Shown here: piece after piece, positions 1 to 64,000 of the stretch
How the letters are laid out: each line of letters begins with the position of its first letter
How positions within the stretch are numbered: position 1 is the stretch's first letter
Virus record (IMG/VR): IMGVR_UViG_3300035034_002381
Coordinates: 1 to 64,000 of that record
Length of the DNA stretch: 64,000 bases
Strand: one strand, 5' to 3'
DNA from: a virus
Lineage: Duplodnaviria; Heunggongvirae; Uroviricota; Caudoviricetes
Notes under the pieces: model-generated
Database searches by the model: none
Seen by the model: the letters and a program-made list of their open reading frames with translations, nothing else
What the model was told of the DNA's origin: nothing
Translations under genes and position numbers: made by a program

Positions 1-186
1 AAAAACTTTACAAAAAGTAAAACTTTTTATAAAAATCTGTGTATACTTAAAACTTAAACAAATAATTTCGATGCAACAATCAATTTACATACAAAACTTT
101 TTCAACACTATTTTTAGTGTCCATGGGATTTATGTGGAAAAAGAAGAGGATTGGAGTTAACAAATATACAAGATATTTTAACATAA

Positions 187-222
187 GAAAAATCCCTTCT
201 ATTAATTTAGAAGGGATTTTTC
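187..222 (+). terminator. intrinsic terminator hairpin
   Basis: 10-bp stem aaatcccttc/gaagggattt (189-198/210-219) with a T-rich tail, just upstream of the first tRNA. Confidence 0.6.
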
Positions 223-228
223 TATTTG

Positions 229-302
229 GGGCCTTTAGCTCAGTTGGTCAGAGCAGTGCGCTCATAACGCAAAGGTCACTGGTTCGAGCCCAGTATGGCC
301 CA
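229..302 (+). tRNA. tRNA-Met(CAT), elongator or Ile2-type
   Basis: hand-folded cloverleaf: acceptor gggcctt/atggccc (1 mismatch), D gctc-agttggtca-gagc, anticodon arm gtgcg-ctCATaa-cgcaa, T actgg-ttcgagc-ccagt. Confidence 0.85.
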
Positions 303-308
303 CAACAT

Positions 309-347
309 ATTCAGATAAGGTTCTGGGTTCGAATCCCAGTCTGAATA
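309..347 (+). ncRNA. tRNA-like minihelix (acceptor-like stem plus T-arm only)
   Basis: 7-bp stem attcaga/tctgaat encloses taaggtt plus ctggg-ttcgaat-cccag; no D or anticodon arm; sits between two tRNAs. Confidence 0.4.
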
Positions 348-348
348 C

Positions 349-431
349 AGCACAAAGGCGAAACAGGTATTCGTAGCGGATTGTAACCCCGCTGTCTTTT
401 GACATTGTGGGTTCGAGTCCCACTTGTGCTA
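349..431 (+). tRNA. class II tRNA, anticodon GTA (Tyr)
   Basis: acceptor agcacaa/ttgtgct, anticodon loop ttGTAac, 14-nt variable arm tgtcttttgacatt, T gtggg-ttcgagt-cccac. Confidence 0.65.
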
Positions 432-436
432 CAAAT

Positions 437-510
437 AGTCATATAGCTCAATTGGTTGGAGCATCACGCTGATAACGTGAAGGTTATAGGTTCGAGTCCT
501 ATTATGACTA
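437..510 (+). tRNA. tRNA-Ile(GAT)
   Basis: acceptor agtcata/tatgact, D gctc-aattggttg-gagc, anticodon arm tcacg-ctGATaa-cgtga, T atagg-ttcgagt-cctat. Confidence 0.85.
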
Positions 511-511
511 C

Positions 512-586
512 GACGCGGATAAGGCACAGGTAGTCTTGACAGTCTGTAAAACTGTTATGTTATGGGTTCGAGTCCCATGCGCGTCA
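512..586 (+). tRNA. tRNA-like, anticodon GTA on a class I (short variable region) body
   Basis: acceptor gacgcgg/gcgcgtc (7-66 G.G), anticodon arm acagt-ctGTAaa-actgt, T atggg-ttcgagt-cccat; isotype uncertain. Confidence 0.55.
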
Positions 587-587
587 C

Positions 588-673
588 TGAAGTGTACCCG
601 AGCGGTTTGCAGGGACCAGACTGATATTCTGGGAGTATTTTACTCAACGTGGGTTCGAATCCCATCACTTCAA
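588..673 (+). tRNA. class II tRNA with Tyr-like D-arm but anticodon loop ctGATat
   Basis: perfect acceptor tgaagtg/cacttca, D ccc-gagcggtttgca-ggg, anticodon arm ccaga-ctgatat-tctgg, variable arm gagta-tttt-tactc, T gtggg-ttcgaat-cccat. Confidence 0.6.
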
Positions 674-679
674 CCATAT

Positions 680-753
680 CGCGGGGTGCCTGGAGAGGTT
701 CCAGATCGGGCTCATAACTCGAATTAACGTGGGTTCGACTCCCACTCCCGCAA
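680..753 (+). tRNA. tRNA-fMet(CAT), initiator-like
   Basis: C1.A72 mismatch (cgcgggg/tcccgca), anticodon arm tcggg-ctCATaa-ctcga, T gtggg-ttcgact-cccac, discriminator A. Confidence 0.8.
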
Positions 754-755
754 CT

Positions 756-828
756 AGGATAGTAGCTTAGTGGCAAAAGCACAACTTTTACATGGTTGAT
801 ATCGTGGGTTCGAGTCCCATCTATCCTA
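756..828 (+). tRNA. tRNA-Val(TAC)
   Basis: acceptor aggatag/ctatcct, D gctt-agtggcaa-aagc, anticodon arm caact-ttTACat-ggttg, T gtggg-ttcgagt-cccat. Confidence 0.85.
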
Positions 829-867
829 CAACATGGGGGAAGACAAAGGTAAATTTATTGAAGATTT

Positions 868-940
868 GGGGCTGTAGCAAAGTTGGTCTATGCGGTGGAT
901 TGAAGATCCATGGATGTCGGTTCGATCCCGACCGGTCTCA
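868..940 (+). tRNA. tRNA-Phe(GAA)
   Basis: acceptor ggggctg/cggtctc (three G.U pairs), anticodon arm gtgga-ttGAAga-tccat, T gtcgg-ttcgatc-ccgac. Confidence 0.8.
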
Positions 941-1020
941 CAAGATTAAAAAATAGAAATCATGAAAAAAACATTAGATTATCTTTAAAACCTAAAGATA
1001 TGAGCAATGGCATTGAACAT

Positions 1021-1093
1021 GGTGTACATAGCTTAGTGGTAGAGCATCGTCTTGTGGTGGCGAGGGGCGTGAGTTCGAATCTCATTGTACACC
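1021..1093 (+). tRNA. tRNA-His(GTG)
   Basis: extra G-1 opposite discriminator C, acceptor gtgtaca/tgtacac, anticodon arm tcgtc-ttGTGgt-ggcga, T gtgag-ttcgaat-ctcat. Confidence 0.85.
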
Positions 1094-1136
1094 CACTTTG
1101 GTCATTTTTGAATTTTGGATAAAAATTGAAAATAAC

Positions 1137-1166
1137 TAAAACTTTCTACATTTAGTATAATATAAC
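1137..1166 (+). promoter_or_regulatory. recurrent phage promoter-like motif (TAAAACTTT ... TATAAT)
   Basis: TAAAACTTT at 1137-1145 and tataat at 1156-1161, 35 nt upstream of the ATG at 1201. Confidence 0.5.
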
Positions 1167-1200
1167 CTTGGAAAATTAATAACTTAATCTAAACAAATCT

Positions 1201-2661
1201 ATGGTATTATTACAAATTATTGGAGTACTTGCAATTATTTTCGGTATTATTATGATGTTTTTACATCCTATTGCCAAACGAAAAGAACAGAAAATAATTG
1301 ACGAAAAACAAGCTGCCGAGGAGGCAAGAGAAAAAGGTCAATCATATAGACCTGATTTAAGATCATTAAGTAAACCTAACGCGTTTTCTTTATTATTTAC
1401 TAAAAGTAAATCCTGGTTAGTAATGGGATTAGGTTTAGTAGCAATACTAATTCAAGGATTATTCTTTTATAATCCTGCAGGGACTGCAACGGCAGTCCAA
1501 TATATTTGGGGTGGGGATGATCCTGTTACAACACAAGGGATCAAATTAAAATTGTATGGTAAAACGATACCCATCTCATTTGAGATAGCCATGCAGGATA
1601 TTATTGGTGAAAGCGAAGAATATGAAGAAGGAATTTATTATCGAAAAGGCCAACGAAGAGAATTTGCTGATGCGATTAAAGCAGATATTGCAGCATCTTT
1701 AATTGTTTCTGTTGATTACGCTAATGATTCTCTATTCTTGGATATGGCTGATAAAAATAGATCCGAGAAAAAATTGGTTTATGCTCGTATTTATCCAGTT
1801 TATGATCAAGCATTAAAGAATACTTGCAAGCTTATGGACGCCCAAGATTATATTTCCGGTGCATCCTCTCAGTTTGACTATTACTTGAAAGATCAAATGG
1901 AGAACGGTATGTATTTAACTGAGGAAGTTTATGAAGATGTTAAAACTATGCCTATGACTTTGGGTGACTCTCTATCAAGAACAGTTGCTGCGGGTGTGAT
2001 TAATGACGATAAACGTGAGAAGAAATATCGTATTCGTAAAGATCATAATGGTGAACCGATACGAGATGCATCTAACTCATTAAAGAGATATGGTTTAACT
2101 GTGCAACAAGCTGCTGTAACGAATATTGATTGGGAAGAATCCTTTGATGCTCGACTGCAACTACAAAAAGAACAAGTTGCACAAACTCAAATTGAGAAAC
2201 AAGAGGCGGAAAAGGAATACTATGCAACACAGAAAACTATTGCAAAGGGTGAAAGAGAAAAGGCTGAAGTGCGAGTAACATTGGAAAAGGCGCAGTTACA
2301 ACAAACGATTGCGGCGGAAACAAAAGCTAAATCTGCAAAATACAAAGAGCAGGAAGAGATTAATTTACTTGCTGCGGCTAAAAAGGAAGCTGAAAGAATT
2401 CGTGTGACTGCTGATGCTGATGCATATGAAATTATGAAAAAAGTTCAGGTAGGTATTACTCCCGAAACTGAGCTACAAATGAGATTGGATGCTGGAATTG
2501 CAGAAAAAGCGGCAATTGCTGGACCCACAGGTCTAAAACTACCTGATAATTTGACAATCATGACTATGCCAGGAAACGGAAAATCATCTGATGCTGGAAT
2601 TCTTGAATCAATTATCGGAGCCGAAATCTTAAAAGGTAACGGAAACATTAAAACAAAGTAA
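1201..2661 (+). CDS. membrane-anchored SPFH/band-7 (flotillin/HflK-like) protein, tentative
   Basis: 486-aa ORF; N-terminal TM helix LLQIIGVLAIIFGIIMMFL, a second hydrophobic segment, and a long Ala/Glu/Lys coiled-coil tail; family assigned by eye. Confidence 0.45.
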   Translation: MVLLQIIGVLAIIFGIIMMFLHPIAKRKEQKIIDEKQAAEEAREKGQSYRPDLRSLSKPNAFSLLFTKSKSWLVMGLGLVAILIQGLFFYNPAGTATAVQYIWGGDDPVTTQGIKLKLYGKTIPISFEIAMQDIIGESEEYEEGIYYRKGQRREFADAIKADIAASLIVSVDYANDSLFLDMADKNRSEKKLVYARIYPVYDQALKNTCKLMDAQDYISGASSQFDYYLKDQMENGMYLTEEVYEDVKTMPMTLGDSLSRTVAAGVINDDKREKKYRIRKDHNGEPIRDASNSLKRYGLTVQQAAVTNIDWEESFDARLQLQKEQVAQTQIEKQEAEKEYYATQKTIAKGEREKAEVRVTLEKAQLQQTIAAETKAKSAKYKEQEEINLLAAAKKEAERIRVTADADAYEIMKKVQVGITPETELQMRLDAGIAEKAAIAGPTGLKLPDNLTIMTMPGNGKSSDAGILESIIGAEILKGNGNIKTK

Positions 2662-2690
2662 AACTTTTTACTGTAAAAGGTATATAAATA
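2659..2690 (+). promoter_or_regulatory. TAAAACTTT ... TATATAAA promoter-like motif
   Basis: same bipartite motif, upstream of the ATG at 2715. Confidence 0.45.
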
Positions 2691-2714
2691 ATCAAATAAC
2701 AAAAACAAACCAAA

Positions 2715-3176
2715 ATGGTAGATTTCAACACAATCACAGAGAAAAACGAATCTGAAGCAAAAGCAAAATTCAGAGAAAATGGTACCGGAGTTAAAATGGG
2801 AACATTTGCTTCTGGTGACGAAAGCAAATGGGAAGATCTAATTAACACAGGTCTTTTCAGTAATCAAGCTATCAAAAACAGAATGCTTGACGTTGCACGC
2901 AGAATTAACACTATGTGTAATGACGAACTTTTAGGTAATCTTGACGTGGCTTTTACTGTTACTGATGCTCGTGATAATAAGGTGGAATTTACCTACATGG
3001 ATATTTATACTTTTTTACGAGCGGCATACCGTTACAGAAGTGAAACTAAGAATTATAGAGAAATGAAAGCTAGAAAAGCTGAACTTGAAAAATTCACTGA
3101 AGAAACTAAGACCGTAAAAGAAAAACGTGCTGAGGCACTCAAGGAACTTAAAGAACTTGAAAAGTCTCTTGCATAA
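2715..3176 (+). CDS. hypothetical protein with C-terminal coiled coil
   Basis: 153-aa ORF preceded by the promoter motif; no recognisable catalytic motif. Confidence 0.7.
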   Translation: MVDFNTITEKNESEAKAKFRENGTGVKMGTFASGDESKWEDLINTGLFSNQAIKNRMLDVARRINTMCNDELLGNLDVAFTVTDARDNKVEFTYMDIYTFLRAAYRYRSETKNYREMKARKAELEKFTEETKTVKEKRAEALKELKELEKSLA

Positions 3177-3334
3177 AAGTTTCTGTCTCTGGGAGACCTA
3201 ACACTGATGATGACAAGCGTCTTGAAAACCTATTTAATCCATAAACTTGGGAAGAAAATGAGAGTGAGTAACTCGAATGAATCGAATGTATGATTCAAAA
3301 GGTATTGGTAGGTTAATTCTTATCAATACCTCTA

Positions 3335-3428
3335 AAATTCTTCTTAGAATCCATAAAACTTAGCTCATTGGTTGGGCATTTGTATAAGAACAAAAGGAGC
3401 GGTTCAATTCCGTAGACTAGAAGAATTT
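3335..3428 (+). ncRNA. stem-closed tRNA-mimic RNA (Y-RNA/YrlA-like architecture), module 1
   Basis: 10-bp terminal helix aaattcttct/agaagaattt (3335-3344/3419-3428); encloses the CTTAGAATCCATAAAACT motif, D-arm-like gctc-attggtt-gggc, hairpin tttgt-ataaga-acaaa and T-arm-like gcgg-ttcaatt-ccgt. Confidence 0.4.
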
Positions 3429-3432
3429 AATT

Positions 3433-3556
3433 GCCGGGTTAGTGTAAGGGTCAACACACGTAAAGTAAACATAGTGAACTTTACGAATCACTTAGAATAA
3501 CTAACTATACAATCCATATGGAGGACGGATAACTGGTTCGAGTCCAGTGCCTGGCA
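3433..3556 (+). ncRNA. 124-nt tRNA-like RNA with a large insertion between anticodon-position hairpin and T-arm
   Basis: acceptor gccgggt/gcctggc, D gtgt-aagggtca-acac, 8-bp hairpin cgtaaagt/actttacg, 46-nt insert carrying CTTAGAATAACTAACT, T actgg-ttcgagt-ccagt. Confidence 0.4.
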
Positions 3557-3567
3557 CAAATTAAATT

Positions 3568-3620
3568 GCAGAGTGGTGTAGTGGCAGCACACGTAAACGC
3601 CGATTAGTGAAGCATTTACG
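3568..3620 (+). ncRNA. paralogous 5'-half tRNA-like fragment
   Basis: gcagagtggtgtagtggcagcacacgtaaa...tagtgaagcatttacg parallels the 5' half of 3433-3556 (D gtgt/acac, hairpin cgtaaa/tttacg); no T-arm follows. Confidence 0.3.
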
Positions 3621-3720
3621 TTACACTAAAAAATTGGCAAATCTCGTTCAAAAGAAATTTTCAAATGTAACAACAGAAATTGAAGATGTTGATGAATGGG
3701 TATATTTATATGTAAGAATT

Positions 3721-3752
3721 TAAAACTTTTTTCAAACTAAAGAATATAAAGA
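3721..3752 (+). promoter_or_regulatory. TAAAACTTT ... TATAAAG promoter-like motif driving the 3761-3894 RNA
   Basis: motif ends about 9 nt before the 18-bp terminal stem. Confidence 0.5.
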
Positions 3753-3760
3753 ACAATAAT

Positions 3761-3894
3761 ACCAATAAAAATTCGACTTAGAATACCTAAAACTAAAGTT
3801 TAAATTAGCTCATTGAGCATATTTTTTTTATAAATACGGTCTAGGTTAATCCCTAGAAATTCAAACGTTTAGTCGAATTTTTATTGGTTTTTTA
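3761..3894 (+). ncRNA. stem-closed tRNA-mimic RNA (Y-RNA/YrlA-like architecture), module 3
   Basis: perfect 18-bp terminal helix accaataaaaattcgact/agtcgaatttttattggt (3761-3778/3871-3888) followed by a T-run; encloses CTTAGAATACCTAAAACT, tagctcattgagca and T-arm-like tctagg-ttaatc-cctaga; has its own upstream promoter motif. Confidence 0.5.
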
Positions 3895-3900
3895 AAATAT

Positions 3901-3975
3901 TGCGGGGTGGACTGGAGTTGGATCCAGCTTGGTCTCATAAGCCAAATCACGGGAGTTCGAATCTCTCCCCCGCTA
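3901..3975 (+). tRNA. tRNA-Met(CAT) type, second initiator-like body
   Basis: acceptor tgcgggg/ccccgct with a T1.T72 mismatch, anticodon arm ttggt-ctCATaa-gccaa, T gggag-ttcgaat-ctctc. Confidence 0.75.
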
Positions 3976-4280
3976 CTTGTTAATAGGCATTTTATCAGTA
4001 ACACTGGAAGTTTTGGCCGAATAAATTAAAAAGTAAAATGTGTGTTCGTGTGTTAGTAAAGAGCTGCACGAATTAAATTTAATAAGTTCTGACTAGTGGT
4101 TTCGGTTTAATAGGGAAAGATACTTACCACTGAAAAAACTAAAATGTATACCCTGTAGATTTTCAATATTTATCTAACTAAATATTGCGTGTTAGAAAGT
4201 TCTAGATTAACTGTGCACAGGTTATTTAGTTCTTATAAATTTTAGAATGCACTTAACAATGTAGCGTTAATCTAAAAAAT

Positions 4281-4354
4281 GCCTCGGTAACTCAGTTGGT
4301 TAGAGTATCTGCTCGACATGCAGAAAGCCACAGGTTCGAATCCTGTTCGGGGTA
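4281..4354 (+). tRNA. tRNA-Val(GAC) with C at position 33
   Basis: acceptor gcctcgg/tcggggt (G.U rich), D actc-agttggtta-gagt, anticodon arm tctgc-tcGACat-gcaga, T acagg-ttcgaat-cctgt. Confidence 0.7.
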
Positions 4355-4384
4355 CTTATTCTACTTAGAATACTTAAACTTTAT

Positions 4385-4419
4385 AAATTGGTTCGATTCC
4401 AATTTTTATTGGTCTTTTT
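4385..4419 (+). terminator. T-arm-like hairpin terminator
   Basis: aaattgg-ttcgatt-ccaattt followed by ttattggtcttttt; its 3' flank repeats the aatttttattggt of the module 3 stem. Confidence 0.45.
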
Positions 4420-4528
4420 CTGTCAATTAAGTATCAAATAAATTTTTAATATATTGATTGATTTGAATATATTAAACAACCTCTCTTAGAAAATCTAAGT
4501 TAGAGAAGTTAAATCATCAAAAACAAAA

Positions 4529-6472
4529 ATGATGTCTACAAAAACAAAATCTTTATCAAAAGAAAGAGTTGCCTCTGTTTCAGGAGATAAACCAAGACTC
4601 CCAAGAACTCTTGAAACTCTTCAAGGTTTAAGAACAGCTCAAGGATTATCTGACGCGCAAATTGCGAATATGTTAGATAACGCATTATCAGAAACTTCAA
4701 GTAACCATATTATATATGTTCTTGAAAGATTAATGTTACACATTGGTGATGTGAGTCGACAACACAATATGTTGAAAGAATTGGGAATTAATTCTAAATC
4801 TGGTGGCGCACAAGAACGTGGGGTATTCCGATCTATTTTACGATGGTGGGAAAAAACTTTGCCTGAATCATTTGCAGAAAATCTTCGAGTATTCGCTGAA
4901 TTCTCAGTTTTGGAAAACTTGATGTTTTATGAACTTAAAACTGAAAGAGCAACTGGAAAATTAATTGGAAAGGAAATTTTGTTTCCTATGCCAAGTAAAG
5001 TACATGAATTTCTAGCGAACGAAATTCACAAAAATAGAAATGTGAATCTTATTGCTAAGCATTTACCAAAATATGACACTGGTAAAAGTCGAACCACTAA
5101 GAAAACCATGCATATTAAAGACGGTAAGGATAGTTTCATGTGGAAACTTCCTGAAGGTAAAGCTTGGGTTAAATTAAATGGTGATCTAATCGAAGGAGAA
5201 TCTGTTAAGATTACTCAAGGTGATGTAGTTTCATATCCTCGTGATAAATCTTCACATGTTTTAGAAAAACAAAGATTCGTTAATTCTTGGATTTCTAGTT
5301 TCTGTAAAGTTATGGGATGGTCAATTACTGATTATAACAATTTCCGTAAACAACAAAACACACCGGAACAAAAATTCTCAAGTAAACGTGTTTTAAACAT
5401 GCCGAAATCAGATTTCTGGAAAATGCTTGATGGTTTGACTTCTGGTCAAAGATACAGAGTTTCTAGAATGTTAGATTTCAATGCGGAAAAGTGGGGAGAA
5501 TTACCGAAATGGTATGATTTGTGGGAAGGTAACCAAGAAAAAGTAGCCGATAAACTTCGACAAGCTGCAGCTGATGGTGATACTGAAGCAACAGAAAAAT
5601 TGAAGAAAGAATTCAAGGTTAAATCTACTGGAAAAAACACTGTTGATTTATTGAAAGATATGTTAACAGGTAATCATGACGATAGATTCATTAACAACAC
5701 TTATCAATCTATGATTGAGAATATGGATATTGTTGCGAATGTTTTTCCAGTAATTGATGGTTCCGCATCTATGGATTGCCAAATTGGTGGAGGATGGAGT
5801 CCTCGAAGTTCTCGAAGTTCTACGGATAGACAACTTTCAAATAGAGCTGTCGCATATGCTATGGCAATTGCATTTTCTACTAGAAACCCAGTACCAGGAT
5901 TCCGTAACACGTTCGGATGGTTCTCCAGAAACTTTCACATTGTTGGAAAATCTAAGTATGTGAACAATGCACCTAATCAATACGTTGATTCTGGAAGTTA
6001 TACTAAAAAGGTTAATGAGTTCAATGTTTTATCTGAAACTAATACTTTCACTGAAAACTACTCAAACTTGAGAAAATCTGATCCAGGAGAAATATCATCT
6101 ACAAATATGGGTTCTGTGATTACTCACTTCACAAATTTAGTAGAAACTGGTAAATTTCATGTTGAGGATCTTCCATCTGCGTTACTTTTTATCACAGATA
6201 ATGAAAACAACACAGGAATTAGTCCGAAGGAAGCGTTGGCAATAGCTAACAAAATTGGATGGTCTCCATTGGTTATTTTCTGGGGGTTAACTAAAGTTCC
6301 AAGCAACATGATGAATCAGTATAAGGGAATTCCTAACTGCTTACTTGTTGGAGGATTTAATGAATCAGTACTTTCACAAGTACTTAGGGGTATTAAATCT
6401 GGTTCAGTTGATCCAGAGGATGAAATCTGGAGTATTGTCGAAAATAAAAGATATGCAGTAATTACTGAGTAA
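4529..6472 (+). CDS. Ro60/TROVE-like (or DUF2828-like) protein with C-terminal vWA domain
   Basis: 647-aa ORF; MIDAS-type DGSASM, SSTNMG, LLFITDNENNTG and VGGFNESVLSQV resemble, by eye, the Ro60 vWA motifs DVSASM, GGTDCS, TDNETFAG and CGFDTGALDV; helical N-terminal two thirds. Confidence 0.55.
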   Translation: MMSTKTKSLSKERVASVSGDKPRLPRTLETLQGLRTAQGLSDAQIANMLDNALSETSSNHIIYVLERLMLHIGDVSRQHNMLKELGINSKSGGAQERGVFRSILRWWEKTLPESFAENLRVFAEFSVLENLMFYELKTERATGKLIGKEILFPMPSKVHEFLANEIHKNRNVNLIAKHLPKYDTGKSRTTKKTMHIKDGKDSFMWKLPEGKAWVKLNGDLIEGESVKITQGDVVSYPRDKSSHVLEKQRFVNSWISSFCKVMGWSITDYNNFRKQQNTPEQKFSSKRVLNMPKSDFWKMLDGLTSGQRYRVSRMLDFNAEKWGELPKWYDLWEGNQEKVADKLRQAAADGDTEATEKLKKEFKVKSTGKNTVDLLKDMLTGNHDDRFINNTYQSMIENMDIVANVFPVIDGSASMDCQIGGGWSPRSSRSSTDRQLSNRAVAYAMAIAFSTRNPVPGFRNTFGWFSRNFHIVGKSKYVNNAPNQYVDSGSYTKKVNEFNVLSETNTFTENYSNLRKSDPGEISSTNMGSVITHFTNLVETGKFHVEDLPSALLFITDNENNTGISPKEALAIANKIGWSPLVIFWGLTKVPSNMMNQYKGIPNCLLVGGFNESVLSQVLRGIKSGSVDPEDEIWSIVENKRYAVITE

Positions 6473-6492
6473 TCTTAATTTTCAAATTACTA

Positions 6493-6522
6493 AGGAGAGG
6501 CATTTTTGCCTCTCCTTTTTTT
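6493..6522 (+). terminator. intrinsic terminator
   Basis: aggagaggc-attttt-gcctctcct followed by a T-run. Confidence 0.8.
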
Positions 6523-6527
6523 ATGTT

Positions 6528-6556
6528 TAAAACTATATCAATCTTAGATATATAAT
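6528..6556 (+). promoter_or_regulatory. TAAAACT ... CTTAGATATATAAT promoter-like motif
   Basis: near-identical 40-nt block recurs at 22859-22900. Confidence 0.55.
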
Positions 6557-6576
6557 ACAAATAAATTAAATTAAAT

Positions 6577-7140
6577 ATGAAAAATGTAAAAAACTTTCGT
6601 GAGTTTCTGAACGAGAATCGAGTCGAAAAGAGATTAGCTAGTCTGGACGCAGAATATACTATTGACAAAAAGTTGTGTAAACAATTAATGGATGTGGGAG
6701 AGCAAATAGATTATATATACAATAATTTAGATTTGCCACACTCTGACTTTGCCACTTCTAATTTTATACCACCCGAAATTGAAAACGATGATAAAACAGC
6801 GAGTGATTGGGTAGAATCTGAGAAGGCTCTTATAAGAAGTGAACTAAAATCTAAAGAATCTGAATATAAAAAAATTCTTAGAAAAATACAATCTAAACAT
6901 TCGTATATTAATGATGTAATTGAATATCTTAATCAAACTAATTTAGGTTTTACTTTAGAAAATACATTTATTGATAAAATAAACAGAAGAAATGATATCA
7001 TAAATACTGTTGTAATAAAAAGTTGGTATGGGTATGCTAAAGCTTCAAGAAAAGAATTAGAAAGATATAAAATAACACCTGAGCAACTTGCAGGTACTAT
7101 ATTATCAATGCGAGCAGTCGCTGATGAACTAACATATTAG
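6577..7140 (+). CDS. hypothetical protein with CTS-like N-terminal leader (MKNVKNFREFLNE)
   Basis: 187-aa ORF; leader resembles the T4 capsid targeting sequence MKTYQEFIAE. Confidence 0.7.
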   Translation: MKNVKNFREFLNENRVEKRLASLDAEYTIDKKLCKQLMDVGEQIDYIYNNLDLPHSDFATSNFIPPEIENDDKTASDWVESEKALIRSELKSKESEYKKILRKIQSKHSYINDVIEYLNQTNLGFTLENTFIDKINRRNDIINTVVIKSWYGYAKASRKELERYKITPEQLAGTILSMRAVADELTY

Positions 7141-7224
7141 TAATAAAGTACTAAGTGATATTTGTAAACAATTAAAAAATAAGAATATCGAATGTGGCTT
7201 TGATGATGCATTCGACCCTAGTTA

Positions 7225-7425
7225 ATGGAAAGTTTTAAAAGTATACTCGAATCTAAAGATTCTGATAAACTCGCAAAAGAGATCAATAATGCAATCATTA
7301 AAATTGATGATTCTATGTCATACAAAGATTTTGCAGCTGCAGTTATCAAAATAATGAAAGAAGAATACGGAGAACACCTATATACAGAATTCTTAGGAAT
7401 TTTACAAAAAAATCTAAAGAAATGA
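7225..7425 (+). CDS. small hypothetical protein (MESFKSILESK, weak CTS-like)
   Basis: 66-aa ORF; ATGA overlap with the next start. Confidence 0.6.
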   Translation: MESFKSILESKDSDKLAKEINNAIIKIDDSMSYKDFAAAVIKIMKEEYGEHLYTEFLGILQKNLKK

Positions 7426-7790
7426 AGACTTTTAAAGAATTTATAAACGAATCGGAATATATGGTGGTGAATGGAAAGAAAACGCCGAGATAACAGCTAG
7501 ACAATTATCTTCTGGGTTGGTTATTAGCATTGAACCTACAAAAATAAAAGTATTAGTTAGTACATCATCAGAACTAGATATCGATGTTTTAATGTCTAAC
7601 AATGATAAAATTGAATATAGAAGTTATAGACGACTCGCCGTATACAAAACCAGGATCTACACAAAGTTTTATTAGAATAAAACTGAATGGAAAAACTATA
7701 TATGAAGATAAAGGAGCTAATTATGCCGACGCACCAAGTGACGAGATTATTAGAGCTTATGAAGAGGTGTATAAAATTAGATCCAAATAG
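7422..7790 (+). pseudogene. frame-split CTS-family gene (MKTFKEFINESE...)
   Basis: the reading frame passes from frame 0 (7422-7493) to the -1 frame (open 7436 to about 7670) and back to frame 0 (7602-7790); only the first segment has a start codon. Confidence 0.35.
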
Positions 7791-7839
7791 GGAATACGTT
7801 TGCTTCTATACACAATAATTCAAAATATAAGACTTGAAA

Positions 7840-8004
7840 ATGAAAAGATTTTTTAGAGTTGCTAGTATTACATCATTAATTGTTCTGTGTCTATTCACAT
7901 TTTTAATGCACGCGTTTCCATGGGAATGGTCAACTGATATTAGATTATATTGCATATTCACAATGGTTTCTTCATCGATTGTCGCGTATTTCGTAAGCCG
8001 TTAA
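7840..8004 (+). CDS. small membrane protein
   Basis: 54-aa ORF below the track cutoff; two hydrophobic helices; followed by a strong terminator. Confidence 0.5.
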   Translation: MKRFFRVASITSLIVLCLFTFLMHAFPWEWSTDIRLYCIFTMVSSSIVAYFVSR

Positions 8005-8026
8005 TAAAATTTAACATATAGATAAC

Positions 8027-8056
8027 AGTGGGACTTTTATAGTCCCACTTTTTTTG
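8027..8056 (+). terminator. intrinsic terminator
   Basis: agtgggact-tttat-agtcccact followed by a T-run. Confidence 0.8.
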
Positions 8057-8091
8057 TTTATATTTATACTGAATTTAAAAACTCAAAATAA

Positions 8092-8265
8092 ATGTCAAGA
8101 GAAAATATGGATTATATGGGCGATGCAGTCTACGCAGAATACACGGGATGGTCAATTGATTTACGAGTCAATGATCATCGGAATCCTGTCGCTGTCGTTT
8201 TAGAAGAACTAGTCTTACAAAATTTAGTCGATTTTGCTAGACGAAAAGGTCTTAAAATCAAATAA
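8092..8265 (+). CDS. small hypothetical protein
   Basis: 57-aa ORF MSRENMDYMGDAVYAEY..., immediately upstream of 8274. Confidence 0.45.
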   Translation: MSRENMDYMGDAVYAEYTGWSIDLRVNDHRNPVAVVLEELVLQNLVDFARRKGLKIK

Positions 8266-8273
8266 ATTATGAA

Positions 8274-8636
8274 ATGAAAGTAATTTATTCTGCAGTTTTT
8301 GTTGATAAGTCTACCCTTATAAAAAAATTTAAACCGGTATTTGATAACATTCATGCTCATCACATGACTATTGAATTTAGACCAGAATCAACAGATAATC
8401 TGGATATTGACAAAAATTACAAATTGAAAATTATCGGTAGATTAATTACAGACAAAGTTGATGTTCTTCTTGTTGATGATGGAGGCATCAGTAAAAATGA
8501 ATTCCCACACATTACAATTTCTATAGCTGATGGTGTTAGGCCTTTCGAAAGTAATACCGAAATCAAAAATAATTATTCCAAAATAACTAAACTTCGTGGA
8601 GAAATAACAGGCAAAATCGGAGTTTTCACCGCATAA
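8274..8636 (+). CDS. 2H phosphoesterase superfamily protein (LigT/CPDase/Acb1-like)
   Basis: two H-x-T-x motifs (HHMTIEF and PHITISI) about 60 aa apart in a 120-aa protein. Confidence 0.6.
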   Translation: MKVIYSAVFVDKSTLIKKFKPVFDNIHAHHMTIEFRPESTDNLDIDKNYKLKIIGRLITDKVDVLLVDDGGISKNEFPHITISIADGVRPFESNTEIKNNYSKITKLRGEITGKIGVFTA

Positions 8637-8645
8637 ATCTTAACT

Positions 8646-8870
8646 ATGAAAAAGGTAACATTTCTAATTTTAATATTGTTCAACATTAATTTATGGGCAC
8701 AAGAACAACCAGATACAGTTTATGTTCTGAAAAGTTTTACAGTCAAAGGTGTGAGAGCTGATCCTAAAACACCGATCACACAAAAAACAATAGACAAGAA
8801 ATTTATTGAACGCAATTATTTTGGTCAAGAAATTCCTATTCTTTTAAATACCACACCATCAATAAATTAG
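8646..8870 (+). pseudogene. N-terminal fragment of a TonB-dependent receptor (signal peptide plus start of plug domain)
   Basis: MKKVTFLILILFNINLWAQ signal, then VKGVRADPKTPITQKTI...GQEIPILLNTTPSIN; stops after 74 aa, whereas full receptors are 700+ aa. Confidence 0.55.
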
Positions 8871-8949
8871 GTATGGAAAAATCTCAAGACTTTGAACCAA
8901 CCGAACCAGAAGAAATGTATTAAAATAATTGAAAATAACTCTTCCAGAT

Positions 8950-8982
8950 TAAAACTTTTTGATTACTTTTGTATATATACTG
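8950..8982 (+). promoter_or_regulatory. TAAAACTTT ... TATATATA promoter-like motif
   Basis: upstream of a 29-codon ORF and tRNA island 2. Confidence 0.45.
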
Positions 8983-9118
8983 TATATTTAAACAAACAAT
9001 AATGAAAACACAAATCAACATAACTACCAGTTATTCTTTAAGAAGCTTATGTACGTCGCTGAGACTATATGAGACAGGGTATCTATGTTGATCAAACATA
9101 TTTTTGATTACAAACTAA

Positions 9119-9150
9119 ACCCTGTCTATTTAATTAGACAGGGTTTTTTT
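9119..9150 (+). terminator. intrinsic terminator
   Basis: accctgtcta-tttaat-tagacagggt followed by a T7 run. Confidence 0.8.
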
Positions 9151-9154
9151 ATTT

Positions 9155-9245
9155 GGAAGATAAAGCAGCTGCATTGGAGCGGCGACTAGCCTTGAAAACT
9201 AGGTCTCGGAGAAATCTGGGTGGGGTTCGAGTCCTCTGTCTTCCT
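9155..9245 (+). tRNA. tRNA-Ser(TGA)
   Basis: acceptor ggaagat/gtcttcc, anticodon loop ctTGAaa, long variable arm, T gggg-ttcgagt-cctc. Confidence 0.75.
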
Positions 9246-9277
9246 CAAAGTTTTAGTTCATTGACATATTAATATTA

Positions 9278-9361
9278 GAGGATGCGGTAATGGTGGTTAT
9301 TACAGTATCTTGGAAAGGTACCGATCGTTTATTCGGTCAGGGTTCGACTCCCTCATCCTCT
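9278..9361 (+). tRNA. tRNA-Ser(GGA)
   Basis: acceptor gaggatg/catcctc, anticodon arm gtatc-ttGGAaa-ggtac, variable arm gatcg-tttatt-cggtc, T aggg-ttcgact-ccct; ends uncertain by 1 nt. Confidence 0.75.
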
Positions 9362-9365
9362 GCTA

Positions 9366-9488
9366 TGTTCTTCTTAGAATAACTAATTTATGTAAATGTG
9401 AGTTCGAATCTCATCAAATGCTTTTAGCATCTGTAGCCAAATGGTTAGGCAATATACTTGAAATATATAACAAACGATTAGAAGAACA
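9366..9488 (+). ncRNA. circularly permuted tRNA-like element closed by a 9-bp leader-trailer helix
   Basis: order: helix 5' strand tgttcttct, CTTAGAATAACTAATTT, T-arm gtgag-ttcgaat-ctcat, capped acceptor hairpin caaatgc-tttta-gcatctg, ta, D-arm gcc-aaatggtta-ggc, anticodon arm atata-ctTGAaa-tatat, helix 3' strand agaagaaca. Confidence 0.5.
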
Positions 9489-9492
9489 ACAT

Positions 9493-9565
9493 GCTTCCAT
9501 AGTATAAAGGTTCATTATTCCTGTTTTGTAATCAGGCGATATCGGTTCGATTCCGATTGGGAGCT
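9493..9565 (+). tRNA. tRNA-Thr(TGT)
   Basis: acceptor gcttcca/tgggagc, anticodon loop ttTGTaa (31-39 T.T), T atcgg-ttcgatt-ccgat. Confidence 0.75.
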
Positions 9566-9714
9566 CAATGAATATGATGTTTATTTAGATCCTAAAAATG
9601 ATTATCTTATTGGTATAGATAGTAAAAAAATTGAAAAGGTCGAAGAATTGTATAATGTGCGTAATAATAGACAAGGATAATTTATCTTGGAATGATATTC
9701 AAAATAAAATAAAT

Positions 9715-9795
9715 GTTTCAGTGGTGGAATGGTAGACACGTCGGTCTTAGGAACCGATGCCGAAAGGCGTGAGAGTTCGAGTCTCTCCTGGAATA
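9715..9795 (+). tRNA. tRNA-Leu(TAG), canonical class II
   Basis: acceptor gtttcag/ctggaat, D gtgg-aatggtag-acac, anticodon arm tcggt-ctTAGga-accga, variable arm tgccgaaaggcgt, T gagag-ttcgagt-ctctc. Confidence 0.8.
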
Positions 9796-9796
9796 C

Positions 9797-9876
9797 ACTC
9801 TGGTGGATTAGGTAAATTGGTACAGCTAAACGGCTTAGACCCGTATCCCTTCTGGGTTCGAATCCCAGTCAGAGTA
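9797..9876 (+). tRNA. atypical 80-nt tRNA, anticodon TAG (Leu codons), expanded D region, short variable region
   Basis: acceptor actctgg/tcagagt, D region tggattaggtaaattggtacagctaa, anticodon arm acgg-ctTAGac-ccgt, T ctggg-ttcgaat-cccag, A73. Confidence 0.55.
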
Positions 9877-9881
9877 CAAAT

Positions 9882-9961
9882 GCTCCTGTGGTTTATGTAA
9901 ATTGGCACAGCTAAGCGGCTTAAACCCGCAACCTTTATGGGTTCGAGTCCCATCAGGAGTA
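9882..9961 (+). tRNA. atypical 80-nt tRNA, anticodon TAA (Leu codons), same family
   Basis: acceptor gctcctg/caggagt, D region tggtttatgtaaattggcacagctaa, anticodon arm gcgg-ctTAAac-ccgc, T atggg-ttcgagt-cccat, A73. Confidence 0.55.
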
Positions 9962-10056
9962 CAAAAGTTTATCAACGTCTTGAGTCAAGTTGGATGATGA
10001 CAAAAAGGCTAACGGCAGAAGTGAATCCATCGCACTGTGTTACATAAACTTTATCT

Positions 10057-10129
10057 GGCCAGGATTCTCAATTGGACGGGACTCTGTCTTCTAAACAGAT
10101 GTTTGTGGGTTCGAATCCCATCTTGGTCT
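10057..10129 (+). tRNA. tRNA-Arg(TCT)
   Basis: acceptor ggccagg/cttggtc, D tctc-aattggac-ggga, anticodon arm tctgt-ctTCTaa-acaga, T gtggg-ttcgaat-cccat. Confidence 0.85.
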
Positions 10130-10135
10130 CTAAAC

Positions 10136-10209
10136 GCAGGTATACCTAAGTGGTTTAAAGGAGCGGATTGCAAACCCGTTATTCATTGGTTCGAATCCAA
10201 TTACCTGCT
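10136..10209 (+). tRNA. tRNA-Cys(GCA)
   Basis: perfect acceptor gcaggta/tacctgc, anticodon loop ttGCAaa, T attgg-ttcgaat-ccaat. Confidence 0.8.
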
Positions 10210-10214
10210 CACTT

Positions 10215-10297
10215 GGAAGGTAACTTGATGGTGATAGAGGTAGTTTGCTAAACTACTGGCCGTTTACTCGGTCGAGGTTCGATTCCTCTGCCTTCCG
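10215..10297 (+). tRNA. tRNA-Ser(GCT)
   Basis: acceptor ggaaggt/gccttcc, anticodon arm gtagt-ttGCTaa-actac, variable arm ggccg-tttact-cggtc, discriminator G. Confidence 0.8.
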
Positions 10298-10301
10298 CTA
10301 T

Positions 10302-10379
10302 GCTCCTGTGGATTATGTAAAAGCACAGCTAACACCTTGAGGAGGTGATCCTTTGTGGGTTCGAGTCCCGCCAGGAGTA
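10302..10379 (+). tRNA. atypical 78-nt tRNA, anticodon GAG (Leu codons), same family
   Basis: acceptor gctcctg/caggagt, D region tggattatgtaaaagcacagctaa, anticodon arm cacc-ttGAGga-ggtg, T gtggg-ttcgagt-cccgc, A73. Confidence 0.55.
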
Positions 10380-10382
10380 CAA

Positions 10383-10476
10383 AGAAGCAAAGAGTTAGTT
10401 AGGTTAGACTGGCTTGTTATGTGGTGAAATTGGTAAACGCGAGCGCTTTGGTGCTTAGTAACCTTAACACTTCTTA
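10383..10476 (+). ncRNA. tRNA-derived fragment (Leu-type D-arm, no T-arm) flanked by 6-bp complementary ends
   Basis: aagaag/cttctt ends; internal gtggtgaaattggtaaacgc resembles the Leu D-arms at 9715 and 10788. Confidence 0.3.
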
Positions 10477-10479
10477 TTT

Positions 10480-10553
10480 GCTGAGTTAGTATAGTCGGTT
10501 TATTACGATACCCTGGTACGGTATTAACACCAGTTCGATTCTGGTACTCAGCT
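10480..10553 (+). tRNA. tRNA-Thr(GGT)
   Basis: perfect acceptor gctgagt/actcagc, anticodon arm atacc-ctGGTac-ggtat, T accag-ttcgatt-ctggt. Confidence 0.8.
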
Positions 10554-10565
10554 CATGAAAAATAT

Positions 10566-10645
10566 GCCTCTGTGGATTATGTAAATTGGCACAGCTAACG
10601 GTTTCAAACTCCGATCTTTTATGGGTTCGAATCCCATCAGAGGCA
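10566..10645 (+). tRNA. atypical 80-nt tRNA, anticodon CAA (Leu codons), same family
   Basis: acceptor gcctctg/cagaggc, D region tggattatgtaaattggcacagctaa, anticodon arm cgg(t)-ttCAAac-(t)ccg, T atggg-ttcgaat-cccat, A73. Confidence 0.5.
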
Positions 10646-10661
10646 CAAGTAGGAGAAATTT

Positions 10662-10746
10662 AGTCCAGTGGCGAAACAGGTATACGCACAAGATTTAAGC
10701 TCTTGCTTCCATTGAGGAATTGCGGGTTCGATTCCCGCCTGGATTA
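10662..10746 (+). tRNA. tRNA-Leu(TAA), canonical class II
   Basis: acceptor agtccag/ctggatt, D gcga-aacaggtata-cgc, anticodon arm caaga-ttTAAgc-tcttg, long variable arm, T gcggg-ttcgatt-cccgc. Confidence 0.8.
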
Positions 10747-10749
10747 CTA

Positions 10750-10781
10750 AGTTAGTACGGGTTCGATCCCCGTCTTGGCTA
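10750..10781 (+). ncRNA. second tRNA-like minihelix (acceptor-like stem plus T-arm)
   Basis: agttag/ttggct (wobble-rich) enclosing acggg-ttcgatc-cccgt; no D or anticodon arm. Confidence 0.35.
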
Positions 10782-10787
10782 CTAAAT

Positions 10788-10899
10788 TTGACCGTGGTGA
10801 AATTGGTAAACACACCCTTAAATCAGGGAGTATGAGAATATGTACTTGAAGCTGACGCAGAACATCATACATATGTAGGTTCGAATCCTATCGGTCGAA
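10788..10899 (+). ncRNA. 112-nt tRNA-like RNA (Leu-type D-arm) with a roughly 46-nt extra arm
   Basis: acceptor ttgaccg/cggtcga, D gtg-aaattggtaaa-cac, weak anticodon-position hairpin ccct-taaatc-aggg, extra hairpin atatgta...tacatat, T gtagg-ttcgaat-cctat. Confidence 0.45.
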
Positions 10900-10904
10900 C
10901 AAAT

Positions 10905-10978
<74 letters not shown>

Positions 10979-10983
10979 CTATC

Positions 10984-11013
10984 TAAAACTTTATTCAATT
11001 TCCATAATATAAT
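10984..11013 (+). promoter_or_regulatory. TAAAACTTT ... TAATATAAT promoter-like motif
   Basis: immediately after the last tRNA, upstream of the ATG at 11035. Confidence 0.5.
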
Positions 11014-11034
11014 GTGTAACTAAACTTTATAGAA

Positions 11035-11205
11035 ATGGAAAAAATACTAATGTCTGAAATTTTGACTTATGACAACTTCGACGACGGTTTACCTGAAGAA
11101 TATGAATTTGTCGATTCTGAACAAACATATTTTGATGGTGAAAAAGGCTTTGTTAATATCGAAGCTATTATCAGAAGAGAATCAGACTCACAATTTTTAA
11201 AGTAA
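11035..11205 (+). CDS. small acidic protein; possible -1 frameshift extension to 11333
   Basis: 56-aa ORF ending caa ttt tta aag taa; T_TTA_AAG heptamer at 11196-11202; the -1 frame stays open for 43 further codons. Confidence 0.45.
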   Translation: MEKILMSEILTYDNFDDGLPEEYEFVDSEQTYFDGEKGFVNIEAIIRRESDSQFLK

Positions 11206-11260
11206 AATACACCGATTATGGAAAAGGTGAAAATGATCTTATGGAAAGTGTGGGCGAACC

Positions 11261-11326
11261 TGTAACTCAAAAATCCAAAACAATTTTCTACTATGTAACT
11301 CAAAAATCCAAAACAATTTTCTACTA
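11261..11326. repeat. perfect 33-bp tandem duplication
   Basis: tgtaactcaaaaatccaaaacaattttctacta occurs twice (11261-11293 and 11294-11326); encodes VTQKSKTIFYY twice in the -1 frame. Confidence 0.95.
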
Positions 11327-11598
11327 TGAATAGTATGACCTTTTTATTAGGCATTACGTATGTTATCGGATACTTTTTAAGTATCATAATCCTAAAAAGA
11401 TTTCACCATATTTTGGATATTCCAGATTATAATTCATATCCAAAATATAATGAATATTCAAGCAATGCACAAGCATACACAATGTGGTCAATTGTATGGC
11501 CGTTATTTTGGGTCTTAAAAATCATAGTTCTTCTTTTCGAAAAACTTATTAATTTAACTAAATATATACTAAATGGAAACTCAAGCTCAAGAAAGTAA
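11326..11598 (+). CDS. small membrane protein
   Basis: 90-aa ORF with two or three hydrophobic segments. Confidence 0.6.
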   Translation: MNSMTFLLGITYVIGYFLSIIILKRFHHILDIPDYNSYPKYNEYSSNAQAYTMWSIVWPLFWVLKIIVLLFEKLINLTKYILNGNSSSRK

Positions 11599-12508
11599 TA
11601 GAATAATCAAAGAAATTCATTCTTCTTTTTATTCAATGGATCAAGAAACTGATACATATCTTCAACGCCAAATTCAAGCTGCGTATGACGAATCTATCAA
11701 AGGCTCTTTAGAGAAGACTATCAAAAAATATGGTTTTAATAATGCCAAAAACTCTGACATTTTTGATAAAGCATTACTTGAAAGTCGGGAAGAATTAAAT
11801 GATGTCTTAAACGAATGTTCAGTGACATATCCAGGTAAAAAGTTTATTACTGATGAACAAATAGCACAGCTTTGTATCAAATATAATTTATTACTAACAA
11901 CACCAGATAGATTTATTGGTGAAATACCAGAACGTAATATCCAAGAGTTGAACGACTTTAATCCAAAAGGTAGCGAAAAAAAGGCGTTTTTTGATCCCAA
12001 AGTTTTTTATAAATTATATAACTTTATAAGAGAATATGAAGAGAAGCATTATTATATGAATAAAAATCTAAAAAAATCTATTGCAATGATTTATCGATCA
12101 TTTATGAATCATAGTAACATGGATTCAATACTTTTTCCAGATAATAATAAATATATTGTTCATGGTGTCAATGAAGATAAATCAATCACCACAACTGAAT
12201 TAGGTATTCAAACAGCAAAGAAAATATCTGAAGAATTATCTAAGAAAGAAAGAAATTCTGTACCTATTTTACCGTTGTTTTCACAAACTATGATAGCAGC
12301 GACATCTGATTTACTTGATATTCCTAAACTAGGATTGATCAAGAATAAAAGAAATGAACTTGTTTTAGGTCTTAATTCAAAACAATTTAAAGAAAATTTT
12401 CTACCTGATCCAATTGTACTACATAAAGTAAAACGTGGTGCTATTATTATAACTGCTTGGGGCTTGGAATCTCAAGATGAACTAGTATTCAATCCTATTA
12501 TTAATTGA
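11573..12508 (+). CDS. hypothetical protein
   Basis: 311-aa ORF; no motif recognised. Confidence 0.75.
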   Translation: METQAQESNRIIKEIHSSFYSMDQETDTYLQRQIQAAYDESIKGSLEKTIKKYGFNNAKNSDIFDKALLESREELNDVLNECSVTYPGKKFITDEQIAQLCIKYNLLLTTPDRFIGEIPERNIQELNDFNPKGSEKKAFFDPKVFYKLYNFIREYEEKHYYMNKNLKKSIAMIYRSFMNHSNMDSILFPDNNKYIVHGVNEDKSITTTELGIQTAKKISEELSKKERNSVPILPLFSQTMIAATSDLLDIPKLGLIKNKRNELVLGLNSKQFKENFLPDPIVLHKVKRGAIIITAWGLESQDELVFNPIIN

Positions 12509-12512
12509 TAAT

Positions 12513-12695
12513 ATGGAATATACGTGTATAAAGGTAGTAACTATTACAGAAGGTAATTTACCCCCTAGGATAGTAGTTGAATTGAAATCTGGAAATATTA
12601 AAATCGAAATAGAAATAAATGAAGACTTTGAAAAGGTCCCTGAAGATCTATTGAAACTTAAACCGGGCGAAACGTATTCGCTTTTAATAAATTAA
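12513..12695 (+). CDS. small hypothetical protein
   Basis: 60-aa ORF, tight spacing with its neighbours. Confidence 0.55.
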   Translation: MEYTCIKVVTITEGNLPPRIVVELKSGNIKIEIEINEDFEKVPEDLLKLKPGETYSLLIN

Positions 12696-12712
12696 TAAAA
12701 ACAAAACCCCTT

Positions 12713-14710
12713 ATGAAAAAACTATTACTATTATTAATGCTATTTTCTTCTGTGAATTTATTTTCACAAGAAAATTATTTGATCCTTGATACCATTGGTA
12801 TGGATCAATACGAAAAACAAATTTTTGAGGAAAAAGTAAATTCCCCAGAATCTAACGAAGAGATTTCATGTTTAACCTTATTTGCTGGATCCAGACATGA
12901 ATTTAATTCAAAGTTAAAATCAATTAACGAATCAAAAAGCAATGTTGATATTAACGAAACTATTAGAATTCCCGTTGTTTATCATATTATGCACATTACC
13001 AAATTTGGTCTTGGTGGAGTTCCTTTCGAATCAGGACTAATTAGCAAACAACAAGTGTGGTCTGCTTTGGATGATCATATTAAAGGATTCCAAGCATATG
13101 TTGGGACTCGTCAAGAAACGGGATATGATACTAATATAGAATTTTATTTAGCAAACCTGGATGAAGAAGGAAATTTATTTGACGGTGTTATTTATTATGA
13201 TATGGACACAGTCCCCTGGGTAACTACTGAGGAAAGAGAACAATTTTTTAATTTCGGAATGTTTGGTATTGGACTTGATGATTTCTTAATCAAAAATAAC
13301 ATTTCATTAGACCCTGATAGATATCTAAATGTTTACATTACTCCAGAGATTTCTGGTAATGATGGAGGTAATGGGATCCAAGGATATGCATTTTTTCCAG
13401 GTGGTACTCAAGCACTTTGGGGACAAACAAATTTATCAAATATAGTAGGATTACCTTCAGTAAACTATTATGATGCTGATTTTGATGGTATAATGGACGA
13501 AGGAGTGGGGCCTTTACTTAAACCCAGTGCTCAAGAAAATGATACCCATCCACACGAAACCGGACATAATTTCCGTCTTTATCATACATTCCAAGGACAA
13601 AGTTGTGCAATTGAAGGTAATTGTGATACCCAAGGAGATGGAATCTGTGATACGGAGCCAACCCCACGTAATACCCAATGTAATTATAATGGGTGTCCGA
13701 CTCCTACCCCCGTTTCTAATAAGAATTATATGTCATATTCAGAATGCAGGTTTGAATTTACCGAAGACCAAAACCATGAAATGCGATCTTCTTTCACTGA
13801 AGATCTACCATTACTTGTTAGCAGTATTGATTCGGGATTATGTTATATTCCAAGACAAACCCAAGTTGAAATGATCATCCCACAATCAAACGATATAACA
13901 GGATGTCCCGATTCTCCTTTCCTTTCTTTTACTGTAAGAAACCTAGGTCCTGAAGTTGATTCAACAGGAATCCCGGTTATGTTAACAAATCTTGTTATAG
14001 CTTATGGAAATGATTTGTCTAACGTTGACACGTTTGAATTTAATTTAAATTTAGGTCCTTTCCAATATGATGATTTAGTTTTACCTTCTGTAGATAATCA
14101 AAGTTCAAATAGAAAGATCAAATTACTTTCTGTTAACGGATTTCCGGTAGAAGATTCAAGCACTCTTTCTACTAATCTTCCAGTAGGACCTAATGAATTA
14201 ATTGTAGTTTGCCAACCAAACTGTTCATCAATACAAGATAATTATTGGAAAGTTACAAATTTAAATACTGGAACTATTGCATTCCAAAGTGAATATTATC
14301 CTGTTAATTATTCAGGACCTCCTATCGAAACAAGGATCTGTTTACCTGGAGGCAATTATCAATTTTCATTAATTGATGAATCTGAAAATGGTTGGAATGG
14401 TACTTTTTGTAATCCCGATTTTTTCGATGAACCATTTATGGAAGTTTATTACAATGGATCCTTATGTCAATCTATACAAGGTGATGAATTTAATAGTTCT
14501 GAGTGGTCATTTACAAATTGTAACACTAGTACTCAGGGACTGATTGAAAATGAAGAAGAACCTGTTTTAGAATATGAGTACTATACTCAACAAATGGAAA
14601 GAGTAGAATTTGAAGATATTGTTACAAACCAATTCTTTATAATTTATACTTATGAAAAATCTGAAAGTTCTAGAGAGTTGATCGATAGAGATTGGATCAT
14701 AAAACAGTAA
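12713..14710 (+). CDS. secreted zinc metallopeptidase, M43 (pappalysin/ulilysin-like)
   Basis: signal peptide MKKLLLLLMLFSSVNLFSQ; HETGHNFRLYHTFQG fits the M43 HExxHxxGxxH-type motif; Cys-rich; C-terminal strand-rich tail ending IIKQ resembles a T9SS sorting domain. Confidence 0.7.
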   Translation: MKKLLLLLMLFSSVNLFSQENYLILDTIGMDQYEKQIFEEKVNSPESNEEISCLTLFAGSRHEFNSKLKSINESKSNVDINETIRIPVVYHIMHITKFGLGGVPFESGLISKQQVWSALDDHIKGFQAYVGTRQETGYDTNIEFYLANLDEEGNLFDGVIYYDMDTVPWVTTEEREQFFNFGMFGIGLDDFLIKNNISLDPDRYLNVYITPEISGNDGGNGIQGYAFFPGGTQALWGQTNLSNIVGLPSVNYYDADFDGIMDEGVGPLLKPSAQENDTHPHETGHNFRLYHTFQGQSCAIEGNCDTQGDGICDTEPTPRNTQCNYNGCPTPTPVSNKNYMSYSECRFEFTEDQNHEMRSSFTEDLPLLVSSIDSGLCYIPRQTQVEMIIPQSNDITGCPDSPFLSFTVRNLGPEVDSTGIPVMLTNLVIAYGNDLSNVDTFEFNLNLGPFQYDDLVLPSVDNQSSNRKIKLLSVNGFPVEDSSTLSTNLPVGPNELIVVCQPNCSSIQDNYWKVTNLNTGTIAFQSEYYPVNYSGPPIETRICLPGGNYQFSLIDESENGWNGTFCNPDFFDEPFMEVYYNGSLCQSIQGDEFNSSEWSFTNCNTSTQGLIENEEEPVLEYEYYTQQMERVEFEDIVTNQFFIIYTYEKSESSRELIDRDWIIKQ

Positions 14711-14868
14711 ACAAACAATGTGGGTGTATAGAAATGTACACTCACATTCTAACTAAATTTTTATGTAGCAGATGATGAAGTAGCTAAGAATCAAAAATTA
14801 CGAAAATGGCTTGTGTTACCCAAATGGTAAACTGACTTTTCGGGGATTTCTTAAATCAAAAATAAAAC

Positions 14869-15075
14869 ATGGAAAAAGTAAGAATCGTTCAAGATGAAAG
14901 TAGTCATTGGTACATAATCCCTAATAAAAAATTGGAAGATTTTTATGAAGATTCTGTAAACATTGAAATGTGTGATAATGGGAATTTTGATAGAAAATGG
15001 GCGCAATATGCTACAGGCGGCAGCCCTAATAATATTCAATTATATGCAAATTTAGAAGTTTATTTTTCTATGTGA
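14869..15075 (+). CDS. small hypothetical protein
   Basis: 68-aa ORF. Confidence 0.55.
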   Translation: MEKVRIVQDESSHWYIIPNKKLEDFYEDSVNIEMCDNGNFDRKWAQYATGGSPNNIQLYANLEVYFSM

Positions 15076-15110
15076 ATTATTTTGATTATATTTAAACAAA
15101 TAAAATTGGT

Positions 15111-15422
15111 ATGGAAAGAAATGAATTTTTAGAACTTGATGGTTTAGCAGCAGAAACTGAAACACATGAATGGTTTTGGGACAAAAGTTCTACACTACTT
15201 GCTCACAAAAAATCTATAACTTCTAACGGTAGAGAAGACGATTCACTCGACGTTAAATGTATGGTTTGTAGGAATAAAGAAACTGGTGAGTATGACAGAG
15301 TTGTATTAAACAACAAAAACGAACCTATTTATGATACTAAAAGTTTAGAAAGTCTAGGTTTTTGGATTGATAAACATAAAGTAATTAAAAGATACCAAGA
15401 TCATGACAAAATTTCAAAGTAA
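15111..15422 (+). CDS. hypothetical protein
   Basis: 103-aa ORF. Confidence 0.6.
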   Translation: MERNEFLELDGLAAETETHEWFWDKSSTLLAHKKSITSNGREDDSLDVKCMVCRNKETGEYDRVVLNNKNEPIYDTKSLESLGFWIDKHKVIKRYQDHDKISK

Positions 15423-15603
15423 TTCAATAGGAACTGTAATGATACCCGACGGTACGTATTTAGGTACAGTCACTGGTTTTAGAGTTAAACTTAAAAGAGG
15501 CGGAACGATTTTAGAGTTTGAAGTCAAAGACAATAGTAATCAAAGTAATCTTCCTGTTAATATCATAGTTAATGGTATGCGGGCAAAAGTAATACAAACA
15601 TGA
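15403..15603 (+). CDS. small hypothetical protein
   Basis: 66-aa ORF; overlaps its neighbours and ends in an ATGA junction with 15600. Confidence 0.5.
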   Translation: MTKFQSNSIGTVMIPDGTYLGTVTGFRVKLKRGGTILEFEVKDNSNQSNLPVNIIVNGMRAKVIQT

Positions 15604-16139
15604 AAAACTGGAGATCAGTTGCTGATAAAGGTACAAAATTTGATTTAGTTGAATATACCAAAAAATTTCTTGGTGATTATAATCATAGCGATGTACATAT
15701 TTATGTAGGTTGCGATAGTCAAAATATTCGCAAGTCAAAATGGACTGGTTATGTTACTTGTGTAGCATTTCATATAGGTACAATTGACGGCGATGAATTT
15801 TATGGTAGAGGTGTTCACTTGATTTTTCAAACTGAAAAGTACAAAAAAATCAATGATAACTGGACTCGACTTTGGAAAGAAGTTGAAAAATCTATGGAAG
15901 CAGCAGAAACTTTAAGACAAGCTGGTATTTTAATTCACCAAGTAGATCTTGATTTTAACCAGGATGAACTTCATGATTCTAATAGACTAGTTTCGGCAGG
16001 TGTTGGATTATTTGTGGGTTTAGGTTATAAAGTTGCATCAAAACCTGATGAATTAATTGCATCCCGAGCGGCTGATCATATTATTCATCATACTTCTTGG
16101 AAGAATGTAAAAAGTCTAAATGTAAAAAGTCTAAACTAA
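15600..16139 (+). CDS. YkuK/DUF458-like RNase H-fold protein
   Basis: IYVGCDSQ, YVTCVAFHIG and VDLDFN...KPDELIASRAADH follow the remembered YkuK pattern (GTDSQ ... KP..aA..vAD); the 3' end carries a 15-bp tandem repeat (NVKSL twice, 16104-16133). Confidence 0.5.
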   Translation: MKNWRSVADKGTKFDLVEYTKKFLGDYNHSDVHIYVGCDSQNIRKSKWTGYVTCVAFHIGTIDGDEFYGRGVHLIFQTEKYKKINDNWTRLWKEVEKSMEAAETLRQAGILIHQVDLDFNQDELHDSNRLVSAGVGLFVGLGYKVASKPDELIASRAADHIIHHTSWKNVKSLNVKSLN

Positions 16140-16355
16140 TGGAGGAAAGAGATATTCGCATTTACATTTATGATCCAGGAAGTTTGAAAAAATTCCACCA
16201 AATCATAAACACAAACATAAAAGTATTGAGTCTGCAGAAGAACTAATAAAAAGGCTACAAGAAAACCCTAAATTTAGATTTGACAGGAGACAATTTGTGA
16301 TTACGGAATACACTGGAGTTTACCAATCATCAATAATCAAAATCATAAATCCTTT

Positions 16356-16688
16356 ATGAAAAAATGGGATGATATAAGAAACTCGATGTCTGGAAATTCA
16401 GATATTATAGAAGTTTGGAAGAAAGTTGTAGATAAACACCAAAATGAAGAAATTGAGTGGATTGAAAACCTTAGAAAACAAGGTTATAAAGCATCTCATC
16501 CTAATGACGGTTGGGTAGACAGAGAAAATAACAAAATACATCTGGTTTATCCACAATTCAACGATGGAATTGGTGTGAATGATAAACTAATGATTGGTAG
16601 TCCAAACAGTGATAATAATCGACCTGTGCGAATAACCGGCATTGATGAATTTGCAATGACATATTATTTATTTGAAGACTTAGAATAA
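16356..16688 (+). CDS. hypothetical protein
   Basis: 110-aa ORF followed by a terminator. Confidence 0.65.
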   Translation: MKKWDDIRNSMSGNSDIIEVWKKVVDKHQNEEIEWIENLRKQGYKASHPNDGWVDRENNKIHLVYPQFNDGIGVNDKLMIGSPNSDNNRPVRITGIDEFAMTYYLFEDLE

Positions 16689-16712
16689 CCATAACATATT
16701 ATCCTTTTCTTA

Positions 16713-16747
16713 ATGACCAAGATTCTAAGAATCTTGGTCATTTTTTA
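16713..16747 (+). terminator. intrinsic terminator
   Basis: 13-bp stem atgaccaagattc/gaatcttggtcat with loop taa and a T-run. Confidence 0.85.
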
Positions 16748-17058
16748 TGAGAAAAATCTATATATATAAACTAATAATATGTATGGACACAGAATCACAT
16801 AGCTCGTTTAGCGAATCTTTACAAGATAGAAATTACTATCTAGTCAAAGATTACTTACATGAACTAGGATTTTTGCCCTCACAATATTATATTAAAGATT
16901 ATCAGAATTCAATTGAAGTTGATTTTGATGATAATCAAGCCGTCTTTTATATTATAGAAGATATCAAAAAGACAAAATACATAGAGCATTTTGATGTTGA
17001 TTATAAAAAGCCGGCGAATTCAAGAAGACATACTGCAGTGTTTAATTTCACTCAGTAA
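16747..17058 (+). CDS. hypothetical protein (alternative start 16783)
   Basis: 103-aa ORF; the first ATG abuts the terminator T-run, so the internal ATG at 16783 (MDTESH) may be the real start. Confidence 0.55.
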   Translation: MRKIYIYKLIICMDTESHSSFSESLQDRNYYLVKDYLHELGFLPSQYYIKDYQNSIEVDFDDNQAVFYIIEDIKKTKYIEHFDVDYKKPANSRRHTAVFNFTQ

Positions 17059-17119
17059 AAAATGAGAATAAAAAAAATCATTTTATCCTTGATATATAAA
17101 AAAACAAATATAGAAAAAG

Positions 17120-19195
17120 ATGAACAAAGATTCTAATGTATTATTAATACTTGAAAGATCTTCATCAAATCTAGATGTTAACAAGGAATCGGGTGATTAT
17201 ATTCTCGAAGGTATTTTTGCTCAATTTGGAGTTGAAAACAATAACAAAAGGATTTATGAGGAAAAAGAGTATTTACCACATCTCGAATACTTAAAAAAGA
17301 AAATTTCAGAAAATCGATTGATGGGAGAACTTGATCACCCAGAAAAATTTGAAATTGCTTTAGACAAAGTATCTCACGTAATTGAGAATATTGAATATGA
17401 TCAAGCAAAACGCCAGATTAAAGGGCGTGTACGTATTTTAGATACGCCATCCGGAAAAATCGCAAAGAGTCTAATCGACTCTAATATTCCTATTAGTATT
17501 TCATCACGAGCTGCTGGTTCTGTGAGTGAAAATAAAACTGTTTCTATTAAGAGAATTTTTACTTATGATTTAGTTGCTGATCCAGGTTTTGAAGATGCAC
17601 AATTATCAAGAATAAATGAATCATTTGGTTTAGACAACGAAAATAATCTACAAATTTTTGATGCTTCTAGATGGGACAACAATTTTTCGTTTGATGAAAA
17701 AGAAAAAGAAAAGCCTGTTGAGGCAATAAAAGAAAATAAAGAAAATACTACAGATATGAAAGAATTTGTGACAATTGAAAGCATGGAACGCTATTCATTA
17801 ATGGTCAAAGAAGAAATTGCTAAAATCAATACACGATTAGAAACTCTGAATGAGAGTAATGCTAATTCTGATGAAACAGCAGAACTTAGAAAAACCGTTG
17901 ATAATTTAGTAGGGTATGTTAATGAAATGGCTACCGAAATTAATCAAAACAGAGAATACATGTCATATACTGCTGAAATGCTTGACGAAAGTATTTCTTG
18001 GTCAGAAAATGAGATCGGTAATCAAGTTACTAAATTAATTGAATATACTGAATCTGAATTGGCTGTTCATCTTGATGGTTTAATTGAACACAATAACTAT
18101 CTTGCAGAAAAATTAAACACGACTATTGGATACGTTAATGAAGAATTGGCTCCAATTTTAGATGAGTCTATTAATCACAATGATTATTTAGTTGAACAAA
18201 TTGCTAATAACCGAAAATATACTGAGTATCTTGCTGAAAATGCTGTAGACTCAACAAATTTTGATTCGTTAGTAGAATATACTGAACATGTATATGAAAA
18301 TGCTGCTGGAAAATTTGAAGGTAAAATTAATGAATCTGCAACTGCTGAGGATGTAATTAAAAAACATAAACTTAAAACACATCACGATGTTGCTAAGTTT
18401 ATAGGAGATTTTTATGATTTACCAGATACAATTAAAGGATCTACCGATAAATTCACATTTAAAGACGTTGAGGACAACGTAATTAAAGTTGATGGTAAAG
18501 CAGGAACAGTAGACGGTAAAAAATTATCTCTGGCGGGATTGGTTGATCTTATGTCAGGTGGTGATTTTGATCTTCTTATTGAAAATCAAGCTAATAAAAT
18601 TAACGAAAATAAAAACGTATCAACAGATATTGAAAATCGATACATGAGTATCAATGAAAAAATTGACGCGGCTCTTGAGCAGATCAAGAAAACAAAGACT
18701 GAAGAAATCACAGAGTCTAAACGTCATCCTTTCACCAAACTACTCAACGAAAGTAATAGAGCTGCTTTCACTGAGTTAGGAAAAACCGAAAAAGAAAAGG
18801 TTTCAAAAGCTCTAAATGAAAACGGTATTTTAAGTACTGTAAAACTTAACGAAAAATTCACTTCATTGTTAGAAGGTAATTTCGAAATTGTTGAAGAGCC
18901 TAAATGGTTATCTGAAGCACCAGACAAGTATAAAGCTATTTTTGAAAGTTTGAATGAGGAAACTCAGGATAAACTTAGAGCTCAAGCTTCATGGTACGAA
19001 GGTAAACTTAAATCTCCTTATCAAATCGAAAATTTCTGGGCAACTAGAGGACTGAACGAAGACGTTGAGTTGAAGAATCTGAAAGACGATGCTGATGTAA
19101 AACTTATTAAAGAAAGTAATGATAGATCTAAAGATCTGGGTTATTCTTCTGATCGAGTTGCTGCAATTAAACAAGGTCTGAAAAGATTCAAATAA
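17120..19195 (+). CDS. prohead core protease (T4 gp21-like) fused to a scaffold-like coiled-coil region
   Basis: LEGIFAQFGVENNNKRIYEEKEY...GELDHP...ISISSRAAGSV parallels T4 gp21 IEGIFMQAEVVNRNKRLYPKR...GELNHP...GVSSRGLGSL; acidic helical C-terminal 450 aa; sits directly upstream of the capsid gene. Confidence 0.8.
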   Translation: MNKDSNVLLILERSSSNLDVNKESGDYILEGIFAQFGVENNNKRIYEEKEYLPHLEYLKKKISENRLMGELDHPEKFEIALDKVSHVIENIEYDQAKRQIKGRVRILDTPSGKIAKSLIDSNIPISISSRAAGSVSENKTVSIKRIFTYDLVADPGFEDAQLSRINESFGLDNENNLQIFDASRWDNNFSFDEKEKEKPVEAIKENKENTTDMKEFVTIESMERYSLMVKEEIAKINTRLETLNESNANSDETAELRKTVDNLVGYVNEMATEINQNREYMSYTAEMLDESISWSENEIGNQVTKLIEYTESELAVHLDGLIEHNNYLAEKLNTTIGYVNEELAPILDESINHNDYLVEQIANNRKYTEYLAENAVDSTNFDSLVEYTEHVYENAAGKFEGKINESATAEDVIKKHKLKTHHDVAKFIGDFYDLPDTIKGSTDKFTFKDVEDNVIKVDGKAGTVDGKKLSLAGLVDLMSGGDFDLLIENQANKINENKNVSTDIENRYMSINEKIDAALEQIKKTKTEEITESKRHPFTKLLNESNRAAFTELGKTEKEKVSKALNENGILSTVKLNEKFTSLLEGNFEIVEEPKWLSEAPDKYKAIFESLNEETQDKLRAQASWYEGKLKSPYQIENFWATRGLNEDVELKNLKDDADVKLIKESNDRSKDLGYSSDRVAAIKQGLKRFK

Positions 19196-19213
19196 AAAAT
19201 AATTTCATAATAA

Positions 19214-21007
19214 ATGAAACTTTTAAACGAACAAAAGATCTATGATGAGTGGGCTCCTATGCTAGAGGAGGAAACTTCAATCAAAGATTCTTCAAAATTG
19301 GGATGGATGACTAAATATTGTCACTACCATTCATTAAATGAAGCATTCACTGCACCTGCAGCTGGATTGCTTAACACGCCAGGTATGGGTAATGTAACTC
19401 CTGCTGGAGCTGCTGCCGGTGGTGCTAATGCATTCTACGGAAGTACTACTACTGGTTCAGGAGATAAATTCCCTTCATTATTGCCACTATCTATTCAGGT
19501 AGCTGCAAGAACTGTAGGATTTGATATCGTTCCTGTTATTCCTATGAACGGACCTTCGGGGGTTCTTACATACATGGATTATGTCTATGCTGGTGGAAAA
19601 GGAGCATTCGGAGCACCTCCAGGTGCTGCAGGTGCTGCAAACCCAGGTCTTAACGCTTACGCTGACAAGCCGTTAGTATTCAAAATCCAACTTGTTGGAG
19701 ATGAGAAAACTGCTTTCGATGCTGCTGCTGCGGGTGATGAATTCTTATTTGCTTCTGGTGCACTTGCTGCAACTGGAAACACACTACGTGTTGCTAAAAT
19801 CGGTCCTTCTAGAATCGACGGTCACTCTATTTTTAGAGTAATTGGAGAATCTGGTGATGCTGATGCGACTGGCGGTGCAGCTGCTGCTGTAGCGACAACT
19901 CTTACATCGCCACAATCTATCACATTGGCTTCTGTATTTACAGGAACTGCTGCGATGATTACTGCGGCTGGTGCTTTAGTTGATGCTGCTGATTCAGTAG
20001 TTAATCGTCCAGAACTTGTTAAAGCTCTTGAAGATCACGTTCAAGGTTTTGCTGGTGCAGGTCCAAACGATGATGAAGCATGGTCAGGAAATGCGACTGA
20101 TGGTACTGTATCTTACGAACCAATGCGAAGAGGTGTAGGTGAAGAGCAGTACTTCAGAACTATGGGACTTCAAGCTTTCACGAAATTCATTGAAGCTGAA
20201 ACTTTCCAAGTTGCTGCTAATGTTACTACAGAACAAATTCAAGATTTACAACGTCAGTATGGAATCGATGTGATTGCAATGATCGAGAACTCATTAGTAA
20301 ATGATATCTCTCAATCTATTAACAAGCACATTCTTTCTAGAGCTTTCGCTCTTGGATGGGGTGCAAACCTTACATTCAGAGATGTTGAAGGTGCAAACCT
20401 TAACCTTGAATTGGTAAACACTGGAACTGGTGTTACTGCAACTCCTGCTTACATTGATAAGACTGGAGTAGGTACTGCATCTGTATATCCTGCTTTCCAA
20501 GAATTTGCTGGAGCTGCTGCTGCTGCATCATTGGAAAACCAAGCAACATTCCAACGAAGAGTATATTCTAAAGTACTTGCTGCTGGAAACGTTGTTACTC
20601 AAAGAGGACGTAGAGGACCTGCAAACTTCATTGTTACTAACCTTCAGTTAGCGACAGCGTTGCAAGATTCTGCACAATTCTCTTGGGCACCAATGGCAAA
20701 CACCATTAACCAAAACAACGGTTCGCTTTACCCAGTGGGTACTGTAGCCGGAATGACTGTTTATGTAGATCCTAACATGGGATTCTCTGATAACAGAATT
20801 CTTGTTGGACGTAAAGGTGCTGATGAAGAACCAGGACTTAAATTCATGCCTTACTTAATGGCTGAATCAATCCAAACAATTGCTGAAGGTACAATGGCTC
20901 CGAAAGTTGCCGTAAAATCACGTTATGCTTTAGTTGAAGCTGGACACCACCCAGAAACAATGTACTTTACTATTGCAGTAAATGTACCTGTAGGTGGATT
21001 AGTATAA
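19214..21007 (+). CDS. major capsid protein (T4 gp23-like)
   Basis: 597-aa Ala/Gly-rich ORF; VGFDIVPVIPMNGPSGVL, EQIQDLQRQYGIDV, GRRGPANFIVTN and MTVYVDPNM line up by eye with gp23 blocks; strong terminator downstream. Confidence 0.8.
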   Translation: MKLLNEQKIYDEWAPMLEEETSIKDSSKLGWMTKYCHYHSLNEAFTAPAAGLLNTPGMGNVTPAGAAAGGANAFYGSTTTGSGDKFPSLLPLSIQVAARTVGFDIVPVIPMNGPSGVLTYMDYVYAGGKGAFGAPPGAAGAANPGLNAYADKPLVFKIQLVGDEKTAFDAAAAGDEFLFASGALAATGNTLRVAKIGPSRIDGHSIFRVIGESGDADATGGAAAAVATTLTSPQSITLASVFTGTAAMITAAGALVDAADSVVNRPELVKALEDHVQGFAGAGPNDDEAWSGNATDGTVSYEPMRRGVGEEQYFRTMGLQAFTKFIEAETFQVAANVTTEQIQDLQRQYGIDVIAMIENSLVNDISQSINKHILSRAFALGWGANLTFRDVEGANLNLELVNTGTGVTATPAYIDKTGVGTASVYPAFQEFAGAAAAASLENQATFQRRVYSKVLAAGNVVTQRGRRGPANFIVTNLQLATALQDSAQFSWAPMANTINQNNGSLYPVGTVAGMTVYVDPNMGFSDNRILVGRKGADEEPGLKFMPYLMAESIQTIAEGTMAPKVAVKSRYALVEAGHHPETMYFTIAVNVPVGGLV

Positions 21008-21034
21008 GAAATATCTTAAACTATATAAATACCG

Positions 21035-21066
21035 AGAGGGGATCGAAAGATTCCCTCTTTTTTTTT
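21035..21066 (+). terminator. intrinsic terminator of the capsid gene
   Basis: agagggga-tcgaaaga-ttccctct followed by a T10 run. Confidence 0.85.
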
Positions 21067-21069
21067 GCA

Positions 21070-21100
21070 TAAAACTTTATTCAATATTGTATATATAATA
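21070..21100 (+). promoter_or_regulatory. TAAAACTTT ... TATATATAAT promoter-like motif for the endonuclease gene
   Basis: lies between the capsid terminator and the ATG at 21117. Confidence 0.5.
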
Positions 21101-21116
21101 TACAATTATTAGAGCC

Positions 21117-22802
21117 ATGAACACTTCAGTCAAAGATATTATAAAAAACGTAAAATCCACCAAAGGTTTAGCAGTAAAAATATCAAATTCAGAAAGTCTA
21201 AATAAAGAACTTTTAGAATTAACCAAATACCTACCAACAGACTCTAGTATATCTGAGCGCATTTATAATATCTTAAATAATATTGATGTACAAAGTCTTT
21301 GTATTTGTGGTGACACATTACCATTCATTAAAATTTCCAAAGGTTACAAAACTTCGTGTGGTAATAAAGAATGTAAGTCGCGAACACGGAGTAATATTAA
21401 TAAAGAATCCAGTAAGAAAATAGACTGGGGCGAATCGATCAATAAACAACAAAAAACCAATTTACAAAAATACGGTTATGTTTCTAATCTTGCATCACCT
21501 AAAGAACGAGAAAAACATAAAGTTATTCTTAAAGAATTGACTGGATATGAACACCCATTACAGAATCCTGAATCTAAAAAGAAAAGACATAACACTTGTA
21601 TAAAAAATCATGGTACATTAAATTTCATCCATTCAAATAAATCAATACAAACGTTACAAGCAAAATATAATACCACTGCCACTAATTGTGCTCAAATACC
21701 CGAAATTCAAGATAGATCTGCCAAAACCCAATCTATAAATGCTGATAAAGCTTTATATCAAAAAATTGATAAAATAAATAAAACTATAATAGATCTTAAT
21801 AAAACAAATGCTAATATTGAGTGTGTGGGTTGTGGTCGTATTATGAATATACATCGGCAAGCACTCAATTATTATATTCGAAATTCTATTGACAATTGTT
21901 GGTCTTGCAACCCTGATTTTTCACCATTTGCCAGTAACAAAGAAAAGATGATTGTTACATGGCTCACTGATATAGGTATCACAAATATTGACACAAATCG
22001 CCGGAGATTTGGTGGTAAAGAAATAGATATTTTCTTAAATGATTATAACCTAGGAATTGAATTCAATGGCACATATTGGCATAGTGAATTACACAAAGAA
22101 AAAAATTACCATTTAAATAAAAAAACATATATTGAGAACTTGGGTTTCAAGTTGATTAATGTTTGGGAAGATGATTGGGAAGATGATATAAAACGTAATA
22201 TAATTCAAAGCAGAATTAAAAATTTAATAAACCTAAATCACCGCAAAATATATGGGCGTAAATGTCAGATAGTTCAAATATCTAACAAAGAAGCTAAAGA
22301 ATTTTATACCAATAATCATATTCAAGGTCATGCTATATCAGAAATTAACTACGCATTAGTATATGATAATGAAATTGTTTCAGTCATGAGCTTTTCTAGT
22401 AAAAATAGATTTTTCATTAAGAAAAATAGGGATAATGAAATAGAGTTGACTAGATTTGCAAATTTGATAGGTGTAAGTGTTTTAGGTGGTTTCTCTAAAC
22501 TATTCAAACATTTTTTGAAAAATAATGACCATGATACCATTATTTCATTTGCAGAATTTGATTGGACTGATGAGACTAATAATGTTTATCTTATGAATGG
22601 TTTTAAATTTTTAGGGAATTCTGGACCATCGTATTCATGGGTTGTTAATGGAAAACGGTTTTCTAGATTTAACTTTTCTAAGCAAAAATTAATCAAAGAA
22701 GGTTATGATAAGAATAAAACAGAAGTCGAAATAATGCACGAAAGAAAATATTATCGAGCTTGGAATAGTGGTAACTTAAAATTTATTTATAATAAATTAT
22801 AA
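21117..22802 (+). CDS. free-standing homing-endonuclease-like protein (PD-(D/E)xK/Vsr-like core plus Hef-like C-terminal region)
   Basis: GGKEIDIFLNDYNLGIEFNGTYWHSE nuclease-like block; C-terminal IYGRKCQIVQISNKEAKEFYTNNHIQG resembles proteins annotated Hef-like; Cys-rich N-terminus; own promoter; inserted between the capsid gene and a relic of its 3' end. Confidence 0.5.
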   Translation: MNTSVKDIIKNVKSTKGLAVKISNSESLNKELLELTKYLPTDSSISERIYNILNNIDVQSLCICGDTLPFIKISKGYKTSCGNKECKSRTRSNINKESSKKIDWGESINKQQKTNLQKYGYVSNLASPKEREKHKVILKELTGYEHPLQNPESKKKRHNTCIKNHGTLNFIHSNKSIQTLQAKYNTTATNCAQIPEIQDRSAKTQSINADKALYQKIDKINKTIIDLNKTNANIECVGCGRIMNIHRQALNYYIRNSIDNCWSCNPDFSPFASNKEKMIVTWLTDIGITNIDTNRRRFGGKEIDIFLNDYNLGIEFNGTYWHSELHKEKNYHLNKKTYIENLGFKLINVWEDDWEDDIKRNIIQSRIKNLINLNHRKIYGRKCQIVQISNKEAKEFYTNNHIQGHAISEINYALVYDNEIVSVMSFSSKNRFFIKKNRDNEIELTRFANLIGVSVLGGFSKLFKHFLKNNDHDTIISFAEFDWTDETNNVYLMNGFKFLGNSGPSYSWVVNGKRFSRFNFSKQKLIKEGYDKNKTEVEIMHERKYYRAWNSGNLKFIYNKL

Positions 22803-22822
22803 TATATACAACATATATACTT

Positions 22823-22864
22823 GTTGAGGCGGGTCACCACCCAGAAACAATGTTCCCTCTTTTT
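22823..22864 (+). repeat. relic copy of the capsid gene 3' end fused to the distal half of its terminator
   Basis: 22823-22853 matches 20933-20963 at 28 of 31 nt, all three differences being synonymous third positions (VEAGHHPETM); 22853-22864 ttccctcttttt equals 21051-21062. Confidence 0.85.
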
Positions 22865-22869
22865 ATGTT

Positions 22870-22898
22870 TAAAACTTATATTAATCTTAGATATATAA
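22870..22898 (+). promoter_or_regulatory. TAAAACTT ... CTTAGATATATAAA promoter-like motif
   Basis: near-identical to 6528-6556. Confidence 0.55.
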
Positions 22899-22918
22899 AC
22901 TACATATAATCAAATAAT

Positions 22919-23111
22919 ATGAAGACATTTAATGAATACGAACAAATCAATGAATCTGGTAATTAAAACTGCACAAAAAATTCAAATAGATCTTAAGAAA
23001 TTTCTTGAAGATGTAGTAATACCAGCATCTAATGGATATGTTAGAAATGAAGGTGATGCAGCTTTATTGTTATACGATATACTTGCACAAAAATATGATA
23101 TTACAACATAG
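22919..23111 (+). pseudogene. frame-split CTS-family gene (MKTFNEYEQINES...)
   Basis: 15-codon ORF with a CTS-like start, then a 53-codon ORF (MNLVIKTAQ...) overlapping it in another frame. Confidence 0.35.
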
Positions 23112-23235
23112 ACGCTATGAATGACGACGAAAAAATATAGTTTAAGTTCCAAATTATAGATTTAGTTAAGAAAAATCCCAACAATGAAAAACTGGGTGAA
23201 AAGATTAGATCTTTTACTAAAAATATGATATAAAG

Positions 23236-23484
23236 ATGAAAAACATAAAAGATTTTGGTGAGTTTAAATTAAATGAAAAAAGAAATGAGGCACTGAAAAA
23301 GGTTAAAACATCTTCGACTGTGCTAGATAATTTTGTTATGGATGTATTAAAAACTCAAAAGCTTTATCAAAACGAAATTCCTAAGCTACTTGCTAATGAT
23401 AAAGAATTAATAACTGAATTCAAAGAAGGTCGACAAGCATTTAATGATCTTCGAATATTAAATGATATGCTTGCAAAGAAATAA
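23236..23484 (+). CDS. CTS-leader small protein (MKNIKDFGEFKLNE)
   Basis: 82-aa ORF. Confidence 0.65.
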   Translation: MKNIKDFGEFKLNEKRNEALKKVKTSSTVLDNFVMDVLKTQKLYQNEIPKLLANDKELITEFKEGRQAFNDLRILNDMLAKK

Positions 23485-23492
23485 ATAATACA

Positions 23493-23702
23493 ATGAAAAA
23501 CTTAAAAACATTTGAACAGTTTGTAACTGATAAGCTAATGGAAGGTGCAATGTCTGATATACATCTTATGGCTAAAAATTCTAAAACTATAGAAAATTTT
23601 ATAAAAGCTTTTTATAAAAAATACGATAATAAAGTCAAGAAGGGAAAAAGCACTGATGAATGGATAATCAGTCTATATAATGATATGGAATCAAAAACAT
23701 AA
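23493..23702 (+). CDS. CTS-leader small protein (MKNLKTFEQFVTD)
   Basis: 69-aa ORF; its first 30 nt are nearly identical to those of 23712. Confidence 0.65.
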   Translation: MKNLKTFEQFVTDKLMEGAMSDIHLMAKNSKTIENFIKAFYKKYDNKVKKGKSTDEWIISLYNDMESKT

Positions 23703-23711
23703 ATACCACTA

Positions 23712-24743
23712 ATGAAAAATTTAAAAACATTTGAACAATTTGAACTAGAAAATCTTAATGAGAAAGTGGGTTATAATCAAATTTCACACAAAAATAAAAG
23801 TTTTGTAGTTTATAATCATAAAGGAATTGAAGATTTATCTAAAAAATATAAAATTGTCAACCTAAAGAATTCTGTAGGACCTGATATAGAATTTCCTGCA
23901 ATAGCAGAATTAGATAATAATAAACCTTTTATTAGAAACATCTATAGACATGAGCTTGATAAATTAGAAAAAGGAATCTTTTTCGAATCCCATAATTTAG
24001 ACAAAGATGCTAAACTTTTTGAATCTGGAGCGATAACTAAAATTTTGACAGATGCAGGATTTATCAGTTTTGAAGACTCTGATGAATATGATTATGATAT
24101 AGGAATAGGTGGAGTAATTAACACTGTTGATCCAGGTATAGCTAAAGATATAGCAGATGAATTAAATGATAATGGTATATCTGCGAAAGCAAAAAGAGAT
24201 ACTGTAATTGTTGAATCTGTGAATGAGGGAATTTACGCTGATAAACTCGCAAAAGGATTATGGGATGGTGACATGGATTTTTCCGATTTAAGTAAAAGTG
24301 AACAAGACTTAATCGACAAGTTCGTCAAAAGAAATCTTGGTATCTTTAAAGACGAAAGATTTGAGATTCCCTTTCCTGATGAAGCTGCTGACACTGGAGA
24401 GTTTTGGGATGAAATTCAAAAAGATAAAGATTACTCAAAATTTGCAAAGGCTGTTAAAAAAGCAAGTTTGGGTGAAATTGAGTTTGTGAACGAATCTATT
24501 AATCAGATTCCTGGAGAAATACAATTTAATGTTGAACCACATACGTTTCTTAAAGATCCTAGAGAACTAGACAAAGCAGTAGCTGAAGTTGATAAATATT
24601 TAGCGGGCGGTAAAGAAAACATTGGCGGATTTATGATAGATCGATATTTAAAAGATTCTTTTGATCTTGATGCGTTTATTGACTCTGTGCATTTACATTA
24701 CCCTAGACCAATGATTCCTGAAATTCAATCCAAGAATCTATGA
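23712..24743 (+). CDS. CTS-leader protein (MKNLKTFEQFELEN)
   Basis: 343-aa acidic ORF. Confidence 0.75.
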   Translation: MKNLKTFEQFELENLNEKVGYNQISHKNKSFVVYNHKGIEDLSKKYKIVNLKNSVGPDIEFPAIAELDNNKPFIRNIYRHELDKLEKGIFFESHNLDKDAKLFESGAITKILTDAGFISFEDSDEYDYDIGIGGVINTVDPGIAKDIADELNDNGISAKAKRDTVIVESVNEGIYADKLAKGLWDGDMDFSDLSKSEQDLIDKFVKRNLGIFKDERFEIPFPDEAADTGEFWDEIQKDKDYSKFAKAVKKASLGEIEFVNESINQIPGEIQFNVEPHTFLKDPRELDKAVAEVDKYLAGGKENIGGFMIDRYLKDSFDLDAFIDSVHLHYPRPMIPEIQSKNL

Positions 24744-24937
24744 ATGAAGCTAGTCATAAAAATGATTTTCTTGATTTTTTCCGAGTTCCTGATTCTAAAA
24801 GGTTAAAATTTGCAATTTATAAATTTGATGGTAATGACGATATGGATGATTTATTTGATGATCTTAAACCTTATGCATCGACAGTTGATGAGGTTAGAAA
24901 CTATTATGAAATAGCAACAAAAACACGCGATAATTAA
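24740..24937 (+). CDS. small acidic hypothetical protein
   Basis: 65-aa ORF, ATGA overlap. Confidence 0.55.
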   Translation: MNEASHKNDFLDFFRVPDSKRLKFAIYKFDGNDDMDDLFDDLKPYASTVDEVRNYYEIATKTRDN

Positions 24938-25806
24938 TGAACTTTAAAACATATTCACATCTGAAGGAAATTCTTCATGAAAGTGAAAATTATCAAGAAG
25001 TAATACATGAAGCTTTTGAATGGATTGAGGATGATTCTATTTTTGAGGCATACGCGTGGGCTTTTATTAAAAGCCCTGTTAAAGTGACTAAAATGTTTAC
25101 TAATCAAAATAAGCTTACAAAATCTTTAATTAGTCAGGCTGTTATTGATATTGATCTACAGAATCGTAAAGAAGCTGCTAAAAAAATATCTGACCCACAG
25201 AAAGCCAAAAACCAGAGAGAAAAACTCCAACAAGCTCATGACATAAAGAAAAAGGGTTTATCCGATAAAATCAGTGGTATAAAACAAAGAATTGATGATT
25301 TAGCTGGTAGTGATTCTAAACTTCAAGAATTGGCTTCAAATTTAAAAACTAAATCTGGATTAGCTGCTGCAGAGAAATTAATTAAGGCAGCTGATGGGGC
25401 AGAACAGAAAGAATTACAAATTAAGATTAGAAAAAGTAAAGAAAAACTTTCGAGACAAGAAAACATTTTTAAAGAATATGAGTCTAATCTTTCTACTGAG
25501 GATAAAGCTAAAGGTCAAGAACAAGCTAAAACTGCTAAATCTGAAGACGATGGAAAATCTGATTCTACTAAAAAGGATGCAGAGTCTTCTATTGAGGAAA
25601 AAATCGAGGCGGAAAAGGATGCAATTAACGATTTAGTTAGAGAATTTAATGGGAAGAAAAAGAAAATTGCAGAAGCTAGAAAAAGATCGCATATTACACA
25701 AGCAAAATTTGATGAGTTAATGAAAAATCTCATGAAAGAAGGTCACCAAGAAAAAATTGATGTTCATAAAAAGAACATTATAGATTTAAAAAAGAATAGC
25801 AAATAA
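24937..25806 (+). CDS. Lys/Glu-rich coiled-coil protein (weak CTS-like start MNFKTYSHLKEILHE)
   Basis: 289-aa ORF, TAATG overlap. Confidence 0.7.
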   Translation: MNFKTYSHLKEILHESENYQEVIHEAFEWIEDDSIFEAYAWAFIKSPVKVTKMFTNQNKLTKSLISQAVIDIDLQNRKEAAKKISDPQKAKNQREKLQQAHDIKKKGLSDKISGIKQRIDDLAGSDSKLQELASNLKTKSGLAAAEKLIKAADGAEQKELQIKIRKSKEKLSRQENIFKEYESNLSTEDKAKGQEQAKTAKSEDDGKSDSTKKDAESSIEEKIEAEKDAINDLVREFNGKKKKIAEARKRSHITQAKFDELMKNLMKEGHQEKIDVHKKNIIDLKKNSK

Positions 25807-26081
25807 TGAAAAAGGCAAGAACATTTACAGAATTTAATGAGTCTATATCAAACGAAGAAGAACTAAATGAAGCAGTCGATGTATTTATCGCAATTGCTGA
25901 AGCTTTAGACGTAAGTTTAGATGTCGCAAAAATGATAGTAGCTTTGGCAGGAGTCACCGGAACAGTAACTTTCGCAGCAGCAATGACAAAAATCCAAGAT
26001 GTATTGGCAAAGAAAAATCCTAAATTATCTAAGAAATTAGGTGATATTACAAAAGGAGCAAATAACGCGAGAACACAATAG
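25806..26081 (+). CDS. CTS-leader small protein (MKKARTFTEFNES)
   Basis: 91-aa ORF with a hydrophobic central segment. Confidence 0.6.
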   Translation: MKKARTFTEFNESISNEEELNEAVDVFIAIAEALDVSLDVAKMIVALAGVTGTVTFAAAMTKIQDVLAKKNPKLSKKLGDITKGANNARTQ

Positions 26082-26085
26082 AAAT

Positions 26086-26505
26086 ATGGATGATATTAGC
26101 AATGGAGGTGGAATTCTCCAAAAAACAAAGATACTTACAGTAACAAATAAGATTGGTTATGCCAAGAATTCTGAGGGTGTGACTTCTGTATTTGCTAATA
26201 CTGATATTGGAGCAGGCGATCTTATCGAGGTTGCGACCCTTCTAGAAGTTTCAGATATGGTGATGACAAATAGAGAAATTGCTGATCATGTTTTTACAGT
26301 AAATCCAGAAAGTAAACAATATGCGATCGGTTTAGGATTTGCTTGTTTATATCAACATAACGATAAACCTAACGCCGAGTGGAATATACCTAGCGATAAA
26401 AAGGAAATCAGATTTACTGCTAAAGACGACATAAAAAAATCTGAAGAAATCACAATTTCATACGGAAAGAATTATTTCCTAAGTAGAGAAAAGAAAGAGG
26501 AATAA
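26086..26505 (+). CDS. SET-domain protein (putative protein lysine methyltransferase)
   Basis: FACLYQHNDKPNAEW resembles the NHSxxPN motif and EEITISYGKNYF the ELtxdYg motif; start moved to the ATG at 26086 because the track start at 26041 is GTG and overlaps the previous gene. Confidence 0.55.
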   Translation: MDDISNGGGILQKTKILTVTNKIGYAKNSEGVTSVFANTDIGAGDLIEVATLLEVSDMVMTNREIADHVFTVNPESKQYAIGLGFACLYQHNDKPNAEWNIPSDKKEIRFTAKDDIKKSEEITISYGKNYFLSREKKEE

Positions 26506-26562
26506 ATTTTGGAATAAGCTAAAACATTTGAGGCTTTCATGAATATAAACTAAAAGATATTC

Positions 26563-26973
26563 ATGAAAGCCTTTACTTATGTTATAGATATTGATGACAC
26601 TATCAATATTACCGATAGAGATGAAAATAATATAGGACTGTATTCTCAGTCTCGGCCGATACTTAAAGTTATCAATAAAATTCGAAGACTTAAAAAAGAA
26701 GGCCACAAAATCATACTTTTTACTGCTAGAGGTATGCGTACATTTAATAATGATGTCAAAAAAATCGAAGATTTTCATAGAGAAACACTCGTTAAATGGT
26801 TAAATGACCATGAAGTCCCTTATGACGAACTACAGTTCGGTAAACCATGGGGCCCCCATGTAATATATGTCGATGATCGTGCTGTTACTATTAACCAATT
26901 TGTTTTGGGTGGTCCCGAAAATCACAGAAGTTATACACACATTAACAAAACAGTTATAAATGATGAATTATAA
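26563..26973 (+). CDS. HAD-superfamily phosphatase
   Basis: motif I VIDIDDTI, motif II ILFTARG, motif III/IV K...YVDDR. Confidence 0.65.
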   Translation: MKAFTYVIDIDDTINITDRDENNIGLYSQSRPILKVINKIRRLKKEGHKIILFTARGMRTFNNDVKKIEDFHRETLVKWLNDHEVPYDELQFGKPWGPHVIYVDDRAVTINQFVLGGPENHRSYTHINKTVINDEL

Positions 26974-28660
26974 AGTAATTATTCCCGCGGCAGGGAAGGC
27001 ATCAAGACTCAAGCCTTTATCTTCTTCAATGTCAAAATCAATGGTGCCAGTAAATGGTAAACCAATAATTTCATATATTCTTGATCAACTGTTTGAACTA
27101 GGAAATCCATTTCAAATAGTTATTGTTGAAAATGAGCTCGGTGATATTCAAGATTTTGTTAAAAACGCATATCCAAATTATTATGAAGAATCCCGTATTC
27201 TTTTTGCAACTCAAAAAGAAAGGTTAGGTCCTTTGCATGCTATTGAAATTGGTGCAAATAGGTTTCCGGAAAATGATAACATGCCAATTATGGTTTGGCT
27301 CGGAGATACAATCTGTTTGGAAATGGGTGAGTTGCCAGTTAATGAATCTTTATTAATTACATCGCCTGTCGCCGATTATAAAAGATGGTGTTTAGTAGAT
27401 AACGAGAATGTCTTCTATGATAAACCAGATAACAAACCAAGCACTAACCAAGCTTTAATAGGTATATATTATTTCCATGATTTTAAGGCCTTCTACGAGG
27501 CCCTAGATAAGGGAATGCAAGCTCCTATGATTAAAGATGAACATCAAATATCGGCTTTATTAGAAGCATATAAAAAACAACATATATTCAAAATCAGAAA
27601 AACTGATGAATGGTTTGATTGTGGTGAGTTACATACATTTTATGAATCTAAAGCAAGACTTCTTGGAAGATCTGCCAGGTCATTTAATAGTCTAGAAGTA
27701 AATACATTCCATAACACAATTACTAAATCTTCATTAACATTCGAAGGTAAACTGAAAATTGAGAATGAAAAAAATTGGTATTTAGGTTTACCTGAGAATA
27801 TTCAGATTCTCACACCTAGAGTATTAAAATCAAATTCAGGTACGCTAGTTATGTCGCAAGAACCTGGAACACCTCTTAATGAAATGTGGCTTTATGAGGA
27901 TTTGACTGATGATACATGGAAAAGAATAATTGATAAAACGTTACTTATACACAATAAAATTTTCTATCAATCTAGATATATTCCTAAATCTTCTAAATTA
28001 GATAGATTTGCTGCAAGAAAGGAAATGTATCTGACTAAAAATATTGACAGATTGACAGAAATTTCATTCCTGCCTTTTGCACAGAAAAATATAAAAATGA
28101 TTCGAGATTTTGTGCGGGTTACTGGTGAATTATTAATTGAAGATGAAGGTCGTTGGTCGCCACATTTTCATGGAGATTCTCACATGGGTAATATTTTATT
28201 TGAACCTTTACAGGGAAGTATGAAATTTTTGGATCCACGTGGAAAGTTTGGAAATATCGTAGGCATTGAGGGCGATATGTATTATGATATGGCTAAAATT
28301 GCGCAAGATTTTCTTTTACGCTATCCTGAAATTTTATCTGGTCATTATCATTTTAGTGGAGATAATTTTGACCAGCTTGAATTTTATAGAAATGACGAGA
28401 GATCTAAAACTATGCTAAAACATTTCAGAAAAAGAATTGGTGAATATGGTTATATTCCTAATCTTGTTTTAATGTTAGCAACTGTGCTTATCATAACTTG
28501 TATACCTTTTCATAAAGACGATCCAGAAAGACAAAAAGCATTTTGGTATATGGCAGTAAATGTTATTAAAGAAAGAGGGTGGAATATCCAACTCGAAGAT
28601 CATCTCAAAAAACAAAAATTACAATTATCAGACAAGATACATAATCTATACAACTTATAA
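26960..28660 (+). CDS. bifunctional nucleotidylyltransferase (N-terminal) / APH-fold small-molecule kinase (C-terminal): LicC-LicA-like or MurU-AmgK-like
   Basis: N-terminal IIPAAGKASRLKPLS...KSMVPVNGKPII is an NTP-transferase signature; C-terminal HGDSHMGN (H-x-D-x4-N), FLDPRG and GDMYYDMAKI resemble choline/aminoglycoside kinase motifs. Confidence 0.65.
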   Translation: MMNYKVIIPAAGKASRLKPLSSSMSKSMVPVNGKPIISYILDQLFELGNPFQIVIVENELGDIQDFVKNAYPNYYEESRILFATQKERLGPLHAIEIGANRFPENDNMPIMVWLGDTICLEMGELPVNESLLITSPVADYKRWCLVDNENVFYDKPDNKPSTNQALIGIYYFHDFKAFYEALDKGMQAPMIKDEHQISALLEAYKKQHIFKIRKTDEWFDCGELHTFYESKARLLGRSARSFNSLEVNTFHNTITKSSLTFEGKLKIENEKNWYLGLPENIQILTPRVLKSNSGTLVMSQEPGTPLNEMWLYEDLTDDTWKRIIDKTLLIHNKIFYQSRYIPKSSKLDRFAARKEMYLTKNIDRLTEISFLPFAQKNIKMIRDFVRVTGELLIEDEGRWSPHFHGDSHMGNILFEPLQGSMKFLDPRGKFGNIVGIEGDMYYDMAKIAQDFLLRYPEILSGHYHFSGDNFDQLEFYRNDERSKTMLKHFRKRIGEYGYIPNLVLMLATVLIITCIPFHKDDPERQKAFWYMAVNVIKERGWNIQLEDHLKKQKLQLSDKIHNLYNL

Positions 28661-28670
28661 AAAACATACT

Positions 28671-28949
28671 ATGAGCAAAGATTTAGAAAAAGCTAGTGAG
28701 ACACTAGAAGAAACATTGACAGATATCCAAAAGGTGGCAGCTGCTAATTTTTATGATATTGTACAAATTAGTTTAGCCGATAAAGAAGGTAAAGTAGTTG
28801 GTAAAGCTTCTATGAAATATGAAGATATTTTAGCAATGACTAAGATGCATACACAAGATTCTTCACACGTTGTAGGAATGTTATTTCATGCAGTCGAATC
28901 AGAAACTCGTAACAAATTACGAGAAGAAAAAGAAAATGAAGCCAAATGA
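28671..28949 (+). CDS. hypothetical protein
   Basis: start trimmed to MSKDLEK to avoid a 100-nt overlap with the previous gene. Confidence 0.55.
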   Translation: MSKDLEKASETLEETLTDIQKVAAANFYDIVQISLADKEGKVVGKASMKYEDILAMTKMHTQDSSHVVGMLFHAVESETRNKLREEKENEAK

Positions 28950-29134
28950 TTTTTAAAGTAAGAGTAGAAGAAAAGAGCATAGAAGATGTTATAGAACTTA
29001 TTGAAACAGGAGAAGGGAAAAAAGGTCTCCAATTTGATCTATATAATGAAAAACCATATTTTTCACATGTAGAAATTTTCGTTAATACTGATGATTTCTA
29101 CACATTAAAGGATTATTTAAATGAACAAACCTAA
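28946..29134 (+). CDS. small hypothetical protein
   Basis: 62-aa ORF, ATGA overlap. Confidence 0.5.
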   Translation: MIFKVRVEEKSIEDVIELIETGEGKKGLQFDLYNEKPYFSHVEIFVNTDDFYTLKDYLNEQT

Positions 29135-31064
29135 GACTATATGTCTTGTTATGATTGTAAAAAATGAGGCAAAAAATTTACCTCGTTGTTTTTCTACGAT
29201 CAAACATATTATTGATTATTGGGTAATTGTTGATACTGGTTCAACTGATAACACACAGGAAGTTATACAGAAAGAGTTAGCCGATATTCCTGGTGTATTA
29301 ATGGAAAGACCGTGGGTCAATTTTGGTCATAATAGATCCGAATCTTTGGCTTTTGCTAAAAACAGAGCAGATTATCTTTTGCTTTGTGATGCTGATGAAC
29401 AAATTATACCTACACACAATTTTGACAAATCTGAGTTGACTCTTGATCAATATCATTTAAGATATAATGGGAGCTTAGATTATATGGTTCCTTATCTTAT
29501 TAAGTCTAATTTGGCTTGGAGATTTGTAGGAGTTACCCATGAATTTTTGACAGCAAGTGACACAAAATCTTCAGGTGAGATTAAAAGCCTTTCAATTAAA
29601 GATTGGGGAGATGGTGGAGCAAAATCTGATAAATTTGAAAGAGACATTAAATTGCTCGAACAAGGTTTGATTGATGAACCGAAGAATGTTAGGTATATGT
29701 TTTATCTAGCAAATTCTTATAAGAATACTAAGGATTTTGATAACGCAATCAAATGGTATAAAAAACGTATCGATGCAGGGGGTTGGATAGAAGAAGTTAC
29801 ATGTTCATATGAATATATGGGAGGATGTTATCAGCAGAAAAATGACCACGGGAATGCGATTAAAACATGGATAGATGGTTATGAATTTAATCCTTCTCGT
29901 GCTGAGTGTTTATATGAGGCAGGTAAATTACTTCGTGAAGAAAATAAGAATAGAATAGCTTACGAATTTTTACAAAAGGCTAAAGAAATTCCATATCCTA
30001 CTAACGATAGATTATTTATCAAAAGAGATGTTTATGAATATTTGATAGATTATGAACTGACTATTTGTGCATATTATGTTAAACCAGAATATGATATGAC
30101 CGAGACATTTAAAAGGCTAATCTTTTGGCCAAGTCATTTACAACAAAACATTATACAAAATTTTAAGTTTTGGGCTAAAGATTTGAATACACTTATAGGT
30201 CAAGAGGAAAGTATGATCTTGGCTAAAGATTTGATTAGTAATGATTTGGTTGAGGGTTTTACACCTAGTTCCCCATCAATTCTTTTTCATAAAAATCGCA
30301 AGTACATAAATGTGCGCCAAGTATCATATAAAATTGACGAAAATGGTAAGTATTTAGATCGTGCAAGTGGAGGTCATTGTAAACATGTGAATACAATTAA
30401 CACAATGTATTGGACTGATGGACCCTCATATGACACGGAAAATTTTAAACCCAATGATATTTCTACTAAACATGTGAATGGTATTGAAGATCTAAAACTA
30501 TATACACACAATGGAGTAATCAAATACACTGGGACAAAATGGTTGGATTATAACAAAATTTCTATAGTTATTGGTGAGTATACTAAAGAAGGTCTAGATA
30601 ATTATGCTATTCTAGAGTCTCCAGAAGGAAGGAATGTTGAAAAAAATTGGGTACCGTTTGGATTAGATAATGAAGAACTTTTTGTATATGATTGGAATCC
30701 AATAAAAATTGGAAGAATCAAAAATAATAAACTAGTAATCAAAAATTTAAAAACTAGTTTTCCTAACTTGCGTGGATCAGCTCCTGGTAAACTTATTGGA
30801 GATCATATCTATTTTTTATGTCATTTTGTAGAATATTCTACACCAAGAATTTACTATCATATCTTCATTAAAATGCATAAAGATAATTGGGAAAAAATCG
30901 AGATTTCTAAACCGTTTGTTTTTGAAAAACCACAAATAGAATATTCAGTAGGATTTGATTATAATATTAAGACTGATGATATACATATTGCATATAGTGT
31001 AAATGATTCGAATGCAAGAATCAAATCTTATTCACAAACACAATTTCAAAAACTTTTTACTTAA
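29121..31064 (+). CDS. GT2-family glycosyltransferase with TPR region and large C-terminal domain
   Basis: ICLVMIVKNEAKNLPRC...VIVDTGSTDNT...LLLCDADE is the GT2 (SpsA-like) pattern; TPR-like YMFYLANSYKNTKDFDNAIKWYKKRI. Confidence 0.65.
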   Translation: MNKPKTICLVMIVKNEAKNLPRCFSTIKHIIDYWVIVDTGSTDNTQEVIQKELADIPGVLMERPWVNFGHNRSESLAFAKNRADYLLLCDADEQIIPTHNFDKSELTLDQYHLRYNGSLDYMVPYLIKSNLAWRFVGVTHEFLTASDTKSSGEIKSLSIKDWGDGGAKSDKFERDIKLLEQGLIDEPKNVRYMFYLANSYKNTKDFDNAIKWYKKRIDAGGWIEEVTCSYEYMGGCYQQKNDHGNAIKTWIDGYEFNPSRAECLYEAGKLLREENKNRIAYEFLQKAKEIPYPTNDRLFIKRDVYEYLIDYELTICAYYVKPEYDMTETFKRLIFWPSHLQQNIIQNFKFWAKDLNTLIGQEESMILAKDLISNDLVEGFTPSSPSILFHKNRKYINVRQVSYKIDENGKYLDRASGGHCKHVNTINTMYWTDGPSYDTENFKPNDISTKHVNGIEDLKLYTHNGVIKYTGTKWLDYNKISIVIGEYTKEGLDNYAILESPEGRNVEKNWVPFGLDNEELFVYDWNPIKIGRIKNNKLVIKNLKTSFPNLRGSAPGKLIGDHIYFLCHFVEYSTPRIYYHIFIKMHKDNWEKIEISKPFVFEKPQIEYSVGFDYNIKTDDIHIAYSVNDSNARIKSYSQTQFQKLFT

Positions 31065-32362
31065 TGTACATTATAAAAAACAATAAACTTGAATCTACTG
31101 ATAATATCGATTTATTTTTTAATGAGATAAATGTTGGACAACATATTGCTAAATATGGATATTTCGAAAGTGACCTTATTAATTGGTTAAAGCTTACATA
31201 TAAAAATAATGATAAAATCTTTTTAGATTTAGGAGCGCACATAGGTTCATATTCAATAGAATTAGCAGAAAATTTTCATTCAGTTCATTCATTTGAACCT
31301 AATCCAACAGTCTATAATCATTTATGTGCTAATGTTGCATTAAAGAGATTATCAAATAGGGTATTTCCACACAGAGTTGCATTATCGGATAATAAATCTA
31401 AACAGCCATATTATGAGAGATCCAAAGATGGTGGAGGTAATGGAATTGAAGTTGTAAGAGAGAACGATAAGCACTCATTCTTTGTAGAATCTAAATGTTT
31501 AGATGATTATTCTTTCGATAAAGAAATCGGTTTGATTAAAATTGATATCGAAGGTCATGAGTATAAAGCTATTTTGGGTGCATATGAAACTTTGAAAAAC
31601 TCATATTTCCCACCTATAATTTTCGAATCTTGGGCGCAAAATACACACCCAGAATATTCACAAGAAATACTTTTAGAAATTCGTGATAAAACATTTGATG
31701 TATTAAAGGATTATGGATACACTGTTAAATCCATAAGTGGATATAATGAAATGTTTATTGCTGTTCAAGAGCGTGAAAAATCTCAAGAAGATATTATTGT
31801 TGAAGGTCTTTTGACAGATAAGTTAGACGTATGGCTTAACTCACCTGGAGGGACTCGAAGCAATTATATAGCCGATGTTCTAGAAAAAAGTAATTTAAGA
31901 GTGAGAAACGAATCCTGGTATAAGTATGGTTGTCATTGGACTTCTCCTTTATTTGAAAGGGAATTTAAAACTACAAGATTGTTTTGCTACACTAGCGATA
32001 TCGGACTCGCATTGACAAGTCAGTTAAATGCCAATACTATTGATAAACTGAATTTTGCAGATTTTTATAATGAACCATGGGATTTATATCGATGGATACA
32101 AAATATTAAAAAACAAGTGATTAACTGGTCGGATCCTGGCGTATTCTTTTTAAATACCGACTATTTAAATGATAAAGATATTCAGTCTGAATTTAAAACT
32201 CTTACTGGAGATAGTTTAGACATATCAGATTTCAGACTTGACCGTAAATCTAAAAAATTACATCCTGCATTAATACAATACATGGATGAGATTAATGAGA
32301 TTAATGAGTTATTAGCAAAATTACCTAATGCCGGTTTTGGCGGAGAAGTTGATGAAGGTTAA
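31064..32362 (+). CDS. FkbM-family methyltransferase with extra C-terminal domain
   Basis: DLGAHIGSYSIELAE...VHSFEPNPTVYNHLCANV...KIDIEGHE. Confidence 0.6.
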   Translation: MYIIKNNKLESTDNIDLFFNEINVGQHIAKYGYFESDLINWLKLTYKNNDKIFLDLGAHIGSYSIELAENFHSVHSFEPNPTVYNHLCANVALKRLSNRVFPHRVALSDNKSKQPYYERSKDGGGNGIEVVRENDKHSFFVESKCLDDYSFDKEIGLIKIDIEGHEYKAILGAYETLKNSYFPPIIFESWAQNTHPEYSQEILLEIRDKTFDVLKDYGYTVKSISGYNEMFIAVQEREKSQEDIIVEGLLTDKLDVWLNSPGGTRSNYIADVLEKSNLRVRNESWYKYGCHWTSPLFEREFKTTRLFCYTSDIGLALTSQLNANTIDKLNFADFYNEPWDLYRWIQNIKKQVINWSDPGVFFLNTDYLNDKDIQSEFKTLTGDSLDISDFRLDRKSKKLHPALIQYMDEINEINELLAKLPNAGFGGEVDEG

Positions 32363-32366
32363 AAAT

Positions 32367-32580
32367 ATGAAATTAGAAATTGATTTTAGTTTGAGCGATT
32401 TAAAAAATAATTGGAAACCAAAAATTAAGATTTGGTTATCATGGGAGTACTAAAGGTGATAAGATAGAATTTGAAATGTATTTTGATGAATATCACAGTG
32501 AATGGACTTCTTTTAAAGATAAAGCGTTTAAAGGATTTGTTCTTAAAAAAATAGATAGAATATTAGACGAAAATTGTTAA
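32367..32580 (+). pseudogene. frame-split small gene
   Basis: MKLEIDFSLSDLKNNWKPKIKI... stops at 32451-32453 while another frame continues GYHGSTKGDKIEFEMYFDEYHSEW... to 32580; the junction lies in an A-rich run. Confidence 0.3.
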
Positions 32581-32621
32581 AAGTCAAATATTTTGATTAT
32601 ATTTATCCTAAATTAATAACA

Positions 32622-32741
32622 ATGGAATATAAATATAATGAGCTGGAAAAACTTCTTATTCTTATGGGTAAAAAATATCCAAATGACCATGATCTTGGCA
32701 ATCAAGCGCGTAAACTTATTCAAAAGATCAAAGAAAAATAA
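32622..32741 (+). CDS. small hypothetical protein (possibly frame-split, continuing to 32817)
   Basis: 39-aa ORF after ttttgattatattta; another frame continues KFNPIADWRPLTEEELKSNLFKPPF and ends in a TAATG junction with 32817. Confidence 0.35.
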   Translation: MEYKYNELEKLLILMGKKYPNDHDLGNQARKLIQKIKEK

Positions 32742-32816
32742 ATTCAATCCAATAGCTGATTGGAGGCCGTTAACTGAGGAAGAATTAAAGTCAAATCTTT
32801 TTAAACCACCCTTTTA

Positions 32817-33455
32817 ATGAACATATTTGTTCTTGACGAAAATGTCAAAAAATGTGCCGAATATCATTGTGATAAACATGTTGTCAAAATGATTACTGAG
32901 CATAATCAAATTTTGGGTTCGATTTCTTATTTACGTAGAGGTATTTCTAAAAAATCGGAAATAACTGATGAATTTATTCAACAACATTTCCAAAATTTTC
33001 CTAGAAAAAAATTAGCAATTGATATGGATTCATTACCCATTGCTGATCATTCGCCACTTATCAAAAAATTATGGAATTTTGTAAAACCCGCAGAATTGTC
33101 TTGGCCGTACGGTATTGGTTATAAAAATCATCCATGTACACAATGGGCTAATGCGTCTAAAGAAAATTATGATTGGCTATGCTCACTCAATCTTGAATTG
33201 TGTAAAGAATATACTAAACGATATAATCGTCGACATGCTGGTGAGGATATTACTCAATGGTATATTGAAAACGCACCATATCTACCGAATTCTGGCATGA
33301 CTCCATTTGTTTTAGCTATGCCTGATGATTGTAAATCTGATGATCCAGTTGAATCTTATCGAATTTACTACATTTATCATAAATATAAATTTGCCAAATG
33401 GAAAACAAAAGTTCCAAATTGGTATATAAACGTTATAAAACATCAAGAAATATGA
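32817..33455 (+). CDS. conserved hypothetical protein (N-terminus MNIFVLDENVKKCAEYHCDKHVVKM)
   Basis: 212-aa ORF; the N-terminal block looks like a widespread phage and giant-virus family whose function I cannot name. Confidence 0.7.
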   Translation: MNIFVLDENVKKCAEYHCDKHVVKMITEHNQILGSISYLRRGISKKSEITDEFIQQHFQNFPRKKLAIDMDSLPIADHSPLIKKLWNFVKPAELSWPYGIGYKNHPCTQWANASKENYDWLCSLNLELCKEYTKRYNRRHAGEDITQWYIENAPYLPNSGMTPFVLAMPDDCKSDDPVESYRIYYIYHKYKFAKWKTKVPNWYINVIKHQEI

Positions 33456-34009
33456 CAATCAAACACAGAATAACTGATTCTGAAAATACCCATGTTATGC
33501 TCGACATAGAAACTTTGGGTACTGGTGCTAATGCAATCATTTTACAGATTGCAATGGTCAAATTTGGTCTTAACGATCAAAATGGTGAAACAATGAAAAC
33601 TATAGTTAATGTTTTTCCTTGTATCAAAGAACAACATGATGAAGGTAGAACAATGACTTTCGATACAGTTAACTGGTGGCTTGGTCCAGATCATGTGAGC
33701 ATATTAGCAAATCTGCGGAAACAGGAAACATCCAATTTGGTAGATGTTAGATCTCAAATAGCTAAGCACATGGAAGAATTTAGGAAATCGGGAGTTCATC
33801 TGTGGGCAAGGTCACCCAAATTTGACATCAAGATTTTAGAAGATTTTTTAGGAACAGATGTGCCAGAACATTCCCGAAGGCACCAAAGAGATGTTAGAGA
33901 ATATGAATTTATTTCGGGCGATCGCCCAGGTGCATCCCATGATGCAGAAGATGATTGTATTCAACAAATTATATTAGTCACTAATGTTATTCAAAGACTT
34001 TTTATATGA
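33452..34009 (+). CDS. DEDDh 3'-5' exonuclease (DnaQ-like)
   Basis: VMLDIETLG (Exo I) and ASHDAEDDC (H-x4-D Exo III); start set at the ATGA overlap with the previous stop. Confidence 0.65.
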   Translation: MTIKHRITDSENTHVMLDIETLGTGANAIILQIAMVKFGLNDQNGETMKTIVNVFPCIKEQHDEGRTMTFDTVNWWLGPDHVSILANLRKQETSNLVDVRSQIAKHMEEFRKSGVHLWARSPKFDIKILEDFLGTDVPEHSRRHQRDVREYEFISGDRPGASHDAEDDCIQQIILVTNVIQRLFI

Positions 34010-34122
34010 TAACCTCGATAGTAGAAATTATTAAAGAATCTCTAATTGGTAAATCAGTTATAGTTGCCGAGTATTACCCGGATAACAATGAGGGAAATTA
34101 CAAATTCTAAAATAAAGTTAAC

Positions 34123-35022
34123 ATGATATCAGAAGAAAAATTTCCCGATGGACAAATTAATTTTAAAGCAAATACAGAGGACATCAAAAGTCTTTTAACA
34201 CCACCATACATTTTATCAAATGATAATGCGATAAATTTTACAATTGATCTAAGTAACTGGGATAAATTTCAAACTTTGTTGGCAGCCAATGCAAAATTTA
34301 GACAAACGCACAAACAAATTAATTTACATATAGGTTATCTTTTTGGTTCAAGAAGTGACCGTAAATTTGAACATGACGGAATTAACTATTTTCGTGATGT
34401 AATTGCTAAAACAATCAATGATCAAAATTTCAACAAAGTTACTGTATTTGATCCACACTCACTTGCAGTAGAAAATGCAATTAATAATTGTGAGAGTATT
34501 CATCCGTTCCCACAAATCAATCACCATTTTTTAAATATGGTTGGAAATTTAGATTTATCTGAATATGAAATTGTTATAGCGTCTCCAGACCTTGGGGCAT
34601 ACAAAAAAGTCTTTGGAATTTTTGCTAAATTTTCCGAAAAATATCCAAACATACATTTTAATTTTATTTCCGCAAATAAAATTCGTAGTCTGTCTGGTGA
34701 TATTTCTATGGTTTTAAATCCACCATATAAAGAATTTGACAAATCAAAAAAACGAATTCTATATTTAATTGATGATATTTGTGATGGCGGGAGGACCTTT
34801 ATAGAATTTGCTAAACTTCTTAACGAAGATTTTGAGAAAAAGTATCTATATGTATCACATGGAATATTTTCTAAAGGTCTTGATCCATTATTAGAACATT
34901 TCGATAAAATTTTTACTACAAACAGTATTTCGAATACTTATATCAAATATCTAACAAACGATAATACCATTCTAAATTCTAACATTCTTTTTACCACATT
35001 TATTTCGCAACGCAATGAATAA
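34123..35022 (+). CDS. ribose-phosphate pyrophosphokinase (Prs)-like enzyme; candidate ADPR-pyrophosphate synthetase (Adps) of NARP1
   Basis: 299 aa; VFDPHSLAVENAI resembles the Prs DLHA loop, and YLIDDICDGGRTF is a type I PRPP-binding loop. Confidence 0.6.
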   Translation: MISEEKFPDGQINFKANTEDIKSLLTPPYILSNDNAINFTIDLSNWDKFQTLLAANAKFRQTHKQINLHIGYLFGSRSDRKFEHDGINYFRDVIAKTINDQNFNKVTVFDPHSLAVENAINNCESIHPFPQINHHFLNMVGNLDLSEYEIVIASPDLGAYKKVFGIFAKFSEKYPNIHFNFISANKIRSLSGDISMVLNPPYKEFDKSKKRILYLIDDICDGGRTFIEFAKLLNEDFEKKYLYVSHGIFSKGLDPLLEHFDKIFTTNSISNTYIKYLTNDNTILNSNILFTTFISQRNE

Positions 35023-35989
35023 AAAAGCAACAATTCTTCTTGGACTGCCATTAGCAGGCAAGTCGACTTATATAGGAAACAGAATAGAATATGGTGATTG
35101 GTCAGACACAGGATTAGTTTTAGTATCTGCAGATGATCTTAAAGAAAATCATGAAGATTATGATCCCGACCATGCGTATAAAATTCATGAGTGGTCAGTT
35201 AAAGAGGCCGAAAGGCAAATGAAAGAATACTCAGAATTTGGATCAAAACACATTATCATGGACGGTGGTGGCATTAACAATTCATATACTCGTAGAATTA
35301 TGTCTGATCTACGTTTAAAAGGTTATGAAATTGAACTTATACATATTAAAACGCCGCTCCAAGTTTGTCTTCTTAGAAATGAGAAGCGGGTCCGCAAAGT
35401 TCCAGTGCATGATATTGTAACAAAGGCAGCTCGAGAACGTAAACAATATGAGATACTTAAAGATGTTGTAGATAGTGTTACTATAGTTCCATATTTCACA
35501 AACAAACATATTTTTATAGATATGGATGGAGTTATTGCGGGACAGTCTGTCTTGCCAGAATTTGAAGGAAAAATAGATTTTGTTAATAGCGAAATTTTTA
35601 CTATTTTACCACCTGTTCATCAAGTTATTGATAAACTTAATAGTCTTGATTCTGAAAAACATACACTTTATATTTTATCAGCAACACCGAATTCATATTC
35701 GTATACTGAAAAACATGATTGGTTAGATAAACATTTTAACATACCAAGAGAACGCAGATTTTTTGTAAATGCTGGAAAGCATAAAGCAGAAATGTTAGAA
35801 AATCTAAGAATAAAACTCAAAACTGATAAACGTGATGTCACTCTGATTGAAGATACGCACTCGACACTTAAAGATGTTAGAGACCTTAGAATGAATCCAA
35901 TACATGTATCTGAATTTTTATCAAATGATTTTTTGCGAGATGAAGAATTATATGACTATAAATATTACGAAAACCCAAATAATAAATAA
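35015..35989 (+). CDS. P-loop kinase fused to HAD phosphatase (T4 polynucleotide kinase/phosphatase-like architecture)
   Basis: GLPLAGKST Walker A; IMDGGGINNSYTRR and RNEKRVRKVPVHDI parallel T4 Pnk ISDTNLNPERR and RNSKRGTKAVPIDV; C-terminal FIDMDGVIA is a DxDG HAD motif. Confidence 0.5.
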   Translation: MNKKATILLGLPLAGKSTYIGNRIEYGDWSDTGLVLVSADDLKENHEDYDPDHAYKIHEWSVKEAERQMKEYSEFGSKHIIMDGGGINNSYTRRIMSDLRLKGYEIELIHIKTPLQVCLLRNEKRVRKVPVHDIVTKAARERKQYEILKDVVDSVTIVPYFTNKHIFIDMDGVIAGQSVLPEFEGKIDFVNSEIFTILPPVHQVIDKLNSLDSEKHTLYILSATPNSYSYTEKHDWLDKHFNIPRERRFFVNAGKHKAEMLENLRIKLKTDKRDVTLIEDTHSTLKDVRDLRMNPIHVSEFLSNDFLRDEELYDYKYYENPNNK

Positions 35990-35995
35990 AAAGAT

Positions 35996-37714
35996 ATGAG
36001 AAAAATGAACGCTTTCTTAGCAACCGATGGTTATAAAACAGGCCATCACATAATGTATCCTGAAGGAACTATTGAGGTATATGATAATTTAACACCCCGC
36101 AGTTTTAAATACGCAATCAACAATGTCGAGTATGTTATTGCTGTGGGTCAAAAAATGGCAGTCACAGAAATCAACGATATGTTTAACGAAACATTTTTTA
36201 GACATGAAGATGTTGAAAGACTTGCCTTTCATTTATTTAGACAAGGATTACCTGAACAAAAAGCTAAAGAAACCGCAAGAAATAAAATTAAAGCCGAAGT
36301 ATGTAGTGAAATCAAAAAGGAGTTTTCGTTATATCTAGATATGAAATATGATGTTTCGCATATTGAAAGACTTTGGGATTTAGGATATCTTCCTGTAAAA
36401 ATAAAAGCTTTACCAGAAGGTGTAAAGGTCCCAATAAAGGTTCCTGTACTTACAATTGTAAATACTTTGCCAGATTTTTTCTGGTTACCTAATTTCTTGG
36501 AGACTATTATTTCTAATTTGTTATGGAAACCTATGACATCTGCAACTATTGCGTACGAGTTCAAGAAAACTTTGACTAAATGGGCAATGAAAACTGATAG
36601 CAAAAATGTTTCTATTGTAGAATTTCAGGCACATGATTTTTCAATGCGAGGAATGGATTCTATTTATGCTGCTGCTTCATCAGGTTTAGGTCATGCATCA
36701 TCATTCCTTGGAAGTGATACAATACCAGTAATTCATGCAGCAAGATATTATTATGGTGATCAAGGTCCTATTATACATTCTGTAAATGCTACAGAACACA
36801 GTGTCATGTGTGCTGGAGAAAAAGATAGTGAAATTGAAACATTCAGACGATTATTGCGTCTTTTCCCGACAGGAATCTTATCAGTAGTTTCTGATACTTG
36901 GGATTTATGGAAAGTGATAGTAAAATATCTTCCTGAATTAAAGGACGAAATTCTAAAAAGAGCAGGAAAACTGGTTATTAGACCTGACTCTGGAAATCCT
37001 GTTGATATTATTTGTGGTTTTGATCATAATAGATTTGATACACACGAAGAAGCAGAAAAATATTATAGAACTTATGGAATAAAAGATCCAAAATACTATG
37101 TAAAAAACGAATTCTTTACTGTAATTTCACATTCAGGCAACAATTTTAAATATGCAGATTTAGAAGAGACTCCTGCTGATAAAGGAGTCGTGCAATTATT
37201 ATGGGAAATCTTTGGAGGGCAAATAAATGAAGATGGATTCAAAGTTTTAAATGAACACATTGGCGCAATTTATGGTGATAGTATTAATTTCGAAAGAGCA
37301 AATCAGATTTGTGAGAGACTAGCCAGCAAAGGATTTGCGACTACAAACGTTGTACTTGGAATAGGATCCTTCACATATCAGTATAACACTCGTGATAACC
37401 ATGGATTTGCCGTTAAAGCTACTCATATAACTATTCAACATCCTGATGGAAAAATGGAAGAAAGAGACATATTCAAAGACCCACTAACATCGGTAGGTAC
37501 AAATAAAACTAGTGCTAAAGGATTTATTCAAGTACTTAAAGAAAATGGAGAGTATATTATGAGAGATCAGGTTAGTAGAGAACAAGAAGAAAATTCTTTA
37601 CTTACAATGATTTATTTAGATGGTAAAGTTCTTTCCGAAGACACACTCAAAAGTATTCGTAGAAATGTGAATAACGAATTGGCTGTTGAATTAGGATTAT
37701 ATGAAGTAGCATAA
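35996..37714 (+). CDS. nicotinamide phosphoribosyltransferase (NAMPT/NadV)-like enzyme; candidate Namat of NARP1
   Basis: N-terminus LATDGYKTGHHIMYPEGT matches the NAMPT TDSYK..H pattern; 572 aa, longer than typical NAMPT. Confidence 0.65.
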   Translation: MRKMNAFLATDGYKTGHHIMYPEGTIEVYDNLTPRSFKYAINNVEYVIAVGQKMAVTEINDMFNETFFRHEDVERLAFHLFRQGLPEQKAKETARNKIKAEVCSEIKKEFSLYLDMKYDVSHIERLWDLGYLPVKIKALPEGVKVPIKVPVLTIVNTLPDFFWLPNFLETIISNLLWKPMTSATIAYEFKKTLTKWAMKTDSKNVSIVEFQAHDFSMRGMDSIYAAASSGLGHASSFLGSDTIPVIHAARYYYGDQGPIIHSVNATEHSVMCAGEKDSEIETFRRLLRLFPTGILSVVSDTWDLWKVIVKYLPELKDEILKRAGKLVIRPDSGNPVDIICGFDHNRFDTHEEAEKYYRTYGIKDPKYYVKNEFFTVISHSGNNFKYADLEETPADKGVVQLLWEIFGGQINEDGFKVLNEHIGAIYGDSINFERANQICERLASKGFATTNVVLGIGSFTYQYNTRDNHGFAVKATHITIQHPDGKMEERDIFKDPLTSVGTNKTSAKGFIQVLKENGEYIMRDQVSREQEENSLLTMIYLDGKVLSEDTLKSIRRNVNNELAVELGLYEVA

Positions 37715-37755
37715 TGGAACAAGTTACATAATTTTCTAAAATAAACTGATTCTAT

Positions 37756-37790
37756 TAAAACTTTTCAAGTCTAGATTAATATAAAATATA
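37756..37790 (+). promoter_or_regulatory. TAAAACTTT ... TAATATAAAATATAATG promoter-like motif
   Basis: immediately upstream of 37791. Confidence 0.45.
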
Positions 37791-39107
37791 ATGAAAAGAT
37801 CTGGTATTAAAGTAGCGGTATTTCCCATGGGTTCAATTATCCGATTTAGGAAAGATGGAATCAAAAGATCGTTTGGTCGTTTAGAATATTATAATTTGAT
37901 TTGGGCGTTGGCCAGAAATCCAAGTATTTCGGAAATTTGGCTTTTACAAGTTTCTGATTGGGAACAATTGACTGATGATGAAAAAATTGATTTTGATCCT
38001 AGAAAAGTTATTCGTAACATTTATGCGGAATTTAAAGTAGACAAACCTAATAGTAAAAAACAAGAATCTTACGCTGATCTTTGGAACAAAATTTCTCATC
38101 TTAAGCAACCTGATTTTGCAATTGTATTTTCTACACAAGGTCTTACTAGAATTTCTATACCAAATATTATACCTAAAGTAAAAAATCCTGAAGAAAAAGC
38201 TAAATGTTTAGAAATGACAATACGCTATTGTTCTTCACAAATGTATTATCTAAACAATTCAGAAATTCCATATTTTTTGGTAGTTAATGATGGCAGATTT
38301 TTGTATACTAATACACATACAAAATATCTGGATATGTTTAATTTACCCAAAGAAATCATGGGATTTTACAAAAATGATGATTATATACTTCATCATTATG
38401 ATAAAATGCCGGATGATGGTGGCAAAATGACTACTGATGTTGTTAAGTTATCATACAGTAAAATGATTTGGCTTAATAATATCAGTGAAAAAATCATAGA
38501 CCCTGCCAACATAGAGAAAACTGAAAAGTTTTCTATTGTAGCTATGCAGGCAGCTTATGGTAAAGATAAACATGATCCTAGATATTCTATTCTAAAGGAG
38601 TGGTTTTTAGACGTAGATGGAAATGAAGATGTTTCGATTTATGGTAAATGGGGAGAATCTTATGTTAAAGATTATCAACATTTTAAAGGCTTAAAGCCAC
38701 ATACTGAAATTGATGAAATTTTCAAGAAAACTAGGTACACATTATTGATTCCAACAGAACCTTTATGGGTAACTACGAAAATATGTGAGATGTTGAAATT
38801 GGGTGTTGTCCCGTTTTTGCATCCTAGTTATGATGAAAAAAATCTATCATTTGGAGAGGATTCATTTTTTAGAGTAAAAAATCCGGAAGATTTAAAAAAG
38901 AAGATTTCATTTTTAGAAAAAAATCCAGATAAAAGAATCAAGCTCATACAAAAGGCTCAAGAAAAATATATGGAAGGTGTCACAAACGGAACTTGTGTCG
39001 TCGACGCAATTAATCCATATCTTCAACGGGCTAATATTGATGTAGAATTGCAACATGGATTTAGTGATGAACTAATTCGTAAGCGCAAAGTTAAAAAATT
39101 ATTTTAA
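37791..39107 (+). CDS. GT-B-like glycosyltransferase, possibly T4 beta-glucosyltransferase-like (tentative)
   Basis: 438 aa; C-terminal layout FSIVAMQAAYGKDKHDPRY...YTLLIPTEPLWVTTKICEMLKLGVVPFL...FFRVKNPEDLKKKISFLEKNP resembles the T4 BGT C-terminal half from memory. Confidence 0.4.
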   Translation: MKRSGIKVAVFPMGSIIRFRKDGIKRSFGRLEYYNLIWALARNPSISEIWLLQVSDWEQLTDDEKIDFDPRKVIRNIYAEFKVDKPNSKKQESYADLWNKISHLKQPDFAIVFSTQGLTRISIPNIIPKVKNPEEKAKCLEMTIRYCSSQMYYLNNSEIPYFLVVNDGRFLYTNTHTKYLDMFNLPKEIMGFYKNDDYILHHYDKMPDDGGKMTTDVVKLSYSKMIWLNNISEKIIDPANIEKTEKFSIVAMQAAYGKDKHDPRYSILKEWFLDVDGNEDVSIYGKWGESYVKDYQHFKGLKPHTEIDEIFKKTRYTLLIPTEPLWVTTKICEMLKLGVVPFLHPSYDEKNLSFGEDSFFRVKNPEDLKKKISFLEKNPDKRIKLIQKAQEKYMEGVTNGTCVVDAINPYLQRANIDVELQHGFSDELIRKRKVKKLF

Positions 39108-39110
39108 ATT

Positions 39111-40319
39111 ATGAAGAATAAATTTTCTAAGGATGGACATTGGAGATTCGGTACTATAGTTCCATTAATCGGGGGAATGACCATATCCAACCAACAAGCA
39201 ACCGGAGATAATCCGGACTTTTTAATATCTTATCCAGCGTTTGCAGGCAATGATTCTCATTGTGTTAATCATTTTAAAGATACCCCATATTATGTAGTCG
39301 ACCCAGAAACTAATGAATTACCTGAAGACGATACTTTTCAAAATGTAGATTTTGTGTCTGCAGTGTGCCCATGTGCAGGACTTTCTATGTTAAATACTTC
39401 TAAGAAAAGAGGATCTGATGCAGAAATGAATAATTGGATGTATAAATCTGCAGAATTAGTTTTAGAACAAATTAAACCCAAAGTTTTTTGGGGGGAGAAT
39501 GCACCAGGTCTATATACAAAATCTGGTGAAGGTGTAGTCAAAAAATTGAGAGAAATTGCTGAAAAGAATGGTTATGTACTTTCATTAGTCAAAACTAATA
39601 CCTTTTTACATGGTATACCACAACATAGAACTAGAACTTTTTACTTTTTTTGGCAAGGTAAACATGCGCCAATACTGAATTATACCGAGCGGGATGCACC
39701 AACTCTTAAAGAATATCTAGATCAAATTCCTGAAAATGCTTCTATGCAAGATGAAAAATTCGGCTTAGAAAGTATGAATAGTCTTTGGTTTAAATTCTTA
39801 AAAGATCAAAACATAAAAATTTCAGATGTACAAAAAAGTACGTGTAAATCAATTATGGATTATTGTGTAGCCGAAAAATTGATGCCGAAAATGGTTGATT
39901 GGGGTGAAGAAAATGGATATGATAAAATGGTCAGGACTGCTAAGCATATTCTACATAAACAATCTATGGGTAAAGGTTGGTGGGACGCTACACCATTAGT
40001 ACCAACAGATACTATTAATGCGCTGATTAGTAAGAATGCTGGAATTGTCCACCCGAACGGAGAAAGACCAATTAATACCCGAGAAGCTTTATGGTTAATG
40101 GGATTACCACATGATTTTACTATGGTCGATTATGACAATAGAAAAAATAGCAATCACATTTGCCAAAACGTACCGGTAACCACTGCAAAAGACTGGACAT
40201 TCGAAGTGATGAAATTTATCAATAAAGATATTGAAAAAATTGCAACGCCGTTTCTAAAACAAAACAATATCAAACAAAGAATAGATTTACAAGAAAATAA
40301 ATCCAAAGCACTTTTTTAA
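39111..40319 (+). CDS. DNA (cytosine-5) methyltransferase-family enzyme
   Basis: motif IV AVCPCAGLS, motif VI FWGENAPGL, motif VIII GIPQHRTRTFYF. Confidence 0.75.
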   Translation: MKNKFSKDGHWRFGTIVPLIGGMTISNQQATGDNPDFLISYPAFAGNDSHCVNHFKDTPYYVVDPETNELPEDDTFQNVDFVSAVCPCAGLSMLNTSKKRGSDAEMNNWMYKSAELVLEQIKPKVFWGENAPGLYTKSGEGVVKKLREIAEKNGYVLSLVKTNTFLHGIPQHRTRTFYFFWQGKHAPILNYTERDAPTLKEYLDQIPENASMQDEKFGLESMNSLWFKFLKDQNIKISDVQKSTCKSIMDYCVAEKLMPKMVDWGEENGYDKMVRTAKHILHKQSMGKGWWDATPLVPTDTINALISKNAGIVHPNGERPINTREALWLMGLPHDFTMVDYDNRKNSNHICQNVPVTTAKDWTFEVMKFINKDIEKIATPFLKQNNIKQRIDLQENKSKALF

Positions 40320-40321
40320 AT

Positions 40322-41761
40322 ATGAAACCTTTATTTGTAATAGAAGACGAAATACAAAATAAGTCTAATATATTCGAACTAATTAATCCACAAAAATTAG
40401 ATCCGAATAAAAAGACTATATTAATAATCACATACAAAAATTTTGCTGGTGATTTTGACTATATTTATGGATTTAATCACAAGATTATTGAATTATTAAA
40501 AGATCAATATAATATTGTATTTGCTGGAAAGGAAATTAAAAAGAATGTCATCGATATAGATAATTTCTATTTAATTGATATGAAAGGTTATACGAGTTTA
40601 AATCAGAATAGATTTAAGCGCAAAAAAGAAGATCCTAACAGTAACCAAATTAACAGAAATATTTTATGGGAAGAATTTGAATCTGCGTTCGGTGATTTAG
40701 AAATTGATTTAATTTTTTATGCGACACCAGAGTATGCGATTTTACCTCATGGTAAATCTTATCATAAAGATTTCAAAGAAATACAAAACGAAATTCATGA
40801 TTATGTAGGCGCAGATACTAAAAAGATTCAGCGTATTAACGAAATTATGTACGATATCTATGAAAATTATGATACCCATGCATCTATTTTAATGTTTTCT
40901 GCCTGGCATAAAAATGTCATGATGAACTTGCCGGTTTTTCTAAAAGAAAGAAATTCGTTTAAAGTCATTGCATTTTCTATTGATCCTGCAAATACTTATC
41001 GATATTTGGAACACCATGGAATAGAATGTACCAATTTTTATTTTGAAGAAGATAAACGTGGTACTCGCAATTTCGAAAAATTTCCAATAGCACATCTTCA
41101 ACATTTAATTTTTGAAAACAACGAAAATCCTACAGAAAAATATAGTTTAGAAAAAACTACAGATTTTTTCTTTATGGGAACGATTATTCAAGAAAAGGGA
41201 AGTAGAATGCAGATGTGGTATGAATTTTTATCAGATTTAAAATTAGACGATAAATCTAATTTTTGGATCCCAATTAAACATAATGGAATTTACCGAACTA
41301 AAAAACAAGAAACTAGTGGTCATACCAAAAAGGGTTTACAGATTATTGATGAAAAATTCACAGACATTAAAAATGCTATCATAAATCATCCCAATTTTTC
41401 TGGACATTTATTACCATCAGAAGTCAAAAAACATATTGTAGCTTATAAATATTCATTAGTATTGCGATGTGTTTCTATTTATGATAGTCTAAATTTTAGA
41501 CCTATTTATTATGTTTATTTAAACATTCTTCCATTTTTAGATCATATGTATGATCCAGATTATTTACAGATTCCTAAGAAATTTCAAGACAAATTAGCAG
41601 TATCTAATTCACGAGATATCGAGGATAGAATCAAATATTATAATCAAAATCCAAAAGAAAGAATTCAGTTATTAAAAGAAATGAGAGAGTTTTTTGAAAT
41701 AGACGAGTTTTTAGAAGATTGGAAAAACATAACACTAAAACATATAGATCATGCTAAATAA
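40322..41761 (+). CDS. paralogous GT-B-like glycosyltransferase (tentative)
   Basis: 479 aa; FFFMGTIIQEKGSR...KYSLVLRCVSIYDSLNFRPIYYVYLNILPFL...AVSNSRDIEDRIKYYNQNP has the same layout as 37791. Confidence 0.35.
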   Translation: MKPLFVIEDEIQNKSNIFELINPQKLDPNKKTILIITYKNFAGDFDYIYGFNHKIIELLKDQYNIVFAGKEIKKNVIDIDNFYLIDMKGYTSLNQNRFKRKKEDPNSNQINRNILWEEFESAFGDLEIDLIFYATPEYAILPHGKSYHKDFKEIQNEIHDYVGADTKKIQRINEIMYDIYENYDTHASILMFSAWHKNVMMNLPVFLKERNSFKVIAFSIDPANTYRYLEHHGIECTNFYFEEDKRGTRNFEKFPIAHLQHLIFENNENPTEKYSLEKTTDFFFMGTIIQEKGSRMQMWYEFLSDLKLDDKSNFWIPIKHNGIYRTKKQETSGHTKKGLQIIDEKFTDIKNAIINHPNFSGHLLPSEVKKHIVAYKYSLVLRCVSIYDSLNFRPIYYVYLNILPFLDHMYDPDYLQIPKKFQDKLAVSNSRDIEDRIKYYNQNPKERIQLLKEMREFFEIDEFLEDWKNITLKHIDHAK

Positions 41762-42398
41762 GATATTTAAAAGTTTGAGTAATTCTGAAAATGAAGCATT
41801 ATGTGTACAAAGAACTAATCTTTTATTCGAAGCATTAGATATTATAGAAAAACATAATGGGAAAGCTTGGTTAGATTGTGGTACTTTGTTAGGTGCGTAT
41901 AGAGATGGTGAATATATTCCATGGGACGTCGATGTAGATTTAGGAATTAATATCGAGGATGTTACTGAGGAAATGCTAAATGATTTCAGAGATAAATATA
42001 ATATACGACACGATAATGGAAACTTAGATCAATACAAATTTTGCTCATTTTATAAGAGAGATGAAAATGGTGATAATTACAAATTTAGAAGATGTAATTT
42101 ATGGATTGATTTACATATGTACTATCCAAATTATGATGGTACAAGAACTATGACAATTACTACAGGAAAAATTAGAGCACCTAAAAAAATCTTTCCAGCA
42201 CCTGCTGAATGTATCGAGAATTTAGAACAAATTGAATGGCAAGGTAGAAAAGTAAATATTCCTAGTAAAACTGTAAAATATTTAGAACAATGGTATGGAT
42301 ATGATTGGGACGTACCTAACGATAAATGGAAAATGTCTCCGAGTTGGTACGATAATCCAACAAATGACAAAATTATTCAAGGTAAAACCCTCTTTTAA
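41751..42398 (+). CDS. LicD-family phosphotransferase (phosphocholine/phospho-alditol transferase family)
   Basis: KAWLDCGTLLGAYRDGEYIPWDVDVDLGI matches the LicD signature W.d.GTLLGa.R...IPWDdD.D. Confidence 0.75.
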   Translation: MLNKIFKSLSNSENEALCVQRTNLLFEALDIIEKHNGKAWLDCGTLLGAYRDGEYIPWDVDVDLGINIEDVTEEMLNDFRDKYNIRHDNGNLDQYKFCSFYKRDENGDNYKFRRCNLWIDLHMYYPNYDGTRTMTITTGKIRAPKKIFPAPAECIENLEQIEWQGRKVNIPSKTVKYLEQWYGYDWDVPNDKWKMSPSWYDNPTNDKIIQGKTLF

Positions 42399-42416
42399 AC
42401 AAAATAAACAAAACAA

Positions 42417-43178
42417 ATGCATATATTAAATGAATATTTTGACAAGATTTATATTACCAACCTCGACTCGGCCAAAGATAGATATGAAAGATTATCTAAA
42501 GAACTGGATTCATTTGGCGTTGTTTATGAAAGATTCAAAGCATTGACTCCAGATGATGCAAGAAAGGTATTTGCTGAAAAAGGCCTAAAGATTCCTAAAA
42601 GTAATAGTGGAGCTCTTGGTTGCGCAACTTCACATTATATATGCTGTCAACAGGCTGCGAAAAATGGACTTAAAAGAATTTTGATTCTTGAAGATGATGC
42701 AAGAATAACCGATATAGATTTTAATCAAGAGACTCAAAATTTAGTTGAACAAATAAGAAAAACCGACTGGTTTTATCTAAAGCTTGGTTATAATATCACT
42801 AACCAGATGTTAGACGAAAATTTTGAGTTTCATAGAGTTTCAGAAAATTTGTTTAATCTTTCAAAAAGTTCTATGACCACCGCTATAGCTTTCAATATCG
42901 AAAAAATCGTAGAGGATGAGAATGCTTCCACAGTTTTTATTTCTGATCACGCATTAGAAAATAGTAAATTGAATATTCATATTGACCATAGATTGTTTAT
43001 GATGTGTAACGAATTCGGAATTCTACAATGCCATTATTATCCAGCAATATTTACTCAGACTGATGGGTATTCATACATAGGAAAAGAAGAAAGGAAATTC
43101 TCTAATATTGATAAAAGAACAAACAGAATATTCAAAGAGCATATACAATCTTCTAGCTCAACAAAAAAATTATTTTAA
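42417..43178 (+). CDS. glycosyltransferase family 25 (LgtB/Lic2B-like)
   Basis: FDKIYITNLDSAKDRYERL..., GALGCATSHY and ILILEDDARI. Confidence 0.65.
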   Translation: MHILNEYFDKIYITNLDSAKDRYERLSKELDSFGVVYERFKALTPDDARKVFAEKGLKIPKSNSGALGCATSHYICCQQAAKNGLKRILILEDDARITDIDFNQETQNLVEQIRKTDWFYLKLGYNITNQMLDENFEFHRVSENLFNLSKSSMTTAIAFNIEKIVEDENASTVFISDHALENSKLNIHIDHRLFMMCNEFGILQCHYYPAIFTQTDGYSYIGKEERKFSNIDKRTNRIFKEHIQSSSSTKKLF

Positions 43179-43196
43179 ACAAAGAAAATAGAAAAT

Positions 43197-43976
43197 ATGG
43201 AATTTTTAAATATACTACAATCGGAATTACAATCGGGATTTATTTACATACCTAATAGAGGCAATGCTGGGGATGTTGTCATTCAACAATCTACTATTAA
43301 ATTTTTTGAAAAAAATAATCTAAACTTCGAATTAGGAAAAAACACTACAACTTATGTTGGGGAAAATCTAGTTTATGGTGGGGGTGGAAATTTGATTGGA
43401 AAATACCAACCGGCTAAAAAATTCATAAAATTAAATGCGGAAAAAAATCATATAATGATATTACCGCATACAATTAAGAACAGCGAAAAGTCTTTAAATA
43501 TGCTGAATAAGGATTCTATTGTTTTTTGCAGAGAAAGAATATCTCATGAATATGTTAGTAAATTTATTGAAAAATGTTATTTACATAAAGATATGGCTTT
43601 TCATCTAGATTTAGAATCTTATAAAAAGGAATCTAAATATGAAGTAGGAAATATATTTAGAATGGATGTCGAATCTTCTAATAACGTTAAAAAAATTCCA
43701 TCTAATAATGTGGATATATCCAGTGTTTTTAATCGTAGAAATCAGCATACAAATTTAGAAGTAGCTCAAGCTGTATTTGATGATTTTGTTAATTATATAG
43801 CAGATTTCGAAATTGTAAACACAGATAGATTACATATTGCAATTATTGCTGCAATATTGGGAAAAAATGTTAATCTTTATCCTAACTCATATTATAAAAA
43901 TAAAGCCGTATATGACTATACATTATCGTTAGAATATCCCAACGTCAATTTTATCGATGAAGTAAAATATAGATGA
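43197..43976 (+). CDS. polysaccharide pyruvyl transferase family protein
   Basis: PNRGNAGDVVIQ, VYGGGGNL and NTDRLHIAIIAAILGKNV. Confidence 0.6.
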   Translation: MEFLNILQSELQSGFIYIPNRGNAGDVVIQQSTIKFFEKNNLNFELGKNTTTYVGENLVYGGGGNLIGKYQPAKKFIKLNAEKNHIMILPHTIKNSEKSLNMLNKDSIVFCRERISHEYVSKFIEKCYLHKDMAFHLDLESYKKESKYEVGNIFRMDVESSNNVKKIPSNNVDISSVFNRRNQHTNLEVAQAVFDDFVNYIADFEIVNTDRLHIAIIAAILGKNVNLYPNSYYKNKAVYDYTLSLEYPNVNFIDEVKYR

Positions 43977-43983
43977 TGCATTT

Positions 43984-44013
43984 TAAAACTTTTTATTAAT
44001 GTATTAATATAAA
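43984..44013 (+). promoter_or_regulatory. TAAAACTTT ... TAATATAAA promoter-like motif
   Basis: upstream of 44031. Confidence 0.45.
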
Positions 44014-44030
44014 CTTTAATATACTTTTTT

Positions 44031-44603
44031 ATGAAAACAATTATTATTGAAGGATGTGATAGAGTAGGAAAAGATACAGTTTGTAATGGAATAAAACTGA
44101 CTGCGGACTGTTTACTTTATCGACATTGGCTTAAACCTAAAGGTCAAACTAATGATGAAAGAGTTAATTATCAAAAGACAACATTTAAAAAGGAATTTGA
44201 TTTACGTAAATCTTTTTTGGATGATTGGTATCTTAATGATAATGATAAAAATTCTGATTTAATTCTTTGGAACAGAAGTCATATTGGAGAATATGTTTAT
44301 GGAAAACTATATCGAGACTATGATCCAAATTGGATTTATAATCTGGAAAATCTTTATAATTTTTCTGATAATAACATTTATTTGGTAATGTTATATGCAG
44401 ATCCAGATTTTTTGTGTGAGAATGATGATGGACATTCATTCAGTTCTGATATTGAAGGTAAAACGCAAGAAATCAATTTATTCCACGAAGCAGTGGATAA
44501 AAGTCTAATACCAAATAAAATAAAAATAAAAGTAAATGACGGAAAACGTTACCGAGACAGAAAAGAAATTAGAAAAGAAATTTTTGATCGAATCTTCAAT
44601 TAA
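44031..44603 (+). CDS. deoxynucleoside monophosphate kinase (T4 gp1-like)
   Basis: IIIEGCDRVGKDT resembles T4 gp1 FLSGVKRSGKDT; 190 aa; directly upstream of the hydroxymethylase. Confidence 0.6.
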   Translation: MKTIIIEGCDRVGKDTVCNGIKLTADCLLYRHWLKPKGQTNDERVNYQKTTFKKEFDLRKSFLDDWYLNDNDKNSDLILWNRSHIGEYVYGKLYRDYDPNWIYNLENLYNFSDNNIYLVMLYADPDFLCENDDGHSFSSDIEGKTQEINLFHEAVDKSLIPNKIKIKVNDGKRYRDRKEIRKEIFDRIFN

Positions 44604-45468
44604 TCAAAGATTCCAAGAACTTATTGAGCAGATTGAGATATCTGCAGAAATGAATGGTACAGTTAATCCACGAGATTTACTGGTTAAAGAATCACTACTT
44701 ACAGGATTTTCTATTGATCCAAGATATCCATGTATAGATTTCGAAGCAAGAAAATTCAACTATAAATATTTTGCTGCTGAGGTTGCATGGTATTTATTAA
44801 AAGATAATACAACAGAATTTATTTCTAAGTTTTCCAATTTCTGGAATAATATTACAAATCCAGATGGAACTATTAATTCTAATTATGGAAAAATTCTATT
44901 AACACAAATAAACAATACTATCACACCAATAGCATGGGTAGTAAATTCTTTAAGAAAAGATAAAAATTCTAGACAAGCAATTGCATATATTGGAAGTAAG
45001 GATTTTCAATATGAAGGAAATAAAGATTTTGTGTGTACTCAATATATTTTGTTTTTTATTCGAAACGATGAACTTCATATGAAAGTTCAAATGAGATCAA
45101 ACGATATTTTTTATGGATTATCTTATGATGCTCCTTGGTTTTCGTTAGTTCATCAAAATACATTTCTTGAACTAAAAGAATTATATCCAGAATTAAAAAT
45201 TGGAAAGTATTTTCATTTTTCTGATAACTCACATTTTTATCAAAGACATTTTAGTAAAGCTCAAGAAGTCTTACAAGAAGAGGTTAAGCTTGGTCCTAAA
45301 ATTGTTCTTGAGAAACCTTTATGGAGAACTTATGAAAATGGTAATTGCGTTATTACTGAAACGGCTAGTAATTATATAGATTTTTTCAATAAAAATTTAG
45401 GTGATTTATCCGAGTATAAAAACGAACAATTTAAAGAAGTTCTCAAAAAAATCGTAAAAATTAACTAA
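44536..45468 (+). CDS. deoxycytidylate hydroxymethylase (T4 gp42-like; thymidylate synthase superfamily)
   Basis: GTINSNYG, NSRQAIAYI, DFVCTQYILFFIRN (catalytic Cys), MRSNDIFYGLSYDAPW (Asp where ThyA has Asn) and NSHFYQRHF parallel T4 gp42 blocks; start uncertain (68-nt overlap; alternative ATG at 44650). Confidence 0.75.
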   Translation: MTENVTETEKKLEKKFLIESSINQRFQELIEQIEISAEMNGTVNPRDLLVKESLLTGFSIDPRYPCIDFEARKFNYKYFAAEVAWYLLKDNTTEFISKFSNFWNNITNPDGTINSNYGKILLTQINNTITPIAWVVNSLRKDKNSRQAIAYIGSKDFQYEGNKDFVCTQYILFFIRNDELHMKVQMRSNDIFYGLSYDAPWFSLVHQNTFLELKELYPELKIGKYFHFSDNSHFYQRHFSKAQEVLQEEVKLGPKIVLEKPLWRTYENGNCVITETASNYIDFFNKNLGDLSEYKNEQFKEVLKKIVKIN

Positions 45469-45532
45469 ACAAAAATTTTATAGTACCAATATTTTTTATT
45501 ATATTTGTACTGTAATTAAAAACAACACATAC

Positions 45533-46681
45533 ATGAATAATCAAAAAACAATCCAGGCGATTGAGGATAAATTCTCCGCCGCAATTGAACCGCTGAAAAA
45601 GCAAACTGTTCGTAAAGAAATTAATTTTAGAGACATTGAAATCAATGATTCTAAATTATATTTTCAAGATACACCACTTTCAAAAATTGCACAAAGAAAA
45701 ATTTTGAATGAGTTGCAAGTCAAAAGTGGATTTATCAATTATTCTGAAAAATTGGAAGATCGTGACTGGGAAATGATTTCTAAAAAACTTAAAGATGCAC
45801 AAGGTGATCGGGTTGTTTATGGAAATTTTGAAACCGACTCAGAAAACAAAGAAATTATCCAAAACGTTTTTGGTAAAAAACAAGACAAACCTGCTGCCGA
45901 TCCTGGAGATTATGATTTTTTCATAAACTCAATTACAGAGTCTTTAGGAAAATCTGAAATTGAATATGATTTGGGATCATTTAATTTTGATCAATACCGA
46001 AGAATTTTTGATTTATCCCTGCTAAACAGAGAATCAAGTATTGATATCTTTAAGGATGGAAAAGATATTTGGGATGGCGGTCATTCATTCACATTCAATA
46101 CTTCACAATTTTCTACTTCACCATTTTTCGAAAGATTGGTTTGTACTAATGGAATGAGAAGTCGCCAAAACATGTTTAGCTCTTCAATTAACCAAAGTAA
46201 ATTCAATGTTAAGAAAATATCCAGATTGATTGAAAAAAATATTTTGGATGGTACGGAATCTTTGAATGAAGCAATCATGATTCAAGCTAATCACTTGATC
46301 AAAAACAACATCTCAATTAATGAATTTGATATTTTCCGCAAGAAATTCATTACATCCGACGAAGAAAAACAACACCTTTTCGAAAAAATTCGTAATCAAT
46401 ATTTTGATGATAAGCCTTTCTATAAAGCTTATGGAGAAAATATTGCGGAAAAATCGAAAAAATGGAGATCAACCGCAAATTCAGGAATCAATGCATATCA
46501 ATTTTTTAATATGCTTACCTGGTTAGGTTCTCACCAAAAAGAAACTGGATTGTCTGACACAGTTTCTAGAGATATCCAACTAAGCGCCTCTAATCTGTTT
46601 TTCAAAGAAAATCTTGATTTGGAAGATGTGGCTGGAAATGTTAACGTGGATTATCCTGTTAATGATATTGCGTTCGCATAA
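45533..46681 (+). CDS. DUF932-like protein
   Basis: FFERLVCTNGM motif; 382 aa. Confidence 0.45.
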   Translation: MNNQKTIQAIEDKFSAAIEPLKKQTVRKEINFRDIEINDSKLYFQDTPLSKIAQRKILNELQVKSGFINYSEKLEDRDWEMISKKLKDAQGDRVVYGNFETDSENKEIIQNVFGKKQDKPAADPGDYDFFINSITESLGKSEIEYDLGSFNFDQYRRIFDLSLLNRESSIDIFKDGKDIWDGGHSFTFNTSQFSTSPFFERLVCTNGMRSRQNMFSSSINQSKFNVKKISRLIEKNILDGTESLNEAIMIQANHLIKNNISINEFDIFRKKFITSDEEKQHLFEKIRNQYFDDKPFYKAYGENIAEKSKKWRSTANSGINAYQFFNMLTWLGSHQKETGLSDTVSRDIQLSASNLFFKENLDLEDVAGNVNVDYPVNDIAFA

Positions 46682-46718
46682 GATTTTCTTTTCATAATTA
46701 ATCCATTCTGTGGATTAA

Positions 46719-46749
46719 AGCCCGAGCAAATTAATGCTCGGGCTTTTTT
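46719..46749 (+). terminator. intrinsic terminator
   Basis: agcccgagc-aaattaat-gctcgggct followed by a T-run; a second small hairpin lies just upstream. Confidence 0.85.
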
Positions 46750-46796
46750 ATGTTGTTTAAAAATTGATATATAATCTATAAAGAAAATAACATATA

Positions 46797-47360
46797 ATGA
46801 AAAATTTAAAATCTTACGAAAATTTTGAGAATCAACTTTTAGAAAATGGGTGGAGTGGTGAACATCTCGACGCAAATTTTAAACTTGATGGAAATGAAGT
46901 AATTGTGACTTTTGATAAAGCCATGACTTCAGCAGTCAAAAAAGTTCTTGCTGGAAAGAACGATCCTCTACTTGATACAGTAGAGGATGAGATCAGAATT
47001 CAATTAGGTAGAGAAATTGACTGGGATCAAGATGTTGAACCATCTAAATCAGGTATAGGAATGAGATTTGTGCTTGAACATATTCAACTTTTTGAAGGAA
47101 AAGCTTCGCCTGGTGGTGAAATAGAAATTAAAGAACTACAAGATTTGGTAGATGATTTACCTAAAACTGTAATTACACAAAACGCAGAGTACGACAGATT
47201 CGACAGAAATTTTAATTTTGAATTTACAATTAGTGGTGATAATTGGCAGATATATTATGACAAATTGGCCAAGTCACCATATTTATTAAATCTGGATAGT
47301 GGAACGGATAAAGAAATAGTTAATCCACTGGAATTACAAAAATTACTTAAATCATTTTAA
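46797..47360 (+). CDS. CTS-leader protein (MKNLKSYENFENQ)
   Basis: 187-aa ORF. Confidence 0.7.
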   Translation: MKNLKSYENFENQLLENGWSGEHLDANFKLDGNEVIVTFDKAMTSAVKKVLAGKNDPLLDTVEDEIRIQLGREIDWDQDVEPSKSGIGMRFVLEHIQLFEGKASPGGEIEIKELQDLVDDLPKTVITQNAEYDRFDRNFNFEFTISGDNWQIYYDKLAKSPYLLNLDSGTDKEIVNPLELQKLLKSF

Positions 47361-47361
47361 A

Positions 47362-47640
47362 ATGGAAAATGTAGACATGGGATTATGGGCAGTGAATGTA
47401 ACTGTTTATCAAGAAGATTCAAAAGGCAAAGAAAAGGGTGTTAGACATCCTTATCTAGTAAATGCAGCAAGCGCAAAGCATGCGATTGAAATTGTTGAAG
47501 AAGATTATAAAGGTTCACCACAAAAATGGAAAATATCAGCAATTAAAAAATCTAATGTTGTTGATGTATTAAACTATTCTGGTGTACAGAACCTCACGAA
47601 AAATACACAGCTTGATACTAGTTTAATGTTAAATGATTAA
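47362..47640 (+). CDS. hypothetical protein
   Basis: 92-aa ORF. Confidence 0.6.
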   Translation: MENVDMGLWAVNVTVYQEDSKGKEKGVRHPYLVNAASAKHAIEIVEEDYKGSPQKWKISAIKKSNVVDVLNYSGVQNLTKNTQLDTSLMLND

Positions 47641-47730
47641 TATATATTATATTAACAAGTATAACTGAGGTCATTCTAGGCCATCTAGATTTAACACAGA
47701 AGGTCATAGATATAAAATTTAATACACAAA

Positions 47731-47925
47731 ATGAAAAGTTTCAAAAAAGTCTTAGAAAACAAAGAAGCTGATAAGCTATATACTTTAAAACTGGACTTGA
47801 TCAGTTGGTGGAAAGAAAATTCAAGTAAACCAAATGTTATAAAAAAGAGAAAAAACATTCAAGGTAAAATTGATCAAGTAGTAAAATTATTAGATGAAGT
47901 TGTAGATGAAACTTATGAAAAGTAA
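47731..47925 (+). CDS. small protein (weak CTS-like MKSFKKVLENKE)
   Basis: 64-aa ORF. Confidence 0.55.
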   Translation: MKSFKKVLENKEADKLYTLKLDLISWWKENSSKPNVIKKRKNIQGKIDQVVKLLDEVVDETYEK

Positions 47926-47930
47926 ATTAA

Positions 47931-48263
47931 ATGGACACACAACAGTTTAACGAAATTGAAGAGATTAATCAGATTAAAGTTATTCCAAATGGTTGGCGAG
48001 AAGTTACAATTGAGTACGGAATTAAAAAGTATGGGACCAGTGCATCACTACTTTTTTGCTGGAGAGTAGAAAATACTAATTTAATTTTCGAGGCGCCATT
48101 AAATCAAGTTTATGAAGATTGTCAAGGTAAGTATGAAGAACATTTTATCAAAGTTTTGGAAGTCTTCTGGAAAGACTTCGTTGAGTGGAAATCACAAGGA
48201 TTCCCAAAACCCTGGATGCGAAAACACAAAGAGCAATTCGGAAAATACATATACACTTATTAA
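47931..48263 (+). CDS. hypothetical protein
   Basis: 110-aa ORF. Confidence 0.6.
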   Translation: MDTQQFNEIEEINQIKVIPNGWREVTIEYGIKKYGTSASLLFCWRVENTNLIFEAPLNQVYEDCQGKYEEHFIKVLEVFWKDFVEWKSQGFPKPWMRKHKEQFGKYIYTY

Positions 48264-48273
48264 AATTAAACAA

Positions 48274-48876
48274 ATGCAAGGACAATTATACCAATGGCAA
48301 AAAGGTGAATACATTGAACAATATTCTAAAGCTATCGATGTAGAAGAAGAAGGCGAGATGTCATTTCTGATTTTTGAAGATGGTAGAAGAATTAACATCG
48401 AACTTATTGAAGAATTTCTTATACCAGTAAATTCAGAAGACGAAGGTTATATTATCAGAGAAGAAGTTATAGATGATTTAGTAGAAATGAAAGGTAAAGA
48501 CGGTGGGATATATACTGTTCCTGGACCAGATCATGGTAAGCGTCGGATCACGAAAAAACCTAAAACCAAACAAGCCAAACCCATCATCACATCGACACCT
48601 AAACAACAAATTAAAGAGGAACCTAAAAATCTTTATCCTAATGATCCTATAATAGCACTCTTAGAAAAATCAAAAAAGGTCACCAAACCTATTAATATAA
48701 CATTACGTTTAGATATTATTACACAAGGTACATACGATCTGATTATTGACAATTTTGAAGATAGTGAAGAAAGCATTGTTGAATATTTGATTTCTTCTAT
48801 CGATAAAAAGGAATTAGTGGAAAGTATAAAGGTTCAACTTAAAGGTTCGTATTCGAAAACACCAATCACAGTATGA
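48274..48876 (+). CDS. hypothetical protein
   Basis: start trimmed to MQGQLYQ to remove the overlap with 47931-48263. Confidence 0.6.
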   Translation: MQGQLYQWQKGEYIEQYSKAIDVEEEGEMSFLIFEDGRRINIELIEEFLIPVNSEDEGYIIREEVIDDLVEMKGKDGGIYTVPGPDHGKRRITKKPKTKQAKPIITSTPKQQIKEEPKNLYPNDPIIALLEKSKKVTKPINITLRLDIITQGTYDLIIDNFEDSEESIVEYLISSIDKKELVESIKVQLKGSYSKTPITV

Positions 48877-49403
48877 AAGATAAAAATTTAAAATATGAAT
48901 CGAAGAGATTTAACGTTGTTAAAAAACAGGGTAGAGTTAAAATAGATTATAAAAAAATGACAGTTGGCGTTTTACCATATACTATTAAAGATGGACTCCT
49001 AGACAAAATTGGTATTCTGCATGAATGGAATCCTACAAGACAAGATGATTTTTGTCACACGATAATCACTGGTACTGTAGACCCAGAAGATACTGATTAT
49101 CTTTTTGCGGCAAAAAGAGAATTACTTGAGGAAGGTGGCATTAAAGATACTAATGACGATAATTGGATATTTTTAGGTTCATTTTACGTTTCAAAAGGCA
49201 GTAATGAAATGTGTCACACCTTTGCAGTAGATGTTACAGATCTAGAAATTGGTGAAGCAGTAGGAGATGGTTCTGATGCTGAAGAAAAATCTGAATTTTC
49301 TTTAATGGATTCAGGAAATGCAATTACAATTACTAATGAAAGTTTAGTCTTAGCCTCATTTCTAAGACTGTTTGACTTCTTTTATCAAAAGAATAATGGG
49401 TAA
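48873..49403 (+). CDS. Nudix hydrolase
   Basis: Nudix box GTVDPEDTDYLFAAKRELLEEGGI (G-x5-E-x7-REUxEExGU). Confidence 0.8.
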   Translation: MKDKNLKYESKRFNVVKKQGRVKIDYKKMTVGVLPYTIKDGLLDKIGILHEWNPTRQDDFCHTIITGTVDPEDTDYLFAAKRELLEEGGIKDTNDDNWIFLGSFYVSKGSNEMCHTFAVDVTDLEIGEAVGDGSDAEEKSEFSLMDSGNAITITNESLVLASFLRLFDFFYQKNNG

Positions 49404-49746
49404 TTATATCAATTCATATTTACATGAGAAATTGGATAATAAAATTCAATTAATACATGTTACCACACCTGAAATAGCTAAACAAATAAAAATTGAAGGT
49501 TTTATATCCAGGGGATATATAAATCATAAGTATTATTCAAATTTAGGAAATAACGGAATATATTTTTACGATAATAGAAGACAGGCACAATTTTATGCGG
49601 GACATTTAATGAGTAAAATTAATTCAAAAAAGTGGCACTTATATTTTGTGAAATATTGCGTGGATATACAATGCACAATAGTAAAATTGAAGATGGAATA
49701 TTTATCAAAACTGAAGATTTACCAAAAATTAAAATTAATGGTGTGA
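49396..49746 (+). CDS. hypothetical protein, probably frame-split near 49640 (alternative C-terminus to 49785); faint H-Y-E ADP-ribosyltransferase-like pattern
   Basis: LIHVTT, GIYFYD and, in the other frame, SKIEDGIFIK; the second frame (IFCEILRGYTMHNSKIEDGIFIKTEDLPKIKINGVTIESY) looks more protein-like than the track tail. Confidence 0.35.
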   Translation: MGNYINSYLHEKLDNKIQLIHVTTPEIAKQIKIEGFISRGYINHKYYSNLGNNGIYFYDNRRQAQFYAGHLMSKINSKKWHLYFVKYCVDIQCTIVKLKMEYLSKLKIYQKLKLMV

Positions 49747-49796
49747 CCATAGAATCATATAGCGAAATTTATTGATACCAATTAAAACAAAATTAG

Positions 49797-50012
49797 ATGA
49801 ACAGAAAAGATCGTAGAAATGCAGAAAGAAGCATGGGTTTATTAAAAGAGAATAGTAAAAAATCTTGGAGTGCCAGAAAAGAAATCTATGACAGAAAACG
49901 TAAGATTGGTAAAAAAATTCATAATGAGAATGTAGAACGTATCCATAATCAACAATTAGAAGAAGAGGATAGAAAGTACACCCAGCGAATGATTGATAAT
50001 ACAGAAGTCTAA
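49797..50012 (+). CDS. small basic protein
   Basis: 71-aa Arg/Lys-rich ORF. Confidence 0.55.
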   Translation: MNRKDRRNAERSMGLLKENSKKSWSARKEIYDRKRKIGKKIHNENVERIHNQQLEEEDRKYTQRMIDNTEV

Positions 50013-50015
50013 AAT

Positions 50016-50456
50016 ATGCAACTTAAAGATAAAAAAATTTATGTAACAACATTAAAAAAATCTAAACTTAGAAATAAATTTCTAAACTTCAGATTTTACT
50101 ATTTCATATCAGTCCCAGATATTATCAAGGAGTTAGGTGAAGACCCAGAAAATCTTACTGATCGAGGTATTTTTCTAGTTAATAATAAGATTGTTGAAGA
50201 TATTCATAATTGTTTAAAAAGAAAAAAGTATATGGCCATCATATATTCGAATCCTGATTTAAATTATGAAGCAATTAAGAATCTACAAGAAAAATACGCT
50301 GAACATGAAAATATTCTCAGCATATCATTCTTAGATTATAAAAATAAACCAGAAAATGTGGATCTTTGGCAATTATTCGAAGAAGTCATATTCTTTCCAG
50401 AAATGACAAAGAAAAAAATCATTGAATGTAAATCTATTCAAATAGAAGATATATAA
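50016..50456 (+). CDS. hypothetical protein
   Basis: 146-aa ORF. Confidence 0.6.
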   Translation: MQLKDKKIYVTTLKKSKLRNKFLNFRFYYFISVPDIIKELGEDPENLTDRGIFLVNNKIVEDIHNCLKRKKYMAIIYSNPDLNYEAIKNLQEKYAEHENILSISFLDYKNKPENVDLWQLFEEVIFFPEMTKKKIIECKSIQIEDI

Positions 50457-50462
50457 TTCATA

Positions 50463-51734
50463 ATGGCAATAAACTTTCCAATACCTACAGTCGTAGGACA
50501 GATTTATACAAGCGGTGCAAATTCATGGGAGTGGACAGGTCAAGCTTGGAAGGGACTTGGTACTGTTTTACCTGGACCTACAGGCCCTCCTGGGCCTAGC
50601 GAGTACATTCCGCCACCTAGAATTCCTACTATAGAATTAGGAGTTAGAAAGGCTATAAGAGAACTTGGTGAATTTGATAGCATTATGTACAGAATTCCTG
50701 AGATAGATTTTTATACAGAATTTCAAGCTTATAATCCTAAAATATTTCTATTCAGAAAAAACTTTAATAACAAGAGAAAATATGAAACAGATCCAAATGG
50801 TATAGGCACTACTATAAGAACTAATAGAAATGGATCATTCGGACGACCTAAACATATATTTGAATCTAGGAATCCAAATATTGTTAAACAGGCGGCAAAA
50901 AGATTTACTATTTTTGAATGTGATACTAATTTTACTCCATCTTGGGGCGATTCTTTTCCAGAACAAATCCAATTAGTCAATAGTGATTTTACAACGGCAG
51001 TAAATGTTGATGAATGGTTGGTTGATGGTGGAGTACTTGTTACAGGCACTGGAATATTTGTTGATAATAAGGAGACTTTTGAAACACCCGCTATTTCATT
51101 ACCAGCGTACGTAGATAATAACTCTAGAACTAAATTTTCTATACCTATAAAATTTTCAAGTATTCAAGATACAATTGAAATTATAGTTGAAGATGCAAAT
51201 TCTAACGAGATTTCTAGATATCAGATAGTTGAAGTGTTACTAGATACCTTTTATATACCGCTGTTTAATACTGGTGTGAATAATCCTGCCTTTGATATGT
51301 CAGAAATTAAGATTTATCTTAACGCTGATGGTGGATCTTTTGTAATTGAAAAGATTGGTCAACATCCTGATTTTCAAATAGGTAATGTTCCAGATACAAA
51401 TATGTATCAATGGAAAGATATGTTATTATTACCTGAACTAATTCCGTCCGATGCGTTCACTGTATCTAATCCAACATATAATTCAGGAGAACCCTCAAAC
51501 ACACAATTTTTCGATTCAAGCAAAATTGTGTGTGATTGGTATACTAGAGATCCTGGAGTTAGATGGTTATCTACATCAAGTAATGGTTCAAAACAATTTT
51601 TTAAATTTGCGATCGGAATAGAATATCAAAACAAATTATATTATGGACCAAAATCACCAGAGACTCTAGTATGTGAGTATAAAAGAGCTGACGGAATTGA
51701 TGATAATGCTCCTATAGCATTAAATATAAAATAA
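50463..51734 (+). CDS. tail fibre / receptor-binding-like structural protein
   Basis: N-terminus FPIPTVVGQIYTSGANSWEWTGQAWKG followed by the collagen-like GPTGPPGPS is typical of phage fibre N-termini. Confidence 0.55.
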   Translation: MAINFPIPTVVGQIYTSGANSWEWTGQAWKGLGTVLPGPTGPPGPSEYIPPPRIPTIELGVRKAIRELGEFDSIMYRIPEIDFYTEFQAYNPKIFLFRKNFNNKRKYETDPNGIGTTIRTNRNGSFGRPKHIFESRNPNIVKQAAKRFTIFECDTNFTPSWGDSFPEQIQLVNSDFTTAVNVDEWLVDGGVLVTGTGIFVDNKETFETPAISLPAYVDNNSRTKFSIPIKFSSIQDTIEIIVEDANSNEISRYQIVEVLLDTFYIPLFNTGVNNPAFDMSEIKIYLNADGGSFVIEKIGQHPDFQIGNVPDTNMYQWKDMLLLPELIPSDAFTVSNPTYNSGEPSNTQFFDSSKIVCDWYTRDPGVRWLSTSSNGSKQFFKFAIGIEYQNKLYYGPKSPETLVCEYKRADGIDDNAPIALNIK

Positions 51735-51740
51735 GAAATT

Positions 51741-51860
51741 AAAAATATTGGGTGGTTATTATATAGAACAAAAATATTGACCTATTACTATACGAAGCAA
51801 AACTTATTGGTTCGTTATTATACCGCCCAAAACTATTGAATAGTGTCTGTCACTTAAAGA
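51741..51860. repeat. four degenerate 29-30-nt direct repeats (iteron-like)
   Basis: each unit starts AAAA(A/C)T(T)ATTG and carries TTATTA(T)ATA-like cores, starting at 51741, 51770, 51799 and 51829; ends in hairpin agtgtct/agacact. Confidence 0.6.
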
Positions 51861-52005
51861 CACTTCCAAAATTGGGAAGCTTGAACCGAGTTAATTCTTT
51901 TTTTCCTCGAGAAAATTTCTTTTTAGAAAATTTTAGTCTTTCTTTCTTTTCTTTGCCAGGTTCCATACCCGAACTAAAGGAAGTATCATGTTTTTCTTCT
52001 GGCAT
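51850..52005 (-). CDS. possible small basic protein (only plausible minus-strand gene)
   Basis: 51-aa ORF MPEEKHDTSFSSGMEPGKEKKERLKFSKKKFSRGKKELTRFKLPNFGSVFK in an otherwise non-coding gap. Confidence 0.3.
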   Translation of the reverse strand: MPEEKHDTSFSSGMEPGKEKKERLKFSKKKFSRGKKELTRFKLPNFGSVFK

Positions 52006-52052
52006 ATGATTTATGATTAATTTAAGATATATATCTTAAATACACAGATTTA

Positions 52053-53924
52053 ATGGCAAACCCAAATTTTTCAGCCACCAGAAATATAACTAATGAGGTC
52101 GACCTTAATTCTCAAGAAGCACAAAATACTCTTGATAATTCTTCTGACCCAAGTGCACCAAGTTCACTTAATGAATCCAGATTAACCAATGATTCAAATA
52201 TTGGTAAAGGTGGTCCATATTCAAATCCAGGTAGAGCAAGTGGCGGGTGGCCTAATTTCAGAAGACCAGGCGAAGAGCCCGACGATATTGCAGCAATTGG
52301 TGCCGACAGTCTTATCGGAATGCCCTTTCCCGATGATGAAGGTGGTAACGGCTATACCATAACTGCGTTAAAAAGAGGACCAGATTCTACAGGAAACTTG
52401 AACGGTTTCGCCGATCCAAGAACATTTATTGATCGACCAGGTGAACAACCTTGGTATAATACTGATGGTGTAAATGCCAGAGAACCATTAACATCCGAAA
52501 TTATTAAATGGGCTCAAAACGGCCAAGGCAGTAGTGAAGGTGGCGGTCGGAACAAAAGGCCATATAAATACACTGATTTTGTTTTCGCGAAATATTGGAA
52601 CAAAATTCCAAATAACTATATGATGACTTTACGTAGGTTTCCATATCCTGTATTTGATAATTTGCAATTTCCTGGAGAGAATGGTGGTGAAGATGTATCT
52701 CCACAAAAATACTACGCGCCTATAGCACAGGCTATAACTTATATGGGAGATGAAACTGAAAACAAACTTTCGAATATAGTTTCGTTTGATGCGGGATTAC
52801 CTCATAGCGAATTAAAGGCGGAAGTCCATGAGATAACTGGTCAAAATCCAGGGGCTGGGTCTGGTCCAGGAGGCGGATTAGCTAGGGTTTTAGGAATACT
52901 TTCTGGTGAAGCAAATGCACAGACAATCATTCGAAATGGAGAAGCAGTAGATCCTTATACAAATGGACCATATATGAATAGAGTACAAGGTCCATTAAAT
53001 AGAATAGATTCAGTTAATCGAAGAGATCCAGGCCTAACGTTTGATCAAAAATTTGAATTAAAGTTTCATTATGTAGCTAGACCGATTGGTGGATCTAATA
53101 CCAAGGCAGTAATGTTAGATATATTGGCTAATTTACTTACGTTAACATATGCTGAAGCCTCATTTTGGGGAGGATCACATAGATTTACAGGCGGAAGGCC
53201 TGCTTATCCGTTTTTAGGTGGTGCTGCTGGAACAAACGCTTTATTCCAAGGTGATATGGGCGGGTTTTATGATGCACTAACAAATCAAATTGCTGACGCG
53301 GGAGCAAATATTTCCAGTATATTCGATTCATTATTGTCTGGAGATCCAATCGAAGGTCTTAAAAATTTAGCTGCTGGTGGTGCCAAATTAGGAATTTCTG
53401 CTCTAATGGCAGGTAAAAGGCCGATGGCTTGGCAATTACCTGCTTTACTTACGGGTAATCCAGTGGGAGAATGGCATCTGACTGTGGGTAATCCATTAAA
53501 TCCAATTATGGAAATTGGTAATTTGGTATGTACAAATATTAAAATAGAGTTTGGTGATGAGATGGGTCCTGATGACTTTCCACTTGAAATGACCGCTACA
53601 ATTTCACTTGATCATGGAATGCCTAGAGATAAAGCTTCGATTGAATCTATGTTTAACCGCGGAGGTGGGAAAATTTATTATGTACCGGATGAATACCAGT
53701 TTGGTACTGGGAAAAATAGTCTTAATGGTACTTCTGTGGATGCGGCCTCATCTCGAGATGCTACAGAACAAGGACAAACTGTTCATCAACGAACTTCTTC
53801 ACAGAGAAATGTAGAAGAAATCGATAGATTAATTACTAACGGAAAAAGAGATGTATCAGCAGTCTCTAAAAATTTATTAGAAACAGCCAAAATGGTTACT
53901 GGTTATGGGACTAATCAAGTCTAA
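52053..53924 (+). CDS. virion structural protein (baseplate/tail module)
   Basis: 623-aa Gly/Pro-rich ORF at the head of an overlapping structural operon. Confidence 0.55.
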   Translation: MANPNFSATRNITNEVDLNSQEAQNTLDNSSDPSAPSSLNESRLTNDSNIGKGGPYSNPGRASGGWPNFRRPGEEPDDIAAIGADSLIGMPFPDDEGGNGYTITALKRGPDSTGNLNGFADPRTFIDRPGEQPWYNTDGVNAREPLTSEIIKWAQNGQGSSEGGGRNKRPYKYTDFVFAKYWNKIPNNYMMTLRRFPYPVFDNLQFPGENGGEDVSPQKYYAPIAQAITYMGDETENKLSNIVSFDAGLPHSELKAEVHEITGQNPGAGSGPGGGLARVLGILSGEANAQTIIRNGEAVDPYTNGPYMNRVQGPLNRIDSVNRRDPGLTFDQKFELKFHYVARPIGGSNTKAVMLDILANLLTLTYAEASFWGGSHRFTGGRPAYPFLGGAAGTNALFQGDMGGFYDALTNQIADAGANISSIFDSLLSGDPIEGLKNLAAGGAKLGISALMAGKRPMAWQLPALLTGNPVGEWHLTVGNPLNPIMEIGNLVCTNIKIEFGDEMGPDDFPLEMTATISLDHGMPRDKASIESMFNRGGGKIYYVPDEYQFGTGKNSLNGTSVDAASSRDATEQGQTVHQRTSSQRNVEEIDRLITNGKRDVSAVSKNLLETAKMVTGYGTNQV

Positions 53925-54637
53925 TGAAATTAGAAAAAACTATAGATAATAAGAGGGTTTTTGAAAAACCTAATGGCGATCAAGTAATTGATTTGACTCA
54001 ACAAAATTATAATCCGGCGAATTTTACAAAAATCATAGATTATATCATAGTAAGTCAAGATTTGGCTATGCGCCCGGATTTAATTTCTATTGCAGCTTAT
54101 CGAGATATATCCGCGACTGATCTTATAATGAAACAGAATGCCATATCTAATCCTTTTTCGATTGATGAAGGTGAAATAATTTTTATTCAAGAAAGGAGAG
54201 AAATAAATCGCCAGTTTAAAGATGTTGGTCGAATAGCAGATAAAAATAGAGTACGTACACAATATATTGATTCTGATAAAGCACCTGGAATCGATGACAA
54301 TTTAGAAAAATTCAATATTAGACAAAAACCTAAACCTGGCATCAATAAACCAGTAGCTTTACCACCTAATTTTGCTAATTTTGGAGATGAAGAAATTAAA
54401 TTTAGAGGTGGAAAAGTCGTATTTGGAGAAGATATTACAGACAATAAAGAAGTTTGTGAGGAAGAAACATTATCAAAATCAGAGTTTTTGAAAAGACTTT
54501 CCAAAAATAGAATGACGAATACAAATAGAAGATCGATTGAGACTGCACAATCAACTTTTAGAACAGATCAGAACAATATTGATAACCCACCAAATAATGG
54601 AAATTTTAGAAATGGTGGTACTGAAGGAGGTAGATAA
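53924..54637 (+). CDS. LysM-like (tail protein X-like) structural protein
   Basis: DYIIVSQDLAMRPDLISIAAYRDISATDLIMKQNAISNPFSIDEGEIIFI resembles a LysM fold; TAATG coupling. Confidence 0.4.
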   Translation: MKLEKTIDNKRVFEKPNGDQVIDLTQQNYNPANFTKIIDYIIVSQDLAMRPDLISIAAYRDISATDLIMKQNAISNPFSIDEGEIIFIQERREINRQFKDVGRIADKNRVRTQYIDSDKAPGIDDNLEKFNIRQKPKPGINKPVALPPNFANFGDEEIKFRGGKVVFGEDITDNKEVCEEETLSKSEFLKRLSKNRMTNTNRRSIETAQSTFRTDQNNIDNPPNNGNFRNGGTEGGR

Positions 54638-56094
54638 TGGCACAAGAAGAAAAAAGTATAATACGTTCATTATTAGAACCAACAATTGCTTTAGATGAAC
54701 TTTCATTTGCGGATGTCGAAGAAGGTACAAATTCGGGTAATTTTAGAGGAGATAAAGTCCAAAAAACAATAGGTAATTTATTTCCTATGATAGTTATTAA
54801 CGACTATATTATTTCTGAGGAAGAGCTTGAAAGAATGACAATCGACACTACTGGATTTATTCCATTAATTACGATAAAAATGGTTTTGTCTCAAACGTCA
54901 ACATTTGTATCCAAAGCAATGCCCAAAGATGGTGATTTAATGAATGTCTTTGTACGAGCAAGATCAAACGAATTTAAACCTATACGCAATGATTATCTAA
55001 TCACAAACGTTTCAACATCTAAAAGTGTAACTCCTGACGGACATGGAATGTCTATTATTATAGGAGGCGAATTATTTATACCCAATTTATATGATGAAAG
55101 AATAGTTGCTAAGAATGGTTCTTCGTATGAGGCTATAAAAGAAATTGCGCAAGACTTAGGTTTAGGATTTGCGTCAAACGAATCTTTTACAGCTGACGAA
55201 CAAACATGGTTATGTGGTAACAATTCATATTATAATTTTATCCATCATATTACAGATTCTTCTTGGAAAAATGAAAATTCTTTTTTCCAATGCTTTATTG
55301 ATATCTATTATCATTTAAATTTTGTGAATGTGAACAATCAATTCAGTGATCAAGTTAGAATAGATGACGCGCTGGTCGATACGTTATTTTCACAAGATAC
55401 ATTAGAAGGAGAAGAAATAGCATTGACTATTGACCGTAAAGTATTCACAAATATTACTGATAAACAGGGAACACCCATGTGGATTAAGAAATATGCTATG
55501 ATTAACCAATCATCTGATTTGGCCAAAAAATATGGTTATAAAATGCATTGTGAGTTTTTTGAACAAAATACATTAGAGAAATGGGATATTTTTTCAGAAC
55601 CATTAATTGTAGAAAGTTCAGAAAATAACAAAATTCTATTAAAAGGTAGACCTAATGAGGATTTTTATAAAACTCAGATTAAAAAGAGATGGGCAGGTCT
55701 GCAATATTCATTACCCGAACATAATGTACATGATAAATATTTGTATGCACAAATTAATAATCTTATGAACAATACTGAGCTGAAAAAATTACAGCTCAAA
55801 ATTGAAGTACCTAGAGCAAATTTCAATATTTATCGGGGAGAGCGGGTGCCTTGTGTACTTATTTCAGTTGGTGATCCTAGGAAAACTCCGTATTTACAAG
55901 GAGAACAAGAATTGTCCGAAGGCGGAGATTTGTCATCACCGACTGCACCTGTTCTTGATAAATTTTTAAGCGGATACTATATGATTCAGGGTATGGTATT
56001 TTCTTACAAAACAAGAAATCCTGATTTACCGGAAGATCGAGCATTTTTCTCGGAGGATATTATACTTTCTAGAAGGGTTTGGCCTGTACCGTGA
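54637..56094 (+). CDS. baseplate hub-like structural protein
   Basis: 485-aa ORF between the LysM-like and spike genes; position-based call. Confidence 0.4.
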   Translation: MAQEEKSIIRSLLEPTIALDELSFADVEEGTNSGNFRGDKVQKTIGNLFPMIVINDYIISEEELERMTIDTTGFIPLITIKMVLSQTSTFVSKAMPKDGDLMNVFVRARSNEFKPIRNDYLITNVSTSKSVTPDGHGMSIIIGGELFIPNLYDERIVAKNGSSYEAIKEIAQDLGLGFASNESFTADEQTWLCGNNSYYNFIHHITDSSWKNENSFFQCFIDIYYHLNFVNVNNQFSDQVRIDDALVDTLFSQDTLEGEEIALTIDRKVFTNITDKQGTPMWIKKYAMINQSSDLAKKYGYKMHCEFFEQNTLEKWDIFSEPLIVESSENNKILLKGRPNEDFYKTQIKKRWAGLQYSLPEHNVHDKYLYAQINNLMNNTELKKLQLKIEVPRANFNIYRGERVPCVLISVGDPRKTPYLQGEQELSEGGDLSSPTAPVLDKFLSGYYMIQGMVFSYKTRNPDLPEDRAFFSEDIILSRRVWPVP

Positions 56095-56104
56095 TATATA
56101 ACTT

Positions 56105-59023
56105 ATGTCAGCAAATACTAAATATCTAAAAAGAAAGCATGTTTCTAAATTTTTGCAATCTGCACAATTTTTAGGAAAAAGAGGTGTCCTACATAATGAT
56201 TATGACGAACCTACATACGTTGGGTTCTGGGTAGAATTTGATTTTGTTGGCCCTTCATTAGATGATCCTGCGCTGATTAATTATAATCGGATGCCTAATG
56301 GACTTTTAGGTACTGAAAATGGTACATATTCGGCTGAAAAATATCTTAGAAGCATCAACGAGGATCGTAAGGCTGATATGATTAATGCGTTTAATAAACT
56401 TCTTCGAGATATTTCTAAAGAAACTCCGGATGCAATAGCATCAATATCGGGTTTGGATTCTCTGTATAAATTAGATCCGACAAAAAGTTGGAGAGCATCA
56501 GAAGCTGAAATTACATTGAATTTTGAAGAATCTATAGATAATCGCATCAACGCACTGTTTGATCTTTATCGCCAGGGTGCATTCGATGCGTCATTTATGC
56601 GTTGGGCATTACCGGATATTCATAGGTTTTTTAAAATGAATATTTATGTTACAGAGTTTAGAGCTTTCCATGTACCAAGAGGTAATAACGAAAGAGCAAC
56701 ACTAGAAGAAAATGAAGACTTTATAGATATAGGAGATCAAAATAGATCAGGTAAAAGTTTTTTGAATCAACAAGTTGATGGATACAAAACACAATTCAAT
56801 AATATCAGTGATTCAATTAATGAAAGAACTGCTACAGGACCTGATGGTAAAAGTCGTCTAGCAAGTGAAGTGAGTTCAGGATCATTTTTCAGTGCACAAA
56901 CGTCTGATGATATTTCAACTAACGATTATTTTTTGAAGGTTCTCGATAAGAATCTCACGATATTAAAATTTGAACTTGGTGACTGTGAAATTGTTTTACC
57001 TGAACTTGCACCTTCGTGGACACAAGAAATATCAAATCAAATTCATGGAGAATCTTTAACAGCAGCAATGAAGATAAAAATTGGTAATATTTGTGAGGTT
57101 AATGAATATTCAGCTTTAGGTGCTAGCTTATTTCAAGGTTTAGATAATTTAAGTGATTACGTTTTATCCTGTAAATTCAAAACACAGAAAACTGATATTG
57201 ATAAATATTTCGAAATTTTAGGTGATAGTTCTAAATCTACTGCGGACAGTGTCTATTCTGACGTTAATTATCCTTATGGTAAAGGACATTTAACAAACAG
57301 TGATAATGAAATTTTTAAAGGCATAGGCGAAAGATTGTTAGAAAATTCATTTACATTATTAGAATCTACTATACAAAATGCAGTGAGTGAAGAAGTTAAT
57401 GGTGTGTTTTTAGGAAATGTTTATAATTTTTCTGCTGCAAGTGCATTCAGAAGCTTATCAGCTGATCCAAGAGCAATTGGTGCATCACTTTCACAGATTA
57501 TTAATAACGCAAATGGGTCTGAGAATGGTGGAGAAATTCTAAACAACATTAACCTAGAAATCACAAGGGCACCAGACTTAATCAAAAATAATCCTAAACT
57601 TGAATTAAATTTTTCAGAAACTAGAGATCAGAATCCTGGAAGCGCAGATATTGAATCTGTTGACCCACAGGAACAAGACCCGGGAAATTCTGGCTTGACA
57701 CAAGTCGAAATTAATGAGTCTTCACCAGGTAACATTGGATTATTAAGCACACCCACCAATCCAGGTAATCCAGGATCAATAGATTTAAGAATACCAGAAA
57801 AAGCTCAGGCAAATCAAGAAAATGTAGATTTAAATTCTCCAGATTCTCCACAAGCCTCTCCACAAAACGCAGATCTAAATTTTACAGAGCCTCAGAATCA
57901 GAGTACAGGAAATATAGAATTAACACAAGTACCAAACTCTGAAGCTGACACGGGTAACATCGGATTATCCGATGTTCCAGTAAATGACATAAGTGAGCTT
58001 GGAAATCAAGATCTAAACTTTAGAGAGACTACAGACGAAAATCCAGGTAATGTTGATTTAGACGAAATTAGTATATCAGAAGGAAATTTAAGTAATGTTG
58101 GTTTAGACATTAATGAAGTGCAATCAGATACAGAAGATAATGTTGATTTAAATTATCCACCAATAAATGATGCTGATCAAAATAATGTACAACTCACACA
58201 AGTCGAGTCCTCTAATGATCAACCTAATAATGTTGGAATAGATTTTTCTGAATCTACTGATACAAATTTAGATAATCTCGAATTGAATTATCCATCAAAA
58301 TCTACAACCAAAGAAGAAAACGTGGGTTTAGATAATGTAGAAATAAAATCAGACAGACCTACAAATGTTGGTTTGGAAATTGATGAAAACATTAATGAAA
58401 CTGACAAAAACGTAGATCTCAATTATGTTAATAACAAATCTAGTGTTGACGAAAATATCAATTTATCTGAGGTCGAATTAAAATCAAAAAGACCACAATC
58501 TGTTGATTTAAAATTTAATACTAATCCTGAAGCTGAAAATGATAACGTAGACTTAGATTATCCTAAGAAGATTAATAAGGAAAATGAACCAGTTGAAAAT
58601 ATTTCATTATCCGAAGTTAATGATCCTAAAAATACTGTAAATAACGTTGACATTAATTATATAGAACAAAAGAAAAAGGAAAGACCTACAAAAATAGAAA
58701 TAGATGGTGATTATCTTAGAAAGGAAGCGCTAGGTAAAATTGAATTAAAAGGACAAGAATCAACAGGAAAAATTGACACGAAAGTAAATGTCAGTTATCC
58801 ACAAAAAGATAAGAATGAGCCTGGCAATTCCGGTATTGAATATGAATACACAACCGAGAAGGATGTTATAGGAAATACACAAGAAGAATCACCAGAAAAT
58901 GAGACTAATTTAGATAACAAAAACGCAGGTTTAAAATATAGAGATCATAAAACTTTTCCAAAAGAAGGAACAGAAATTCAGTCAACAAAACCTATTAAAA
59001 AGCCTAAGCGCAAAAACGAATAA
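56105..59023 (+). CDS. large structural protein with a highly repetitive acidic C-terminal half
   Basis: 972 aa; from about aa 500 roughly 25 degenerate 12-16-aa units of the type x-N-[VI]-[DG]-L-[ND]-[YF]... Confidence 0.6.
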   Translation: MSANTKYLKRKHVSKFLQSAQFLGKRGVLHNDYDEPTYVGFWVEFDFVGPSLDDPALINYNRMPNGLLGTENGTYSAEKYLRSINEDRKADMINAFNKLLRDISKETPDAIASISGLDSLYKLDPTKSWRASEAEITLNFEESIDNRINALFDLYRQGAFDASFMRWALPDIHRFFKMNIYVTEFRAFHVPRGNNERATLEENEDFIDIGDQNRSGKSFLNQQVDGYKTQFNNISDSINERTATGPDGKSRLASEVSSGSFFSAQTSDDISTNDYFLKVLDKNLTILKFELGDCEIVLPELAPSWTQEISNQIHGESLTAAMKIKIGNICEVNEYSALGASLFQGLDNLSDYVLSCKFKTQKTDIDKYFEILGDSSKSTADSVYSDVNYPYGKGHLTNSDNEIFKGIGERLLENSFTLLESTIQNAVSEEVNGVFLGNVYNFSAASAFRSLSADPRAIGASLSQIINNANGSENGGEILNNINLEITRAPDLIKNNPKLELNFSETRDQNPGSADIESVDPQEQDPGNSGLTQVEINESSPGNIGLLSTPTNPGNPGSIDLRIPEKAQANQENVDLNSPDSPQASPQNADLNFTEPQNQSTGNIELTQVPNSEADTGNIGLSDVPVNDISELGNQDLNFRETTDENPGNVDLDEISISEGNLSNVGLDINEVQSDTEDNVDLNYPPINDADQNNVQLTQVESSNDQPNNVGIDFSESTDTNLDNLELNYPSKSTTKEENVGLDNVEIKSDRPTNVGLEIDENINETDKNVDLNYVNNKSSVDENINLSEVELKSKRPQSVDLKFNTNPEAENDNVDLDYPKKINKENEPVENISLSEVNDPKNTVNNVDINYIEQKKKERPTKIEIDGDYLRKEALGKIELKGQESTGKIDTKVNVSYPQKDKNEPGNSGIEYEYTTEKDVIGNTQEESPENETNLDNKNAGLKYRDHKTFPKEGTEIQSTKPIKKPKRKNE
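57600..58830 (+). repeat. degenerate in-frame repeat array (NVDLNYP-type units)
   Basis: e.g. ENVDLNSP, QNADLNFT, GNIELTQV, GNIGLSDV, NQDLNFRE, GNVDLDEI, SNVGLDIN, DNVDLNYP, NNVQLTQV, NNVGIDFS, DNLELNYP, ENVGLDNV, TNVGLEID, KNVDLNYV, ENINLSEV, QSVDLKFN, DNVDLDYP, NNVDINYI. Confidence 0.8.
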
Positions 59024-59025
59024 AT

Positions 59026-59817
59026 ATGAGTACTAAAAACCAAGAAAAAAGATTATTATCCCAAGATCTTAAAGAGAAAAATTGGATTGGTGAAGTAGTA
59101 GAAAACGATGATCCCGAAATAGAATTCAGATGTAAAATAAAAGTCTTTGGACTATTTGATGATTTAGAAACAGATTCTATTCCCTGGGCATTTCCTGCTA
59201 ATCAAGGAATTTTTGCGTCTGAAGCGGGTGGTGCAGGTAGTGGTTCAGTTCCAAAAATCGGTACTTTACTCAAGGTGACTTTTGAAAATGGAGATATATA
59301 TTCTCCTATGTATCATGCAATACAAAATATTAACCCAGCACTTAAAGAAGAGATTAGAGATGATTATCTTGGATCACATGTGATTGCATATGATGAAGAT
59401 GCAGATTTAAAGATTTTATACCAACCTGATACCGGAATAAAAATCCATCTCAGAGATTCCCATGTTACAATTAATCCTGATGAAAGCATTACAATAGAAC
59501 ATAGGGATTCTTTAAGTATCATAGAACTTGTAGGCGATACAGTGAATGTAGTTACACAGAATAGAATAGAAATGACAGCAGATACGGATATTATTGCGAC
59601 TGCACCACAAGCTACTATTAATGGTACACAAAGAACTACGTTAGGTCCATTAGGTAATTTTGGTGCAGTAGGTTCTGAACCTTTATGGGCATTTCTAAAA
59701 AGTTTAGCAGCCGTAGTTGATGCTAAATGGCCTCCAACACCAGGTATTAATGCTGCAGCTGCAGCGGCAGGAGAAGTAGCAAGTACATCACTCAACAATA
59801 AAGTCTCAGTTCCGTAA
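59026..59817 (+). CDS. baseplate central spike protein (gp5/gpV/VgrG-type OB-fold)
   Basis: IGEVVENDDPEIEFRCKIKVFGLFDD...IPWAFPA...GSVPKIGTLLKVTFENGDIYSPMY is the classic gpV/gp5 N-terminal OB pattern. Confidence 0.7.
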   Translation: MSTKNQEKRLLSQDLKEKNWIGEVVENDDPEIEFRCKIKVFGLFDDLETDSIPWAFPANQGIFASEAGGAGSGSVPKIGTLLKVTFENGDIYSPMYHAIQNINPALKEEIRDDYLGSHVIAYDEDADLKILYQPDTGIKIHLRDSHVTINPDESITIEHRDSLSIIELVGDTVNVVTQNRIEMTADTDIIATAPQATINGTQRTTLGPLGNFGAVGSEPLWAFLKSLAAVVDAKWPPTPGINAAAAAAGEVASTSLNNKVSVP

Positions 59818-59827
59818 AAAATAAAAA

Positions 59828-62587
59828 ATGTCATTAGAACAAGCAACTTCAGAACTCAACAGATTATTAAACACTATACCAAATAGATCGGAAGAGATTC
59901 AAAATTTTATTGAGTTACAAAAAGAATCTTTCAGAAACATTGATGGTGAATTATTTCCTAAGACAGGATTTGAAGAATTATCTTCCGCTGAGTTATTAAA
60001 TATTATAGATCAAACTTATCCTGGGTTCAAAGAAAACTTTCAAGAAATATTCGATACAATTGTACCTGTCACAATTAACGAATTTGACTCTGATGTCTAT
60101 AGCGAAAAGGAAATTCTTGAAGTAATTGAAGATTGGAAGAAAGAATGTGCTATTAGATCGTTAGGTCAAGAAAATTTTTCTAAAGAAGAGATTATAGACT
60201 CTGTTAAAGAGTGTCGGCAACAAGTAGAAAATCCTATCATTCCGTTCACAAGACAAGAAATTATTAAGGCTGCATGTGAAAAAATTATAGAAGAATCGGA
60301 AGTAAATCCAGAAGCAGTCATTCCAGGAAACCCCGATATTGAAGATGTTATTGGTGTCGACACAATAGAACCTGAACTAGGAGTCCAAGAATTAGACAAT
60401 TTACTAGAAGCAATCAAGGATCCGACTGATGTGATAATTATCGGAAATACTTTAGACACAATCCTAGAAATTTTAGTAAAAGTTGGTGATCAAATCTCAT
60501 GTGCCACACCGTTATTTAGAACAGAATCTGGAATAATACCCGGAGGATTTGACTCAGGAGTTGTAAAAGAAATATTTGTGACTGTCGGAGATTCAATACA
60601 AAACACAGAATTAATTCACATAAATGTTCTTTCAAAAAGTAAGTTAGAAAAATCTTTTGCTGAATCTAAAGAACAGATATCAGAAATTCAACAAGCTGTG
60701 GCTCTAAAGGAACAACAATATCAAGCTGAAAAGAAATGGTATTTTTTAAGATTAGAAGAAGCTTGGTTATCAGGTCGCTATGAATCATATGAATATTATT
60801 TTTCTGGTTTTACTGAAGCATTACAAAGAAGAGATACAGAAAATCAAAGATTACAGGATTTAACACAAGAAATTACTGATATCGAAGATCAAATCAATAC
60901 ATTATTTCAGGGTTATGAAACTACATTTGGAACTGGATCATTACCATTAGCAACAAGACAAAATTTAAGAAGTTTAATAGATCTTAGAAATGTTATTTAT
61001 ATTCAGATTCAGGGTGCCGTTTCCATTATAAACCAAGCGAATGGTGAAATCTTACAATTAAGAAATGAACAATACATTTTTGCTGCTACTGAGGCTGATA
61101 TTAATGCGGAAATCACGTCCGAAACTTCTATTATTGACGATTCTATTTTTTCTGTAGATATTCAAGGTAATCCAGCACCGAATGGAAATTTTATTGTTAA
61201 TCCAATTTTTGATGGTGGTACCCAAGTTCAATTCTTTATTCCTTCACAAGAAACAGTGAATGCGTATCCATCATCAAGAACTTTGGCAAAAGGAGTTCAA
61301 CAAAGAATCGAAGAATTCACAAATGAATTAGGAATCAATAATACTATTTCTAGATATATGGACGATGACGATTATTCGTTTAGTTATAATTTATCGTTTA
61401 CACGATTCCCTATAGATATTGATGGAGATGACGATGACGCATGGATCGAAGCTGAAATTATATCTAGAGATAATAGGCGAGATAGATTGTCGGGACCCTT
61501 TCATAATTTACGAGTAGGATTTTATTTGTTTGTTACAGAATCTAGTGATACATTAAAATCTACACCAGCATGGAATATTGAAGTTAAGGAAAAGGAAAAC
61601 TTATTAAGACTAAATATTGATAGTGCTATTAATAATGCTGAAAATAGAATTCGAGATTATTCTAAACAATATGGCCACATTGCTATAAAACTTCAGGACG
61701 CGTTTTTAGAAATACCTGGCACTAGTACTTTAGATTCATTTAGAATTTCTCTAGAAAATAAAGGGGCTGAACGACAAGCAGCCGAAGAATTAGTCTCAAC
61801 TATTAGAGGTGGATTAGAATCAGCAGAAGAAAAAATTCAACAATTAGAAGAAACTCTGAATTCAATAGATAATAAGACTTGCGAATATTATAAGATTTAT
61901 TCCACAGAACTCAGAAATGATATTAATTTTAAATTATGTATTTGGCCACAAGCTACATCTTTAAACGGTAATGGTGGTAGTGAAAATGGAGTACCATTAG
62001 TAAATGAGGAAATTAATTATAGATCTAATCCAAGATCATTAGAAGAATCTCCACCAATAACTGATCTAGAATGGTGGAAAAAATTCTGTAATTTAGCAAC
62101 AATATTTAATTTAGTACCCATTTATTGGCCTATTGGATTATTAATTCCTAATCCTAGTGGTATACTCAAAATTCCTTTACCAGTTATTTGGAGACCTATA
62201 TTTGTATTACAGACTCCATTAGCATTGATTGTAATTGGAATTGCACAAGCCGGAGTATTACCTGGACCATTTGTTTTTGTACTAAATCCTAATGCGTTTA
62301 GTTTGGGGCCAGTAAGTTTAAATTCTTGTTGGTTTACTGGTGCAGTCAGACCATTCAAAAAAATTAAAAATAAACCAGGATCTCAAATTTTACCTATTGC
62401 ACCAATTATACAAATAGGATTGAACAAAATTGACATAAATCCGAGTGCTACTTCTTTGATTCCATTTATTAAGGATGATCTGCCACCATACGAAAGACTT
62501 TCTTTAAATAACATTCTATTTTTGTTATTCTTGAATAGTTGGTGTAGTGCTGGCAAGAAAAGCCAAGGATTTTTTACTAACCCCTAA
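59828..62587 (+). CDS. large virion protein (coiled-coil middle, hydrophobic C-terminus); possible tape-measure/hub-associated protein
   Basis: 919 aa; lipoyl-like barrel-sandwich segment VKVGDQISCATPLFRTES...VKEIFVTVGDSI; C-terminal hydrophobic stretch WPIGLLIP...LALIVIGIAQAGVLPGPFVFVL. Confidence 0.45.
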   Translation: MSLEQATSELNRLLNTIPNRSEEIQNFIELQKESFRNIDGELFPKTGFEELSSAELLNIIDQTYPGFKENFQEIFDTIVPVTINEFDSDVYSEKEILEVIEDWKKECAIRSLGQENFSKEEIIDSVKECRQQVENPIIPFTRQEIIKAACEKIIEESEVNPEAVIPGNPDIEDVIGVDTIEPELGVQELDNLLEAIKDPTDVIIIGNTLDTILEILVKVGDQISCATPLFRTESGIIPGGFDSGVVKEIFVTVGDSIQNTELIHINVLSKSKLEKSFAESKEQISEIQQAVALKEQQYQAEKKWYFLRLEEAWLSGRYESYEYYFSGFTEALQRRDTENQRLQDLTQEITDIEDQINTLFQGYETTFGTGSLPLATRQNLRSLIDLRNVIYIQIQGAVSIINQANGEILQLRNEQYIFAATEADINAEITSETSIIDDSIFSVDIQGNPAPNGNFIVNPIFDGGTQVQFFIPSQETVNAYPSSRTLAKGVQQRIEEFTNELGINNTISRYMDDDDYSFSYNLSFTRFPIDIDGDDDDAWIEAEIISRDNRRDRLSGPFHNLRVGFYLFVTESSDTLKSTPAWNIEVKEKENLLRLNIDSAINNAENRIRDYSKQYGHIAIKLQDAFLEIPGTSTLDSFRISLENKGAERQAAEELVSTIRGGLESAEEKIQQLEETLNSIDNKTCEYYKIYSTELRNDINFKLCIWPQATSLNGNGGSENGVPLVNEEINYRSNPRSLEESPPITDLEWWKKFCNLATIFNLVPIYWPIGLLIPNPSGILKIPLPVIWRPIFVLQTPLALIVIGIAQAGVLPGPFVFVLNPNAFSLGPVSLNSCWFTGAVRPFKKIKNKPGSQILPIAPIIQIGLNKIDINPSATSLIPFIKDDLPPYERLSLNNILFLLFLNSWCSAGKKSQGFFTNP

Positions 62588-62634
62588 TTGATATATACTA
62601 AATAAACAATTATCAATTTTTTAAAAATAACAAA

Positions 62635-63840
62635 ATGAATAACATTACTGAACAAGGAGATCCAGATTTTGACTGGGCAACATATGAATCGGAAGATTTT
62701 AAAGGTTATAACAAGGATATCCAAAAAATCTATCCAGAGTCTAGAGTTTTATGTAGAAAAGACTATGCTTTAGATTTATACGAGTTAATGCTGGATTATC
62801 CAGTCAAAATTAAAGATGTCCAAGATGGAGATATAGTACAAATAACCTCTATTGAACCTGTCGAGGAATACACAGTATTAGTTACGACATATAATGGATT
62901 ATCTTTACGAGTAGATTTAACTAAAGAAAAAAGGTTCTGCGGGTTTTACGATTTAACACCCGAAGATTTATGGGAAGTTTTACAATCACCAGAAAATCAA
63001 ACAGAAATATTGGAGTCTGAACCAGTGTATATCGAAATTAAGAATACATCACAAGGGATAATTGGAAGCTTATCTAAAGCTCGAGATCATAAAGTTCAAC
63101 ATGATTTTCTTGAAGAAATTAAAAGCCCTTCTAGTGCATATCAAGCAAAGGTTGTTGGATTAAATAAGGGTGGATTTTTTGTAAAGGTTCAAGGTATTGA
63201 CGCATTTCTACCAGGTGGATTAGCTGCGGCAAATAAAATTACGAATTTTGAATCTTATTTAGGTAAAGAAATACCTGTAATGATTGAAGATTACTTGAAG
63301 GATAATGATACATTCATTGTTAGTAACAAAAAATATTTAGATCATATTTTACCAGGTAAAATTGCAAATTTATCCTTAGATAAGGAATATAAAGGTACAG
63401 TTACTGGTACTGCAAAGTTTGGTATTTTTATTGAATTTGATGAAATTTTTACTGGACTGATCCATGTTTCTAAAATGATTAAAGAAACCAAAGAACTTTT
63501 TAAGAACAGGGAAATTAAAGCAGGAGATGAAATGTATTTCTGGATCAAAGAAATCACTGATACTAACAAGATTATTTTGTCTGAAGAAAATCCTATGCTT
63601 AAAAAGATTGCGTTTGATCAATTCAAAGAAAGTAGTGTAGGAATGATTAAAGAAGGTAAAGTTATCTCAAACAAACCCTTTGGGACATTAGTCAAAATGG
63701 AAAAAGATATCATAGGATTAATTTCTAAAAAGGAATTAAAAACAAAAAATATTTTTCCTGAAGTAGGTGGAACTATTATGGTGACTGTGGATGATATCAA
63801 GAAAAATAAAATTTATCTTTCATTACCTAATGAAGCCTAA
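62635..63840 (+). CDS. S1-domain RNA-binding protein (ribosomal protein S1-like, three S1 repeats)
   Basis: YQAKVVGLNKGGFFVKVQGIDAFLPG, YKGTVTGTAKFGIFIEFDEIFTGLIHVSKM and IKEGKVISNKPFGTLVKMEKDIIGLISKKEL. Confidence 0.7.
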   Translation: MNNITEQGDPDFDWATYESEDFKGYNKDIQKIYPESRVLCRKDYALDLYELMLDYPVKIKDVQDGDIVQITSIEPVEEYTVLVTTYNGLSLRVDLTKEKRFCGFYDLTPEDLWEVLQSPENQTEILESEPVYIEIKNTSQGIIGSLSKARDHKVQHDFLEEIKSPSSAYQAKVVGLNKGGFFVKVQGIDAFLPGGLAAANKITNFESYLGKEIPVMIEDYLKDNDTFIVSNKKYLDHILPGKIANLSLDKEYKGTVTGTAKFGIFIEFDEIFTGLIHVSKMIKETKELFKNREIKAGDEMYFWIKEITDTNKIILSEENPMLKKIAFDQFKESSVGMIKEGKVISNKPFGTLVKMEKDIIGLISKKELKTKNIFPEVGGTIMVTVDDIKKNKIYLSLPNEA

Positions 63841-64000
63841 ACATTATACACAGAATGAAATTTTAGAAGGTTCTAGAATAGGAATCGAGTTTGAGTTTTA
63901 TACCAAAATTTCACCAAATAAAGTAGGAAAAATGCTTTCTGAAAAATTAGGTAAAAACGTGGTAGTACCAAAATCTATTACCGAACTTGAGAAAAAAGAA
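63830..64000 (+). CDS. hypothetical protein, 3'-truncated by the window edge
   Basis: ATG at 63830 overlaps the S1 gene end; MKPKHYTQNEILEGSRIGIEFEFY... stays open to position 64000. Confidence 0.5.
   Translation, partial: MKPKHYTQNEILEGSRIGIEFEFYTKISPNKVGKMLSEKLGKNVVVPKSITELEKKE

Follow-up and report, generated by a model that had tools for sequence, protein, structure and literature searches.

The described systems closest to the locus considered here are the gp42 and alpha- and beta-glucosyltransferase system of T4, the arabinosyl-5-hydroxycytosine (Afh) clusters of RB69, DLP3 and HY126, and the phage MT-5mYOX(TET)-GT clusters. In thymidylate-synthase (TS) homologs, numbered as E. coli ThyA, an Asp in place of N177 gives cytosine specificity and an acidic residue in place of L143 serves water activation. 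The replacements N177D and L143D-E are markers of dCMP hydroxymethylation, and D169N is the marker of 5-hydroxy-dCMP synthases (PMC13326640). In a survey of the MT-5mYOX(TET)-GT clusters, transferases also turned up next to synthase homologs, next to methyltransferases and next to APH kinases (PMC8256090; bioRxiv 10.1101/2023.12.21.572611).

Gene content and conservation of the cluster

The window analyzed here is a 64,000-nucleotide stretch of a caudoviricete virus record (IMGVR_UViG_3300035034_002381), which also encodes a T4-type capsid protein (Gp23) and a prohead protease. Three of its genes code for a GT-B glycosyltransferase of 438 residues (GT1; 37791..39107), a C5-cytosine DNA methyltransferase of 402 residues (39111..40319) and a second GT-B glycosyltransferase of 479 residues (GT2; 40322..41761). 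They are spaced as tightly as the original prediction had stated, with gaps of 3 nt between GT1 and the methylase and 2 nt between the methylase and GT2, and like all other genes described below they lie on the plus strand. We consider it likely that this trio forms the part that acts on DNA in a phage gene cluster for cytosine hypermodification, built on the TS homolog encoded downstream.

A core set consisting of a HAD phosphatase, an AfhE-like protein, GT1, GT2, the methylase, a thymidylate-kinase-like (TMK-like) nucleotide kinase and the TS homolog is found in the marine and freshwater contigs L004-L009 and also in Pseudoalteromonas phage XG4, L019 and the T4-like L020, a distribution that spans four or more divergent phage lineages; the second transferase of XG4 has no detectable sequence similarity to GT2. 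L017 keeps GT1, the methylase and the TS homolog together with different sugar genes, and in L016 and L020 homologs of GT1 and GT2 are embedded among replication genes. The proposal that the trio is a candidate DNA-acting module is thereby strengthened, as transferases and methylase are kept in a cluster with a gp42-type homolog and sugar-nucleotide genes in divergent phages. The sandwich arrangement on which that proposal had been built is specific to this phage: relatives show the order GT2-GT1-GT25-MTase and others, and conservation does not extend to the sandwich.

The synthase homolog, the transferases and the sugar supply

The ORF at 44536..45468, to which the synthesis of hydroxymethylcytosine (hmC) at the nucleotide level had been assigned, is real, and the assignment fits the active-site signature of its product, which is that of a T4 gp42-type dCMP hydroxymethylase. 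In the PDB, T4 dCMP hydroxymethylase matches it best (E 1.4e-14). By ThyA numbering, Asp stands in for L143 and for N177, with Cys146 present and Asp169 (the invariant D190 of the window protein) retained; in T4 gp42 the L143, D169 and N177 positions are likewise all Asp. The window protein shares the motifs KDFVCT and MRSNDIFYGLSYD with all its cluster relatives. Judging from these residues, the synthase homolog is predicted to be a gp42-type dCMP hydroxymethylase, and since Asp169 is retained the predicted product bears a hydroxymethyl rather than a hydroxyl group. A 5-hydroxy-dCMP synthase of the RB69 gp48 type was also considered and was rejected because the D169 position holds Asp and not Asn. 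The TMK-like kinase (44031..44603; phrog_761 E 1.5e-8, with a weak match to PF02223) adjoins the synthase homolog in the same place as DLP3 gp78 and RB69 gp45 (PMC13326640), and this adjacency is kept in L004, L007, L008, L009, L018 and L019.

Structural models of GT1 and GT2 both assume a two-Rossmann GT-B fold over the whole protein, and among the 48,164 PDB chains compared the top match of each is T4 DNA beta-glucosyltransferase (BGT), which bears out the likeness to this enzyme suspected earlier. The agreement is one of fold and does not extend to sequence: hhalign to the T4 BGT sequence gives E values of 0.034 and 0.009 at a probability below 5% for both transferases, Pfam and PHROG return no BGT family hit for either, and PDB profile searches with the two proteins return no match. 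Sequence-level membership in the BGT family was rejected on these grounds. T4 BGT-like DNA glycosyltransferases are classed in CAZy family GT63. In the families of both GT1 and GT2 the last strand of the N-terminal domain is followed by an invariant Asp, D167 in GT1 (in 'NDGR', compare 'TDIR' in BGT) and D221 in GT2. In BGT, Asp100 is the catalytic base, and R191, R195, R269 and E272 bind UDP. The weak hhalign alignments set R264, K330 and E333 of GT1, and R295 and R393 of GT2, opposite these BGT residues.

The original prediction regarded the two flanking proteins as paralogs. They do share a C-terminal stretch, over which BLASTP aligns 57 residues at 30% identity (E 5e-5) and profile-profile comparison aligns 94 columns (probability 97.8%, E 1.2e-12), and their models have the same GT-B fold; as the sequence likeness is confined to this stretch, paralogy over the full length is not established by sequence. 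For Pfam Glyco_trans_1_2, GT1 reaches 27.8 bits and so clears the threshold of 25, whereas GT2 stays below it at 13.1 bits. GT1 and GT2 are candidate DNA hmC glycosyltransferases, the acceptor being presumed from the gene context to be hmC in duplex DNA.

The sugar-nucleotide genes lie about 11 kb upstream of the trio and comprise a small AfhF-like HAD phosphatase (26563..26973; TIGR01689 E 3.2e-28) and an AfhE-like bifunctional protein joining a sugar-1-phosphate nucleotidyltransferase to an APH/choline-kinase-like kinase (26960..28660; PF00483 E 6e-17). In every related cluster the HAD gene stands directly 5' of the AfhE-like gene. The window HAD, whose likely substrate is a sugar bisphosphate, shares 46% identity with the HAD adjoining gp42 in XG4. 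The known NDP-arabinose supply of this type is AfhE/AfhF in HY126 and gp51-55 in RB69. The AfhE-like protein of the window shares 29% identity with its counterpart in XG4, likewise a fusion (E 2e-56), and in tblastn it weakly matches equivalents in HY126 and RB69-like phages (24-26% identity, E about 1e-7), one of which is annotated 'UDP-arabinose biosynthesis'. No arabinose-5-phosphate isomerase (SIS domain) was detected among the scanned ORFs of the window, which is part of a genome; a host isomerase could substitute for it.

Several further genes might elaborate a sugar once attached. Immediately downstream of GT2 are genes for a LicD-family phosphotransferase (41751..42398; PF04991 E 9.8e-17, and NF045866 at 72.8 bits, below its cutoff), a GT-A glycosyltransferase of family 25 (GT25; 42417..43178; PF01755 E 1.9e-17) and a polysaccharide pyruvyl-transferase-like protein (43197..43976; PF04230 E 3.6e-13). 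Members of the LicD family transfer a phospho-alcohol from a CDP-alcohol; here it is an accessory gene, with no counterpart identified among the relatives that were looked at. GT25, which also matches phrog_2835 'glucosyltransferase' (E 1.9e-13) and shows a weak, below-cutoff likeness to the TET-associated transferases (PF20691 TAGT, E 8e-4), may be the enzyme that adds a second sugar, and the pyruvyl-transferase-like protein is a possible accessory glycan-tailoring enzyme. Possible further tailoring genes, identified with Pfam, are those for a GT2-TPR glycosyltransferase (29121-31064), with homologs near the related clusters of L004, L008 and L009, and for an FkbM methyltransferase (31064-32362), FkbM-type (Methyltransf_21) genes lying near the clusters of L004 and L008. 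LicD, GT25, the pyruvyl-transferase, GT2-TPR and FkbM all belong to classic enzyme types of lipopolysaccharide, teichoic-acid or capsule synthesis.

The methylase and the C-terminal tails

As first noted, motifs IV (PCAGLS), VI (ENAPGL) and VIII (QHRTRT) are all present in the product of 39111-40319, and motifs I, IX and X are likewise intact. Of the motifs that define this enzyme class, IV supplies the Pro-Cys nucleophile, VI the Glu of ENV, VIII the QxRxR and I an FxGxG-type SAM loop. The PF00145 match takes in almost the whole protein (residues 20-361, aligned to profile positions 10-317 of 324; E 8.5e-24; 85 bits against a gathering cutoff of 22), although the stricter NCBIfam TIGR00675 cutoff is missed (55.9 against 100.65). 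An alignment of 19 diverse family members (A3) shows Cys88, E129-N130-A131-P132, Q171, R173, R175, P18-L19-x-G21-G22 and Q352-N353-V354-P355 to be invariant, and homologs number 2,597 at E<=1e-10. It thus looks, from its sequence, like an ordinary SAM-dependent C5 enzyme. The suggestion that it might be something other than a simple methylase finds no backing, since the canonical motifs are invariant and nothing points beyond SAM-dependent C5 methylation. Its constancy in the cluster is unexpected, and a dCTPase in some of the relatives makes its presence puzzling: XG4 and L010 have a gp56-type enzyme, and L020 encodes a PRA-PH (MazG-like) pyrophosphatase domain. The dCTPase, and the L020 enzyme if similar, would leave little unmodified cytosine for the methylase to act on.

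GT1, the methylase, LicD and GT25 end in VKKLF (39090..39104), SKALF (40302-40316), GKTLF (42381-42395) and TKKLF (43161-43175), respectively, the methylase motif closing a C-terminal extension and that of GT1 a disordered, basic tail. No other of the 74 window ORFs has Phe preceded by a hydrophobic residue at its end, and the four all lie in the cluster (P for four or more, 2e-4; P for all four falling in the cluster, 6e-5). An LF ending is also present in 86 of the top 120 methylase homologs and in the GT25 genes of L004-L007; GT2, the pyruvyl-transferase-like protein and the XG4 proteins have no such tail. Within the clusters it is likewise missing from proteins with soluble substrates (TS-like, kinase, AfhE-like and epimerases), with the exception of small HAD-type proteins in L019 that end in hydrophobic dipeptides. 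The tails of the cluster enzymes covary with that of the polymerase: in L020 PolB ends NTLEDLFS and the methylase NSLESLFV, and in L016 the C-terminal half of PolB ends YTTSIF, where T4 gp43 has its SLDFLFG tail, the methylase KTESVF and the GT1 homolog NKSLF. This resemblance to polymerase tails in related contigs suggests tethering to the sliding clamp, and we tentatively propose that the K-x-L-F motif docks the four window enzymes there; neither a clamp nor a polymerase gene was found in the window. We know of no earlier description of a tail of this kind on DNA glycosyltransferases or phage methylases.

We therefore lean towards an explanation that combines a hypermodification module with a fail-safe methylase and clamp docking. 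Under this scheme, the synthase homolog would convert dCMP to 5-hydroxymethyl-dCMP, which the TMK-like kinase would feed into the dNTP pool, such that hmC would enter DNA during replication. The AfhF-like phosphatase and AfhE-like kinase/nucleotidyltransferase (26563-28660) would make an NDP-sugar, by homology perhaps of a pentose such as arabinose, and after replication GT1 and GT2 would move the sugar to the hydroxymethyl group in DNA, where GT25, and possibly LicD and the pyruvyl-transferase, might extend or decorate it. The methylase would act on newly replicated DNA, perhaps methylating cytosines that escaped replacement; this fail-safe role we put forward with some hesitation, as we do the docking of the four tailed enzymes on the clamp. 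A bolder and rather doubtful reading is that aquatic T4-like phages of a widespread class assemble a complex glycan on pre-replicative hmC, with polymerase-like tails recruiting BGT-like GT-B, GT-A and LicD enzymes and an obligatory methylase to the fork. If so, pentosyl or hexosyl units would make up the glycan, perhaps decorated with phospho-alcohol and pyruvyl groups, and the methylase would be no incidental orphan but a clamp-tethered pathway component, either a proof-reader leaving no cytosine unmodified or a catalyst on hmC.

Alternative readings and comparison with known systems

The standard motifs would also suit a motif-specific orphan methylase of the anti-restriction kind, placed beside the sugar genes by the clustering of DNA-modification genes and functionally independent of hmC and the transferases. 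T4 offers a precedent in the unrelated Dam methylase that it carries alongside hmC glucosylation, and more distant homologs at 31-45% identity have no transferase neighbors (S-TIM5, L010), which also weakens the special tie between methylase and transferases originally envisaged. Nevertheless, we regard this reading as unlikely: in 11 of 13 sampled contexts a TS-like gene is found no more than about 10 kb from the methylase, with Asp at the N177 position in every one inspected, this linkage survives a complete change of sugar genes in L016 and L017, the methylase gene shares or overlaps its neighbor's stop codon in L008 and L017, and its tail matches those of the transferases.

More improbable still is that the transferases, LicD and the pyruvyl-transferase make or modify a glycan carried by virion proteins or by the host envelope, with methylase and synthase homolog as unrelated neighbors. 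The envelope-type affinities of LicD, GT25, the pyruvyl-transferase, GT2-TPR and FkbM speak for it, as does the finding that about 65% of phage glycosyltransferase contigs have no base-modification enzyme nearby (Pyle et al.), but of all solved chains compared T4 BGT fits both GT-B proteins best, these accompany a gp42-type enzyme, kinase and DNA methylase in the divergent lineages, their homologs sit among replication genes, and GT1, GT25 and LicD carry the tail of methylase and polymerase type. We give least credence to a chemical role in which the methylase homolog attacks C6 of hmC or an intermediate for group exchange at the 5-methylene, or presents flipped bases, with no methyl donation to plain cytosine. 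The dCTPases of XG4 and L010 and the conserved TS-like linkage would accord with it, and C5-methyltransferases are reported by Liutkeviciute et al. to catalyze aldehyde addition, aldehyde removal and thiol coupling at the C5 position of hmC in vitro; against this, the SAM-binding and catalytic motifs look fully standard, T4 BGT works without such a helper, and nothing in the analysis pointed to it.

With the hypermodification module as the preferred reading, the locus resembles the phage MT-5mYOX(TET)-GT clusters in having a C5 methylase adjoining GT-A and GT-B transferases. No TET/JBP dioxygenase was found by Pfam among window ORFs of at least 125 residues or in the precomputed Pfam annotations of L004-L010 and L016-L020; as the synthase homolog is predicted to supply the hydroxymethyl group before replication, the methylase would not be needed to provide 5mC for oxidation. 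The Afh clusters of RB69, DLP3 and HY126 share with it GT-B transferases, a TMK-like kinase beside the synthase homolog, a HAD phosphatase and the nucleotidyltransferase/kinase, but differ in their D169N marker, their isomerase and their lack of a C5 methylase (PMC13326640). The likeness to T4 lies in the gp42 signature, the BGT-like fold and the T4-type capsid and protease, and the difference in the GT-B sequences, which fall outside the BGT family. Moreover, T4 uses host UDP-glucose, whereas this phage encodes its own NDP-sugar pathway, and T4 lacks the extra GT-A, LicD and pyruvyl-transferase genes and the C5 methylase embedded here. The tails recall the clamp-binding ends of T4 gp43, at its extreme C-terminus, and gp55 (SLDFLY, six residues from its end), as well as the PCNA-tethered DNMT1 of eukaryotes, in placing a short hydrophobic Leu-Phe end on a flexible basic linker. 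The K/T-x-L-F-COOH motif, for which clamp binding is a prediction, differs in sequence from SLDFLFG, but a matching tail ends the polymerase encoded on the same contig in L016 and in L020.

The methylase and its flanking GT-B proteins

The window is a phage fragment with a GC content of ~31% and all of its genes on the + strand; among their products are a T4-type major capsid protein and a prohead protease. Three arrays (229-1094, 3901-4355 and 9277-10979) together comprise 21 tRNA genes; three of these are tRNA-Met(CAT), and those for Tyr, Ile and Arg(TCT) are duplicated. The three ORFs at 37791-39107 (GT1), 39111-40319 (methylase) and 40322-41761 (GT2) proved to be real, with spacings of 3 and 2 nt, and the middle protein contains the motifs PCAGLS, ENAPGL and QHRTRT and matches the PF00145 profile nearly end to end (E 8.5e-24). 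The original prediction that the flanking proteins share a C-terminal layout holds for a C-terminal stretch (57 aa in BLASTP; 94 columns in hhalign at 97.8% probability) which is the only part of the two proteins with significant sequence similarity. Promoter and terminator scans of the cluster interior yielded sites no more numerous than in shuffled sequence; the sole strong terminator from the terminator scan lies at 46717-46746.

Sequence searches reveal little about either GT-B protein. Pfam returned a single marginal match (Glyco_trans_1_2) for the pair, PHROGs none for GT1 and for GT2 no more than one marginal match, to a family without annotation, NCBIfam none for either, and a PDB sequence-profile search nothing useful for either. 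Likewise, GT2 had no tblastn match in phages, a scan of IMG/VR with GT1 gave no confirmed relative, and 37791-41761 as a DNA query matched none of 50,697 phage records. Homologs were gathered from metagenomes (24 for GT1 and 34 for GT2), from which alignments of 24 and 32 sequences were built. AlphaFold2 models of both proteins are confident (pLDDT 85.4 and pTM 0.86 for GT1; pLDDT 92.2 and pTM 0.90 for GT2) and bear out the proposed likeness to the T4 DNA beta-glucosyltransferase (BGT) at the level of the fold. Membership of the same family at the sequence level does not stand, as comparison of the T4 BGT sequence with the GT1 and GT2 families by hhalign was not significant for either; hence, the link to BGT rests on predicted structure.

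Several other genes of the window merit mention. Directly upstream of the modification cluster are genes that, with one further locus (34123-37714 and 48873-49403), encode a PRPP-synthetase-like protein, a PNK-like kinase with a HAD/NT5C domain, a nicotinamide phosphoribosyltransferase and a NUDIX hydrolase, a set that looks like a NAD salvage or reconstitution system. A pyrimidine-dimer DNA glycosylase (denV-like; 32817-33455) may contain an insertion because its 81-position profile is spread over 140 residues, and the end of its gene is overlapped by that for a 3'-5' exoribonuclease (Rv2179c-like; 33398-34009). Directly after the major capsid gene, a 561-aa ORF (21117-22802) with weak matches to REase_MTES_1575 and DUF7487 may be a homing-endonuclease-like insertion. 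Elsewhere, the window codes for a 665-aa protein with a pappalysin-type M43 metallopeptidase domain, unusual for a phage (12713-14710), and for a 401-aa protein that has three S1 RNA-binding repeats and whose gene comes after those for baseplate and tail (62635-63840).

The predicted modified base and its sugar supply

Downstream of the trio, the + strand encodes a LicD protein (41751-42398), a GT-A transferase of the GT25 family (42417-43178), a pyruvyl-transferase-like protein (43197-43976), a TMK-like kinase (44031-44603) and a thymidylate-synthase homolog (TS-like; 44536-45468). The closest solved relative of the TS-like protein is the T4 dCMP hydroxymethylase (gp42), and in the numbering of E. 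coli ThyA it has Asp at L143, Cys146, Asp169 and Asp at N177, with T4 gp42 being identical at these positions. A study of RB69 and DLP3 (PMC13326640, 2026 NAR) identified N177D as a marker of dCMP specificity, L143D/E as a marker of hydroxymethylation, and D169N as a marker of the newly found 5-hydroxy-dCMP synthases. Given this signature at L143, D169 and N177, the product is predicted to be 5-hydroxymethyl-dCMP and not 5-hydroxy-dCMP; a 5-hydroxy-dCMP synthase was rejected, as D169N is absent. A TET-dependent pathway was likewise rejected, since no dioxygenase was found among the window ORFs of at least 125 aa.

Eleven kb upstream (26563-28660) are genes for a small HAD phosphatase and for a fusion of nucleotidyltransferase and kinase, the counterparts of AfhF and AfhE, which are the NDP-arabinose enzymes in phages of the RB69/DLP3 type. 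Just upstream of this pair is a gene for a SET-domain protein (lysine-methyltransferase fold; 26041-26505), which is conserved in a related contig (L007:1-424). The cluster is predicted to specify a pentosyl- or glycosyl-5-hydroxymethylcytosine pathway, which differs from the arabinosyl-5-hydroxycytosine pathway that was revised recently.

Conserved membership and the possible role of the methylase

The cultured Pseudoalteromonas phage vB_Psh_XG4, a relative open to experiment, has in order a gp42 homolog, HAD, an AfhE-like protein, a GT1 homolog, a second GT-B-like protein, a methylase homolog, a small ORF and a gp56-type dCTPase. Detectable orthology of its second transferase to GT2 was rejected (BLASTP E 0.59). 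Contigs from marine and freshwater metagenomes (L004-L009) show the order HAD, AfhE-like, GT2, GT1, GT25, methylase, variable genes, TMK-like kinase and TS-like. Two more lineages with the same core (L019 and L020) were reached via GT2 homologs, and in the T4-like L020 the cluster is surrounded by genes for a clamp loader, regA, full-length PolB, UvsX and gp41. L017 retains TS-like, methylase and GT1 with different sugar genes, while L016 keeps GT1 and methylase amid amino-sugar and replication genes. The sandwiching of the methylase between the two transferases, noted in the original prediction, is incidental, because gene order differs in every cluster compared; the conserved trait is that both GT-B proteins and the methylase belong to the cluster.

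Some of these contigs show further peculiarities: in L007 an inserted homing-endonuclease-like gene of the GIY-YIG/NUMOD3 type (12188-12928) separates GT25 from the methylase, and the TS-like gene nearest to that of the window (60% identity; L018:5309-6205) is split in two ORFs, for which a frameshift, an intron or faulty assembly could be responsible. Immediately upstream of the modification cluster in L004 (3872-5101; also in L006), between a nucleotidyltransferase and methyltransferases, is a gene whose product resembles the RuBisCO large subunit (PF00016, E 3.6e-32) and may belong to a sugar pathway of an unusual kind.

The methylase family is large (2,597 matches at E<=1e-10); the IMG/VR scan with the methylase as query recovered one short contig. 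A TS-like gene lies within ~10 kb of the methylase in 11 of 13 sampled contexts, and Asp was present at N177 in every methylase-linked TS-like gene whose active site was inspected. More distant methylase homologs have no transferase neighbors in cyanophage S-TIM5 and L010. In the former, gp076 (L002:6763-7599), annotated as a thymidylate synthase and ~2.4 kb from the methylase homolog, has Asp at N177 and, judging from this residue, is probably dCMP-specific; in the latter, a gp56-type dCTPase is encoded 6 kb away. This linkage presents a puzzle, because where gp42 and gp56 occur together, as in XG4, hardly any plain cytosine should remain in the DNA of the phage. The original prediction had suggested a possible special role for the methylase within a DNA-acting module. 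The BGT-like transferases and the module gain support, but the special role does not: motifs I, IV, VI, VIII, IX and X are invariant across the family alignment, and their inspection gave no sign of altered chemistry. We favor the reading that the methylase may act as a fail-safe, methylating cytosines that escaped replacement.

A C-terminal tail and relationship to known systems

Only 4 of the 74 ORFs in the window end in a hydrophobic residue followed by Phe, and all four lie within the cluster (P=2e-4 for four or more such ORFs; P=6e-5 for all four in the cluster). These are GT1 (..VKKLF, 39090-39104), the methylase (..SKALF, 40302-40316), LicD (..GKTLF, 42381-42395) and GT25 (..TKKLF, 43161-43175), with the common form K-x-L-F-COOH. 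Among the GT1 homologs 23 of 24 keep the tail, as do 86 of the 120 top-ranked methylase homologs, and in the GT1 model it falls in a low-confidence coil. Other GT-A-like proteins and an ECF-type sigma factor carry it in related contigs, where it also covaries with the C-terminus of the family-B DNA polymerase (L016:13179-14324; L020:1420-3915 and 11401-12681). The C-terminal half of PolB in L016 ends in ..YTTSIF, at the same place as the ..SLDFLFG tail of T4 gp43, with the methylase ending in ..KTESVF and the GT1 homolog in ..NKSLF; in L020 the PolB and methylase end in ..NTLEDLFS and ..NSLESLFV. In T4, the C-termini of gp43, gp33 and gp55 mediate binding to the gp45 clamp. The tail is absent from GT2, the XG4 proteins and the soluble-substrate enzymes of these clusters (TS-like, kinase, AfhE-like and epimerases). 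In light of its resemblance to the PolB terminus and its absence from soluble-substrate enzymes, we propose that it is a putative docking motif, which could tether those modification enzymes that act on DNA to the sliding clamp. If true, this would be a phage parallel to DNMT1-PCNA.

Hypermodification of phage DNA governs the access of restriction enzymes, CRISPR nucleases and sequencing chemistries, and its enzymes end up as biotechnology tools. A metagenome survey by Pyle et al. reported transferases adjoining synthase homologs, methyltransferases and APH kinases; hence, the general class has already been seen, though this architecture, the methylase puzzle and the tail are not known to have been. 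The cluster is similar to the methylase-TET-transferase clusters described by Burke et al. and by Pyle et al., from which it differs in having no dioxygenase. It is predicted to function in the manner of T4 hmC glucosylation, and its layout is that of the arabinosylation clusters of RB69, DLP3 and HY126. It differs from these T4 and arabinosylation systems in joining a gp42-type enzyme to an Afh-type sugar supply, in its additional GT-A, LicD and pyruvyl-transferase genes, and in that a C5 methylase is always part of clusters of this type.

Follow-up and report, generated by a model that had tools for sequence, protein, structure and literature searches.

Does a pair of overlapping genes in a phage contig supply modified cytosine for the phage DNA, and do the sugar-handling enzymes encoded alongside act on that DNA? 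The question is raised by a 64,000-nucleotide stretch of viral DNA (positions 1 to 64,000 of IMG/VR record IMGVR_UViG_3300035034_002381; hereafter the window), in which a kinase gene runs into a gene for a thymidylate synthase (TS)-fold protein, downstream of several transferase genes (Table 1). A preliminary description had taken these two for counterparts of T4 gp1 and gp42, and the transferases for enzymes acting on hydroxymethylated DNA. On the evidence presented below we consider it probable that the overlapping genes are a pre-replicative cytosine-modification pair, a hydroxymethylase and a kinase, and that they belong to one unit with glycosyltransferases that decorate the DNA.

Table 1. 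Features of the window considered in this analysis; functions are predicted from sequence matches.
Feature	Coordinates	Strand	Remarks
Upstream sugar-activation/transfer genes	26960..32362	+	sugar-1-P nucleotidyltransferase 566 aa, GT2-TPR 647 aa, FkbM methyltransferase 432 aa
GT-B-like glycosyltransferase ("GT1-like")	37791..39107	+	438 aa; Pfam Glyco_trans_1_2 2.7e-6
C5 cytosine DNA methyltransferase homologue	39111..40319	+	Pfam PF00145 8.5e-24
Second GT-B-like protein ("u479")	40322..41761	+	479 aa; C-terminal domain paralogous to GT1-like
LicD-family phospho-alcohol (e.g. phosphocholine/ribitol-phosphate) transferase	41751..42398	+	Pfam LicD 9.8e-17; variable-slot accessory
GT-A glycosyltransferase, family 25 (GT25)	42417..43178	+	Pfam Glyco_transf_25 1.9e-17
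Polysaccharide pyruvyl transferase homologue	43197..43976	+	Pfam PS_pyruv_trans 3.6e-13; variable-slot accessory
Tmk/YorR-like nucleotide kinase	44031..44603	+	190 aa; predicted kinase for 5-substituted dCMP (hm-dCMP)
Putative T4-gp42-type dCMP hydroxymethylase (TS fold)	44536..45468	+	310 aa from first ATG; 294 aa from TTG at 44584
Conserved protein, apparently co-transcribed after the hydroxymethylase	45533..46681	+	382 aa; weak DUF932 match, E 0.021
Intrinsic-terminator-like hairpin, strong	46717..46746	+	12-bp stem, 7 G-C pairs, then T run

The thymidylate synthase homologue

The TS-fold gene, its catalytic Cys and the motifs attributed to it were all recovered in the translations: GTINSNYG at residues 111-118, NSRQAIAYI at 144-152, DFVCTQY at 164-170, MRSNDIFYGLSYDAPW at 186-201 and NSHFYQRHF at 231-239. 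A 294-aa database copy of the protein (P0001) implies the TTG start. The protein matches Pfam PF00303 (Thymidylat_synt) at E 6.3e-18, with 65.3 bits for a cut-off of 24.3 bits, and its best PDB match by sequence is T4 dCMP hydroxymethylase (1b49, E 1.4e-14), followed by MilA (1.2e-10) and E. coli ThyA (2.7e-9). HMMER pairwise and MAFFT alignments agree in placing Cys167 at C146 of E. coli ThyA (Ec) and C148 of T4, and Asp198 at Ec N177 and T4 D179, which upholds the earlier remark that Asp stands where ThyA has Asn. The catalytic Cys167, the general base Glu82 (Ec E58/T4 E60), Asp198, Asp164 (Ec L143/T4 D145) and Asp190 (Ec D169/T4 D171) are each invariant in 120/120 homologues; Ser188 (Ec S167) and Arg146 (Ec R126), a pair of the deoxyribose type, are invariant in the homologues as well.

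These positions can be read against published rules, which are correlations resting on rather few characterised enzymes. Asp at Ec 177 goes with cytosine and not uracil as substrate (PMC13326640, PMC5175136), an acidic residue at Ec L143 with access of water and hence a hydroxymethyl rather than a methyl product (PMC13326640), and Ser at Ec 167 together with Arg at Ec 126 with deoxyribose substrates, these two being Ala and Lys in the CMP hydroxymethylase MilA (PMC5175136). A CMP hydroxymethylase of the MilA type was rejected on the presence of Ser188 and Arg146 in place of Ala and Lys. At the sites lying within 6 Å of C5 (list from PMC13326640) the alignment gives identity with T4 gp42 at 12/12, the residues at Ec 80, 94, 142, 143, 146, 147, 165, 167, 168, 169, 173 and 177 being W, Y, K, D, C, T, M, S, N, D, G and D; they include T4 D145, T149, D171 and D179. 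By every published specificity determinant that could be tested, then, the TS-fold protein is predicted to be a dCMP hydroxymethylase of the T4 gp42 type, and the suggested kinship with gp42 stands.

The two proteins are not close. Like T4 gp42 (PDB 1b49/1b5e/6a9b), the protein has the TS fold with catalytic Cys and Glu, and the blocks NSNYG, DF(V/M)CT, MRSND and H.Y.RHF are common to both, with core identity of ~27%; unlike gp42, it carries ~45 extra N-terminal and ~70 extra C-terminal residues, and its family has Gln as the second member of the RR phosphate-binding pair, where ThyA has Arg127 and T4 Arg124. Its surroundings differ too, being a kinase of a different family and a C5 methylase, whereas the T4 gene has beta-gt/imm as its neighbours.

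A kinase related to that of RB69

The kinase gene lies directly upstream of the TS homologue and overlaps it, as had been described, by 68 nt if the latter starts at the ATG (44536) or by 20 nt if it starts at the TTG (44584). Its P-loop, EGCDRVGKDT, occupies residues 7-16. The designation "gp1-like" proved to be true of the P-loop only: hhalign aligns the kinase family with T4 gp1 over just 33 N-terminal columns (MKLIFLSGVKRSGKDT versus MKTIIIEGCDRVGKDT), homology stopping after the P-loop, whereas the family aligns with RB69 gp45 over 111 columns (95% probability, E 4e-8). The AF2 model of the kinase (pLDDT 93) has YorR (2axp, E 4.4e-6; 3kb2), thymidylate kinases and dCK as its top Foldseek matches in the PDB, and the best 50 such matches consist of Tmk, YorR, dCK and PPK2, the gp1 structure 1dek not being among them. 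Homology to T4 gp1 was rejected on these hhalign and Foldseek results. The protein also matches PHROG 761 "thymidylate kinase" (1.5e-8), and a phmmer search of PDB chains gave no match at E≤10. Both its alignments and its model thus assign it a Tmk/YorR-like fold with a relationship to RB69 gp45, and its action on hm-dCMP is a prediction. It resembles T4 gp1 (PDB 1dek/1del; 241 aa as against 190 aa) in being a P-loop NMP kinase, with the same proposed role, phosphorylation of hm-dCMP.

Small Tmk/YorR-like kinases beside a TS homologue are known from the hypermodification clusters of DLP3, RB69 and RL38J1, which make 5-hydroxy-dC (PMC13326640). Our kinase shares with RB69 gp45, DLP3 gp78 and RL38J1 gp214 its fold class and its place beside a cytosine-directed TS homologue, and DLP3 gp78 likewise has YorR 3kb2 as its top structural match. 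Those phages also possess a true gp1 orthologue, for which experiments have demonstrated activity on 5hodCMP; any part played by their gp45-type kinase is only putative (PMC13326640). Unlike them, our contig shows no gp1 orthologue in the available 64 kb.

Linkage of the pair in related viruses

The linkage of the two genes was examined in 61 IMG/VR viral contigs carrying the kinase family. A TS homologue lies within 10 kb of the kinase in 53 of them, on the same strand in every case, and the two genes are adjacent or overlapping in 29. Asp177 is present in all 53 of the kinase-linked TS homologues and the full T4-type signature, D143/D169/D177, in 52. The nucleotide kinase is thus tightly and specifically coupled to hydroxymethylases of the T4 type. 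The pair is also found in Ralstonia phage RsoM2USA and in the uncultured huge phage LR756500, where, as here, the genes overlap.

The relatives have in common a block of genes for two GT-B-like proteins, GT25, a C5 DNA methylase, the kinase and the hydroxymethylase, with a hypervariable slot of sugar enzymes between methylase and kinase; FkbM and GT2 genes lie inside this slot in relatives, and one locus (L009) has NeuB and a CMP-sugar cytidylyltransferase there. Such synteny could reflect shared ancestry and not shared function.

The probable transcription unit and its sugar enzymes

From 37791 to 46681 the genes follow one another on the + strand with intergenic gaps of at most 54 nt, and the hairpin of Table 1 is the sole strong + strand terminator-like site within 37000-47500. 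Orthologues of GT1-like, 41-46% identical, adjoin the methylase-kinase-TS genes in six related loci (L004, L010, L013, L015, L017 and L023). The second GT-B-like protein, u479, has orthologues in 11 related loci; by itself it has no Pfam match at E≤0.01, and 9 of the 10 members of its family match Glyco_trans_1_2 (best 1.1e-8), while hhalign of the family with that of GT1-like gives 97% probability (E 1.4e-10). The profile of u479 found nothing among PDB sequences, and its single-sequence structure model (pLDDT 35) was unusable. Its position beside the methylase had made it a candidate TET/5mYOX enzyme, an identification rejected in favour of a GT-B-like paralogue on the hhalign and family Pfam matches. 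GT25, which matches PHROG 2835 "glucosyltransferase" (1.9e-13), has counterparts within the corresponding block of L004, L009, L013, L015 and the P0135 contig; a search for homologues for a deep alignment found only 4.

The remaining members are less uniform. LicD is missing at the corresponding position in the closest relative, L003, and no counterpart of the pyruvyl transferase was found in the related loci; the 382-aa protein has a 63% identical orthologue at the corresponding position in L003 and is present in 9 related loci. Further upstream, the products of the three sugar genes at 26960..32362 match NTP_transferase (6.2e-17), Glycos_transf_2 (3.7e-11) and Methyltransf_21 (1.3e-15) in Pfam, and GalU, LicC and RmlA in the PDB. 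It is possible that they supply the same glycan, their membership of the system being uncertain; in the C-terminal half of the 566-aa nucleotidyltransferase no family match to a kinase domain, as in the architecture of AfhE or RB69 gp52:53, was found.

The C5 methylase and the extent of replacement

The methylase homologue appears intact, with motifs PC, ENxPG, QxRxR and QNVP all present. In 35/61 viral loci the kinase has a methylase homologue no more than 10 kb away, and in L010, L033 and L047 the methylase gene directly precedes the kinase-hydroxymethylase pair. Complete replacement of dC in the phage DNA is conjectural; because a C5 methylase needs unsubstituted C5, either full replacement is disfavoured or the role of the methylase is unexplained. 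Searches of the 64-kb window found no gene for a dCTPase (gp56/MazG), a dCMP deaminase or an Alc-like protein, and tblastn with T4 gp56, gp1 and beta-gt gave no matches there; such absence is uninformative, because the whole genome is probably far longer than the 64 kb of the contig. A NUDIX protein encoded at 48873-49403 is a candidate dCTPase-type gene product.

Many viral contigs with glycosyltransferases adjoining ThyS homologues are reported in the parts of a large survey drawn on here (bioRxiv 10.1101/2023.12.21.572611). The same parts describe methyltransferase-5mYOX(TET)-glycosyltransferase clusters, which like our contig have a C5 methylase and GT-A and GT-B enzymes near a source of 5hmC; the neighbour functions given there do not include LicD or pyruvyl transferase. 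Unlike those clusters, the window has no TET/5mYOX, none of its scanned ORFs matching 2OG-dioxygenase or TET_JBP. Here 5hmC would be supplied as a nucleotide, and the C5 methylase is for that reason left with no obvious role.

A Lak-like phage

The gp23-type major capsid protein encoded by the contig is 40-43% identical to the capsids of Lak megaphages and LR756500, placing the contig, by this protein, as an apparent fragment of a very large phage among the Lak-like huge phages; the full genome is probably much larger than 64 kb. To our knowledge, no Lak-like huge phage from gut or environmental microbiomes has been cultured, and we found no near-identical DNA in isolate phages. The Prevotella Lak megaphages and LR756500 share with the contig the gp23-type capsid, many tRNA genes and a kinase homologue. 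The window is readily translated with the standard code, unlike Lak-A1, in which the ORF of the kinase homologue is broken by TAG under code 11 and intact only if TAG is sense; the TS homologue of Lak-A1 also differs, being fused to DHFR and having an active site (L143 and D177) predicted to be of the methylase and not the hydroxymethylase type. Thymidylate synthase, hydroxymethylation and glycosyltransferases are nowhere mentioned in a paper on the Jug huge phages that was searched for them.

The host may belong to the Bacteroidota, as suggested only by a capsid protein ~40% identical to those of Prevotella Lak phages and by one Bacteroidales MAG contig. The Bacteroidota -7 promoter motif TAnnTTTG is not enriched in the window (92 observed, 96 expected). 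Contigs of the kinase relatives have been binned as Pacearchaeota, Erysipelotrichaceae, Dehalococcoidia and Bacteroidales, bins which mostly look like mis-assigned phage contigs and are uninformative on the host. No 4-mer palindrome is avoided in the window (observed/expected 0.80-1.10), a result that fits general protection of the genome and is weak evidence for it.

Alternative readings

The pair might make hm-dCTP while the sugar genes leave the DNA alone. The products of the LicD, pyruvyl-transferase, GT2, GT25, GT-B-like and sugar-nucleotidyltransferase genes would then remodel the host surface polysaccharide, for instance to block superinfection, or glycosylate virion proteins, and the DNA would contain plain, possibly partial, hmC. 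We regard this as a real possibility, though not the favoured one. Jumbo phages often have variable clusters of NDP-sugar synthesis and glycosyltransferase genes, read as systems for surface-polysaccharide modification (PMC7824862, section 3.4.10). Cell-envelope glycans are the classical setting of LicD, pyruvyl transferase, RgpF and NeuB, and the GT-B-like families show no significant hhalign match to T4 beta-glucosyltransferase (E 0.1-0.2, probability <1%). In the parts of the survey cited above, ~65% of glycosyltransferase-bearing phage contigs have no nearby base-modification enzyme. Against this, the variable sugar genes sit precisely between methylase and pair, closely spaced and in the same orientation, in many diverged relatives; all 7 of the IMG/VR loci found with the GT1-like family, which are of one lineage, have it adjoining the methylase-kinase-TS genes; and GT25 matches Pfam TAGT, the TET-associated DNA glycosyltransferases, weakly and below cut-off (E 8.4e-4). 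The earlier proposal that the transferases act on hmC DNA thus gains from the synteny of some neighbouring glycosyltransferases with the pair across diverged relatives, and is weakened for LicD, the pyruvyl transferase, GT2 and the NTP-transferase, which may act on cell-surface glycans.

The other alternatives concern the TS homologue itself. That it is a dCMP methyltransferase, with 5-methyl-dC made ahead of replication like that of Xanthomonas phage XP12, we think improbable. Asp at Ec N177 is common to all cytosine-directed TS homologues, and the DHFR-TS of Lak-A1 and the homologue in L058, both encoded close to relatives of the kinase, combine Asp177 with a ThyA-like Leu143; here, however, Asp replaces L143, Thr H147, Met Q165 and Asn C168, the T4 gp42 pattern exactly and unlike the ThyA-like pattern of the putative methylases. 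A flavin-dependent 5-hydroxy-dCMP synthase of the RB69 gp48 or DLP3 gp80 type, with sugars ether-linked to 5-hydroxycytosine, would fit the genomic logic of RB69, DLP3 and RL38J1, which likewise combine a TS homologue having N177D and an acidic residue 143 with a Tmk-like kinase, glycosyltransferases and a sugar nucleotidyltransferase. Such enzymes are marked by D169N, RB69 gp48 being the experimentally demonstrated 5hodCMP synthase (PMC13326640). When RB69 gp48 was aligned together with our protein as a positive control the diagnostic D169N was seen, whereas our protein lacks it, the corresponding Asp190 being invariant, and keeps W80 and Y94. In gp48 the two alignments agree on Ala at 80 and differ at 94, one giving Phe and the other Tyr. 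A 5-hydroxy-dCMP synthase is very improbable. An ordinary thymidylate synthase or dUMP hydroxymethylase with a plain dTMP kinase, as the automatic annotations "thymidylate synthase" and "thymidylate kinase" have it, is scarcely credible, given that the best score with the NCBIfam ThyA equivalogs is 58.6 bits for a cut-off of 327 bits, that Asn177, Leu143 and His147 are all replaced (by D, D and T), and that Asp at 177 disfavours uracil.

A proposed pathway

For the preferred reading, that of a cytosine-modification pair, we infer the following chemistry. Cys167 of the hydroxymethylase would attack C6 of dCMP, methylene-tetrahydrofolate would give one carbon to C5, and water let in by Asp164 would quench the exocyclic methylene to yield 5-hydroxymethyl-dCMP. 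The Tmk-fold kinase would convert the 5-substituted dCMP to its diphosphate and a host nucleoside-diphosphate kinase would raise this to the triphosphate, to be incorporated by the phage polymerase, replacing dC wholly or in part. Judged from the genes, the DNA of the contig very probably contains 5-hydroxymethylcytosine. The pair would form the 3' end of a tightly packed transcription unit (37791-46746) that would also include the C5 methylase, two GT-B-like and one GT-A glycosyltransferase, LicD and the pyruvyl transferase. Most likely, the glycosyltransferases would add sugars to the hydroxymethyl groups once the DNA had been replicated, in the manner of the alpha- and beta-glucosyltransferases of T4, the DNA thereby becoming glycosylated.

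A bolder extension, which we think unlikely, is that Lak-related huge phages possess a cytosine-hypermodification island, in which 5hmC introduced at the nucleotide level anchors strain-variable, envelope-like glycans built on the DNA by enzymes of the hypervariable slot between the C5 methylase and the kinase-hydroxymethylase pair. The glycans might then include LicD phospho-linked groups, pyruvylated and O-methylated sugars, and nonulosonic acids (NeuB and CMP-sugar cytidylyltransferase of L009), and the methylase might have a role beyond simple protection, such as marking residual C or timing modification.

The contig is a further case of a known pathway, pre-replicative cytosine modification, and of a known anti-restriction strategy; what is new is the Lak-like lineage and the unusually variable set of sugar enzymes beside the pair. 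If our reading is correct, hmC-based DNA would reach from T-even coliphages to the Lak-like huge phages found in gut and environmental microbiomes, and such modified DNA would bias library preparation, restriction-based and bisulfite or enzymatic methylation assays, and CRISPR or restriction targeting. A Tmk-like kinase beside an Asp177 TS homologue may serve as a genomic marker for cytosine-modifying phages with no gp1 orthologue nearby, and the hypervariable slot would provide a list of candidate enzymes for the tailoring of DNA glycans.

The probable hydroxymethylase and its overlap with the kinase gene

Every motif quoted in the preliminary description was found in the translations of the two genes, and the kinase does lie directly upstream of the thymidylate synthase (TS)-fold gene and overlap it, by 68 nt if the latter starts at ATG 44536, or by 20 nt from TTG 44584, the start implied by a 294-aa database copy (100% identical; 64,373-bp ENA contig). 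The TS-fold protein matches Pfam Thymidylat_synt (E 6.3e-18; 65.3 bits, cut-off 24.3 bits) and four PHROG 'thymidylate synthase' families (lowest E 1.2e-34). Its scores against the NCBIfam ThyA equivalogs all fall far below cut-off, at best 58.6 against 327 bits, and so rule out an ordinary ThyA. Among solved structures matched by sequence, T4 deoxycytidylate hydroxymethylase ranks first (1b49; E 1.4e-14), followed by the CMP hydroxymethylase MilA (1.2e-10) and E. coli ThyA (2.7e-9).

Twelve E. coli ThyA residues within 6 Å of the nucleotide C5 have been tabulated, and three substitutions carry meaning in TS homologues: N177D, cytosine preference; L143D/E, a hydroxymethyl rather than a methyl product; D169N, the newly found flavin-dependent 5-hydroxy-dCMP (5hodCMP) synthases (PMC13326640). 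Ser167 and Arg126' denote deoxyribose substrates, CMP-specific MilA having Ala and Lys instead (PMC5175136). In a local-pair MAFFT alignment with E. coli ThyA, T4 gp42, RB69 gp48 and relatives, the protein reads W, Y, K, D, C, T, M, S, N, D, G, D at positions 80, 94, 142, 143, 146, 147, 165, 167, 168, 169, 173 and 177 (E. coli numbering, Ec), so that the proposed likeness to gp42, with Asp at the cytosine position, extends to all 12 C5-proximal residues; RB69 gp48, experimentally a 5hodCMP synthase and included as positive control, shows D169N and W80A. The deoxyribose-type residues are present (Ser188, Arg146), all of the 120 homologues share Cys167, Asp164, Asp190 and Asp198, and the sole notable departure from gp42 is Gln in place of Arg at the second position of the RR phosphate-binding pair. 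By every published rule tested this is very probably a dCMP hydroxymethylase of the T4 type; those rules correlate residues with activity in a limited number of characterised enzymes, and the chemistry is for that reason a prediction.

A Tmk-like kinase family

The kinase had been called gp1-like, which held for the P-loop—EGxDRxGK(S/T)T, the motif of classical type-I thymidylate kinases—but not beyond: a profile of 37 family members (alignment A1) aligns with T4 gp1 over 33 N-terminal columns and in no other region. Searching PDB chains with the kinase by phmmer gave no match at E<=10. The best Foldseek PDB matches to an AlphaFold model made from the family alignment (pLDDT 93.2, pTM 0.89) were B. 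subtilis YorR (2axp, 3kb2), thymidylate kinases and deoxycytidine kinase, with T4 gp1 (1dek) absent from the best 50; a viral structure library again returned Tmk-type proteins, including Bacillus phage G gp315 and a Rhizobium phage P10VF protein. By hhalign the family matches RB69 gp45 (95%, E 4e-8, 111 columns), annotated 'thymidylate kinase' and lying inside the RB69 cytosine-arabinosylation cluster. Small Tmk/YorR-like 'nucleotide kinases' stand beside TS homologues in DLP3 (gp78), RB69 (gp45) and RL38J1 (gp214) (PMC13326640, Table 1), which makes these cluster kinases, their own substrates putative, the proper comparison rather than gp1.

Linkage of kinase and TS homologues across viruses

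Scanning IMG/VR with the kinase alignment yielded 61 loci. A TS-family ORF lies within 10 kb in 53 of them, on the same strand in every case, and adjoins or overlaps the kinase in 29 of the 53; several of the eight loci without one end just 3' of the kinase. Asp143, Asp169, Asp177 and Cys146 are present in 52 of the 53 linked ORFs; the remaining one (locus L058) has Leu143 with Asp177, the predicted dCMP-methylase pattern. The pair recurs, overlapping, in the uncultured huge phage LR756500 (462 kb) and, about 1 kb apart and annotated hypothetical, in Ralstonia jumbo phage RsoM2USA. The association of this kinase family with cytosine-directed TS homologues is thus specific, and it gives the strongest support for the family's predicted role, phosphorylation of 5-substituted dCMP.

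Prevotella phage Lak-A1 (locus L071, MK250016) has a homologue of the kinase about 5 kb from a DHFR-TS fusion. The TS domain carries ThyA-like A, L, C, H and Q at Ec 142, 143, 146, 147 and 165 and Asp at Ec N177 (LGLPYDLLSY), the predicted dCMP-methylase signature, as in L058; this combination near the kinase suggests that Lak megaphage DNA may carry pre-replicative 5-methyl-dC.

The gene block and its variable slot

Nearly all genes in the window are on the + strand, and those at 37791-46681 follow one another closely, no gap exceeding 54 nt, ahead of the region's sole strong + strand terminator-like hairpin.

Coordinates of features in the window and in related loci
Feature	Position	Strand	Remarks
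tRNA clusters	229-1094, 3901-4355, 9277-10979		21 genes
SPFH/Band-7 protein	1201-2661		486 aa
M43 (pappalysin-type) metallopeptidase	12713-14710		665 aa
Major capsid protein	19214-21007		gp23-type
SET-domain protein	26086-26505		139 aa; Pfam SET 4.1e-11
PNKP-type HAD phosphatase	26563-26973		adjoins SET gene
Sugar genes	26960-32362		upstream of block
NAD-salvage-type genes	34123-37714
GT-B-like glycosyltransferase	37791-39107	+	1st in block
C5 DNA methylase	39111-40319	+	2nd; PC, ENxPG, QxRxR, QNVP motifs kept
u479	40322-41761	+	3rd; 479 aa, no family match alone
LicD	41751-42398	+	4th
GT25	42417-43178	+	5th
Polysaccharide pyruvyl transferase	43197-43976	+	6th
Kinase	44031-44603	+	7th; 190 aa, stop TAA 44601-44603
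TS-fold protein, probable hydroxymethylase	44536-45468	+	8th; 310 aa from ATG 44536
Conserved protein	45533-46681	+	9th; 382 aa, apparently co-transcribed; weak DUF932 match (E 0.021)
Terminator-like hairpin	46717-46746	+
NUDIX hydrolase	48873-49403		L003: 7659-8189
S1-domain protein	62635-63840		401 aa; three S1 domains, Pfam 2.3e-21
Slot, window	40322-43976
Slot, L009	4532-9953
Slot, L018	7269-9977
Slot, L013	9203-9967
Slot, L015	8641-9961
Slot, L004	5190-7968
Methylase, L010	7067-8320
Methylase, L033	8745-9953
DHFR-TS, Lak-A1	5783-7351	-
Kinase homologue, Lak-A1	11962-12588

Nine of the ten u479 family members match Glyco_trans_1_2 (best 1.1e-8), and u479 is a C-terminal paralogue of the GT-B-like protein (hhalign 97%). 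The GT-B-like proteins align co-linearly with T4 beta-glucosyltransferase at E 0.1-0.2, which is not significant. The 382-aa protein occurs in nine related loci, at varying distance from the pair. Upstream of the block lie a sugar-1-phosphate nucleotidyltransferase (PDB matches GalU, LicC, RmlA), its C-terminus giving no family match when a kinase domain was looked for, a GT2-TPR protein, an FkbM methyltransferase, a pyrimidine-dimer glycosylase, an exonuclease and NAD-salvage genes; the last comprise a PRPP-synthetase-like protein, a 572-aa nicotinate/nicotinamide phosphoribosyltransferase and a Zeta/AAA_33 kinase fused to an NT5C-like 5'-nucleotidase domain. Elsewhere the window encodes a lysine-methyltransferase fold (SET), an S1-domain protein following baseplate/tail-like genes at the window end, and, as unusual phage cargo, the metallopeptidase and SPFH proteins.

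L003, the closest relative (78% identity in the kinase, 71% in the hydroxymethylase), keeps the order GT-B-like, methylase, kinase, hydroxymethylase, 382-aa protein; just two genes, a weak DXD glycosyltransferase of 284 aa and an ORF of 97 aa, separate its methylase from its kinase. Distant relatives (contigs of 92-318 kb; kinase 41-48% identical) usually have the order u479-like, GT1-like, (GT25), methylase, variable slot, kinase, hydroxymethylase. In 35 of the 61 loci a methylase homologue is encoded no more than 10 kb from the kinase, in L010 and L033, for example, directly upstream of the pair; L018 and L005 have two C5 methylase copies. The content of the methylase-kinase slot varies strikingly, each relative carrying its own sugar or transfer enzymes there: Gly_transf_sug (DXD) transferases, methyltransferases of the FkbM or Methyltransf_24 type, or a second C5 methylase together with an EEP nuclease/phosphatase. 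L009 combines a NeuB-family nonulosonic-acid synthase with GT2, GT25 and a cytidylyltransferase-RgpF fusion. The presence of FkbM and GT2 genes within the slot of relatives suggests that the sugar genes upstream of the block in the window are part of this system too.

Phage identity and host

The gp23-type major capsid protein (Pfam 4.3e-35) shares 40-43% identity with its counterparts in LR756500 and the Prevotella Lak megaphages; together with a T4-type prohead protease, the tRNA genes and the lack of DNA-level similarity to isolate phages, it identifies the contig as a fragment of a Lak-related huge phage. The tRNA set, which has three tRNA-Met(cat) genes and two copies each for Tyr, Ile and Arg(tct), is of a kind typical of huge phages. 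Specialised TS enzymes for 5hmC have already been noted as possible cargo of group 2.2 jumbo phages, the group with gp23-type capsids to which Lak and Tenacibaculum phages belong (PMC7824862).

The Bacteroidota host suggested earlier is plausible, from the Lak relationship and one Bacteroidales MAG contig; the window shows no enrichment of the Bacteroidota -7 promoter motif. Bins named Pacearchaeota, Erysipelotrichaceae and Dehalococcoidia hold other relatives, which are most likely phage contigs binned wrongly. Two single-contig MAGs with the kinase family, 'Candidatus Pacearchaeota' (L080, JBBACR010000001.1, 425,361 bp) and 'Erysipelotrichaceae' (L083, CADBGE010000001.1, 400,076 bp), look like huge-phage genomes mis-binned as cellular; the former equals an IMG/VR viral contig (L011) in length.

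Predicted pathway and significance

The hydroxymethylase would convert dCMP to 5hm-dCMP, the translationally coupled kinase would raise this to the diphosphate and host NDP kinase to the triphosphate for incorporation by the phage polymerase, and glycosyltransferases would then decorate the hydroxymethyl groups on DNA. That the phage DNA contains hmC or a derivative is likely. Complete replacement of cytosine calls for caution: neither dCTPase nor dCMP deaminase was found in the 64 kb, uninformative in a genome fragment, and the conserved methylase requires cytosine with a free C5. Apparently intact, that methylase would lack a substrate were cytosine fully 5-substituted. No TET/2OG dioxygenase was found among the ORFs scanned in the window. 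The NUDIX protein, about 3.4 kb 3' of the hydroxymethylase and conserved in L003, is a candidate dCTP pyrophosphatase feeding dCMP to it. No 4-mer palindrome is avoided in the window (O/E 0.80-1.10), which is weakly compatible with generally protected DNA.

The main rival reading is that the neighbouring transferases remodel surface polysaccharide instead of DNA: such remodelling is common in jumbo phages, and about 65% of phage glycosyltransferase contigs showed no link to base modification in a large survey (bioRxiv 10.1101/2023.12.21.572611). We put the chance that at least one neighbouring glycosyltransferase acts on DNA at roughly even, and consider it unlikely that LicD or the pyruvyl transferase acts on a DNA-linked glycan.

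Pre-replicative cytosine modification by a TS homologue, a kinase and glycosyltransferases is textbook in T-even phages. It has also been catalogued at scale in viromes, and the pair therefore extends a known pathway. Less expected, and undescribed in the literature searched, are three features: a kinase family, Tmk-like rather than gp1-like, that is specifically coupled to TS homologues with Asp177; a C5 methylase conserved within the kinase-hydroxymethylase block; and a hypervariable sugar-enzyme slot in Lak-related huge phages.
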